Source of the DNA: Amphiscolops sp. MND2022
Lineage: Eukaryota
Assembly (NCBI GenBank): GCA_964187785.1
Contig: OZ076409.1
Span: 26,910,001 to 26,974,000, forward strand
DNA: 64,000 bases
Reading direction: 5' to 3'
Under the pieces are notes generated by a model, which was given only the letters and a program-made list of their open reading frames with translations, was not told the DNA's origin and ran no database searches. Positions 1 to 64,000 of the stretch are shown piece after piece. The position numbers and the translations under genes were made by a program. Numbering within the stretch: the first letter of the stretch is position 1; every line of letters begins with the position of its first letter.

Positions 1-1657
1 GCAGCAGACCTACACACCAAACTGTGTTGTACATTTGATTAATAAGTAATTTTTAAATTCTTAAAATATGGAAAATCCAAATTATTGATTGTACGTTTGT
101 CTTTTGTTAGTCTATTTCAAGATATTTTGTTTGTTGGTTATTACAGGTAGCGATAAAACATAATTTCCGAAAATAAAAATGACTGGCAGTGGAATGTGTT
201 AATCGAACTGTTTGAATGAAAATTGAGAGAATTGTGTTAAAATTCTGTGATAATTTCCTGAGATTTCATCATTATCAATGGAAATTCCCATAAAAGTTGT
301 TCAAAAGCCTTAGCAAACCTGCAAGTACTCAGCCTATCTTTGAAGATTGATGATCCAACCTTACGCTTAACTGGTTTCTTGTATTCATGTGAAAAATGTA
401 CATCATTGCTTGTGAAGAGCAAAAAATCACGTCAGTCTCCCGAAGAACATACATCTCACAGAAGAGCTTCCCCCTCGAACAGACACAGACGCAGTAGTCC
501 TTCTTCACGGGGTGCAGACGACTCTAGTAGCAGGAGGAGCAAGAAGCACGAGAGGAGACCGAAGGAGGGCGGCGGCAGGCACAGGAGACATGACTCACAG
601 TCGGGTGGCAAGCACAGAAAGAGGCGCCAGTCCAGTGCACGTGACTCTTCTTCCGATTACTCAAGTGAAGGTCAGTTAAACAACCTCTTCTTACAGCAAG
701 AATCAGTGGTAAAATAGTCCACCTGTTGCGTCACCGCCATAATTCTCATTTCGTTTTTTACATGAAAGATTTGCTAGAAGTGGAACCATCGTGTGCGAAT
801 TTCAGACCCAATTTGTGAACTTTTGTAAGCAAAAAAGCCGTTAGTAGGATATTGTGTTCTACTGTGTTAACACGGTTATACTGTCACCGTTATAACGTCA
901 AGGCGCTGATAATGTTACTGAGGATTTTGTATTGGAAACATTCTTGTCACCTCAATTTCACCACGTAGCCAGTTTCACACCCAGTTAAAAACAAATTCAG
1001 CGACCTCTACTTTCATTGCTGAAGAGTTAGTTTTGTACTTCTGGGGTTTTGAAAAATGTTGCATTTCAGATCAAAGTGGTAGATTCAGACCGAAGAGGGA
1101 TTACAAAAGCAGCGGCAAACCCAGTGGTTCATTTTCAGCCCAGAGGCAAATGCAGAAAACTGAAATGTTGAAAGAAAAGGTTTGCTCGATAATACACAGC
1201 TCGAGTTGTGTTATCCTTCTTGTTTCTTTGTTGTACATTCTATTGTCATTGACTTTCTAGTCTCAAAAATATCCACCTGGTCCGGATGACAATTCTGTAA
1301 TGTATTAACAAGAAAATGTATTCAATATTGGATGCCTATCGTATTTAATAACCGGTTTTTCTCAAGTTATCATCAACCCTGAAAAATTAATTTATTATAC
1401 TGCACGAGAGCTTGGGTAACTTACTATGATTTTGGATTTGTGTACTGGAAATCATTGTTACAGAAATGAATGGCATTTCAGGTGAAGAGGGAGACAGGCA
1501 TAGAAGTTCCTGACTACTACAAGGCAACTGCAGTGAACCCGGAGCAGTTTGCGGAGCAGGAGAAGAAGAGGAAGTTGTTGTGGAGCAAGAAAGACTCTTC
1601 TAAGCCTTCCGTCTGGGATGGCCTCTCTTTTTCCACGGACGGTAGCAACGAGAAGTT
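1..1657 (+). pseudogene. 3'-truncated tandem copy of the RSRC2-like gene; breaks inside the penultimate coding exon
   Basis: Matches 6452-8108 at offset 6451 (ORF-track translations identical). Diverges after ...GAGAAGTT at 1657 and runs into antisense LINE sequence, giving ...NEKLYFFRDKLLRQRN* instead of ...NEKFRRLMG. Confidence 0.85.
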
Positions 1658-2819
1658 GTATTTCTTTAGAGATAAGCTGCTTCGACAACGCAATTAACGT
1701 ACCTCCGTGACTTGTTTTATCGCCCGATTTGGATGGTCGGTCGCCTCTGAATACATTGAACTGGTTTAAGAATAACGAATTGTTTGAGATTGCTGAGGTA
1801 AGCCATGTTTCTGATAAACAAACGATATCAATGTCCTGCAGCGCTAATGAGTTGGCTAATGTCTGTCTTCGTGTAATATCTAGAATGCTCCGGACATTAT
1901 AAATTAGCACGTGGATTATTCGTTTACTACGTTGATCGCCGAGATACCTCGGTGAGATACCCGAATGTAGTCAATTGTCCGTTTGATTCACGTTTTCAGA
2001 ATCGGTGTATTTGACAACAACCCATTTTTCGTCGAAACGCTGGTGAAGTTCCAATCCTTTGATTTTCAAATTTCTTGGATCAATGCCGTCTGTAATCAGT
2101 TTGCGTCGTTTGACTACCGCATCATGTTCTTTTTTGGCGTCTTCTTTGCTCAGTTCAGGACTCAAATAAACCATGTTTCCTTCAATCTTGAAGTTATCAA
2201 CTTTCAATTTGTATGACGATTTCAATAACATATCTTTATCCAGTTCATCTTCTACCTGGAATATGATGTTTCTAGGTCTGGTAGCCTTCTCATCAAATGG
2301 TCCATTCCGTTTCAGTCGCGTGACTTTTGCATCGACACCCAAATGCTCAATAATAGTTTTGACATTTCGAAGATCACTTTTGAGGCGATCGTCTGGGTTT
2401 CCCTCAGATTCGGGAATACCCCTGATCCTCGAACCCAATGTAGGAATTGGTAGTTTTGAGATGGCATTGTCAATCACCTTTCCTGGTACAACCTGTCCCA
2501 AAGCAGCGGCATAGGATGTATCGGTTTTAGACTTTTGCAATTCCGTTTCCAATTTTTTGATACCTTGAAAAGCTTGGACGAGTTGATCATTGTAATTAGT
2601 TACTTTCTTGTCGAGCTGAGTTAACTTCACCTCAATTTCATTAATCACAGGGGATTTCAAAAAACTATTATCCCGGTTACTCTCATCTAGTGCACAGTCG
2701 TTACAAACATGCAACAAATTTCTACTTAGCTTGATCAGGACATTGACTTCTTCGGAGGAGAATCCAGTGCATTCGTCAGTCATATGCATGACTTTGTCAC
2801 AGTAACAACACTTGAAACG

Positions 2820-3721
2820 GGAAATGGTCATTTCGCCTAATGCCATTTCGCCTAAAGTCATTTCGCCTAACGTGTTTGGTCACTTCGCCTAATTTTTTTA
2901 GGCGAAACGTCTTTTACTTTGGTCACTTCGCCTAATTTTTTTTCAGAAACGTGAAAAACACATGAAATTGGAAAACAAATAAATCGTTTAAGATCTAAAA
3001 CTAAAAAGTGATTTAAAATAGAAAACGTGCCTCGGATATGTCCCATTCCTTCTAGTGCCCCGCGGCCCCTTGGGGCCGCTTATGTTCCATCTTGCTAAGC
3101 GAGGTCGAACAGGAGCAAAGACCTAGCGGGAACGGAGATCGCGAAGCGATCGTAGTGGGAGCTGGTCTTTGCGACGGTGAGGGCGAGTGTGCATACACCG
3201 CATATGCCCCACATTTTGATATTTTCGCTTTCAGAAAGCCTTTTTCGAAACATGATTATTTAGACGTTATTCCCGTTTGGTGGGTGGCTGTAAATAGGTC
3301 GAATTTTTCTGGTCGAAAGGACAGAGGTCGAACCTTTTGATCGAATTGCAGGGATCGAATGGAATGCGGTCGAATTTTATCGTATTTGTTGTATGGCTCG
3401 GTCGCTTCGCTCCCTTCGCCAAGTAGCAACATTGAGGCATGGCCATATGGCACGTCGCTCCACTTCGCTTCGCTCTCCTGTATTCAGGGCACCAGGGGTA
3501 TGTGAACATATCTGACTACGTTATAAAAATTTCGATCCCAGTTGTTTCGATCCCATTCAAAAATTTGGTATGTCGACCTGAGGACTAACTCTGATTTTCG
3601 ATCCCGTTCCTTCGACCTATTTCCGCCCACCCCCGTTTGGTCATTTCGCCTAATTTTTTTAGGCGAAATGACTCAACTAAATTTTTAGGCGAAATGGCAT
3701 TAGGCGAAATGACCTGCATCC
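2820..3721. mobile_element. Mutator-like MITE with TTTCGCCTAA-repeat arms and internal core B
   Basis: 9-bp TSD CTTGAAACG at 2811-2819 and 3722-3730. Inverted arrays of (GG)TCATTTCGCCTAA / TTAGGCGAAATGA. Excision restores LINE ORF1. Confidence 0.85.
3282..3632. mobile_element. Mutator-like MITE with GGTCGAA/TTCGA(C/T)C arms and core A, nested in the previous MITE
   Basis: 9-bp TSD CCGTTTGGT at 3273-3281 and 3633-3641. Termini GGGTGG...CCACCC. Near-identical copy at 38361-38694. Confidence 0.85.
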
Positions 3722-3954
3722 CTTGAAACGCTCTCCCTTGATCTTCTTTTTGCACGAATAGCAGTTTTCCCTCCTTCGACTCGACATGTCTGCCGGGTCA
3801 TCACCCGACTTGGTTGCCATTAAATATGAAAACACACTATTTAATAAGTTGAACATATCATCACCGAGAGGGGTAAAGAAGAAGTCTACAACAGATTTGT
3901 TTTGCAGATCCATGACCCTATCTGAAAGAAACAAACGAAATGAATTTCCCGAGA

Positions 3955-4081
3955 AAAAAATATGGTGGCATTATGGCAGAGCTACCATACATAATGGCCA
4001 TTTTTCTCAGTGCAGCCATAAATAATTTCCATATATTTATGGCCATATATTGTTATGGCCATTATGGAGTTCCAATCCCTG
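3955..4081. mobile_element. Fragment (one end) of a hAT-like MITE with TATGGCC/ATAATGGC repeats
   Basis: Clustered TATGGC motifs ending in CCAATCCCTG (reverse complement CAGGGATTGG), like the terminus of the 35759-35884 MITE. No partner end or TSD found. Confidence 0.4.
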
Positions 4082-4753
4082 TTCCTATACGTTTCATCCG
4101 AAGTTTGAAAACGTCACTTTCGAACTTTGAAAACGTTACATCCGAGCTATGAAACGTTCAATCCTAACTGAAACATCTCTGCTACAAATATGAACAAATG
4201 AACAAAGAAAGTGGACCATTTATAGTGAACTGAAACAAGCCGAAAACGTCATAAGTCGACGCCATAACTAAGGCTCAAAAAAGCAGAAAGACTTAAGTAT
4301 CAAATATTTTTACAGTACCTGAAAATCCCAAAATTTGGATCGAATTGGCGCGCCGGGGCCCGCTAGCTGATTTTTTAAACATTCATCGTTGCAAAACATC
4401 AAAAAATTGAAGGGGGACCCTTTGGGGAATTTTTTTGGAAAAGTCTCACATTGCCGAAAAACTGAAAGGACCCTCTAGCCTCGCCCGGAATTGTGTGACG
4501 CTGAAAAACCATTTTGGTTCAGGTCACTGGGCCAAATGGTTAAATTTGACACCATAAAATTTTGTAGAACTTCATATAACTATTTTGGTCAGTTCGTGTG
4601 GATTGAAAAAAGTCACTATAATTGTCACGTTTCTTTTCATGAAGCGCCTTTTAAAAATACCCACTGAGCTTTTTAAAAAATGCCTTTTTAAAAATACCCA
4701 TTTATAATGATCTGGATTTTTTTTGAAAGTTAATTCCATTGGTTTCAGATTGC

Positions 4754-7700
4754 ATGGAACTATATGGAACTGAAGTACCATTATTTCCACCAAATAGCCC
4801 TAACAACTATTCCAGTTCATCCGACGAAAACGAACACAAATTGAATGACATGAAAGGAAACGCGGAGGTTTCTGACGTTATATTGCCTGATCCTCCCGAG
4901 GTTTAAATCAAAAATTTTGTCTAGTAATCTTTTTGTCTAATAATGTTTTGACGATCGCACTGTTTTCAGATGCAGAGTCAAACAAGTGAAAAGGAAGAGA
5001 ACTTACCCGTTGGATTGGCTGAGAATCCTGGTGCGAAAGATAGTAAAAATAACAATTCCAGCTCATCGGGATCTTCTGGTGAAAGTAGTAGTGGTTCAGA
5101 TGGTGAGTCCGTTTCATCATCAGACAGTGAATCTGGATCCGAGTCTTCTGATAGTGCAACAAAATCAAAACATACCAATAAAAGTCACACACACAGGAAG
5201 AGAAGAAGTAGAGAAAGAAGGCACGGCAATAATGATAAAACATCCACCCGTGTGAGTTTTTTGTTCTATGACAACTTTTGGGGTGTTATATTCGCTACTA
5301 CAAGCCCTTACAGTGCCACTGACGGTCCCATAAAAAATATTGAAAAAATGTAAAAATTGAGCACGTCAAGAGAATAGTTATGACCGCCTCCCCTCTTCCT
5401 CTATTGCTTATATCGCAGATTAGGTGCCATATTAGATTGGCGGTTCCTTAGCATTAGCTCTTTTTGTAGATTTTGTTAATTCTGTTTGGAACAACTGAAT
5501 TTGATGACCTGTAGGATTCTGGGGGAAGACACGGCAGCAATAGACATCACAAACACAAAAGGAAACACGGCAAAAGTTCGAGACATGGCAAACACCACAG
5601 AAGCCGAAGACATGGCTCTAAATCAAAGAGTCGCAGAAACAGTAATCACAGTAAAGAAAAGAAGAAAAGCGGCGAGCACCATCGGAGGAAACGAAAACAC
5701 AGTGAGAAACAACGCAGTACCAACAAGGACGGTAAATCTAGGTATGACATTTCGAGCGTTTTCCATGCTAAGGTAATGATTAAAGCATCAAATGTTTCGG
5801 GGTTTCAGACCAGATGACAGGCGCGACAGAGAAAGAAGAGAATCAATGAAACAAGAAGATCTCATACTAACGTAAGTTTTTTTACTTGTTCTTCTTAAAA
5901 AGCGTCCTAGACAATGATATTTTTTCTAATTGTCAATCTTGTCGAAGTATTGTTGTGTTGATTGTCTTTCGATTGCTTCCGCATGTCTTAGCCATCTTAA
6001 TTCGGCAGTTTGGTTTTGAATCAGTTATCCTTCTAGTCGAAAATAGTTCACTTAGGTATGAAGGAAAATGACGTTTTCCCTGCTGTCGATATCAGGTGAA
6101 ATCAAGTTACAAATCAATTCTAGATAATTTGGTTTCAAATCCTAAATTATTATACTCTACAGTGAAAATGACATGCAGAATAGTTTGCTTATACTGAAGT
6201 CAATTCTTGGTAAGATCTTGGTTTGATCCCTTTCTTAGCTGGCTCTCTTCTGTCTTCTTCAACGCCAAACGTTGGAAATTTTTTGTGCAGAGACCCCCAG
6301 AGGGCCTTGGCAGAGAGACTGGCCAAAGTAAAGCGAGAGAGCGAGACTGGAAGCAAAGACTTATCAACTAACTCGGCTGCAGAAATTGCCGAGAGCTTTC
6401 TCAACGCTACTGCCAACGCACCCACTCCTAGCTTCAATGATCACCCAGGCAGCAGCAGACCTACACACCAAACTGTGTTGTACATTTGATTAATAAGTAA
6501 TTTTTAAATTCTTAAAATATGGAAAATCCAAATTATTGATTGTACGTTTGTCTTTTGTTAGTCTATTTCAAGATATTTTGTTTGTTGGTTATTACAGGTA
6601 GCGATAAAACATAATTTCCGAAAATAAAAATGACTGGCAGTGGAATGTGTTAATCGAACTGTTTGAATGAAAATTGAGAGAATTGTGTTAAAATTCTGTG
6701 ATAATTTCCTGAGATTTCATCATTATCAATGGAAATTCCCATAAAAGTTGTTCAAAAGCCTTAGCAAACCTGCAAGTACTCAGCCTATCTTTGAAGATTG
6801 ATGATCCAACCTTACGCTTAACTGGTTTCTTGTATTCATGTGAAAAATGTACATCATTGCTTGTGAAGAGCAAAAAATCACGTCAGTCTCCCGAAGAACA
6901 TACATCTCACAGAAGAGCTTCCCCCTCGAACAGACACAGACGCAGTAGTCCTTCTTCACGGGGTGCAGACGACTCTAGTAGCAGGAGGAGCAAGAAGCAC
7001 GAGAGGAGACCGAAGGAGGGCGGCGGCAGGCACAGGAGACATGACTCACAGTCGGGTGGCAAGCACAGAAAGAGGCGCCAGTCCAGTGCACGTGACTCTT
7101 CTTCCGATTACTCAAGTGAAGGTCAGTTAAACAACCTCTTCTTACAGCAAGAATCAGTGGTAAAATAGTCCACCTGTTGCGTCACCGCCATAATTCTCAT
7201 TTCGTTTTTTACATGAAAGATTTGCTAGAAGTGGAACCATCGTGTGCGAATTTCAGACCCAATTTGTGAACTTTTGTAAGCAAAAAAGCCGTTAGTAGGA
7301 TATTGTGTTCTACTGTGTTAACACGGTTATACTGTCACCGTTATAACGTCAAGGCGCTGATAATGTTACTGAGGATTTTGTATTGGAAACATTCTTGTCA
7401 CCTCAATTTCACCACGTAGCCAGTTTCACACCCAGTTAAAAACAAATTCAGCGACCTCTACTTTCATTGCTGAAGAGTTAGTTTTGTACTTCTGGGGTTT
7501 TGAAAAATGTTGCATTTCAGATCAAAGTGGTAGATTCAGACCGAAGAGGGATTACAAAAGCAGCGGCAAACCCAGTGGTTCATTTTCAGCCCAGAGGCAA
7601 ATGCAGAAAACTGAAATGTTGAAAGAAAAGGTTTGCTCGATAATACACAGCTCGAGTTGTGTTATCCTTCTTGTTTCTTTGTTGTACATTCTATTGTCAT

Positions 7701-8866
7701 TGACTTTCTAGTCTCAAAAATATCCACCTGGTCCGGATGACAATTCTGTAATGTATTAACAAGAAAATGTATTCAATATTGGATGCCTATCGTATTTAAT
7801 AACCGGTTTTTCTCAAGTTATCATCAACCCTGAAAAATTAATTTATTATACTGCACGAGAGCTTGGGTAACTTACTATGATTTTGGATTTGTGTACTGGA
7901 AATCATTGTTACAGAAATGAATGGCATTTCAGGTGAAGAGGGAGACAGGCATAGAAGTTCCTGACTACTACAAGGCAACTGCAGTGAACCCGGAGCAGTT
8001 TGCGGAGCAGGAGAAGAAGAGGAAGTTGTTGTGGAGCAAGAAAGACTCTTCTAAGCCTTCCGTCTGGGATGGCCTCTCTTTTTCCACGGACGGTAGCAAC
8101 GAGAAGTTTCGAAGGCGAGTAGTAATAATCCCCATATGCATGTCCTAGAAATCACCATTTTTCTATCAACTCTGAAGTCCATTGCATCAGAGACATCTAC
8201 GTTTTGACGATTTCCAGGCCATTTTTCATCGTTGTTTCGATTTCAATTATTTGGCGTCTTTTAACCTGAATATGAAAGAATTATTAGATACTCCAAAAAT
8301 GCGTTGTTCCAAAAATTCCCATAGTTTATGTTCTCGAAACAAATCATTTACTCTGTCAAATGTATAGTTGTCACAATGAGTTTAGTTCATGGATCTATGA
8401 ATGAATGGTAGTTCTCCGGAAAAGTATTGCATAAGAAAGATTGTCAGTGGTCGATTTTTCTACTGTTAAGTATATACAATGTCAATCTAAGGAGAGTAAT
8501 TCCCCATATGCAAAAGGAAACGTTTGAGTTATTAGTGGCAAATGAGCGCGAAGAATCGTGACTGTTGTGGTATGTCTCATTGAATTGAAATTGTTTTTGA
8601 CTCGCCTTCCAAGTATGTGCTTCCTCAATGTCACCGATAAGTGTTGCAGGTTAATGGGCATGCAGCAATCCTCTTCTGCCGAAGGGGGCAATAACCCGGC
8701 CGCCGAGATGAACGGAGGGGGAGGCGAGAGCCAGAGTGCAAGAGCATCAAGCTCCAGCATAGTGCAGAAGCAGAACGAGATCTTCGAGCAGCTGAACCAA
8801 CAATACGCCGTGGCCAGATTGCAGACCCACACGCAGAAGGGAACTGGGCTGGGCTTCAGTTTCTAA
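4754..8866 (+). CDS. RSRC2: Arginine/serine-rich coiled-coil protein 2-like, C-terminal SMAP-type domain. Exons approx. 4754-4900, 4970-5251, 5515-5741, 5809-5871, 6291-6474(?), 6869-7121, 7521-7630, 7933-8114, 8650-8866
   Basis: Splice phases are compatible. S/R/H/K-rich N-terminal half. C-terminus VKRETGIEVPDYYKATAVNPEQFAEQEKKRKLLW...KFRRLMG...QQYAVARLQTHTQKGTGLGF matches the RSRC2 signature I recognise. The 6474/6869 junction is weak, so the link between the 5' and 3' halves is less certain. Confidence 0.8.
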
Positions 8867-9361
8867 CAAACCCCCCTCCTGCTCCTAATACATGTCTCCT
8901 TTCTTACTTATGAAGTCTCCATTCGTATTTGATCTGATAGCAGCAACAGCAGTCGCTGAAGTTCAGTAATTCATTTAATAGATTACCGATTCAAGACTCT
9001 AAATTTAAACTTTCATCTTTTTACTCCTTTCATTTAAATAATTATTTTTCTTCATTAATTCATTATTCTGTCTTTGAGCTACTTTTTCTCTGAGAAAGCT
9101 TTATTACTCGATGCGTTTTAAAAATGATTGAAAGATTGATGATTGAAAGAATCTCCTTATTTTAATTAACCATGTAATGAAGAAATATTTTGTGCAAAGA
9201 GTGTAAATTTCACCGATCGTAAGACTTGAATTTATACACGAGCAGAAAAACGTCTTTGGGTTTCTTTTTTCCACAAGCAAATCGGGAATCAAATTAAAAT
9301 CGCTCATGCTGTCCTACATCCATCCATCCGGAATGCTTGAAATAATTTCAATTTATAGATT

Positions 9362-9838
9362 ATGCAAATGGAGGAAAAGCCTCAGATTGCTTCTCTGCAA
9401 CAACCTAGCAACACTCCACCCCCTCCCGTCGCTTCTGTGAGCACAGGACAACCTCCAGAGGCCTATTTTGTTGAGAAGGTGCTGAAAAAGCGGGTTTTGA
9501 AGGGTGTCACCCAGTACCTGCTCAAATGGCAGGGCTACCCCGAAAGTGAGAACTCCTGGGAACCTATAGGAGTCATCAACAGTCCTCGACTCATCGAGGA
9601 ATTCGAAGCCAAATTGAAAGCTAAACAGGATAACAAGACTGCACGGGGCTTCGAGAGGGGACTGGAAGCTGAAGAAATTATTGGCGGCACTGAAAGTGGA
9701 GGCAAGATCAAATTTCTGTTGAAGTGGAAAGGCGTTAATCAGTTAGAACTCATTGAATGTGAAGAAGCAGCAGATTACTGTCCAGAACTTGTCCTCGGTT
9801 TTTTCCAGAATCGGGTCTCACCCGGGTGCAATAATTAA
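9362..9838 (+). CDS. HP1: HP1-family protein (chromodomain + chromo-shadow domain), 158 aa, single coding exon
   Basis: Chromodomain YFVEKVLKKRVLKGVTQYLLKWQGYPESENSWEP...LIEEFE. Shadow domain RGFERGLEAEEIIGGTESGGKIKFLLKWKG...CPELVLGFFQNRV. Confidence 0.92.
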   Translation: MQMEEKPQIASLQQPSNTPPPPVASVSTGQPPEAYFVEKVLKKRVLKGVTQYLLKWQGYPESENSWEPIGVINSPRLIEEFEAKLKAKQDNKTARGFERGLEAEEIIGGTESGGKIKFLLKWKGVNQLELIECEEAADYCPELVLGFFQNRVSPGCNN

Positions 9839-12241
9839 CTCTGGTTTGTTTCAATTTTAGTTTGAAACATCAATTTTCAACTTTTTAAGTTAATCATCGG
9901 GGTTTCAGCGTCGGTGGTTTTTTTCACGGAGCCTCTAAGCTACAAAATTGGTTATTTTTTAAAACCAATAGAAAAGGTTTTTGTCAATGTCACCAGCTAA
10001 GGTCCGAATTTGACTGTTCAAAAAGAATGGGAGTTTGAGTAGGAGTTTTTTTGTTAATCATGTGAAATGGTTGCTTATTAGGAGTGTCGAAACCCTGATG
10101 GTAGCATACTCTTACTTTTTATCGCAATAGCATATGATTATACTTTTGAATTTCCGTTTTCATTTGATATTCTCTAGATTTATGTTTAAACGTAGCATAG
10201 ATTTCGCAGGAAATTGTGAATTTACTGTTATGTCGACTGTTAAAAGTTTGGTTGATTCTTTCACTCCTGGGTTAGCTGCAAAATTCAAGCTGAATTTAAC
10301 TTCTCTAGAAATGATTTTAATAATAGAAATAGCCCTCATTGTTTGGAATGACACCTCGCTTCATGTTTCAAGAGCCTAAAATATTGAATCAACTCAGGTT
10401 TTTTGTCAAGGTTTTGTTTCAAAAGGTCTTGTGCAAGGGTAGAGTTACTTTTTATATGCGTCAAGGAGTTTAAAGAAAATGGCTGTGCCAAAAAATGAGT
10501 TTCGGAAAAATCCAATCGAGTATTTGCAAGAAAAACCTAATTACTAAACAAGCTAACAAAATATGGAAAATAAACTGCGCTAAAGAATATGGGCTACTGG
10601 CAAAGCGATTCAGAACTTTGAAATGACAGTTTACTACTGGAAATGATCAAATCCCATAAAATCAGTTTCGTGGGGTATCTTCATATGAATCTATTTGAAC
10701 TTATTGGCAGGAATTAGCTAAAAAGCAAGGCGTGCCACAGAAACGCCTATGAATGACGCTCATAACGGAAAAAAGATATCCAAATTTATTTTTCTACATT
10801 TTTTAGTTTGAACATCCACAGAGTCTAAGGAAATAATTGAGAAAATAGCAAATTTTTGTCATATATGTATGCTTTGATTGAACTAAATAGCTAGTTTTCG
10901 TAGGTATGAAGAGATACAAAGAAATAAACCAAACAATAGGCTAGAATTGTGATTTTAGAATGTGATTTTTTAAAACACTTTTTGGTTCAATTCACGCCTT
11001 TTGCGAAAAAAGATTTCTCTCAAAACAGTAAGATTTGTGGTCAAACGTTTCTTTTCCCAGGTTTTTCATAATCACAAAATCAAGCGAAATTTATACTAAA
11101 TAGCCTGAAACGTCTGTTCTCTCATTTTCAGTAGTTTGCTAGAAAGGTTTTGGATTGTCTTCGAATATTGCGGTTGATCATACCAAGAGTCAAAAATATG
11201 AACAAAAATAGCCTGAACATTTGTTTTTTGTAAACATTAGTTTTGTGAACATTAGTTTTTTGTGAACAAGAAAGTTTTTTTAGAGTCCCGTTTTTGTCGT
11301 TGAAATCTGTGGATCTTCTAGTTTAGCTAAACTTTACAAAAATTGCAACTTGAAGATCCAAATTTGATTTTCTTGCTCTTTAGGGTTGTTTTTGGCACTT
11401 TTCCATCAAAAGAAAAGATTTTCTCTGCAAATCGTACTGGACGGTTGAAGTCTGTGGATGTTTTAGGCTATCGAGAAATTCAAAAATTACAAAATTGGTC
11501 GATATGTTTTTTTGTAAATTTTTGAGGCCTTTTCGATTAATTTTGAGGCAAATTTTTAAATGGAACACATAAAGTTGCTCTCTGTGAGAGCGTATAGCAT
11601 GGCTATTTTGTTCGCTGTTGAATAGGTATTTGAAAACTGTACAAAAAAAAGTTAAAAATTGGAAAAACTAGATTTTAGTGCCATATAATTATTACTAAAA
11701 CCTATACAAATCCATACTCACAAAACCAAGTTTATGGTACTTGATTTCGGCAACAGGAGCTCTCATTCTGGTATAAACGTGGAACATTGCAAATATGGAA
11801 AAATGGAAGGCAAATTACAAGATTACCCAGGGTACAAAAAACCTAAAGACACTTGATTTCAAGTCTCAAAAATAATTTACGAAATCTGAAGACACAAACG
11901 TCATTGGAGTGAGACCTCAAATTTCAATCAGAAATACAAAGGTATTTTTTGTTTTGAAATCACACCAGTATCACAAAAATTACCAACAAAAGCTTTTGCA
12001 GGTTTTTGACTTTTCGAAGTTTATCAAGCAATATCTCGAGGTCATCAGTATTGTCCTAGCGGTAACATCATTTTTAGAAGAGTAAGAAGAATTGTATTCA
12101 GTATTTTTATGAAGACTTCAGAATTGTTGATAACTTCAGATTCCTTGCTGGGTCATCTTTCCTTAACTGAGAAACAAGAAGTTTCTTGTTAAAGCGCTTT
12201 GTTAAAAAGTTAAAGCAAAACTTATAGTATACTTATTCAAG

Positions 12242-14300
12242 TGTTCAGCAATCATTTATATCACGTTCTGTTCGGTCTTCTGCACGTTATCATCAGGTGT
12301 AATTCCTTATTTGTCCCCTGCTATTGGTCCAGAGTTCTGATTGCCTGGACTCTGCCTTCAGCGAAATTTTAAATATCATCAGATCTTTCATGATTGAGTC
12401 ATGACACTCCCCACTTTTGAAGAAAAGGAGAGTCACCGGTGGAAATTCGTTTCAGGGAATAGAATTAGCCAGAACTCAAAGCGCAAATTAACAGCGAGTT
12501 CCACAGCAGCAAGTTTATAAGAGACGAGGTCACAAAACTCCATTGCCAGGACCAAGTTGCCGAGAAAAGAGGAACAAAAGAGGAAAAAAGACACGAAGAA
12601 TCGAGGCATTCTGTTGCCAAACCCTGTTGGCATATGCTCTATCGCGAGGATTCAATGCAAGACTCGAGATCATGACGTGTAAAGCTGGCAGTTTCACGGC
12701 CATCCTCAGAAACTGCTAAAACGTCAGCTTCAAGAGACCAAATCATAGCATCAGAATCCTCAAGTTGAGGCATTGGAATTGGGATAGCCTCATATGTAGT
12801 GAGAAGTGTTTGTCGAGAGGCTAGTGGAAAAGACATTGTAAACAGGAGACCTTCAGGAAGTGCTACAAAATCCTGAAGTAGACGGGCTTCATAGTAAGAA
12901 AGAGTCTCATGAAAAGGAATGACAAGGGTCCATCAGTCCGTTGCCTTGTTTTGAATCTCCTGAACAACATTAAGCACTTGTTCCAACGATGAGCGATCCA
13001 GCAAAGAGATTGGAACAAACTTGTTAAGTAATGATGGTAGACTACTGAGGAGATTTGAACGATATGCAAAAATAGCTGACCTATATGATTTGACGTTGGA
13101 ATAGAAGAGTGAGAGCAGCGAGGCAATCGTGTCGAAACTGATATTCATCAGCTGTCTTGTAAAGAGCAACTGATCACAATTGCGCATCTCATGTATGTCT
13201 TTACGGAAGGTCTCAATTTGTTGAGAGATTATGCTCCAGTTAGGATTCTGTAATTCGACCATCTGAGCTTGAAGATCATGAATTGCCTGCAACACTTTTC
13301 CCACAATGAAGAATTTGCCTTAGCAGAAGACTGCAGATGCTATAAGTTAGCAGCTAAACTTCCGGTCATTTGAACGATGCAGTTTATTGCATTGGGGTTT
13401 TCTTTCAAATGGCAGGTGCCAAAAATTCCGAGTAATCCACAGACGTCTTTCTTTTCACATAGCAATTCCAGTTCCAAAGAGTCCGATTGCTCCAAGAGCA
13501 ACAACTGCTAGAGCGCGATCATGCTTAGAGGATGATGGGCGACGGTGGAGGCAAGAACGAGGCAATTTCCTTTTGCAATGAATCCAAGGCTTGTCCGACA
13601 ATGTGTATTTCATTCTGAACCTCCTGATTAGCCAGTTGGTGTGGAATCCTTCCATTGAAACATTAGTGAATTTTAGATACCAATTAAATATCGGCAAGTC
13701 CCATATTAAAGCCATTACATACAAGAGAGTCTCAAGATCCGATTTTCGAAACATTGAGAATTTCGGAAATGGTGGCAAGAATTCGACGTTGATCAGTTTT
13801 TCGACAAAGAGGATTTTCTTATTCTCATGGAATATTATACCTTTTTTGAGAGGGCCATCCGAGTCGTCAAAAGCGGAGATTGCAAATTGAGTGTTACCCA
13901 AAGTAGAAAAACAAGTAAAACCAAAGGATGTTCAACATTTCGGTGGTGAGGGGACAAAAGCAAATTGTTGAATTTATTATTGTTTTGTGCCTTTGAATGA
14001 AATGAATGAATTGAAATTTGATATTTATCCTGATTATTTAAGAGCAAAGTGCCGTGTTTGTTAGCATAAGTGAAGAGGAGTTTCATTGATCGTTGACGAG
14101 CAATAGCGAACGTGTCCATTTTAGAAAAAAATGTGGTCTTTGAACCATGGAATTCAAACCGGATCTGGCGTGTGTAACATGTAAACTGGAGGAAAAAGAG
14201 TTTGAAGAGCATGTTTGTGTGTTAGCAGGAGCTACCAACTCTTGTGTATTTTTCGAGCTAAAGAATAGTTTGTTCTGCTGTTTATACATCATTTTTCTGC
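12242..14300 (-). mobile_element. 3' end of an LTR retroelement with a decayed env-like (class I fusion-like) ORF, PPT and start of the 3' LTR
   Basis: Minus-strand fragments: hydrophobic signal-like LVLLVFLLW, GIIFHENKKILFVEKLINVEF, basic site followed by ALAVVALGAIGLFGTGIAM, heptad-rich VLQAIHDLQAQMVELQ, and TLLTTYEAIPIPMP. PPT AAAAGTGGGGAG directly precedes TGTCAT at 12406. The distal LTR boundary is uncertain. Confidence 0.7.
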
Positions 14301-17300
14301 TTGGAGTTCTTCTGTCTAACTAATCAAAGTGAGTCAAAGTTAATTTGTTCGTGAAATTTTCAGAAAGTCAAAAATGAATTGTTCATGGTAAAATTTGCCA
14401 AGTTTGTTTTGTGGTGTTGCCCTGAGTGCATGTATGTATCGAGAGACGGTCAGCTTCTCTCGTTCAGTCAGAAGTGGAGGCCAGAGTATGAGGAGTCAGT
14501 GGCCAATTTAGCTCCGAACAACTCCAGCGCCAAAAAATGGTGGCTGAGTGATGTGGCGGTGGTTCTGGCGACCATTGCCTATTTGTATGTATTGTGGTGA
14601 TATTCTTCACCTCTGCTTGATAATTGAGATTCCTATCCAAATAAACTCCAAGATATTTTACAGATTCTTTTTGTTTAATCAAATAATCCCCAACTTTTAA
14701 CGTAGCTTTTTATATTGAACTGTTTTTGAATGATTTACAGAAAACAATGAACTCTGTCTTGTCAGCATTTACATTGAGACGGTGGATTGCGAAAAAATCA
14801 GAAAGTTCTTTTATGCCTTTCTGCAGATAATCAGCGCCAGTTGTAATGTCTTTAGCTGCTACAAAGAGAAAAGTATCATCTGCATACTGAACCAAGTACA
14901 AAAAAGATGAAAAAACGCAAAACCAGAAGTTCTGATTTCATCAAAAGAAAAACAAGCTATCAAAGAAGAACCGATACAAAGAATGAATTGAATCGGAACA
15001 AGACCGAAAAGGAAAAATTTCAATAGCCATGCGGAAATTGCAGTTTCAAACTGGTCACCACTGCACAAGTGCTCCGCATCAGAAGTAAACTGTAACAAAT
15101 GCGTTAAGAAAGGACACTACGCAAAGGCATGACTGAAATTCAACATCAACGGAACAATGAAAAGATTAACCAAAAAAACAATTGAATCGAATGAGTCATC
15201 CAATGAATCGAACGAAAGCATACACCACATAAAAGAAATCAAGAAGATCGAAAAAACAAGTAAACATTACACAGCAACAATCAAAATGAACGCAGTGAAA
15301 AAAGAATTCATAATTGATACCGGATTTCCATTAACAATAATGCCCATGGACAAAAGAAAAGTAAAACCAACCGAGATACAAAAAGTAACAACCCGATACC
15401 ATGATGTAAACAAAAACGAAATGAAACTTCGGGGGAAAATTCCGGTGGACGTAGAGTGCGAAAACAACAAACAAAATATGAAAATACAGATAACCGAAAA
15501 AACGGATAACATACCTCTGCTGGAAATGGACTGGATAGAAACATTCAAATTGACAATCGGTAAAAAACAATAAGCCAAAAACAACCAATAAGAACGCGAA
15601 AAAGTATTGAAACGATTTCCGGATCTGTTTGAGAATCACGAAACAATAAAAAAACATCGAAATAAACATCCAACTGAATCAAAGAAAAAGCAAAACCGGT
15701 ACAACTACAACTTCTAAAGAGTTCAACTGCTGTCTTGTAAAGAGCAACTGATCACAATTGCGCATCTCATGTATGTCTTTACGGAAGGTCTCAATTTGTT
15801 GAGAGATTATGCTCCAGTTAGGATTCTGTAATTCGACCATCTGAGCTTGAAGATCATGAATTGCCTGCAACACTTTTCCCACAATGAAGAATTTGCCTTA
15901 GCAGAAGACTGCAGATGCTATAAGTTAGCAGCTAAACTTCCGGTCATTTGAACGATGCAGTTTATTGCATTGGGGTTTTCTTTCAAATGGCAGGTGCCAA
16001 AAATTCCGAGTAATCCACAGACGTCTTTCTTTTCACATAGCAATTCCAGTTCCAAAGAGTCCGATTGCTCCAAGAGCAACAACTGCTAGAGCGCGATCAT
16101 GCTTAGAGGATGATGGGCGACGGTGGAGGCAAGAACGAGGCAATTTCCTTTTGCAATGAATCCAAGGCTTGTCCGACAATGTGTATTTCATTCTGAACCT
16201 CCTGATTAGCCAGTTGGTGTGGAATCCTTCCATTGAAACATTAGTGAATTTTAGATACCAATTAAATATCGGCAAGTCCCATATTGAAGCCATTACATAC
16301 AAGAGAGTCTCAAGATCCGATTTTCGAAACATTGAGAATTTCGGAAATGGTGGCAAGAATTCGACGTTGATCAGTTTTTCGACAAAGAGGATTTTCTTAT
16401 TCTCATGGAATATTATACCTTTTTTGAGAGGGCCATCCGAGTCGTCAAAAGCGGAGATTGCAAATTGAGTGTTACCCAAAGTAGAGAAACAAGTAAAACC
16501 AAAGGATGTTCAACATTTCGGTGGTGAGGGGACAAAAGCAAATTGTTGAATTTATTATTGTTTTGTGCCTTTGAATGAAATGAATGAATTGAAATTTGAT
16601 ATTTATCCTGATTATTTAAGAGCAAAGTGCCGTGTTTGTTAGCATAAGTGAAGAGGAGTTTCATTGATCGTTGACGAGCAATAGCGAACGTGTCCATTTT
16701 AGAAAAAAATGTGGTCTTTGAACCATGGAATTCAAACCGGATCTGGCGTGTGTAACATGTAAACTGGAGGAAAAAGAGTTTGAAGAGCATGTTTGTGTGT
16801 TAGCAGGAGCTACCAACTCTTGTGTATTTTTCGAGCTAAAGAATAGTTTGTTCTGCTGTTTATACATCATTTTTCTGCTTGGAGTTCTTCTGTCTAACTA
16901 ATCAAAGTGAGTCAAAGTTAATTTGTTCGTGAAATTTTCAGAAAGTCAAAAATGAATTGTTCATGGTAAAATTTGCCAAGTTTGTTTTGTGGTGTTGCCC
17001 TGAGTGCATGTATGTATCGAGAGACGGTCAGCTTCTCTCGTTCAGTCAGAAGTGGAGGCCAGAGTATGAGGAGTCAGTGGCCAATTTAGCTCCGAACAAC
17101 TCCAGCGCCAAAAAATGGTGGCTGAGTGATGTGGCGGTGGTTCTGGCGACCATTGCCTATTTGTATGTATTGTGGTGATATTCTTCACCTCTGCTTGATA
17201 ATTGAGATTCCTATCCAAATAAACTCCAAGATATTTTACAGATTCTTTTTGTTTAATCAAATAATCCCCAACTTTTAACGTAGCTTTTTATATTGAACTG

Positions 17301-18294
17301 TTTTTGAATGATTTACAGAAAACAATGAACTCTGTCTTGTCAGCATTTACATTGAGACGGTGGATTGCGAAAAAATCAGAAAGTTCTTTTATGCCTTTCT
17401 GCAGATAATCAGCGCCAGTTGTAATGTCTTTAGCTGCTACAAAGAGAAAAGTATCATCTGCATACTGAACCAAGTACAAAAAAGATGAAAAAACGCAAAA
17501 CCAGAAGTTCTGATTTCATCAAAAGAAAAACAAGCTATCAAAGAAGAACCGATACAAAGAATGAATTGAATCGGAACAAGACCGAAAAGGAAAAATTTCA
17601 ATAGCCATGCGGAAATTGCAGTTTCAAACTGGTCACCACCGCACAAGTGCTCCGCATCAGAAGTCAACTGTAACAAATGCGTTAAGAAAGGACACTACGC
17701 AAAGGCATGACTGAAATTCAACATCAACGGAACAATGAAAAGATTAACCAAAAAAACAATTGAATCGAATGAGTCATCCAATGAATCGAACGAAAGCATA
17801 CACCACATAAAAGAAATCAAGAAGATCGAAAAAACAAGTAAATATTACACAGCAACAATCAAAATGAACGCAGTGAAAAAAGAATTCATAATTGATACCG
17901 GATTTCCATTAACAATAATGCCCATGGACAAAAGAAAAGTAAAACCAACCGAGATACAAAAAGTAACAACCCGATACCATGATGTAAACAAAAACGAAAT
18001 GAAACTTCGGGGGAAAATTCCGGTGGACGTAGAGTGCGAAAACAACAAACAAAATATGAAAATACAGATAACCGAAAAAACGGATAACATACCTCTGCTG
18101 GAAATGGACTGGATAGAAACATTCAAATTGACAATCGGTAAAAAACAATAAGCCAAAAACAACCAATAAGAACGCGAAAAAGTATTGAAACGATTTCCGG
18201 ATCTGTTTGAGAATCACGAAACAATAAAAAAACATCGAAATAAACATCCAACTGAATCAAAGAAAAAGCAAAACCGGTACAACTACAACTTCTA
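13151..18294. repeat. Tandem duplication with period 2578 (13151-15716 and 15729-18294) and a 12-nt junction filler
   Basis: The env, LINE-RT and gag/protease ORF pieces recur at +2578 with a few substitutions. Filler AAGAGTTCAACT at 15717-15728. Confidence 0.93.
14600..14897 (-). mobile_element. LINE RT fragment (CR1/L2-like); second copy at 17178-17475
   Basis: LVQYADDTFLF...LNVNADKTEFIVF...VKYLGVYLDRNLNY. Confidence 0.85.
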
Positions 18295-19152
18295 GAAGAT
18301 GTCGGACGGGAATTAGAAAAACTAATTCGAACCGGACAACTACAGAAAATAAACGACGTAGATCAAGACTGTTTTGAAACCCGGTCGTGATAACACAAAA
18401 TGCGACCACACATGCCAAAGATGGAAGAATTATTGAACCAAGTTTCGGTAGAAACAACCCGTGACCGTACCTTACAATCATTAATATCAAAAATAGACCT
18501 GGATTACGCATACGGACAAACGAAATTATCAGACGAAACGAGCCAACAATGCGTATCTGCAATGATCGGAGGAAATTTCAGCGGATACTACAGATTCAAA
18601 AAGGGATTTCATGGACTCGCAGATATGCCAACGACATTTCGGGAAAAGATTGACCGGACATTAGAGTTTTGTACACCTGCATGGTACGACGATATAATAG
18701 TAGTAACCCAGTGAGACAAAAAAGAACTTAAGAAAAAATGTTCGATGTCCTAAACAAGCGGGAAAAAGTCGGATACCGAGCGAGTAAAAAAATCCGAATT
18801 CTTGTTGATGAAAAAAAGGCTTGGACACGAAATAGACGGAAACGGTATAATAGCCGATTGAAAAGAAAGTAGAAGCCATAATAAAACTATAACCACCAGA
18901 AAACAAAAAAGAACTGAAGTCATTGCTCGGTGCAATACAATACTTGGAAAAATTCTTGCCCAAAATATCGGAAGACAGACCATTTGGAAACATTACTCAA
19001 AAAGAATGAACCCTGGAAATGGGGACCGGAAAAAGAAACAGATTTGAACCGGATAAAAACAAATGCTAACCGAAGCCCCATGTCTAGCTCATTACGCAAA
19101 TGACAAAGATAATATGGTAACGACTGATGCCAGCAAAATCGGAATAGGAATT

Positions 19153-22100
19153 ACTTTTTGGCTAAAACAAGGCGACCGAAACATTAAGCCGATAGCATAC
19201 GAAAGTATATATTGAAAGGAGACCGAAAAAAAACTCACTCGGTGAATTGGAAGTAAAAACAGATGTGTGGGGGTTAGAAAATTCCGATTATATTTACACC
19301 GAAAAAAAGTTTACTTGTATACCGACTACCAAGTAGTAGTAGAATCCCTGATGAAATTAAACCGGTGCAATAAACAATACAGTGCAATGTTAACGCGGTG
19401 GATAGACCGCCTAGCACATTGCGACATCGCAATACAACACATTGCGGGAAACGATTTGAAATTTACTGATTACCTTAGCCGAAATCCTTTAGGGGGAGCA
19501 GTGCCGGAAGACAAAAACGACAAAGAATGTGTAATCAACGTATTATACGAACAAGCGAAACTAAACTTGAAATACGGACAACAATTCGGCGACCAATCAA
19601 AAGACATTCAACGAACAGCGGAAAGAAAGATTGGTACATCCGAGAGACAAAGTAAGAACCGAAACGACCAATCACAACTGAACAGAAAAATCGAGAACAA
19701 AAACAACGTGAACAAAATAGAACAAAGCGTAAAAGTTGGACCGGAAGCCCTAATACCAAATAACGCGAGCTGAAGATAAAATGGAACTGGACACAATAAA
19801 AATTAAATATCTATTCCGATTGTTCATCGAATACTATATGTCGAAAAGAAGCACTTAAAACAACCGGGGGTTTTCTTCTGGGCGAAACAGAATTCTGGAG
19901 ACAGTTAATTGAAATCAAAAAAGATTGTATATTCAACACAATCTCGGCGGAAGAACTACTGATATCGAAGTAAATGACTGCGATAACCGATAAAAAGTTA
20001 CGGTACAAAATAGTGAAAGAAAAGACACTAGAATTGAAGAAAATAATCGAACTAATAAAACAGAATACGTACGAGAAGAAGATAAAAAACACCAAACCAG
20101 AAGTTCTGGTATCATCAAAAGAAACACAAGCTATCAAGGAAAAACCGATACAAAGAATGGAACGATTAGGAACAAGACTGAAAAACAAAGTTTTTAATAG
20201 CCGCCATGCGGATAATGCGGTGTTTCAAACTGGTCACCACTGCACAAATGCCCAGCATCAGAAGTAAACTGTAACAAATGCGGTAAGAAAGGACACTACG
20301 CAGAGGCATGCAGACTGAAATTCAACGACAACGGAACAATAAAGAGATTACCCAAAGAAAAAACAATTGAATCGAATGAGTCATCCAATGAATCGAACAA
20401 AAGCATACACCACATAAACAAATCAAGAAGATCGTAAAAACAAGTAAACATTACACAGCAACAATCAAAATAAACGGATTGAGAAATTAATTCATAATTG
20501 ATAACGGATCTCCAATAACAATAATGCCGGTGGACAAACGAATAGTAAAACCAACCGAGATACAAAAATTAACAAACCGATACCAAGATGTGAATAAAAA
20601 CAAAGTGAAATTCAAGGGGGAAATTCCGGTGGACGAAGAGTGCGAAAACAACAAACAAAAAAATGGAAATACAGATAAACGAAAAAACGGATATCACACC
20701 TCTGCTGGGAATGGACTGGATGAAAACATTCAACTTGACAACCGGTAAATCACAAATTGCCAAAAACAACCAATAAGAACGCGAAAAAGTATTCAACCGA
20801 TTTCCGGATCTGTTTGAAAATAACGAAACAATAAAACGCATCGGAATAAACATCCAACTGAAGCTGGGACATTATCCTATCAAAAACGCAAGACCGGTAC
20901 CACTACATCTACAAGAAAATGTCGGACAGCAATAAGAAAAACTAACTCGAAGCGGCACCTAAAGAAATTAAACGATGTAGATGAAGACCGTTTTGTATCC
21001 CCGGTAGTGATAAACTGCATTGCGATAAATCGGTAAAAATCGCAATAGACTCACAAAATTTTAAAGACAGCTGTATCGAAATGCAACCACACATGCCGAA
21101 TATGGAGGAATTATTGAACCAAGTTTCGGTAGAAACAACCCGTGACCGTACCTTACAGTCATTTATATCAAAAATAGACCTGGATTACTCATACGGACAA
21201 ACGAAATTATCAGATAAAACGAGCCAACAATGCGTATCTGCAATGATCGGAGGAAAATTCAGCGGATACTACAGATTAAAAAAGGGATTCAATGGACTCG
21301 CAGATAAAGCGACGACATTTTAGGAAGATATTGACCGGACATTAGAGTATTGTACACCTGCATGGTACGACAATATAATTGTAGTAACCCGAGAAGACAA
21401 AAAAGAACACAAGAAAAAACTCTTCGATGTCCTGAGCAAGCGTGGAAAAAGTTGGATACCGAGCGAATAAAAAGAAATCCGAATTCTTCCTAATTAAAAA
21501 AAAGCTTGGACACGAAATAGACGGAGACGGTATAGAACCGAGTGAAGAGAAAATGGAAGCGATAATAAAACTAAAACCACCGGAAACCACGAAAACTTTT
21601 TGGCTAAAACAAGGCGACCGAAACATTAAGCCGATAGCATACGAAAGTATATATTCAAAGGAGACCGAAAAAAAACTCACTCGGTGAATTGGAAGTAAAA
21701 ACAGATGTGTGGGGGTTAGAAAATTCCGATTATATTTACACCGAAAAAAAGTTTACTTGTATACCGACTACCAAGTAGTAGTAGAACCCCTGATGAAATT
21801 AAACCGGTGCAATAAACAATACAGTGCAAAGTTAACGCGGTGGATAGACCGCCTAGCACATTGCGACATCGCAATACAACACATTGCGGGAAACGATTTG
21901 AAATTTACTGATTACCTTAGCCGAAGTCCTTTAGGGGGAGCAGTGCCGGAAGACAAAAACGACAAAGAATGTGTAATCAACGTATTATACGAACAAGCGA
22001 AACTAAACTTGAAATACGGACAACAATTCGGCGACCAATCAAAAGACATTCAACGAACAGCGGAAAGAAAGATTGGTACATCCGAGAGACAAAGTAAGAA

Positions 22101-24036
22101 CCGAAACGACCAATCACAACTGAACAGAAAAATCGAGAACAAAAACAACGTGAACAAAATAGAACAAAGCGTAAAAGTTGGACCGGAAGCCCTAATACCA
22201 AATAACGCGAGCTGAAGATAAAATGGAACTGGACACCATAAAAATTAAATATCTATTCCGATTGTTCATCGAATACTATATGTCGAAAAGAAGCACTTAA
22301 AACAACCGGGGGTTTTCTTCTGGGCGAAACAGAATTCTGGAGACAGTTAATTGAAATCAAAAAAGATTGTATATTCAACACAATCTCGGCGGAAGAACTA
22401 CTGATATCGAAGTAAATGACTGCGATAACCGATAAAAAGTTACGGTACAAAATAGTGAAAGAAAAGACACTAGAATTGAAGAAAATAATCGAACTAATAA
22501 AACAGAATACGTACGAGAAGAAGATAAAAAACACCAAACCAGAAGTTCTGGTATCATCAAAAGAAACACAAGCTATCAAGGAAAAACCGATACAAAGAAT
22601 GGAACGATTAGGAACAAGACTGAAAAATAAAGTTTTTAATAGCCGGTCATGCGGATAATGCGGTGTTTCAAACTGGTCACCACTGCACAAATGCCCAGCA
22701 TCAGAAGTAAACTGTAACAAATGCGGTAAGAAAGGACACTACGCAGAGGCATGCAGACTGAAATTCAACGACAACGGAACAATAAAGAGATTACCCAAAG
22801 AAAAAACAATTGAATCGAATGAGTCATCCAATGAATCGAACAAAAGCATACACCACATAAACAAATCAAGAAGATCGTAAAAACAAGTAAACATTACACA
22901 GCAACAATCAAAATAAACGGATTGAGAAATTAATTCATAATTGATAACGGATCTCCAATAACAATAATGCCGGTGGACAAACGAATAGTAAAACCAACCG
23001 AGATACAAAAATTAACAAACCGATACCAAGATGTGAATAAAAACAAAGTGAAATTCAAGGGGGAAATTCCGGTGGACGAAGAGTGCGAAAACAACAAACA
23101 AAAAAATGGAAATACAGATAAACGAAAAAACGGATATCACACCTCTGCTGGGAATGGACTGGATGAAAACATTCAACTTGACAACCGGTAAATCACAAAT
23201 TGCCAAAAACAACCAATAAGAACGCGAAAAAGTATTCAACCGATTTCCGGATCTGTTTGAAAATAACGAAACAATAAAACGCATCGGAATAAACATCCAA
23301 CTGAAGCTGGGACATTATCCTATCAAAAACGCAAGACCGGTACCACTACATCTACAAGAAAATGTCGGACAGCAATAAGAAAAACTAACTCGAAGCGGCA
23401 CCTAAAGAAATTAAACGATGTAAATGAAGACCGTTTTGTATCCCCGGTAGTGATAAACTGCATTGCGATAAATCGGTAAAAATCGCAATAGACTCACAAA
23501 ATTTGAAAGACAGCTGTATCGAAATGCAACCACACATGCCGAATATGGAGGAATTATTGAACCAAGTTTCGGTAGAAACAACCCGTGACCGTACCTTACA
23601 GTCATTTATATCAAAAATAGACCTGGATTACTCATACGGACAAACGAAATTATCAGATAAAACGAGCCAACAATGCGTATCTGCAATGATCGGAGGAAAA
23701 TTCAGCGGATACTACAGATTAAAAAAGGGATTCAATGGACTCGCAGATAAAGCGACGACATTTTAGGAAAATATTGACCGGACATTAGAGTATTGTACAC
23801 CTGCATGGTACGACAATATAATTGTAGTAACCCGAGAAGACAAAAAAGAACACAAGAAAAAACTCTTCGATGTCCTGAGCAAGCGTGGAAAAAGTTGGAT
23901 ACCGAGCGAGTAAAAAGAAATCCGAATTCTTCCTAATTAAAAAAAGCTTGGACACGAAATAGACGGAGACGGTATAGAACCGAGTGAAGAGAAAGTGGAA
24001 GCGATAATAAAACTAAAACCACCGGAAAACACGAAA
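19153..24036. repeat. Tandem duplication with period about 2442 inside the Gypsy array
   Basis: ORFs 19267/21709, 19974/22416 and 20524/22967 are near-identical. The junction at about 21595 fuses RT (…PPETTK) to RNase H (TFWLKQ…). Confidence 0.92.
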
Positions 24037-27000
24037 AAACTGAAGTCATTCCTCGGTGCAATACAATACATGGAAAAATTGTTGCCAAATATATTGGAAC
24101 AGAAAGGCCGGTTGAGACAGTTACTCGAAAAGAATGAACCCTGCAAATGAGGACCGGAACAAGAAGTGGAATTGAACCGCATAAAACAAAAGCTATTCGA
24201 AGGCCCTTGTCTCGCTCATTACGTAAAATACATAATACAAGATAATATGGTGACGACTGATGCCAGCAAACTCGGAATGGGAATTACTTTATGGCAAAAA
24301 CAAGACAACAGAAAAATTAAGCCGACAGGATACGGAAGTAGATATTTGAACAATACCGAAAAAAGGTATTCAATCGGTGAATTGAAACTACTAGCAGTGG
24401 TGTGGGTTTTCGAAAAATTCCGATTATATTTACACGGAAAGAGAGTTTACTTGTATACCGACAATCAAGCATTAGAATCCCTGTTAAAAAGCAACCGGTG
24501 CAATAAACAATATAGTGCATGATTATATAGTGCAATTTTACTGATCACCTTAGCCGAAATCCGGTAGGGGGAGCAGTGCTGGAAGAAAAGGCGGCGAAGA
24601 ATTTGTAAATAACATATTATCCGAACAAGCCAAACTAAACTTGAAATACGGACAACCATTCCCCGACCAATCAAAAGACAGTAAACGAACAGCGGAATGG
24701 TACATCAGAGCAAAAAAGTGAGAACTAAAACGACCAATCACAATCGAAAAGAAAATTCGAGAACAAAAACAACGTGAACAAGATAGAACAAAGCGTAAGA
24801 AGTACATCCAAAATTAGCGCTTCAAATTCAAGTCGTCTACCGCAATTGAATCCAAAAGTCACACTGAAAAAGAGAAATTGTCCAAATTAAACTCGAAAAA
24901 TACCGAAATGGACCAAGAAACTTTTTATCATCGGGGTGCGACACGGGAGATCATGGAGATAAAACGGAAGAGAAATAAAAGCCCGGAAATAAGAACACTC
25001 GTAGAGCAAAAGAATGCGTTATCAAGATCAGGAACCTTATGAAGACGATACGAACTTTCTCCCAAAGGACGATATCCGCACCTTCACGCCCAAATAAACA
25101 CAGCCGAGAGGAAATAGCAGAGATAGTCGCCGAACTGCTGCAAAACGCAAATCGACCGGGGGCGGCTACCAACAGTAAAAAATGAAATAGAGGAGACCGA
25201 AAATCCGGAAGAAGGAGAAATTGAACCCGAGCAAGTGGAAACGGATGGAGACAGCGTAATCCTACGAGGAGACAACTTGCCGATAGTGGACTGGAGCAAA
25301 TTCAACACGGAGGGCGGGGAAGCCCACTACTTTCAAATCAACCATATCGTGGGGAAGTTATCTGGTAACAAAAGAATAACCGAAGAGACAATTAAAAAGC
25401 TGAGTTTGAATTTATGCTGGACCTGGAGAGCCTGATATCATGAACGGCATTTGACCGCGAACTAACGCGAGTGAGAGCAATCATGAGACGGGAAGACAGA
25501 GAGACAACACTCGACGGATACAGGCCGGTATTCGAGAAACTCTCGACAAGATGGTGACTCGTATTCATGGACGACCAGATTGTAGTTCCGGTGTATCTCC
25601 GAAGAAGGCTACTAGACATCCTACATTTCAGTCATGCCGGGACCACGAAGATGTTGGCCGATGCAAAGGTTTTCTGGTGGCCGGAAATCAACCGAGACAT
25701 AGAAAACAAAGTCAAGGATTGCACCGCTTGCTTTGCATCAGGTAAAAGTTTGAAATACCAATTACCGAGTAACCATTACGGAAAGTTGAAAAAACTTACT
25801 GAACCGGGCCAAAAACTACAAATCGTTTTTAACTGGAAAATTACACAACAAAAAGATAAACGGCGATATACAAAAAATGATAGCGGTAGATCGATTCAGT
25901 AAATGGCAAACTGTGAAAACGTGTAAAACCGCAGAAACAAAAGAAGTCATAATTTTTTCAACGAATAATTTCAATTTATACGGAATATACGAAAAAATGA
26001 AATCCGAAAAAGGAGGAGCCTTTATATTGAAAGAATACAACGAATTTTGCAAACAGCGAAACATAGAAATCGAATACTGCACACCCCCGTTACATAGGGA
26101 AAACGGAACGGTACAAACTTTAAAAAATCTAATGCTAACAAATCTAGAAGAAATGAACGATTCAACGGAAAGTTTAAGCTGATTCCTTCTGGTGATGTGT
26201 TTCACTAAACATCCAGACTTGAAAAGAACGCCATTTGAGCTACACGACGGTAGAAATCTGAGGACCAATTCAACTAAAATATTTAAGGACGGAAAATCAC
26301 ACCTATTGGATTTGTCAGAAATATCTATGTCTGCACCTAACAAACCGAAAATCCCAATCTATGTGGGCCGTGATACGGTTAGGGAAAAACCAACCATATG
26401 GTCATGGCCAAAACAGAGACGGAGAAGCAAGCGAACGAAGGCCAAAAGTCTCCGAAGAAGAAAGTTTCGTTTAAATATCCTTTTAAATTTGTACAGAAGA
26501 ATCACAACAAAAAATCCCTAGAAGGAAAGATTTTAAAAAAATACAAACCGGTTTTGACGGAACCGAAAATTCCGTGAAAACGGGCACGGGAAAAATAATA
26601 CACCGGAAATTCATATGTTTCAGACCAAGAAAAGCAGCCGGAAGGAAACGGCAATAACAAGCGTTGAAATAACACCGAAAAACAGACATTGCCTGAGAGA
26701 GCTGAACGGGAAATACTGTCGACGGGATGAGACATCCTAAACGGCAAACTAAAGTTTGTGCAAAACAGAAAAAGAGCTGAATCAGATACCGAAAACGATG
26801 ACCATGATGCCAAAGGAGAAATGACGGAAAATACCGGAGACCGAGAACACGACACCTCAGAATGGGACGGCCGCTATGAGCCAATACGGACCAGCCCGGA
26901 GGAGGACTTAATCTAAATCTACATTAATGGCGAAATCTCACAGGGGGAGAAAATTGAAAATACAATACGGCGATCTAGCCGGATTATAAAAAAACCGAGT

Positions 27001-27205
27001 AGATACCGCAGTGTACCTTATGCTGGAAGTTTTCGAGGATACCAAAATCATAAAAGTTTGTTATGTTACAGGTTCAAACTGGAATGTAAGAAAGGAAAAG
27101 CCACAACCGCAAACCACTCACAAACCAGCTGACTTCTTGCCCAGAGAGATAACCCCTCCTGGAATATCCACCTTCATGTAAAGAAGAAGGCCGATAGAGG
27201 GGGAA

Positions 27206-27391
27206 TGTAATACGGTTGATTCCGAATGAACATTACCGAGTTTCGGTGCAGACTTAGCAAGTTGTTCACCAACAAACTTAAATTAAAAAGACATTTGTAC
27301 TACCATTATGTTTTGTATAGAGTTACACTATAGTTTGATATAAACTTAGTACAAATCGGACGTACAAAATTTAGTACTGTCGGATACAACA
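27206..27391 (+). repeat. Short 3' LTR of the Gypsy array, preceded by a PPT
   Basis: AGAGGGGGAA|TGTAATA...GATACAACA. The ending resembles the 5' LTR end ATACAACA at 59846. Confidence 0.65.
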
Positions 27392-27739
27392 GATTCTACT
27401 GATCTCAATGATTCATCAATAGTTGTGCAAATGTTGTTATCATTGGTTTCTTCTCATTATAGTTTTTTGGGGAAAATTACGGAGACAAAATTTTGAGTTA
27501 TTATGGAATATCTATTGTCATTAATTTTTTAAAAAATTTTAACCGATTATAAATACTTAAATAGTTCAGGACTGAAAATAACCCGTTGCTCAGAGAGCGT
27601 CTTGATGAGTCGATTGAATGCAATTAGCTTTGACTCAATTTTGGTGTCAAAATCAAAGTTGTTCTCAAAATTTTATTTCAATAATTGAATAGGTGAATAA
27701 TGGAAATGGTATCTTCTTGTGAACGTTGTTAATTTCAAT

Positions 27740-27834
27740 CCATACGACAAAATTTTGGACTACGAAATTGCTGGATTTGCTAATACGACAAAAATTCTGA
27801 CGATGAAATTTCCGGCAACGAAATTTCCGCATCC
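27740..27834. mobile_element. Orphan right arm of a repeat-armed MITE (ACGA(C)AAATT motifs)
   Basis: Five related motifs ending in CCGCATCC, similar to the CTGCATCC end of the 2820-3721 MITE. No TSD established. Confidence 0.4.
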
Positions 27835-30800
27835 TAGTCAAGGTGGTAGTTTGCTTATTTCGTCAAATTAGATTTGAGATTCGTTTCTAATCGTCTCAAA
27901 GCTTGCTCGGTTGTACGAACTGCTACCCATTCTTTTAAAAATGAACTTGCTTTGGCGCCAACTACGATTTTTCACTTAAGCTGCGGTATTTTGATTAGAA
28001 TACTAAAGTCCTACTTTTTCGCTAGACTATATCGGCAAAAGCTTGAAAACTTTGAAAGCTTGAAACATGGAACAGCTTTGAATGGAAACGTGTCAACTTC
28101 AATTTTCATCAATCTTACTCAATCGGTTTACACAAAACTACAAACAAATCTAGAATTTCAACTGAATTGGAAAGCGAACAACGATAGTTCGCACAGGAAA
28201 ATGTTTGAGCAAATGACACGAGACTCTAGAATGAGAAGCCTTTTAGACTCACTTAAATGTTTTCCTGTTGGAATTTCAACTCTTTGTCAGCTGTTGCGGA
28301 AAATTGAACTTAATTAACAGCAATAGTTTCAAAATTTCAAAAAACTTGAACTCCAGAAAGACTGGTTTTGTAAAATCAGGCGTTATTGTCTGCCAATTTT
28401 TCAAAAGGGAAAAGAAAACTACTTAAATGTGCTGGGTTTTTCCGAAGTTTGCCATGTTCCAAATTTATACCCAAATAGTACAGAAAATAGTCCACAGACT
28501 AATTTTTATTCTTCTTTGGAAATTACTGAATAGTCAAAATTCGAAAAATTTCACATCTTCTATGCAAAAAGTCTAAAACTTTTCAATTTAGACGTTTCTT
28601 TGCAATTTTTGTGAATTTGTTTGATAATTTCGTAGGAAAAAACCAGGCGTTTAATGACGATGTTACCCACCAATCAGTGTGCGTTTCTCTAAGAGAAATT
28701 GAATGTTTTAATTCCTTGAAGTGTCTCAAAATGACAGTACAAAAGCAAAAAAATTGTTCGTTTTTTGTTAGCGTTTTGAGTTTTCGGGAGACAACTAAAG
28801 ATCAACGACGAAAGTGCAAGCTATCCAGGATGATTCTTTGAAGAGAAAGGAAACTATTCGTTAGAAAAATGCCTGAAAATCATCGCGAAGAAAATCAAAA
28901 ATTCTGGAGTACCTAATTTCCTGACAAACTATTCGCACTTTGTAATTTTTAAATGTTTTTGTAAAATAGAATTTTCACCGAGCTTAACTTTGAAAAAGTT
29001 AGTTTTGAATCCAGTGCGATATTTAGAGAAGAAATCTGAAGTGTATTGTTGGAAACGTTCCCCAAAAGACCAAAAACTCCAAACATTCCCAACTTTCAAC
29101 AAAATTTGTAATTTTGGAAAACGTCATTTTGGTGCAACATCTTGGGAGCTCAATGTTGAATCATCCAATTCTCAGAAAATAATTCTCAGAGTTAAGGGTT
29201 CTTTAATGTAAAATTTCTAGAGTTTGATTTTTCAAATCGACTGTGTTGAGCAAATTTCGTTCAAATTTTAAACATTCGGTTAGGTATAAAAAATCGAAGA
29301 GTTTAAGATATTTTTCCCAAGTAGCAAACGTTTCAGCAAATGTATTTGCGTTTTCAAGGCGTTGTGGGAGAGGAAGCACGACTTTTACAGTGGATAGTGT
29401 TTTTTCTTGGGTGGCTATGATCCGTCCACTTTTACGAAGAACAGATGGACCAATTATACGGAAAGATTTTTCAAAGGTTTTCTGAGACGAAAACACTTTT
29501 CGGAGTCCAATAGGTGGCACCATTGTTTATTATTTGGTCTCGTGGAACGGACGAGAGGTTCCCCAATAATGGTGGGAATGACATATGGCAATTTTCGGCA
29601 CTGTATGACTCCCTTTTCGGTACTATGAGATTTTTTCCCGAACAAAACTTTAGAAAATTTTCTTGTCAAAAAATGGTTCGTTACCAGTTAGGGAGAAAGT
29701 GCTTAATATCCCCAGGGTATTTTTGGCACTGATAAATTGATAAAATGGTAACAATGGTGTCCTTTTGCATACTCAAAAAACAAAGTTTTTTGAAACTTTG
29801 AGTCGGGCGCCGTCTTTGGCCCTTTTCGACTTGTTGATATTCAAATGTAACAAATTATCCAAAAAGTGCATAAACTGAGAAAGGGATTTTTTTCCTGATT
29901 CGTGCATTTCTTGAAAAATTTTATCTAGGTTTTGTAGATAAAATTGTCCACAGAGCATTAGAACAAAATATATGACAGGTGAGAAATCTTTTTGCGGAGG
30001 AATGCATGAAAAGTACTAAAGAAGGACAAAGCTTTCACTTTAAGAGTGTATTATCCAAATTTTCTGCGAAATTAGGATTTTTTGGTGATAGAAATTAGCA
30101 AAATTTGGTGAAGTGGTTGAAGCATTAGGTCTGTTTTGTGTGGTAGCAGGTGCGAGCCTATCTCAACCTAGAGTTTTAATTTTCGAGCAAAGTTTTCTTC
30201 CATGCTAGATTTGGAGAAAAAAATGAAAACAACAACGAGCAGTTACTTTTGTAACCTAGAGCAAGTCACTTCAAAATTACAGCTTTTAACCGACCATTAG
30301 TTGACCACATGGCTGCAACTAGGGTATTGTGGCTTGCTATGGGGAGATGGCATCTGGATTGGTACCGATTGCGAAAATCAACAATATGGAAAACCCGCAA
30401 GGGAGGAATCGAAATGGGGTTAATTTTTTTCTTAAATTCCTTTTGAATACTGCAGGTTTTACATTTTTTGAACTAAAAATCAAATGACACTCAAACATTA
30501 TCGATCATCCGCAGAAAACACCAATTTCAGTTCAACTAAATAACCAAATTGATGACAATTTTCTTTTTATCGAATTTTTTTCACGCTTGAGTTCAAATAA
30601 CCTATTGATATGACGATGATGTGTTGTTGATTTGCAAACTAAGGTATCCAAGAGTCATGAATTAACACTACACGTTTTGAGCGGAAAATTCCTTACGAGT
30701 ATCATTCAAGATACTGGCGGTTGTGCTTCAGATTTGTTCCATCTGCTAAATGATAGCAGTGAAAAAGTATCTGCAGTGTTCTTGGAATTTTCATCAATAA

Positions 30801-31544
30801 CATGTAGTCCCTCGAGTTTGTGTAATGACCTGAAGGATGGCAACGTAGGTGTCATAATTGATGGTCGAGCGGAAAGGCTTATTCATTTTCATTGAATGAT
30901 GAACAATTTATGATTTGTAGATGATCATCTTTAATTAAATAATTTTCTCAAAGATGCGTTCTGCTGGGAGTTCTCTCTACCAAGTTCAGTTAGAAATTGA
31001 GATAATTTAATAATGTTTTGCTGAGATTTATAAAGTTTGGTAGAGTTATGAGACAAGCGGTAGAGGCTATAAATTTACAAGTTGAGCCAGTCTATCAGAG
31101 TACGAACTATTGACTCAAGTCCGGTCTCGGTTGATTATCAGCGAATTTTCTCTCCAGGTGTTCTCTGTTCCAGTTACATCTCTTCTTCTGACTGGTTGAT
31201 CTTCTAATTGGGCCACATCATCTTTCGGCATGCCTTCGTTAGAAATTTTGTTATACAGTAGTGATTCTAGAAGAAGCAACATAGCACGCGGAAAGAAAGC
31301 AAATAAAGAAATATCATTGGCTAATCAAGGTCTCACGCGCTCATTTCATTGGTCGAGAGCGATTTCCAAAACATCATTTTTTTAGTTTTTTGAATTTTTG
31401 ACCCACTTACAATTTTTTGATTTCAAAATAATTTCGAGAGAAAAATTCTCCCAAACACTTCGAATCTGACAATATAATTTATTCTCGAAAGTATTCTAAA
31501 TTGCATAAGTATGAGCTTCTTTCAAGTTAATAAACATCAAAATC

Positions 31545-32010
31545 GGTGCACAGACAAAAGGGCCACAGACAAAAAGGCTTCCAGACAAAAGGGTCAAAAA
31601 ACACAGACAAAAGGGCCACAGACAAAAAGGCCAAAAAAGCAGACAAAAGGTCCAAAAACCAAAGTTATATTTTAATTGATTTTTCAAGGAAAAACTGTTT
31701 TTTCAATGTAATGAAACGGATCTGGAACTTGATTTATTTGAAGACGTTAGTATATTTGTTGTATGGCTCGGTCGCTTCGCTCCCTTCGCCAAGTAGCAAC
31801 ATTGAGGCATGGTCATATGGCGTCGCTCCGCTTCGCTTCGCTCCTGCATTTAGGGCACTAGGGGTATGTGAACATAGCTGACTACGTTATAATAATTGAG
31901 CTCTCAATTAAAATTTTTTGGCCCTTTTGTCTTTTTTGGCCTTTTTGTCTGTGTTTTTGGCCTTTTTGTCTGTAAGCCCTTTTGTCTGGAAGCATTTTTG
32001 TCTGGACACG
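31545..32010. mobile_element. Mutator-like MITE with GACAAAA(A)GG arms and core A
   Basis: 9-bp TSD ATCAAAATC at 31536-31544 and 32011-32019. Inverted arrays CAGACAAAAGG / CCTTTTTGTCTG. Core at 31753-31892 is homologous to 3383-3525. Confidence 0.88.
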
Positions 32011-32600
32011 ATCAAAATCATATCTTAATACAAGTATTTCCGAAAAACTCTAACTTTACAGCGCATTTTTTTTACGATTTTAAGGTGATTTCTAAATCAA
32101 AATATATCAGGGGCTTGTTAAATCAAGGGGGTCAATTGAACAAAAAATATTTCGAAAATTTTGAGCAAAAGTAGACCAAAAGTGAGAAAAACCTGAATTT
32201 TGACCTAAGTTTGGTTATAAAATGGCCTATCGTAACTTCTACAGTTTTCATCGCATAATCTTCAAATAAACATATTTGTAAACTAGATAAAAATCTAAGA
32301 AACTTTCACTTTTATCATTTTTCAAAAATCGCTGCTGTTTTAGAGATATTCGATTTTGAGATTTGCCTTTTGTTGCTTTTAGAAATATCACTACTGTAGA
32401 TCATGATGACTATCATGACAGTAGGATTAAGGAAATTTAAGTAATGGCAGTTCGAAATTGTTGGCGTTCCATTTTGCAACAAAAAGATATATTTGTTTGT
32501 TGCTTTTGTGATATCTCATGAATTTTATTCTAGAACCATGCCGCTCATAATTGTAGGCTCAACGACTCCAGATTAAGGGGACTAAGGAGGAAGTCAAAAC

Positions 32601-32825
32601 CTAATCAGCAAACTTGTTGTACCAAGTTGCTGTGAAGAAACCTCCAAAATTCATATCGACGTGTGTGTACCTGTAAAATAGTTGAAATGTAAAAAACAAA
32701 CGGCCAGTTATATTAACAGGAAAAGCATCACCTCGAGCTACACCGATAACCTCTGAATTGGACTCCAGAACCTTTCACTGGCCTGCGCCGACTTTAAAGA
32801 ACCCCAAAGTTGCAGAGGTAGATTT
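32601..32825 (-). CDS. Possible last two exons (32825-32751, 32670-32601) of an unidentified gene
   Basis: A phase-compatible GT-AG 80-nt intron with a good TTTTACAG acceptor gives NLPLQLWGSLKSAQASERFWSPIQR/YTHVDMNFGGFFTATWYNKFAD*. Upstream exons were not found. Confidence 0.25.
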
Positions 32826-33643
32826 CTAATTCTTGAGAAATTAAAAAACTCATGTGAAGTTATAAACAAATTCGGCGAGTTTTCATTGATGAAAACAAAA
32901 AAAGATAAGGTAGTCCACGTTTCTGCTAGCTTTTTTCGTCAAGAAAGGTTGTCCCCAAGGTCAAGAAAATTATGTCACATGAAACGAAGTTTTGACAATT
33001 TTCACGAGTATAAAGTTTCCTATCTCAAATCTGACAAAAAGAAGTATTCAGTGATTTCATGCATGCGAAGAAAAGCATCTTCGTTACCATTCACTCAGCA
33101 GCTTGGCTTGAAAAGCACGTTGAACTATAAGTTTTGAGTGCTTTGAAAAAAATGAAAAATCACGGCATTTGGACCATATATCAATCAACTAGTTCTCAGC
33201 CCTTAAGAAGATATTATTATTAGTAATTTCGCTCCGGGGATATGTCCCTAAAGTGTCCAAGATATTAAAAATATCGCAGTCACATCGCCTTTTGTAACTA
33301 GTAGTTCGAATGATGCTGAATTACGCTGGAGATTTCAGATTGTCAGTCGAGTGTATCGAAAAACGTACGAAAAAGGTGCATCATAAAGAAAGCTTTTAGT
33401 GAACACTGTGTCCTTGTTGGAAATATACCACGAAGCCAACTATAATTGCTTATGTCTGAAAAAAAGACGAGGCAACACAATTCGTATTTCTTCAACTCGT
33501 TCAAGAAATAAATATGAGATGTTCAATCATGGGAATGGTTTCAGTTTTACTGCATAATGATTTTGCGAACATGCAGATCTCACATGAGACATTCGAAGGA
33601 TTGAAAACAACAAACGAACAAAGAATGTTTCTGCGATGGTTTT

Positions 33644-36600
33644 CTACCATCCTCCTCTGTAGTAGCCTCGCTGTGCTCCGCCATAGGCACCACGGTTGTC
33701 GAAGTGGGGCGGGTATCCGTAGCCTCCGCCTCGTTGACCACCCCACATGGGGGGACCACCATAAGAGCCGCCTAAAACAATCATGTCCATCAACTTATCC
33801 AGTACCATCGAAAAATAAAATATGAAGGTTTGAAGAGATAAAACGATACAGCAAAGGACTAATTTGAAGTTTATATTTTTATATTCAAGAAATTCACTTT
33901 TAAACCATATGAATAATGTATTAGCGACAAAAAATATTGTGTAGTCATGGTAACAATGGCGAACTCGGATAAAAGGATCTCAGAGGGCGGTAAAAAACGA
34001 GAAGTTTTTATCAGTTGCCCTTGTTGAAACTGCTTGAACTTTTTACATGTACTTTAATGTTGCCAGCAACTTTTATAATGATTTCCTAAAACTCTTACGG
34101 AAACTTTCATGCGAAAATATTTATTTGTTGTATTTAACTTTTAGCAAGCTGCTTGAAAGATTCATCAAAGTTTTGGCACCAATTTTAAACCTTGAAGTTT
34201 TGCAGGTTTCAATAAGCAATGTTAAAAAAGCAAATAAGTTATACCTCTAATTTAATGCAAAATAACTCCAGTCGAATAATAAACTGCAAATTAGCGTCAT
34301 GTTTAGCGCGCCATCGGAGAAGCGGTGATCACATCAGATAAGTTGAGAAAACAAAGTGTGAATGTAAAGTGATTGTGTCGGTAATGATTGGAATTTATTT
34401 CAAATTTAATTACAGGAGTGGAAAATGCAGTAGTGTAATTGTACATGATTTACCAAACGAAGTTAACTGAATTTTCTAGGTTTTATAACAAATTACCCTG
34501 CATGCAGGCCTGCAGCATGTAAAAAATTCCTGCAGTTTTAACTAGGGTGTCCTATTAAAATGGAAAGTTTGTCTTGCAAAAAGCGGAGGAATGAAAACGT
34601 TTCTGATATTCAAATGTTTCTTTTATTCGAGTTCGATCGACTGATCAATGACACTTGAGCTTTGAAATCTTCACATTATGAATCTCGGATCTTCTAGAGT
34701 AATCCAAAGCTAGACAAAAAGCTTTATCAGGTTCAACTAGTTAATTTGAGTAATCACTCAAGAGATGATTCAGAGATACAGCAAGACAAACTTCATGAGA
34801 AGCCAAGGATTAAAACTTGCATGAAAAGTATACGATAAGATTTTAAAATTTTGCAGCGTTGCCAAAAGGCGATGGTTCATACAACTTCACACCAAAGAGA
34901 AAACAGAATAATGGAGCAGCAACTTCTCCAGTGAATACTAACCTCTGTTTCCTCCATATCCGCCACCACCGGCATTTCGGTTTTGCCAGTTTCCGCCGCC
35001 ACCTCTGTTTCCAGATTGACCTCCTCGTGGGGCGCCACTGTTGGGCCGCGAGTTTTTGTTCTGCTCGTAATTGTGCTGGAAGCTGTAGTTGCGGTTACTG
35101 CCCTTCTCGAAGCCGATGAGCATACCATTGATGACCTTACTGGAGTACTTGCCCAAAAACTTGTCGGCATCTTCCCAGGTCTTGACGAAAAAATACGCGA
35201 ACTTGCCACCAGAAGCAGTGTTGGATCGGGTCACTTCAATGGACTCTTCTTGGAAAGCCTATCAACAAAACGTACTCATCAAGTGAATAAAATTTAGTAA
35301 CTCAGGCAAATGACTAGCAAATAAACAAGCACTCGAAAAATACAGTAGCACCCTTCTATTACTGACTACGAAATACTTGAACAAAATTTATTCATTCTTC
35401 TGCAAAACGTCACTTTTGATTCGAACAGTTGAAAGTCACGAACAATGCAGACTAAAGGTGGAGCAAAAATCGAGAAAATCATTCCACAAGTGCTTTTAAG
35501 TAGTTCAAAAATAACCTTGGCGAGAATCTTCAAATTTTTCGTGTTGAAAACATCCTTGTTTGATTTCATGGCTGCGAAAACAAATGGTTCAGAGGTATTA
35601 TCCTCGCTAGCAGTGCTTTCGTTCGGATCTCCTTCGCCTCCAGAGGCCTGGGATTTAGAATCCTCATCGACTACTTCCGCAACGATGTCCACATGTCCAA
35701 AATTTACACAATTGAACTTCTCAACGACCTGAAAAGACGAGAAATTGTACACCGGTACCAGGGGTTACCAATTAAAAATTGCAATTAATGGTCTCGAAAA
35801 TTAACGATTAATACAATAATTGGTAATTGGACATACCAATCAATAATTGGAGCCATTTTTGCAATAATTTACTGGTAATCCCTGCCCGGTTCCCAATCAT
35901 TATTGATACTGAGAAATAAAAAAACTAAAAAATTGATCACTGGCTTTCTGGAGGCCAATTAATGATTATTTATATATAAATATTCTAAAAAAGTCCCCTA
36001 TTTGCGGGTGGATATAGATAATGATTAAGTCCTTTAGTCGAAATAGGTCCCGTCATAGATGGCTAGGCTAAGAGCCTACGTCACTTTCAACTGTCTAGGA
36101 TTTCTGTCTCGCAAATAAAGGACTTAAGGGTAGCACAGTCAGATCTTTTATGTTGCTTGGGCGGGCTGGTTCATTGTTGGCACACCGCAAAAAATAATGC
36201 AAGCTATCACCTTCTTCCTTTCCACATGTGCATAGAGGAGAGGCAATTTTACTAAGGTCCCAGGCGTAATATGGTAGTTTCAAGGAGTTACCGATAAACA
36301 ATTCACACAGTTTGTTGGCACGATAGGGATTTCCATTCGTAAGGGGGCTGTAGACACCGTGGCCGGGGATCTCTTTAACAAATTGTTCCAGAGAGCATTC
36401 GTTGAATGTGCTTTTCCATGATGATTGAATAAAAGAATCAATTAATGATTGAATGTTTGAAAACAAAATTTCTTGAAAAAACCCATGATAAAAAATATGA
36501 ATACTTGTGCTATGTGATTTTTTCGTCCTCATACAAATATTTGAGAAAATTGCGAAAGTACAAGAATGAAATTACTTTTTTGAGATCTTCCTTGTGGAAA

Positions 36601-37358
36601 AGATTGATCTCCACTTCTTTTTTGACTGCCTTGCAGTTGTGAAAATCCACTTCCATTTGTTTGAGCTCTTCGGAGATTTCATCAGCGAACTCGTAATCGA
36701 AACATACATTGTCATTGGTTGATTTCACCCGAACTTGGTACTGTCCTGGTCTGGGGAGTTTGTCTTTCACGAATAGTTCCAAACCAGCCACCACTTTTTT
36801 GTTAAACTTTTTAATGAGCTTCTCGGCTTCTTTAGCTTTTGAGACGCGCACATAGAAGTTGTAGTTGTTGGTGGAAAAAGTATCAATGATATTAACTCCA
36901 GAAGATGCAAATTCATTCTTGATCTCTTGCACAACTTCATCGGGGAGCCTGAAATTCCTTCGTCGGGATGACACGAAAACTGAAAAGAGTTCTTCCACAA
37001 CAAGAGGCTCATCAACTTCAGCTTCCGCTTCTTTTTCAGTCTCCTCTTCAACAGTTTCCTCCGTTTGCTCTTCTCCGTTTTCAGCTGAAACAAAATTAAC
37101 ATTGAACACATACCAAACGAACCTGTCGAGCCATGAATCAAACAATCACTAACTTGATTCAACGCCGTTGGAATCACCATTTACTGTATCTTCCGTGGCT
37201 TCCTGTTCCTGGGAACCATTTTCTGTTTTCTTGACTTTGGCAGCCCGACCAGCTCCGCCCTTCTTTTTCCTTTTAACAGCATTAGTAGCATCAGCCTGCT
37301 CCACATTATCGTCAAACATAGTCATGTTGTCTCCTTCGAGTTGAGCGGGATTTTCCAT
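33644..37358 (-). CDS. RRM-like + RGG/GY-rich RNA-binding protein (nucleolin/hnRNP-like), 456 aa. Exons 37358-37154, 37084-36576, 35728-35516, 35258-34943, 33771-33644
   Basis: All four introns are GT-AG with matching phases; 1371 nt spliced with no internal stop. Basic KRKKK motif, acidic tract, divergent RRM-like blocks (YNFYVRV..EAEKLIKKFNKKVVAGLELFVK; KFAYFFVKTWEDADKFLGKYSSKVINGMLIGFE) and a C-terminal RGG/GYG tail. Confidence 0.82.
35759..35884. mobile_element. hAT-like MITE inside an intron
   Basis: 12-bp TIR CAGGGGTTACCA / TGGTAATCCCTG (1 mismatch). Degenerate 8-bp TSD ACCGGTAC / CCCGGTTC. Internal CAATTA repeats. Confidence 0.7.
36040..36440 (-). mobile_element. 3' fragment of a LINE ORF2 (C-terminal CCHC) inside an intron
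   Basis: FIQSSW...SPLCTCGKEEGDSLHYFLRC, a typical non-LTR C-terminal zinc knuckle. Confidence 0.65.
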
Positions 37359-37764
37359 GTCTCACTGAAATATAAAGTGTTCGGCGGTTACAAGAAGCTT
37401 ATCAGGAAAAAGAACGAGCATTTTGCTCTCTCAGAAGACAGTAAGTTTAAAGGATTTACGGCTATTACCCAATACCTTCTGGTTCTCGTTAAAGTTTTCA
37501 TTCAGAAAACTTCAGTTCAAAAACGTCTTCATAGGCACGCTCTCTCCACGCTTCATATTTGCAGCCGTTCTCGTCAGTTTTTGTCCCCAGGACGCTTGGG
37601 TTAACATTACAAGAAGTTGCAAACAAAGTTCAAAACGGGCGCCGAGAATGGCAGATGGTGGTCAATGATTCCAAATAGAAGTTAATTTACTTTGGTGTGG
37701 TATATACATTTAATACAATATAGTATATATACAGGTAACAGATTTTTCTATTGGTGAATAGAAT

Positions 37765-38305
37765 TAGGTCCAGTTTGTAGAATAGTCCTAGGTGCTCCAG
37801 TTTGTAGAATTTTTTTCCTACAAACTGGATCATTAAATTCTACAAACTGGATCATTAAATTCTACAAACTGGACATCCTTCACACAAGATCCTGGAAGCT
37901 CCACCGCCTAAGATCTAAAGGAATAAGATAAAAAACCCAAGGGGCCACGGGGCACTAGAAGAAATGGGGACATATCCGAGGCACGTTTTATGCTTTGCAT
38001 CATTGCTACATTGTTGGTCGTATCGTTTTTCTTCGATTCCAGAATTCTACAAACTGGGATTCTACAAACTGGACATCACCAGTTTGTAGAATACCATTTT
38101 ATAGAATCCAGTTTGTAGGAAAAAATTATACAAACTGGACCTCACTTTTCTACAAAATGGATTCCACAAACTGGTTTTCTACACAGTTTCCATACCTATC
38201 CTATGTACGCTCGTGATGGTGTATGCACGCTCGCCCTCACCGTCGCGAAGACCACTTTTGTACAAACTGGTTTTCTACAAACTGGATAGGTGCAGTTTGT
38301 AGATA
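37765..38305. mobile_element. Rearranged MITE(s) with CTACAAACTGG arms and pieces of core B
   Basis: More than 10 copies of CTACAAACTGG / CCAGTTTGTAG in both orientations. 37866-37924 matches 46296-46354; 37938-37990 and 38218-38256 match core B. Termini and TSD unresolved. Confidence 0.65.
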
Positions 38306-38360
38306 TCTGGAATCGAAGAAAAACAATGAGACCAATAATTAAGCCAAGTGACCATGGTAC

Positions 38361-38694
38361 GGGTGGCTGTTAATAGGTCGAATTTTTCTGGTCGAACCTT
38401 TTGATCGAATTGCAGGGATCGAATGGAATGCGGTCGAATTTTATCGTATTTGTTGTATGGCTCGGTCGCTTCGCTCCCTTCGCTAAGTAGCAACATTGAG
38501 GCATGGCCATATGGCACGTCGCTCCGCTTTGCTTCGCTCCTGCATTCAGGGCACTAGTGGTATGTGAACATATCTGACCACGTTACAAAAATATCGATCC
38601 GAGTTGTTTCGATCCCATTCAAAAATTTGGTATGTCGACCTGAGGACTAACTCTGATTTTCGATCCCTTTCCTTCGACCTTTTTCCGCCTAACC
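38361..38694. mobile_element. Second copy of the GGTCGAA-arm, core A MITE
   Basis: Aligns with 3282-3632. Degenerate 9-bp TSD CCATGGTAC / GAATGGTAC. Confidence 0.82.
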
Positions 38695-39323
38695 GAATGG
38701 TACAATATCATCACAAGAGCTTGGATAATCATTGATGTATATTGGAAACAATAGCGCTCTATAATCGTTCCTTGTGGTACTGTACAATGTCGCAAACTCT
38801 ATTATAACAAATTATACATAAAACAAAAAAAAACAACCGTAAGTTTTCAAAAACTATAAACATTAAAACAAGTAATCCAGCACACTGGTTAACAGCTATC
38901 TTTAATTACACAATGAGACGTCAAACTGTCCGACATTTTTTTTACTCGCTTCAATGAACATCATAGAGAATCGCAGCCCCTCGGACAACATCTGAAAACA
39001 TGCATGGGAGGCTCAAGCAGTTACTCTTGGAAGATTATTGACACCGCAGGAGACCAAGTCATATTACAGACGCTGGAGGCACTCCACATTGACAGACGGA
39101 AACCGGCTCTAAACACCCGAGACGAATACAGACAGCGACCGTTAACCATAAAAATTTAGCCGTCCCAAACGTTATGTTTGGCTGTTAGAAGTTATGAGCT
39201 TCGATGTCTCAATGTGTAATTAAAGATAGCTGTTAACCAGTGTGCTGGATTACTTGTTTTAATGTTTATAGTTTTTGAAAACTTACAGTTGTGTTTTATT
39301 GTTTTATGTATAATTTGTTTTTA

Positions 39324-39361
39324 GAGTTTGACAATGACGGAACTGTCGAAAACGTTTACTC
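39324..39361 (+). ncRNA. Minimal type I hammerhead ribozyme, U3-A8 core variant (pLTR 1)
   Basis: GAGT-TTGACAA-T-GACG(GAAC)TGTC-GAAA-ACGT-TT-ACTC: stem I GAGT/ACTC, stem II, GAAA, palindromic loop III. Confidence 0.75.
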
Positions 39362-41252
39362 AATAGAAGTATTTTTATCACGTTTCTTATCTTTACTCTT
39401 TATGGCAACGGTGATCCTTCTCAATTTTCTTTTGAAGAAGATCCTACAAAGGCATAACATTTGGAATTGTTATCAGCACTATTGCAAACAGCTAGCAAAG
39501 CAAATTTACGCAAAGAAACGTGTCGCATTTCTAAAGGAGTGTAAAAAGAATGGTCTGGTACCAGATTTTCTAAAGTTCCGGGTTCCAGATAACAATTGTT
39601 TTGATCCCTCCTCGGTCAAGAACTTTCAGCTGAGATTGCTTTCAAAGGAGCTCCATCAGGCAATAGAAGAGGTAAAAAGAAAGGAAAACTTGCAAGATGT
39701 TATCTGCACTGAAGTGAGATAAACAACTCCTGTGCACTTATTGATATTGCGGTGAAGAAAGCCTACGGACTGCCAACTAAACCTGACATGAGAAGGTCAG
39801 TCTTTAGAAAACTTCTGGAACTTGCCGTCTGTAATGTGTATTTCAAAGCCAATGATATCTGGTATCAAAAAACTGACGGGGTGGCTATGGGTGCTTCACT
39901 GGCAGTGATCTTAGCGAACTTGTGGCTAAAGGAATACGAGCACATGATATTTTCTGAGAATCCATCTTCAAGTGACATACCAGTTAACGACAAGTGCCCC
40001 AAAAGTAGTCGAAAAGTCCTAACAAAAAACAGAGGTATTGAATGTGATCGATGCCAATTTTGGTTTCATGGTCGGTGCGCGGGCATTTCCAACAATGAGT
40101 TAGATGATTGGCCAGAATCAAGAGAATGGCACTGTACACATTGTCTTGGCTCGGACAGTATGTATGCAGCGCCTAGAATCGGTCTCAGTAATGTAGATGA
40201 TGTCCTCCGCACAAGTAGAGAATCACCAGATACAATTCTACAGAAAAGTAATCAACTACACCCAAATCTGGAATTCACAATCGAGCTTCTGGACCAAGAG
40301 AGGGCTATAGTGTTCCTTGATATGAAGATTTGGCGCAAGAATAACGGGCTCTTGGTGACGGAATGGTATAGAAAGCCTTCGGACACAGACGTGCTGTTGA
40401 ATTATCGTAGCTGTGCACCTTTGTCGATTAAAAGGAACCTTATTCAGGGAACAGTCCATAGAATATTTAACGCAACATCCTCATGGCCAGCAGTTGATGA
40501 AGCGCTGACAACTTGTAAGAATGTTTGGAAGAAGAACCAATATCCGGAAGAGTTTACTGATGCTATCGTGCTAGATACCCTCGAGAAATGCAGAGAGAGA
40601 TATTCCAACAGTGTTGGAAATGCACACAGGGACAAGGAAATAAAGAAAGACCACTTTATTATTCAGTACAGGGGGCGGGTTACTGATCAATTTGTTCAAA
40701 AACTCAGAAAACTCATACCAATACAGCCGATTTTTACAACGAACAAACTGAAAAACCTATTGCCGAGTTTAAAGAGTGGGTTCTCTAGAATGTTAAAAAG
40801 TAGAGTAGTATATGCAATGACATGTTCTGGGTGCAAGCTCAGCTATGTTGATCAAACTGTCCGACATTTTTTACTCGCTTCAATGAACATCATAGAGAAT
40901 CGCAGCCCCTCGGACAACATCTAAAAACATGCATGGGAGGCTCAAGCAGTTACTCTTGGAAGATTATTGACACCGCAGGAGACCAAGTCACATTACAGAC
41001 GCTGGAGGCACTCCACATTGACAGACGGAAACCGGCTCTAAACAACCGAGACGAATACAGACAGCGACCGTTAACCATAAAAATTTAGCCGTCCCAAACG
41101 TTATGTTTGGCTGTTAGAAGTTATGAGCTTCGATGTCTCAATGTGTAATTAAAGATAGCTGTTAACCAGTGTGCTGGATTACTTGTTTTAATGTTTATAG
41201 TTTTTGAAAACTTACAGTTGTGTTTTATTGTTTTATGTATAATTTGTTTTTA

Positions 41253-41290
41253 GAGTTTGACAATGACGGAACTGTCGAAAACGTTTACTC
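41253..41290 (+). ncRNA. Minimal type I hammerhead ribozyme, U3-A8 core variant (pLTR 2)
   Basis: Identical to 39324-39361. Confidence 0.75.
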
Positions 41291-43180
41291 AATAGAAGTA
41301 TTTTTATCACGTTTCTTATCTTTACTCTTTATGGCAACGGTGATCCTTCTCAATTTTCTTTTGAAGAAGATCCTACAAAGGCATAACATTTGGAATTGTT
41401 ATCAGCACTATTGCAAACAGCTAGCAAAGCAAATTTACGCAAAGAAACGTGTCGCATTTCTAAAGGAGTGTAAAAAGAATGGTCTGGTACCAGATTTTCT
41501 AAAGTTCCGGGTTCCAGATAACAATTGTTTTGATCCCTCCTCGGTCAAGAACTTTCAGCTGAGATTGCTTTCAAAGGAGCTCCATCAGGCAATAGAAGAG
41601 GTAAAAAGAAAGGAAAACTTGCAAGATGTTATCTGCACTGAAGTGAGAGAAACAACTCCTGTGCACTTATTGATATTGCGGTGAAGAAAGCCTACGGACT
41701 GCCAACTAAACCTGACATGAGAAGGTCAGTCTTTAGAAAACTTCTGGAACTTGCCGTCTGTAATGTGTATTTCAAAGCCAATGATATCTGGTATCAACAA
41801 TCTGACGGGGTGGCTATGGGTGCTTCACTGGCAGTGATCTTAGCGAATTAGTGGCTAAAGGAATACGAGCACATGATATTTTCTGAGAATCCATCTTCAA
41901 GTGACATACCAGTTTACGACAAGTGCCCCAAAGGTAGTCGAAAAGTCCTAACAAAAAACAGAGGTATTGAATGTAATCGATGCCAATTTTGGTTTCATGG
42001 TCGGTGCGCGGGCATTTCCAACAATGAGTTAGATGATTGGCCAGAATCAAGAGAATGGCACTGTACACATTGTCTTGGCTCGGACAGTATTTATGCAGCG
42101 CCTAGAATCAGTCTCAGATATGTAGATGATGTCCTCCGCACAAGTAGAGAATCACCAGATACAATTCTACAGAAAAGTAATCAACTACACCCAAATCTGG
42201 AATTCACAATCAAGCTTCTGGACCAAGAGAGGGCTATAGTGTTCCTTGATAAGAAGATTAGGCGCAAGAATAACGGGCTCTTGGTGACGGAATGGTATAG
42301 AAAGCCTTCGGACACAGACGTGCTGTTGAATTATCGTAGCTGTGCACCTTTGTCGTTTAAACGGAACCTTATTCAGGGAACAGTCCGTAGAAAATTTAAC
42401 GCAACATCCTCTTAGCCAGCATTTGATGAAGCGCTGACAACTTGTAAGAATGTTTGGAAGAAGAACCAATATCCGGAAGAGTTTACTGATGGTATCGTGC
42501 TAGATACCCTCGAGAAATGCAGAGAGAGATATTCCAACAGTGTTGGAAATGCACACAGGGATAAGGAAATAAAGAAAGACCACTTTATTATTCAATACAG
42601 GGGCGGGTTACTGATCAATTTGTTCAAAAACTCAGAAAACTCATACCAATATAGCCGATTTTTACAACGAACAAACTGAAAAACCTATTGCCGAGTTTAA
42701 AGAGTGGGTTCTCTAGAATGTTAAAAAGTAGAGTAGTATATGAAACGACATGTTCTGGGTGCAAGCTCAGCTATGTTGGTCAAACTGTCCGACATTTTTT
42801 ACTCGCTTCAATGAACATCATAGAGAATCGCAGCCCCTCGGACAACATCTGAAAACATGCATGGGAGGCTCAAGCAGTTACTCTTGGAAGATTATTGACA
42901 CCGCAGGAGACCAAGTCACATTACAGACGCTGGAGGCACTCCACATTGACAGACGGAAACCGGCTCTAAACACCCGAGACGAATACAGACAGCGACCGTT
43001 AACCATAAGAATTTAGCCGTCCCAAACGTTATGTTTGGCTGTTAGAAGTTATGAGCTTTGATGTCTCAATGTGTAATTAAAGATAGCTGTTAACCAGTGT
43101 GCTGGATTACTTGTTTTAATGTTTATAGTTTTTGAAAACTTACAGTTGTTTTTTATTGTTTTTTGTATAATTTGTTTTTA

Positions 43181-43218
43181 GAGTTTGACAATGACGGAAA
43201 CGTCGAAAACGTTTACTC
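43181..43218 (+). ncRNA. Minimal type I hammerhead ribozyme, U3-A8 core variant (pLTR 3)
   Basis: GAGT-TTGACAA-T-GACG(GAAA)CGTC-GAAA-ACGT-TT-ACTC; stem II is perfect and capped by a GNRA loop. Confidence 0.8.
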
Positions 43219-43499
43219 AATAGAAGTATTTTTATCACGTTTCTTATCTTTACTCTATTATAACAGATCGTAAAATGTGTAGATGTATTTTTAAAGTGTC
43301 ATTTTATTTCAGAGGATCATTGTATGAAATAAATGTTTTATTAACAATGTTTCTACAAAGAGAGGTTTCTATATGATTCTCTGTTCTCAGTAAGTGGACG
43401 AGCAACTTCTGCAATCTACAAAGATCCTGCAAACAAGGAACATTTACCCTTTTCCCGTCAGTTTGTTCCTTTGCATCTTATTCCTAACAAAGCCTGAAC

Positions 43500-45830
43500 T
43501 GGATCGGAGCTACAATTGTATCGCTCATGAATATCACCTCGTAGTATCACGTGTCGTGTGCTTCAAGCGTATTCTTTTTATTTGTCCCTAAAGTATCACG
43601 TATCGTGTGCTTTAAACCAGTTCTATATCTACCTTGCTAGCATCACGTATCGTGTGCTCCAAGCAGAAAAAAACCAGTGAACGTGTCCGCCAGCCATAGT
43701 GGTGCTCAATTGCCCCATTGAACGATGTACCTACGACACGGGGGATATCGAAGCGGCTCAAGCCATCGCACTTTTCACGGTGCACGGATATTCACATGCC
43801 CCCGGCGCCTGTCAACCGGCGAAACCAGACAAATTGTCTCGCCCAAAAGTGTCTAAAGAGAGTACGAGTGAAGACTGGGAGTACTTCATCACCAGATGGG
43901 ACGCCTACAAGACAGCCACACGCATAGCCAACCATGATGCCACCTTACAGCTCCTCGAATGTTGTGAAGACAGTCTACGCAAGGACCTCCACCGCTCTCA
44001 CTCAAACATCGTCATGGCAACCGAGATAGACGCCCTGACAGCAATCAAGACTCTAGCCGTGAAGGCTGAGAACGCCATGGTGAGCAGGATGACTCTCCTG
44101 ACAATGACACAGGACAGAGAGGAGGGTGTTAGGAGCTTTGCCGCTCGCTTACGAGGTCAAGCTAAGATCTGCAAGTTCTCAAAAAACTGCTCTCACAACC
44201 CACTTGAAGCAGTTAATTACACTGACGACATGGTCTTTGACAATCTCATTAGAGGACTTGGCGACAGCGACATGCAACAAGATGTACTGGGACATAACGA
44301 CCAGGACATGACCCTGGAGGACACGATCAAGTTTATAGAGGCCAAAGAAGCTGGTAAACGATCACAAGCAACTCTCTAGAACCCGAGTGCTGCGACAGTA
44401 TCCTCGTATAAACAGACGGACAAAGACCAACACGTAGTCAAATGCCGAAATTGTGGAAAGCCATGCCATGGGGATGGCCGCGATACACAGGCTAGGAAGG
44501 AGAAATGCAAAGCCTCCGCTCGCTGCTCAGGAACCAGTTTAACCCTTCCAGTGCATCTGTGCGGATAACTTCAAATACAAGGGCTGCAATTACATGGTGG
44601 TTGTGGACCGCTTTTCTGGTTGGCCGATTGTGCAGCAATCACGAGATGGTTCTTCAAGTCTTGTAAAATGCCTATGCGAAATGTTTGTTACATACGGCAT
44701 TGCGCGGCATTGCAGACGAACTATCGTCAGATGGTGGACCTGAATTCACGGCCGAGGAGACACAACATCTGTTGTCAAACTGGGGTGTCCATCACCGCAT
44801 CTCATCTGTTGCACTTGCCCACTAAAATGGTCGCGCCGAGCTCGGGGTCAAGACCTGCAAGCGCATGCTCATGGACAACACTGGCCCGAACGGCGAGATC
44901 AACCTCGACAAATTTCAAAGAGGCATGCTTCAATACCGCAACACCCCTGACCGCGATACCGGTTTATCCCCAGCACAAATGATCTTTGGACGACCTATAA
45001 AGGACTTCATCCCCATTCTGCCTGGTTCATACAGACCTCACAACACCTGGATAGAAACATCACGGGCCAGGGAAGAAGCAATGCGTGCTAGAAATGTCAG
45101 AAATGCTGAACGCCTCACCGAACACACAGTACGGTTACAACCCCTTAAAGTTGGGGATTGGGTCTTTATCCAGAACCAGACAGGTAACCATCCACTGCGA
45201 TGGGATCGAACCGGCACTGTGATCGAGGTGAAACAATTCAAACAGTACGCCGTCAAAGTTGATGGATCGGGCAGAGTTACTCTCCGGAATCGGAAATTTC
45301 TACGGAAATTCGACAAGATCGTTGTGGACCACATACCCGGTACTACCGGCACCATCCAACCTTTGAAAACTCTCAACAACGCCGAGAATCGGTCTCCGGT
45401 GAATCAACGAACCAACTCAGAACAGGCACAAGATCCACCTAAAGCAAAGCCGCAACCGGAAACAAAGCGTCAAGTTCTGACCGGTGCACAGTTTATACAA
45501 CACCCCCAGAGGCAAACTGTCCCATATTCCCCCCAGAGACACCGGCAGTTACAATCAAAGCCCCACTCAAGTTCAATTGCCCACCAAATGAGTCCCTCGG
45601 AGATGAGAACAAGCCTTTGCTGGACAAAGATATCATGCCCCACATCATTTCTGCTGGATCACCCGACAAGGAGTCCAGATGTTTTGATAAACGCAATGAA
45701 ACTGGATCACCCAACGAGTCACCTCTAGCAAAGACCCCCCCGGATAACCCACGGACTCCCCCCAGACGGTCCCAGAGAGAAAAGCGACCCCCTGTGAGAC
45801 TTGGGGACTACATTTCATTGTGACAGTCCT
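43500..45830 (+). mobile_element. Internally deleted Ty3/Gypsy element (gag joined to integrase; protease, RT and RNase H missing)
   Basis: Gag 43699-44510 (CPIERCTY, WEYFITRW, Q..EEGVRSFAARLR, CRNCG..H...C). Integrase pieces from about 44520 (PFQC, VVVDRFSGWP, SDGGPEF, LQYRNTP, RNRKFLR) and a PRRSQR..RL.DY tail. Three GTATCACGT(A/G)TCGTGTGCT leader repeats at 43543-43660. Possible degenerate tRNA-Met PBS TGGATCGGAGC at 43500. Confidence 0.82.
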
Positions 45831-45883
45831 CCCCGATCTACTACGATCAGTTCTACCTACCTACCGACCAGTACCTACGACAA

Positions 45884-47215
45884 TAGGGAATGCAAACTCA
45901 AGTCAAGTAGTTTGACGCAAACTCAAACTACTGTCGTTCAAACTCAAACTCAAACTATTAAGATCCTTAATTTCAAACTCAATCTCAAACTCAAACCCAG
46001 ATTAAAGGACAATCGAGCCCTACCTTATAATTATAGGAACTATTTAATGGAAAATGTCCTAATATTTCAGACGTCGACATGAATGAAGTCGAGGTGATTG
46101 CAGCCCGCGATGATGTCAGCCCGTCTCTTTGTAATGAGACAGAACACAAGTTGCCCGTAGTGGATAAATCATCCAGTAAAGCAATCGCTCACTTGTCTTC
46201 GGGCAACAAGTTCGAAATTGAACTAGTGCAATAAGTTCGACTGGAATAATTTCGAGACAACAAGTTCAAAATTTCATATCGGGCATATCCGGTGTAAACT
46301 GGACATCCTTCACACAAGATCCTGAGAGCTCCACCGCCTAGGATCTAAAGGAATCTGAAAACTGAAATGTTGGGCATACCCGGTGTATGCACGCTCGCCC
46401 TCACCGTCGCAAAGAACAGCTCCCACAACGTTCGCTTCGCGATCTCCGTTCCCGCAAGGTCTTTGCTCCTGTTCGACCTTGCTTAACAAGACGGGAACAT
46501 AAGCGGCCCCAAGGGGCAACGGGGCACTAGATGAAATGGGGTAATATCAGTGACACGTTTTATACTTAGTCCAAAATTCGAACACAGTGACTCGAACTTG
46601 TTCCTGTTTTTGGAAAATTCGAACTAAGTCCATTCGAAATTAAAATTAGAACTTATGGGTTCGAACTTATTAGCGTGCCCCGCTCACTTTTATGTCGAGT
46701 ATTGCAACGGAAGAAAACCGGAGTCCCGAAAATGCTTGAAATGTGGAGAAAGGCTTAAGTGTCCAAACGCTGGTACAAGTTCTCTTCATCGTCATCACAA
46801 TTTGTGCTCCAAAAACGCTCTCAGAAACGACCAAATGAAATCCATGATGAAGAATTTTAGGCCAACAAGTGCAGACACTGAGCGAGTGTTTTCACTCGCA
46901 AGAATTTCCAAGATTTTTGCAAAATCGCATGTCACCCGGCAATGTTTTTATCAATAAAAATACATCACTGTTGTATTGAATTTGTACGTTTTTGATTGTT
47001 TCAAATTTTGACCAATTGAGCGTTTTGAGGTTTGATCACTTGAACGTTTTGACTAAGCTGTGTTTTGACATGTGGTAGACAGAGAAATATGGGTGTTCCT
47101 CACAAACAGAAGTCCGAACAAAATTAACGGTCCACAACTAACTCCATCTAAGCTCAAACTCAATCTATAATAAGTCATGGGTTGGCGTCAAGTTCAAACT
47201 CAAACTCAAACCCTG
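45884..47215 (+). mobile_element. Internally deleted hAT DNA transposon with CAAACT subterminal repeats
   Basis: TAGGG...CCCTG ends. BED finger CLKC...LHRHH and hAT dimerization motif PTSADTERVFS. No convincing TSD. Confidence 0.7.
46195..46680. mobile_element. Mutator-like MITE with CAAGTTCGA arms and core B, inserted in the hAT ORF
   Basis: 9-bp TSD CGCTCACTT at 46186-46194 and 46681-46689. 46369-46562 is the reverse complement of 3023-3212. Confidence 0.85.
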
Positions 47216-47244
47216 CCTTCAAACTCAAACCCACGAAGAGTCAA

Positions 47245-49853
47245 TTAATTGAATTTCCTAGCAACGCATTGTGTACGATCTACTAGAATACAGGATACAT
47301 CAAGGCGGATATTGTTCCGGATTAGTTCGATTATGTCCGCTACTGCATGCAGTGTACTCATTTTTGATCTGAATCCGAATTGACGACAATAGAAAAGATT
47401 GTTTACCTGCGTGAATTTATACAATCTCTCGAAAACTACCATCTCAAAGACTTTGCTCGGAAGGGATAAAACTGATATATATCTATATTTCTCACTCTTG
47501 TTTTTTTTTCACAGATTTAAAGATAAGAACAACTTTCGCAGCTTCCAAAGTCTCCGGGAAAACACCACTTGATGAAGATTCGTCGACAAGGTAGGTCAGT
47601 TTATGACAAACCACAACAAGACTAGCCTTTAAAATTTCATCAGTTGGCCCATCTAGGACGACCGCTTCATGGTTCTTGAGGTTCCGAACAACTTTAGAGA
47701 TTTCTAGGGAATCAGTTGAATAGAAAAAAGAGACTTCTCATTAACGACTAATCCTTCAGTAGTTATTGGAACAGTAGGAATTGAAGCGAGTAAAGTTTTG
47801 ATTATCGAAACGAACTTCTCATAGAACACGTTTGATACGGCAAAATCATCTGTCTTCGAATTGTTTTCATTGTCTGCGGTTATGAACTTACTGTTCTTCT
47901 GCTGTCTACCAGTCATTGAAAAAGCGTTTTGAGGAACTCAAGAACCGGGTTAGTCGATCATCAAAGTTTTCTCCTTTCTTCGACTGCAGGAGTTCGCTGA
48001 CGTGATTTCTCATTTTTGTGTTTTTAGTCTTGTTGGACAGAGTGCGATATCGCTTGTATCTGTTAAACGCGAAGATTCGTCGGATTATGCGTATCTTTAC
48101 GTCTTTGTCAAACCAAGATAACATTTGATTTCGCAAGCTTAAGTGTTCTTGAAAGTGAAAACGTTGACGGCTGTTGTGAGTACATCATACAGACTTTCAG
48201 TAAACCTACAGACGTCCTGTTCTAAATTTGACAGTTACAGGCAATGCCTTAAGTAGTTAAAGTATTTCTCTTTACGATACCCATTTACGAAATGGCATTG
48301 TTGCCCTGGTTTGTTGAAAACGAACGATTTGAGATTTTGTTTTAACCATTTGGACATAAGTTGCATAATGATCTGTAATTTTTGGTTTCGATGACGTCAA
48401 ACTCAAGATTGATTGGGCAATCATTATGTACTATGTGATCAAGATGTGACTCTGAGGTAGGTGTAACGCGCGTAGTTTTTTTCATACCTTGTCAACACCC
48501 ATTCCATTTCAAAGAGATTAAACACTCATTACCAATCGCAGATATTGCCAGTAGATTGATATTCATGTCATCAACAAGAAAACAGTTGCTCATCTGACCA
48601 CAACCTTAAGAAAAACTTCGAAGTGCTCCAAGTGCTATTGTTCATTGACCGTAGGGGGATTGTATAAACAATATACAATAACTTTCACAATTTCTAGGTT
48701 GGTAAAATTACTTGCAATGTAATTCAAATCAATTCTAGTGTTAAATTCTATCATCCCAAAAGAGAGTGAGTCATTGACGTATTTTGCCACACCTCCATTT
48801 CTAGTTTTTCCTGGTTGAAATTTCAATGGTGCATAAGTATCTAAGACATAAAGGTCTTCAGCAGAAGATACAATTATCCTTGTTTCGGAGCAGCACACCA
48901 CGGATGGTTCATTGACTCCAAAAGATTCTCTCAATGGTTTCCAATTCCTCAATTGTTGTCGATTGTTCTCACAATAGGTGCTAATCCATTCGTTTTCAAC
49001 CTTATCAGAGGCAACAGTTTTGCAATTTGTTTCACGTTTACGCGGTATTTTCACCTTTCAGTGTATATGTGAGAGGGCCCCTAACAAAAATGTAAGCTCG
49101 TCTTGCAAACAGGATATATGAAATCTGGATCCCATTCATATAAATTGAACAGACTCTCAAAAGTAATTTAGGTTTCATCAGTTTTGTAAGTGACTACTTT
49201 CCCTTTTAACATGGCCACAGATTTGATATCGGCTCGGAATCTTGACGCTTTGGCTAATCGCGCCATCAACAAAGTGATGTCGTCGTTGATAAAGATCTTC
49301 TCTTCACAACCGTTCAGTGATTTTTTGTTCGTCATCAGCCCACTTTTTGTTTGTCTGCGTACAAGTTTCACAATGATAGAGCGTCCTTCGTCCACTTTCA
49401 AGTTTCTGCTAGGTACCCGGTGACAAACGCTGATGTGTGTTTTTGAAGTTTGGTGTCCCACTTTCATAGCAACCTAAACAAATTTTCAGTAGACATCCTC
49501 GTCGGCGGCTTCTTCTTTCACTCCATATACTCTAACATTATCTCGTCTTCCATACTGCTCGTTAGAATCAGCATTGAATAGGCTGGAAAGTTCACCAGTA
49601 AATGGAGATTGCTCGGGGTCTTCGGACTGCTTCCCACGAAGCTACAAACTATCAGAATTCGCACAGAAGCCACACAATAAAAGACGATTCATGAATCTTT
49701 TGGGTTTTTTTGGTTGCCAGGTGGGGCTCCAGGCTGCCCAGCCCTTTCCGTTCTGCTCGTTTCCTGTACAGTCAATCAGGTATGACGAGACCTCATCTTC
49801 ATCTTGACTGGATGATGCCATTCTAGTGGAAGGCATTATTCGTTGGAACTATT
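47245..49853 (-). mobile_element. Decayed CR1/L2-type LINE (ORF1, APE, start of RT), 3'-truncated
   Basis: ORF1 pieces NVRVYGV, ISVCHRV..RSIIVKL, IFINDDIT; APE pieces CSET, GGVAKYV, LYNPP, DMNINLL; RT piece RQFGFRSKMSTLHA. Confidence 0.82.
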
Positions 49854-50706
49854 TGTAACGGCTGCTTGATCCCTTCACTTGACCAAACTTTACGCCGCCC
49901 TGAATTCGGTGCTCGGCACTGCGGATCGTTACCGAACACTGCTTGCTTCTTAGATTAAAAGGACTGTATCGTGACTTAGTAGGATCCATTGATCCCGAAT
50001 TGCACTTCTTCTTTGTCTCTTAACACGTCCAACTCTCCACAAGTTGAGAGTAACTAACTCAGTCGCCCTAAGTCTTTGGCGAAAAGTCAAAAAGAGGTAA
50101 AGAAATGAATGGAAATGTGAAATGGTCCTCAGACCCAACTTGAATACAGCTTTCCAATCAATTTGTGCCTATCTAGTTATGGTATTCATATCGTTTACAA
50201 TTATTCGATAAAGATGAGTTGAAATATGAAGTATAAATAAATGATGTTTAGGTGAATTATTAGAGTTTTTGGCTATGTAAACAAAGCATAGTGTGGGTAT
50301 AGCATGTTGGTTAGGTGGGCTCTAAAGCATGTTTACACAATGTAAATATCATCAATTGCAACAGAGTTACATTCTAATGCGGTCATATAGGTAAATACAA
50401 AGTTTACATTTTTGGTTCACTGACCTTGAACACCACACATGTGGAGGGTAAAGGGGGTTATAGTGGATGAATGACCTTGAAATTTCGCCGGTGTGTTTGT
50501 GTTAGGTACTTGCGTATGTGTGCAAAGCTTCATGTCTCTAGTGTTAATAGTCGTCGAGAAAACTCCGACTGGGGGGGGTTCGCCGACTTTTTCCCCCTCG
50601 ACTTTTCATCAAAATTTCTTCTAAGTTTCTATGAGTTTAATTTCTTGTTTCTCAACCAACATGTTTAAAATCAACTTTCTTTGCCTGCAGATGACTGGCG
50701 CCAACA
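49854..50706 (-). repeat. BEL/Pao 3' LTR (853 bp)
   Basis: Direct repeat of 57452-58180 with about 125 extra bp at about 50482-50608. Confidence 0.92.
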
Positions 50707-53700
50707 TTGCCGGCCCTGTTTTTCTCCCGAAAAACACTTTCATAGAACAGAGGTGCCAGTTTCACTACTGGTCTTTAGAGTTTGCCATCTTTTGTCACAA
50801 CTGTCGCAGCTCTGACTCTGCCATCGCTTCCTTCTTGCACCTCCAATACTCTCGCCATCTTGTAGTTGGACCGCTTCACATTTTCATCCACGACCCAAAC
50901 CAAATCGTTGACTTTCAGCAGTCTCACGTCATCTTTGTTCCATTTATTACGCACATTACTTTCCGGCAGATATTCTTTAGTCCATCTGGTCCAGATCATA
51001 TCTGAATAAGCTTGCGACACTCGAAATATTCGCCTCAAAGCTGTGTAACGTTGAGCGTCTGGTAGGAACGGTGTGGCTAAATTAGCTCTTTCCATTAAGA
51101 AATGATTTGGTGTCAAAGCTTCCAAGTCATCTGGATCATCACTAACACTTGTCAGTGGTCTAGCATTCAACGTCTGCTCTACTAGGCACATAGTTGTTAT
51201 GAGACCGTCGTCTGTCAAGGATCGTCCATCCAATACCGCTATCATCGCTTTTTTACAACTTCGTACCAATCGTTCCCAGATTCCTCCAAAATGAGGGGCT
51301 TCAGGGGGGTTGAATTTCCGCTTGATGTCTTTTTGAGCTAGCGACGTCTCAATGTCTGACTGATTCCATGCATTTATACAATCTCTCATTTCTTTAGCTG
51401 CACCCACGAAGTTCGTCCCATTATCGCTCAGAATTGTAGCAGGTTTGCTTCTCCGGGCAATAAAACGTGTGATAGCAGTTAAGCAGGTTTCTGCTTCCAA
51501 AGATGGAACAACTTCAATGTGTACAGCTCTAGTCGTCAAACATGTAAAGAGGCAACACCATCTCTATATGTTCTTACGCATAAACTTCACTTCAAAGGGA
51601 CCAAAATAGTCAACTCCAGTGTTGGTAAAGGGGAATACTCGTTCCTGCAATCTCTCTTGTGGTAAATCAGCCATAAATGGTTGAGACACTCCAGCTCGTT
51701 GCTTTCTAAAATTAAACACATTTCGCTTTGACGTTCCTCAAAGCGTTTCGCAATCCAATAATCCAGTATTCTTGCCTCAGAACTTTCTGACGTATTCTGT
51801 ACCTTCATGAACATTCGCTCGATGAGCATCTTCAATCAACTCGATGACTACATAGTGCTTTGCTGACAACAAGATCGAGTTTGACCTCATAACTTGATCT
51901 TGAATGCTGCAGTCGGCCATCTAGTCGCAGCAATCCATTTTCAACCAGAAACGGCGATACTTTATTCAGTTGATGTGATGCCGGCAACGGCTGCCCTTTA
52001 AAGATCTTCTCGTAGGCATCATGAAATTTTTCTTTCTGACAACGTTTCAAAATTGCCAGCTTTGCCGCATTGAGTTCTTCAACTGTCAGAATTTCTCCAG
52101 AATTCCTGTTCTTCCATCTTAGGCAGTATGAGAGCACTCGAATCATTTTCTTGAAAGACCCAAATCTTTCCCATTCGAATGAGGGTTCCATTACAGCAGC
52201 ATCCATGACTGGTTCTTGCTCTTCTTGAATGCTGAATCGCAATTTTTCAGGCGCCTTAGGCCAAGCGTCCTCTGTCTCGGTAAGCCACGCCCGCCCTGTG
52301 AGCCACTCACTTTCTTTTAGGGCTTCTACTATCATTCCTCGAGTTCCAATGTCAGCAGGATTCAGTTTTCTTTCAACGTGTCGCCATTGGTCTATAATTG
52401 AATTTTCGAGGATCTCTGCGACTCTGTTCGCTACAAAGACCGGTTGCTTGTTGTTGCTTGCCTGAAGCCATTGTAGGATCGTTGTTGAATCTGTCCAGTG
52501 TACGATTCGGTCTACTTCAATATCGTGTTCTTCCAAAAAGAGTTCACGCAGTCTCACTCCAAAGACTGCTGCCTGCATCTCCAACTTAGCCACTGTCATG
52601 TTCCTAATTGGAGCTACTCTACATTTTCCGATGACAAAGGTCACTTCGCCATTGTCTTGTTTTCTCAAATAAGCAACCATACACATTGCTTCCAACGAAG
52701 CGTCAGAGAAGATATGTAGATCAACTTTGTTCACTCCAGACTCGAAGTATGTTCTTTTAAGGACCATTTGATTCACATGAATCATCTCCGATGCCCAATT
52801 TTTTGAATTCATGTCGATTTTCTTCATTCAATTCTTTATCCCACGACTGTCCGTTCTCCTTCCATATTGATTTCAGTAGCAGTCGCATTCTTATGGTGAA
52901 AGGAGACACTATTCCCAGAGGGTCGAATACAGCTGAAACATGGGATAACACCGCTCTTTGCGTTATCTTCACCGGTATCTCCTTCTGCATGCCTCTGCAG
53001 ACTTCCAGATTGTCTGCGTCAACGTTCCATTGCAGTCCCAAGATTGATGGAGAAGTCGGTTCAGCTTCGAAGGTTTTACTAGAGGACGGTGACTTGTCTG
53101 CTTGGTCGATAGACTTCATAGTCTGTTCGCAGTTGCTAATCCATTTTGTTAAGTGAAAGCATCCCTTTACTAACATCGCTCTCAACATATTGTAGATTCC
53201 AATAGCTTGCTCAGCGCTGGGAACAGACTTAACAAAGTCATCCATATAGATGTTTTGCATTATCAGTTTAGTAATTTGTGGGGACTCCTGTGCATTATCT
53301 CTTGCAACTTGTTGCAGAGCATAATTGGCGCAAGTTGGCAAACTTTTGGCTCCAAAAATATGTCTTCCATACTCATACACTTTACCGGGTTCATTTTGAT
53401 TGTCTCTCCATAGAAATCGCAACACTTTACAATCTTCCGGCGGTACTTTCACTTGTAGGAACATCGCCTCAATGTCAGCAGTGATGGCAATCTTTTGTTC
53501 TCTAAACCTGAAAATTGTTCCAATCAGATTCTGTAGTAGCTCCGGCCCCGTCAAGAGGTTATTGTTCAAGGAAACTCCACGGAATTTGGAAGCTGCGTTG
53601 CACATTCGCTTCACTTTTCCCAGTTTGTTTGGATTTTCTACTGGGTGATGTGGAACATACCATTGTCTTTCCAATTTTGTAGCTTCTAATTCTTCCTGCT

Positions 53701-56700
53701 TTAGGATTCTGACGAATTCCTTCTCAACATCTACTTTAATAGTGTCTTGATAGAGTTTCTTCAACTCCGGTTTCTTTTCGAGTGTATACTCTAACGACTT
53801 CATTTGGCTCAATGCCGAAGAAAAATTGTTTGGCAAGAAGGGGTCATTTCTTTTCCAGAGGAGTCCAACTTCGTATCTTTCACCATCAAACTTCGTGGTT
53901 TGTTCTAGCATCTGCAACGCTTTCTCGTCGTCCTTGGACCTTCCCGATACATCACAGCGGGATGCGTAGGATTCAATGTCCTACCAAGTTTTAATCTGTT
54001 CTGCCAGCACATCACCTTCGGAAGCTGTAACGCAAGATGCAGTCATCTGCACAGCCTTTTGTTGTGGAAGTGGTCCACAGAGAGTCCATCAAAGTTTCGT
54101 TTTCACTGCACAAGGCTCACCATTCGTGCAGCTTTTATGTTCTACAGGCCGATGTATATGATAGCAGTTTTGTCCCAAAATCATTTTTACATCTTTGAGT
54201 TTCAATGTTTCTTCGCTTAGAACCGACAAATGGGGATAGGCAAGTTTGAGCTCCTGATAGTTGTAGATCTTTGTTCCGGCGTCTATGTTTGGATGAGTGT
54301 AAACTGTCATGTGGTGTGTGTCGCTCATTGCCTTGCCACGAATTCCCATAGTGAATCGTTCACATTTCACATCATTTGTCCCATGTATTCCAGCCACACT
54401 CAGGTCAATTTCTTCCCTGTGAGCATTTAACTTGTCAGCTTAACTTCTTGTCTATGAACGATAGGCTCGCTCCAGAGTCACACAACGCCACGGTCGATTC
54501 TTGTTTTTTTTTTCAAATTGGATGATGATAGGTATAACGGGTAGAATTCCACTGCTCTTTATTGGGCAAAATGCAGAGTTCGCCTCCGCCTTCTGTTGTG
54601 GGTCTTCCGGTCCGCTTCCTTTCTGCCGATCATGTGTCTCGCGGTGTAGCAGTCGATGGTGCCGTCTGTTACAACCTTTGACTCCACAAGCTTTGTACGT
54701 GCAGTCTTTCACTACATGTTTCCCAGCCAAACAAAAAAAGCAGAGTTTCATCTTTTTGACTTTCTCGTATCGCGCTTGACATGTCATCTTCAGAAACTTC
54801 TCGCATTTCCACAAAAGATGTTTACCATCTCTCGAAAGACAATCTTGACCAGTCTTCTTGTCGGAATTGTCGTCAGCGAAAGTTGAGAAAGTAGAGTTCT
54901 TTGGTTTGTCTTTACTTGTCCATTTCGATTTGTCGGCGTTGGGATTGCCTGTCATGAGAACATCTTTCTGCACCGCTGCTACCTCTTGCAACTATAAGCT
55001 GAATGCTTCCAGCCCCATGAAGTAATTAGCATTTTGTCTCGCGTGCGCCAACCATTTCGTCTTCATGTTCATTGGCAATTTTCTGGTCGCACTACTCAGG
55101 ACGCTTTCTGACTGCAAGTCGCCAACATAGTTCATCTGCGACAGAACTTGTACACAACTTGAAACTATTCTCGAGTATTTGACCAATGCTACGGAGTCGT
55201 ACGCCTTCACTGGCGGAAAGGTGTATATTCGTCTCAATTGTGCGTTAACCACCACTTGTAGTCTTCCAAAGTGCGCGACCAAGGTATTCCAAGCAATATC
55301 ATACATGTCTCCGGTGTTGCCTAGTCCAGCTATCACTTCTTTCGCTTTCCCAGTGACCAGCGTTTTGAGATGATTCATCTTCAAGCTGGCGTCAATGTTT
55401 GCAGCGTGCACGGTCGAGAGGAACAACCCGGACCACTCAGGCCATTCCAATGGGTCGCCTGAGAAATCTGCTAGCTTCAGCTTCGGCAAACTGGCTTGTA
55501 GGCTCACTGCTCCATTTCTTGTTGTCGCGAACTGACTCTGTATGGGGGCAGAGTATTCAGCTGAGGGTGCTACTGGTGGTGGCAAGGTGCCACTTCTCGT
55601 TTGGTTACTTAATATTGGTTGGTTTGGAGATTCGAAGTTCCCAAACTGCACATGCTGTTGAAATGTCTCATTCAGTTGCATCTTCGCTGATGCAGCGTTC
55701 GGCATGAATTGACTGGCCGACGTGCCATCCTTTACCATGGTCGGCTGCGTTGTTTTAGCAGCCAGGTGGGACATTTGCGTTGTGTGTAGCAAAGGGTCAG
55801 GTTGTGGTTTGATAGGTTTGTTGGCCAGTGCGATTTTGGATACCTCTTCTCCAAACTTCGTTGTTCTTTCGTCACATCCATTTTCATCAAGCCAAGAAGG
55901 AACATTTTCAAACGGATCGCTCTGGATGGGTATTGGCGAGATGCTTTGCAAACTTGTGCTTGCTCTGCTTCCATCCGCCCGAGCGATTTGCATTTCCTTC
56001 TCTGCGATTCGTTTAGCCCTTGCCTTCCACTCTTGGAGTTTAGCAATTTCGAGTTCTTCTGTGAGTTTATCCATTTCCTCGTGTTTCTTTCGGATCTCGG
56101 CTTGGCGTTTCTTTGCAGCTAGTTGTTCATCAATTTATTCTTGTTTCTTCATTGCTTCCAGTTCTAGGAGCATCACTCGCTTTGTGGTAGTTGACTTTGA
56201 ACTAACTGATGTTCTGTTGCCCTTTGAATGGGCCTTGCTTGCACACTGATGTCTTTCTTCAGGTAGCGAATTCACCTCAGTAACACAACGATTCTCAAAC
56301 GAATAGGGTCTATCGGTACCTTGTGCCAGCTCTTCATTCGCATTTTTCTGAGTAGATGTGTCGCGGGACTTTAGTTGTTGCTCTTGACAATTCACCCTGG
56401 CACGGGCCATGATTCCCTCCATACGATGCAGCTCACTGTAGATTGAAGTATCTCTACTGTGTTTCAACAACTCATCCATCTCGGCCACAATTTCATATCT
56501 CCTTTTGAGGGTTTTTTCGTTTGTTTCTACCAATGCTTTGTAATCCTCTGTGTTGCAAAGAGTGTCCCGATTTTTATTGATTTCATTTCCGTTTTTTTTG
56601 AAGCATTTCATCACATTTCTCTTTGGAGTTTTGAAGTTGTAGGAACTCCTTCAACTGTCCTTCTTTCTTTAGGCTCCTCATCTTTGTGAGCATCTGACTA

Positions 56701-57049
56701 ATGTTTTTATGTTGTGTTTCCAAGGAACCCAATTCATTCCGATATCTGCAGAATCGGTCGCCTTTATTATCCGCCCATTCTGGCTGATACTTGACTTTCA
56801 AGAGTGCTGTGTTCGCCCCCGACGAGTCTCTTCCATCTAGGCAGTAGTTCTTGTCGGTTCGGTAGAAGGTCTGCGAGTTTTTCCTTCGTTACGTCTGCTT
56901 TGCGCAGCTCAGCATGTATTTCATCCACTTTTGCCTCAAAGTTTTGAGTTGCTCTCATGTTGCTCTTCCATTGTGGCTTGTCGATAGATCTCTTCAAATA
57001 GTTGTCAATTCTTTTGTAATCAATTCTCTTAGGTTCAACCATTTTGAAC

Positions 57050-57250
57050 TAGCCCAAAACCCCAGAGTACACTAACTAACCACAGGAGTCCAAATTCTGC
57101 TGTGAATACAATTCCCAACAAGCCGATGAAGTAGCCCAAAACCCCAGAGTACACCTTATACCCAAGAGCTCCAGTAATACCACTGCGAATAAAATCTCCC
57201 AGAGACTGCAGAAGTAGCCCAATCCCCAGAGTACACAATACACCCAGGAT
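57050..57250. repeat. Degenerate 82-bp tandem repeat in the BEL leader
   Basis: CCCAGAGTACAC at 57061, 57143 and 57225, each preceded by TAGCCCAA. Confidence 0.7.
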
Positions 57251-57451
57251 AGCCCGGCTGAGACCACTTTGCTGCACACACAGTTTTGTATAGATCACCA
57301 CCAGTCGTCGTTCACTGTACAGTCGTTCGCACAGTGCTGTTCTGGCTGTGTAGCAATCAGATGATCATCCAGTTGTCCACCCAATTGATCATGTGCGCCC
57401 CAAAACTGATGATAACCGCCCAATTGATTATGTCCGGGTCGGCGGACCAAA

Positions 57452-58180
57452 TGTAACGGCTGCTTGATCCCTTCACTTGACCAAACTTTACGCCGCCCTG
57501 AATTCGGTGCTCGGCACTGCGGATCGTTGCCGAACACTGCTTGCTTCTTAGATTAAAAGGACTGTATCGTGACTTAGTAGGATCCATTGATCCGAATTGC
57601 ACTTCTTCCTTGTCTCTTAACACGTCCAACTCTCCACAAGTTGAGAGTAACTAACTTAATCGCCCTAAGTCTTTGGCGAAAAGTCAAAAAGAGGTGAAGA
57701 AATGAATGGAGAATTGAAATGGTCCTCAGACCCAACTTGAATACAGCTTTCCAATCAATTTGTGCCTATCTAGTTATGGTATTTATATCGTTTACAATTA
57801 TTCGATAAAGATGAGTTGAAATATGAAGTATAAATGAATGATAAAGAGGTGAATTATTATAGTTATTGGCTATGTAAACAAACCATAGTGTGGGTATAGC
57901 ATGTTGGTTAGATGGGCTCTAAAGCATGTTTACACAATGTAAATATCATCAATTGCAACAGAGTTACATTCTAATGCGGTCATATAGGTAAATAACAAAG
58001 TTTAAATTTTTGGTTCAATGACATTGAACACCACACATGTGGAGGGTAAAGGGGGTTATAGTGGATGAATGACCTTGAACCTTCAAAATTTCTTCTAAGT
58101 TTCTATGAGTTTAAGTTCTTGTTTCTCACCCAACATGTTCCAAATCAACTTTCTTTGCCTGCAGATGACTGGCGCCAACA
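57452..58180 (-). repeat. BEL/Pao 5' LTR (729 bp)
   Basis: Followed on the minus strand by TT and the PBS. Confidence 0.92.
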
Positions 58181-58444
58181 CTATTTATTATGCTTATCAC
58201 AACAATTGTCCAAATTGAGATGTTTTTAATGTACGAAATAGTCCAAAACCGAACTTTGTAATTAACAGCAATCACGGTAAAGATCAATCATCAACTAGGT
58301 CCCTAGGCATCCAAAACCAAGAAAATTTGTAATCTAATCGTCTGTAAAGGAATAAGGCAGTACTCCCTGTCAATTACAACACTAGTTTTCAATCACGAAA
58401 AGTAAAACGTAACTGAAACATCGCGAAAATTTTTAATAAAAGAC

Positions 58445-59500
58445 ATGCTAAAAGAGTCTATTCCAGTAATTGTCAAGAAGGCTGCGGAGGAATCGAAGCC
58501 AGCGAAATCCATTGATAGTATCCATTCTCAACCTGATGCTACCACAATGAGAAGTTCTAGCGACAAACAAAATAACTGTGACTCCGAACTAAAGGTTTCG
58601 AGCATTCTTGAAAGAAAAGGAGAATTTACATCCAATACTGAAATCGATATTAGTCAAAGAAACTCCGTTTTGAATCGTTTAAATGTGAAAGTCGAAATCA
58701 AGGATTTTCAACTGACGAAGGTTCGAAATTTGCAGCTTCTCCATGGACCCAATTAAAACAAATCAACTGACTACACACCACTATCCTATTTTTGCTGTTT
58801 ATTGCATAATGACTAGTATCTGCACAACAACGTCGTAAGCTGGATCTGTACCTTTATCAAATTCAACCTTTCCTACTATTCGTATTCGAACCCTGGCTTT
58901 ACAACAATATCGAAAACCATGAGTTGTTTCCACATTCGAAGTATAGACTAATTGATAGATATGATAGAAACTCTGGTGAACACGTGGTATATTGTTTGCC
59001 AATGATGAAAACTCCCGCGTAAAGGTGATCCACGAAGTTCACTATGACGATTTCAGCTGTGCTTGCCCACTTCAACATGGATACAAATACGCCGCTTTTC
59101 TTCTCTTTTTTTACAGGTTCGATTTTTTCAAATTATGACATTTGCTACTTTACCGATTGGAGTGATACAAACAAACTGAGTATCAGCCTTCCGAAGTGTC
59201 AGTACTTTGTTCAGACTTTGTTCCCAACCAACACAACTGTCTTGGGTACCAAAATTGAATAATCTTCACCAATTAAAGAAATTTGTCTACATGCTTCCGA
59301 AACCTGGGACAAACACTCGAAGAAACAATTGGACACATGTTACCGAAATTTCCCTTTCATGAAACGTACAGTTCCCTTCTTAGACAACAACAAGGGTACG
59401 AAGTTTTTATTCAAATCCTGCACTGTTGAATTAATTTTGAGTTGTTCTCACTGTTGTTCAACTTCAATCACTTCACTGCAGAAATTGTTCAGAATGCATC
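58445..59500 (+). mobile_element. Highly decayed LINE remnant (ORF1-like and RT-like pieces)
   Basis: ORF1-like LKVSSILE...LNRLNVKVEIKD and RT-like ICYFTD..NKLSISLPKCQ. Fragmentary. Confidence 0.4.
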
Positions 59501-59523
59501 CCATGTGTCTTAGTTGGGTGCCA

Positions 59524-59670
59524 GGTCTTCGTAGAGGAGGCAATAACGTCTGAGGAATAACGTCTAAAAATCAACTGAGAATAACGTCTAAAGGAACAAC
59601 ATTTGAACTGGAAAGAAGAGGAATAACGTCTAAAATTTCGGGAATAACGTCCAAAAAGTGGAATAAGGTC
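59524..59670. mobile_element. Left arm of a MITE with GAATAACGTC repeats, interrupted by a Gypsy LTR
   Basis: Six or seven (G)AATAACGTC(T) motifs. Starts GGTCTTCG, like the 46195 MITE, and ends abruptly at TGT 59671. Confidence 0.6.
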
Positions 59671-62600
59671 TGTGACATGAACATAGTCTGAAGGTCAATA
59701 GTAACTCAATGTTACATAAATCTTACTTTCATACTTGCCAGTAACTTGATGCTAACTGTAGTACGATATAGTGGACACTATAACTTGATCTTACGTACAA
59801 AACAGTATTATATTTCCAATCTTTCTTATTCCAACGATATACAACATGGCGCAGTCAGAATGAGTCAAAAGAACGAAAACAACTCCGCGGAATCCAATAG
59901 CAGAAATTCCTCAAGTGAGCAAACCGAAAAATAACATTACTAATATTCCAGAAGAAAACCATACAAGAAGCGAAATTATGGTGGCGACGATTTACCCAGT
60001 ATGTCAAAATGACCCAGAAACTAGACTTGAATACAATGCCAACAGACAAAGAGATACTAGAAGAACGCCGAGAAGAACTGGAGATAAAAATAAAAGACAT
60101 TTTCATCTGGGCACTGGGAGAGGAAGCTGTTACATAAATGACAAAAACGGTAAGAGACAATGATCCAAACAAAATGAACATCAACCAACTCTACATACTA
60201 TTTCGCCTTCACTTCATCCCAGAAAGAAACAACTTCCACAGTCGTGCAGATTTTTTCATTATAACGAGAGAACCAAACGAGACAGCCGAAGACGTTTGGA
60301 CACGAATATTGCAGACAGAGAAAAACTGTGAATTTGATAACGTTACCCCTGCCGAACTTATCGCATCGAAGTTCCTTTCCTTAATTGGAAGATCAACGGG
60401 AGACTTTGAACTCAAAAAGAAAACCCAGAAATTTAATATGACCATTGAAACGATAACCGATCTAATACATGAATATATGTACGACCGGTTAAACGACTCA
60501 AACAATTCTAATGACGGAAGGAACATAAAACATGTACAAGAAAAACCAAGAAAAAGAAAATGGTCAGAGAAGGCCAGTTACGACAAAAACAAAAAACGAC
60601 CGGAGTATCAAAAACCAAAATACCAAGATAACCGGTGCGGACAATGCGGAGCACCTAACTGGTCCAGACAACACATATGCCCAGCCAAATCGGTAGACTG
60701 CCGAAATTGCTGCAAAAAGAGGGGGCATTACGAAAAAATGTGTAGACTCCCAAAAAGAATACAACACATAGATAAAGTATCATCATCAGCAGAAGAATAT
60801 AACTGGGACTACAACAAAATACAAAAAATAAACAACAACAAAAAGGACGGAGAGTTTCTACACGCAACATTATTGGTTAATAACGCACCAATAAAATTCA
60901 TAATAGACAGCGCGTCCCCGTAACACTGATACCACAACGCTTATTTATCAAATTTACTGAAGTGGAAGAACTCAAATTCATTTACAAAGACGTAAACGGC
61001 AACAAGATCGAATTCTGGGACAAACAAAAGCACTGGTGAAAACTAACAGCACAACACTTCAACTGCCACTGTTAATTACAAAAGCAAATACCACACCGTT
61101 AATGGGATTGGACTGGATGAAATGGCTCGGAATAACATTAAACACAACAACCGACGATATTAAAATACACAACATCAAAATGGTCGAAACCGAAAAGAAG
61201 ATCCTAAAATTGAACAACGAATATAAAGATCTCTTTTACTACAACACGGAAATAAAAGACTTGGAAGTAAAATTGACCTGAAAGAAGACGCAAAAATAAG
61301 ACAGCAGAAGGGAAGACCAGTACCAATTCACTTTCAAAATCAAGTAACGGAAGAAATAAAAAGCATAAAAAAACGGATATTTGGAAAAGGCCACAGAAAT
61401 AACCGAAGATTGTTTCGTGAGCCCGGCAGTGATGACGGTGAAGAAAGACAAATCAGTAAAAGTTGCACTGGATTCAAGAAAATTAAACGAAGCAACAATC
61501 AAAAAGAAAGCACAAATGCCGAACATGGAAGAGCTATTATCCAGAATATCACGGAAAATATCTGAAGAACAAGAAGGGGAAATATGGATAACAAAACTAG
61601 ATTTTGACTATGCTCACGGTCAAATCAAATTGAACGAGAATACAAAAAATCTATGTATTTTTACCGTTACAGGCGGAGAATTTACGGCATACTACCGTTC
61701 TTTGAAAGGCTTTTACGGACTGGCCGACATCCCAACAATTTTCCAGGAACGGATAGACAGAACACTGGAGTTCAAACACCCCGCTTGGCTAGACGACATC
61801 ATAATTGTAACCAAAGGAACAATAGAAAAACACGAATCGGAAGTAAAAGAAACAATGAAAAAATTAGACGAAGCAGGATACAGGCTACACCCTAAGAAAT
61901 GCGAACTTTTCAAGAAAGAGGCTGAATGGGTTGGACACCAAATAAATCAAGACGGCATTAGACCACTACAAGACAAATTGAAAGCGATAACAAAAATAAA
62001 CATACCGAAAAACGAAAAGGAACTAAAATCCTTTTTGGGAGCAATACAATATCTGTCAAAGTATATCAAAAATCTATCAGCACAGACAGATATACTCAGA
62101 AAACTACTAAAAAACAAAACGAATGGATCTGACAGACGAACACACAGAAGCGTTCAACAATTTAAAGAAATTAATCACCCAATTGCCATGCCTAGCGCAT
62201 TACAACTCGAATAAAGAAAATATCCTAACAACCAATGCAAGTACAAAGGGACTAGGGGCTACACTCTGGCAAAAACAAAAAGATGGAAATTTGAAACCGG
62301 TTGGCTTCGCAAGCAGATTTTTATCGGACACCGAGAAAAAATATGCGATAAACGAACTAGAGCTACTAGCAGTAGTGTGGGGACTGGAGCATTTTCGCTT
62401 ATGTGTTTATGGAAAGCCAATTGAATTACTAACCGATCATTAGTTGATCAACCGCTGGAACCATTAGTTAAACGAAACAGATCAAATAAAACTTATAGCG
62501 CAAAATTAACAAAATGGTTGGATCGATTAACACACTTTGATATAAACATAAAGCATACTGCCGGCAAGCATTTAAAATTGACGGATTATTTTAGCAGAAA

Positions 62601-64000
62601 TCCGATTTCAAAGCCGGAGCCAATGGAGAAGTACGATGAAGAATACGTAATCAATTGCGTAATACCCTTACTGGAGGTTATTAACACACACGGTAGCATC
62701 ACCGATGAAAAGAAATTGGAAGCACAAACGGACGAAATAGCAGCGTCAGCGAACAGCCAATCACAATCAAGAAGCGTGCACAAAATACAGCTCAGCGAAA
62801 ACGAACAAGACAAACAGTGGTCATTGAAATTCTCACGAAGCAAAGTACGTTAAAATACAGCTGACACAAACAAAACCGTACAAAACAGAATGGACATTAA
62901 AACAATCGAATGGATCGAAAAAGACGATCCATCGGAAGAAACACTGAGATTAACAAGATGGAAGGAGATAACAAAGCCAGGCGATTACAGTTTCACACAA
63001 GGACAATGGAAAAAATACAATCCATCCAGAGCACTGCGGGCAGAAACAAATCGAAGTCGAGTTGTGGCAGAAAAGAAACAAATTGCTATGGAAACGCATG
63101 GAGAACAACATCAAAGAAACAGAAGAAGAGCTAGAGAGAAAAAGAGAATTCCATAGAGTCATCGAAAAAATCAGAGCGAAGCCAAAAAGGGACGAAACCG
63201 GGACAAGCAGTAGCACACAACAACCACAAGGACAAGATGAAATAGAAACAACGTCATCGGACTCTGACCAAACAATCGCTGTACCGGCGATCAATTTCAA
63301 GAGATACCTGGGGGCAACCAGTGTACCATATATCCAAATGGGAACGGCGAGTAGAGTGCAATATAACGAAGAATGGGACCTAGAAGAAACCAATCGTCAG
63401 GCCGAACAAAATTTCTCAACCGATTTAAGGACAATTGCAGACGAAACAACAAATGACGAAAAAATTAATCAAAACACTGGTATGCCTGGAGAGGAGAAGT
63501 TACGAACAGATATCAGATGATTACAAGGACCATCACAAAAACATGTCGACACGATTTGGAGTAGTGTTCTATAATGACAAAATAGTAATTCCGAAGCCAC
63601 TACGGAAAACAGTCATCTTACTATCACATAAAGGCCACCCCGCTATCAATAAGATGACACACGCAGCCCAACCTTTCTGGTGGCCAAAACTCAACAAGGA
63701 TATTCAGACGAAATGCAACGAGTGTATTCCCTGCAAATTGTCAGGTAAGAGTATAAAACCACAAATACCAATGACGGAAATAAATTACTTACCTCCGGTA
63801 GAAAAACCAAACGAGGAAATCCAAATGGATTTCATCGGACCAATAAGATTCGAGCATCGGCGATTTTTTATACTGATATCTATTGACCGGTATAGCAGAT
63901 GGCCGGCAGCCTGTATATGTGAAGCTCCTACAGGCAAAACAGCAAAAAGTTTCCTACAACAATACATACTACTGAACGGTATCCCACAAGTAATTAGATA
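59671..64000 (+). mobile_element. Decayed Ty3/Gypsy element (5' LTR 59671-59846, PBS, gag, protease, RT, RNase H, linker, integrase running off the window)
   Basis: TGT...ACA LTR followed by PBS TGGCGCAGTC (tRNA-Ser-like) at 59847. Two Cys/His knuckles, FIIDSASP, KLDFDYAHGQ / AWLDDIII, ELELLAVVWGLEHF, HKGHP...CIPC. Related to the 14898-27391 family. Confidence 0.9.

Follow-up and report, generated by a model that had tools for sequence, protein, structure and literature searches.

The window analyzed here, a 64,000-nucleotide stretch of contig OZ076409.1 from Amphiscolops sp. MND2022, contains a Penelope-like element (PLE) whose reverse transcriptase (RT) is interrupted by a PHD finger. This locus raises two questions: whether the finger is an accident of one copy or a lasting part of a PLE lineage and, in the latter case, what it does inside a catalytic domain. 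The initial annotation, made from the letters of the sequence, had proposed a possibly undescribed architecture in which the RT/GIY-YIG protein of a PLE lineage carries a chromatin reader.

Both stretches that had been read as PHD fingers translate as described. They occupy, in frame, the interval separating RT motif B' from motif C, and the codons reported for the second zinc ligand are those present in the DNA (Table 1). PF00628 scores 29.8 bits (E 6e-7) on the isolated finger of unit 1 and 25.3 bits in unit 2, against a cut-off of 24; a relaxed PHD spacing pattern occurs twice in the window and in none of 100 triplet shuffles. Whereas the window copies lack ligand 2 of the C4HC3 set, relatives have all eight, and cysteine stands at ligand 2 (C-P-K-C) in all four other genome copies that span the start of the finger (L003-L006). 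The identification of a Penelope-like element with an RT and, C-terminally, a GIY-YIG endonuclease was borne out as well. The RYVDD form of motif C holds for unit 2 but not for unit 1, which reads SNVDD.

Table 1. Features of the PLE insertion in the window (positions count from the first letter of the window).
Feature	Position	Strand	Remarks
Left target-site duplication (TSD)	38796..38809	+	14 bp; 14-mer recurs at 43252-43265; first 5 bp also match the 3' end of the element
Right TSD	43252..43265	+	Copy of the left 14-mer
Inverted truncated pseudo-LTR piece, 5' tip	38793..38919	-	First bases overlap the TSD; inverted repeats I2-I4; blastn vs L012
Upstream 5'-truncated unit	38920..39400	+	GIY-YIG end plus pseudo-LTR (39148-39400)
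Hammerhead-like motif in pseudo-LTR (putative)	39324..39361	+	Variant core UUGACAA; recurs at 41253-41290 and 43181-43218
Unit 1, internally deleted nonautonomous PLE	39401..41329	+	1929 bp; ATG at 39402; deletion junction near 39739/39740
RT motif B', unit 1	39875..39925	+	
PHD finger, unit 1	39995..40144	+	Pygopus-type; ligand 2 is Ser (AGT)
RT motif C, unit 1	40187..40201	+	Degenerate (SNVDD)
GIY-YIG endonuclease region, unit 1	40805..41088	+	CxxC...H...H; frameshifted
Unit 2	41330..43256	+	Same deletion as unit 1; endonuclease 42733-43016; last pseudo-LTR 43005-43256
PHD finger, unit 2	41924..42073	+	Ligand 2 is Gly (GGT)
RT motif C, unit 2	42116..42130	+	RYVDD

The element spans ~38793-43256 and consists of an inverted pseudo-LTR piece, a 5'-truncated unit, and two 1.93-kb units that are 98.1% identical to each other. 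Relative to the copy L012, ~880 bp is missing from both units, and RT motifs 1, 2, and A are gone; the 26-mer across the deletion junction is confined in this genome to the window locus, where it is present twice. Frameshifts lie in or upstream of the endonuclease in both units, and a TAG stop interrupts the B' helix of unit 2 (41849-41851). Because of the shared deletion and the frameshifts, neither unit can encode an active RT. The insertion is a dead, decayed, nonautonomous derivative, and the absence of motifs 1, 2, and A suggests that it was likely mobilized in trans. In intact relatives, the region homologous to the unit 1 endonuclease matches PF01541 weakly. L012 itself is divided into two frames of 343 and 561 aa, and none of the fetched window-family copies is fully intact; a sister family has intact 880-aa ORFs (P0161 and P0163). 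Two other copies have TSDs of ~11 bp, compared with 14 bp at the window locus.

The hammerhead-like motif of the window family is flanked in the same manner as a canonical CTGATGA...GAAA motif, which a regular expression retrieved at 6 of the 9 other PLE loci, 5 with the finger and 1 without it. An Rfam scan returned no hammerhead match, and the window-family motif, with its variant core, is putative only; terms for a variant hammerhead core appeared in no paper retrieved by our literature search. Compared with CUGAUGA in other families, two of the changes in the window core would preserve the 3-8 pair of the hammerhead numbering.

Several other features share the window. A dispersed repeat at 38390-38689 also lies within 6 of 7 window-family loci, 11 of 40 other PLE loci, and 2 of 15 LINE loci among those fetched; since these loci differ in size, it is at most a hint of a shared insertion context. 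An HP1-like frame (9359-9838, plus strand) runs uninterrupted over a chromo and a chromo-shadow domain. LTR-retrotransposon remnants occupy 13100-24800, 43600-46000, 50000-57900 (minus strand), and 60100-63500; they comprise tandem Gypsy-like blocks (2.4-2.6-kb spacing), minus-strand BEL/Pao sequences (Peptidase_A17, RVT_1, and DUF1759), and a further Gypsy-like RT. The 5' part of a LINE lies at 1458-2879 (minus strand); its ORF1-like frame, in which a Cys/His cluster resembles part of a PHD, precedes the start of an APE-like endonuclease.

To place the finger within the wider PLE family, we measured the segment between motifs B' and C across genome, database, and metagenome sequences. A protein search of the genome gave at least 152 matches. 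Forty loci were fetched from the genome matches listed; of the 27 that were measurable, 22 have a long segment and 5 have one of 38 aa. Among 157 database proteins, 100 were measurable: the segment is 37-51 aa in 90 and 105-123 aa in 10, and all 10 of the latter contain a PHD finger. A profile search added 111 new proteins (11 with the insert, 97 short, and 2 unparsed), with one further apparent carrier, P0314, removed from the count as a regular-expression mis-parse. Eighty metagenome loci yielded 1 carrier, 64 short segments, and 15 that could not be parsed; that carrier shares 92% identity with a database member already known and thus adds nothing to the host range. A wider range is possible, since the HMMER search covered the best 150 of 14,901 hits. 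Overall, the segment is 100-131 aa in the PHD-bearing clade.

When the 125 long segments were pooled and clustered at 80% identity, 27 clusters resulted, of which 14 include fetched genome loci and 13 are database-only. A full ligand set is present in a member of 24 clusters (23 with C4HC3 and one ending in His) and absent from 3, and the eight ligands are invariant in all 17 rows of the alignment. The insert is therefore a lineage-wide, conserved one, occupying the same site in every cluster, as the initial annotation had supposed. The PHD-bearing database matches are all ENA records; the named relatives Rotaria and Clytia lack the insert. PHD-bearing database proteins share 54-83% identity with the closest of the fetched genome loci, and several pair with families of this genome at 74-83%. 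Those that pair in this way were not seen intact among the genome matches listed, from which we infer that at least one other, related host carries members of the clade.

Trees were built with the insert columns dropped. In IQ-TREE, which used 55 of 123 rows after near-duplicates, unmeasurable rows, and most distant PHD-less rows were left out, all 24 PHD-bearing rows form one clade (support, 100/99). FastTree, run on 117 rows, likewise placed all 26 PHD-bearing rows in one clade (support, 0.999). Since the PHD-bearing RTs make up one branch and PHD-less PLEs fall outside it, even with the insert left out of the comparison, the sequences point to a single gain of the finger as the simplest reading. 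No loss was found among the 24-26 rows of the clade, in searches seeded with PHD-bearing queries.

A search for intact copies, which the initial annotation had called for, was successful: in PHD-bearing families there are ORFs that are intact over 849-905 aa and include both motif A and Y[VM]DD. Profile scans of six ORFs of 851-891 aa gave RVT_1 and GIY-YIG matches in all and a PHD match in five at an E value of ≤0.05. In PHD-bearing proteins, the RVT_1 match ends before motif C (profile positions to ~141-144 of 205), and for this reason the insert breaks annotation. Dispersed PHD-bearing copies are 98.1-99.8% identical, which, together with the intact ORFs, indicates recent spread with the finger in place. 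A PHD-less family (L056) has also spread in this genome, with copies ~98% identical; Penelope elements as a whole can thus move without the finger. One contig of 39 kb (G000:C1820; L033-L045 and L142-L143) is a head-to-tail array of a single PHD-bearing PLE family with a period of 2743 bp, and several of its units have open 853-aa frames; similar tandem copies occur at C3:18.94 Mb.

Selection on the finger was gauged between families. In seven pairs, finger pS is 0.61-0.94, near saturation, and finger pN is 0.19-0.46, compared with pN values of 0.27-0.36 in the RT flanks and 0.45-0.63 in the linkers. Protein identity in seven pairs is 49-88% for the finger, 57-90% for the RT, and 15-63% for the linkers; between P0001 and P0161, for example, identical residues number 43 of 50, 213 of 279, and 13 of 30, respectively. 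Within-family dN/dS estimates (10 pairs) were discarded because there were few changes and because frameshifts had raised the RT counts of L030/L065, L031/L049, and L062/L072. In all, these data establish a finger that lies in frame, has a single origin, keeps its ligands in 24 of 27 clusters, and is encoded by intact ORFs in recently spread families.

With respect to type, the finger most resembles that of Pygopus. Searching PDB chains with a profile of the clade's fingers gave Pygopus as the top nine hits (44-48 bits; next, 36.6), and precomputed labels assign most members to PF27108 (PHD_Pygo). Atlas look-ups, at 0.76-0.77, fell below the lead threshold of 0.9 and served only for the PF27108 name. 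In Pygo1, the K4me2 cavity has walls formed by W366, Y341, and D352 and a base formed by V350 and A356, and mutation of W366, V350, or A356 abolishes or strongly reduces H3K4me binding (PMC2726290). The positions aligned to V350, A356, and W366 hold V in 22, A/S/G in 23, and W in all 24 of the PLE fingers. The Tyr wall and Asp lip are mostly missing: the Y341 position is aromatic in 6 of 24, the D352 position is acidic in 2 of 24, and an acidic residue follows ligand 3 in 6 of 24. Relative to Pygopus (PDB entries 2vpe, 2xb1, and 3zpv), the PLE finger thus agrees in overall sequence and in the V, A/S/G, and W residues at the K4 pocket but mostly lacks the Tyr wall and Asp lip, is basic in most families, usually ends in a CxC ligand pair, and has no known BCL9-like partner. 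Net charge is +4 to +11, with an R/K-rich first loop, in 15 of 24 fingers; the other 9 are near neutral or acidic (to -8), and the window family stands at +1. Because single-sequence matches were to BPTF, a full aromatic cage of the BPTF/ING type was also considered, but none of 33 rows has an aromatic residue just ahead of ligand 1, and the idea was dropped.

Structure prediction was consistent with an independently folded insert. The finger model (pLDDT 78) matched PHD-containing chains in all of the top 24 VIA-align rows, with a modest best Z score of 6.2 (below 8); Pygopus came first, on a par with BPTF and others (Z 6.2; rmsd 4.2; 59 aligned). In an AlphaFold2 model of the 561-aa frame (pLDDT 87), confidence is lower over the finger region (66-87), which sits between the helix of B' and the strand of motif C. 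The best PDB match of this model is TERT, with a low whole-model Foldseek TM-score (0.3) that speaks for an RT-like fold only. The finger is predicted to fold as its own domain and to leave the RT fold intact. By analogy with RT structures, this loop would lie away from the active site.

We favor, tentatively and with slightly less than even confidence, a reading in which the Pygopus-type PHD finger of this lineage binds the H3 tail and tethers the RT-endonuclease to nucleosomes. A single PHD domain, likely from LINE ORF1 or a Pygopus gene, would have been captured into the surface loop after the B' helix, with variable linkers on either side. The ribonucleoprotein would then be anchored on H3 by the pocket made of Trp, Val, and a small residue, the one that receives methylated K4 in Pygopus. 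Such anchoring would concentrate the GIY-YIG nickase locally on chromatin or influence where it nicks. Target-primed reverse transcription would follow, giving partial-tandem insertions with TSDs of ~11-14 bp. The chromatin-reader role proposed in the initial annotation is plausible, although the pocket is partial, the predicted H3 binding weak, and the charge strongly basic in most families. A bolder version, in which the RT palm of an animal Penelope clade contains a functional reader of H3K4 methylation that steers target-primed insertion to marked chromatin, with families retuned from acidic to basic, is possible but doubtful.

When the intact finger of the window family was modeled in complex with unmodified H3(2-32), the score was 0.41, against 0.01 for the best control, a weak result for one family's finger with peptides outside the calibration. 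Contacts agreed in at least 76% across runs, partner pLDDT was at least 53, and no alignment was used. In calibration, 51 of 78 solved pairs passed the mark, as did 2 of 108 mismatched ones; for eukaryotes, the corresponding figures were 71 of 105 and 2 of 126. Scores of ≤0.60 comprise only 5 of the 78 solved pairs yet all 4 passing mismatches of 180. The score represents a small shift, since its band is more often wrong than right and peptides were not calibrated, and the pass may stem from PHD-H3 complexes that have already been solved. Against tethering to H3 stand the incomplete Pygo pocket, the strongly basic charge of most fingers, and the presence of the same V/small/W pattern in LINE ORF1 PHDs of this genome, which may make it structural for the subtype. 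The binding site of H3-reading PHDs is mainly negative (PMC10124903).

That basic charge leads to the main rival, which we regard as rather unlikely: a finger that binds nucleic acid, either the element RNA or pseudo-LTR or the target DNA, and so aids priming, processivity, or template jumps. Its attachment to the RT itself would suit such a role, as would the R/K-rich first loop, and there is precedent (PMC5861402) in the sequence-specific binding of DNA by the cross-brace finger of piggyBac and in the DNA or RNA binding of BRPF PHD2 and the PHF6 PHD. However, the charge is not conserved across families, the window family included, whereas the Trp/Val/small-residue pocket is. Less probable again is a protein-protein module with a nonhistone partner, such as a second RT in a dimer, a cofactor of the host bound at the back of the finger in the manner of BCL9 on Pygopus, or a decoyed silencing factor. 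BCL9 HD1 does bind a separate face of the Pygopus PHD (PMC2726290), a Poseidon-clade protein is predicted to dimerize (PMC11167929), and the wide variation of surface charge between families is what changing partners would produce, but conservation falls on the histone pocket and zinc core rather than on the loop-2 face.

We give little credence to a tolerated passenger that has no ligand and stays folded only because an unfolded insert would destabilize the RT palm. Purifying selection on the ligands and core aromatics would also be expected from folding alone, and surface residues do vary; however, deletion would restore the ancestral 38-aa linker, and yet the clade rows recovered with PHD-bearing queries show no loss, and in three close pairs the finger is conserved at least as well as the RT (0.86-0.88 versus 0.76-0.90). 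The chance of a one-off capture or artefact at the window locus, which the decay of its copies and their lost ligand 2 might suggest, is negligible given the same site in 27 clusters from this genome, database proteins, and one metagenome contig.

Pygopus sequences score 47-52 bits on the PLE finger profile, compared with 33-49 bits for ORF1 PHDs of this genome, and LINE ORF1 is a plausible donor by sequence resemblance. A finger tree (38 rows by 58 columns) left 22 of 35 branches open; the PLE fingers do not form one supported group, and the tree does not decide between LINE ORF1 and Pygopus. Many LINE families in the genome have an ORF1 with an N-terminal Pygopus-like PHD (L119, L127-L133, L135-L137, L139, and L141), some in many near-identical copies, and a Pygopus-like exon is also present. 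Among other loci fetched, L092 and L094 are tandem histone clusters that repeat every ~3.63 kb. Their H3, which we take to be H3.3-like, carries Ser at residue 31 and is unusual over residues 87-90. These clusters, the HP1-like frame, and the Pygopus-like exon point to an animal as the likely host.

Among described PLEs, the element fits Penelope/Poseidon by its features under criteria taken from PMC8557442; the trees are composed of uncurated relatives. Shared traits are a single ORF, DKG, RT, a C-terminal GIY-YIG with CCHH, the lack of a zinc finger in the linker, pseudo-LTRs, partial tandem arrangement, an inverted tip, and a putative hammerhead-like motif; the difference is a B'-C segment of 37-51 aa in Penelope/Poseidon versus the longer, PHD-containing one found here. 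In the alignment, PFDKG is present, and motif A to B' measures 60-62 aa in PHD-bearing and PHD-less rows alike. Most rows have a CxxC between the two GIY-YIG motifs plus two His (one Cys is Ser in L053); PF01541 matches are mostly below the cut-off. The CX2-5CxxC linker finger that marks Neptune, Nematis, and Naiad (PMC8557442) is absent from 23 rows, save two regular-expression matches on the endonuclease's own cysteines. The window locus itself has pseudo-LTRs, partial tandem units, an inverted 5' tip, and a TSD.

The closest precedent is Chlamys of Chlamydomonas, in which, according to Craig et al. (2021; PMC8557442), five families contain a PHD, three between RT2a and RT3 and two in the endonuclease. 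As here, the PHD lies inside a PLE RT/endonuclease polyprotein, and its function is putative in both. Chlamys elements, however, belong to green algae and have an N-terminal endonuclease without CCHH and an insertion-in-fingers domain, whereas the present clade, with its 27 clusters, has a C-terminal CCHH endonuclease, no insertion-in-fingers, and its PHD between B' and C. The Naiad/Chlamys hallmarks (N-terminal endonuclease, CxC, and insertion-in-fingers) were not found in our elements, where the endonuclease is C-terminal and A-B' spacing is ordinary. The differing site and architecture, with Chlamys compared by description, suggest that the two insertions arose independently. Our literature search, which covered sources other than subscription journals, Repbase, Dfam, and bioRxiv supplements, found no description of a B'-C PHD insert or of an animal case with a C-terminal endonuclease; the portion available of PMC11167929 contains no mention of PHD, and in bioRxiv 10.64898/2026.07.22.740005 the term denotes only a fellowship. 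The claim of an undescribed architecture therefore stands in part: what is new is the site, the clade, and the depth of conservation, while a PHD in the PLE RT itself was already known from Chlamys.

Outside PLEs, a PHD of the same subtype is reportedly found at the N terminus of CR1-type LINE ORF1 proteins, but there it is on the separate ORF1 protein rather than inside the catalytic RT domain. Chromodomain integrases of chromoviruses, which are LTR elements with a DDE integrase and a C-terminal reader whose targeting is experimentally supported, offer an analogous fusion of a reader to an integration enzyme, a functional analogy for the proposed reader role of the PLE finger. The presence in one genome of a PHD-bearing clade and PHD-less relatives, both with young copies, makes a direct comparison of their target choice in chromatin possible, with intact ORFs usable for biochemistry. 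The B'-C loop of a telomerase-related RT evidently tolerates a folded insert of 60-90 residues, which is useful for RT engineering; should the bolder, chromatin-steering version hold, it would be a natural docking site for targeting domains. That PLE RTs apparently gained PHD fingers independently, once in this lineage and also in algae, would suggest repeated selection for an RT-borne reader, and the same version would make the clade the equivalent, among endonuclease-RT elements, of the chromodomain integrases.
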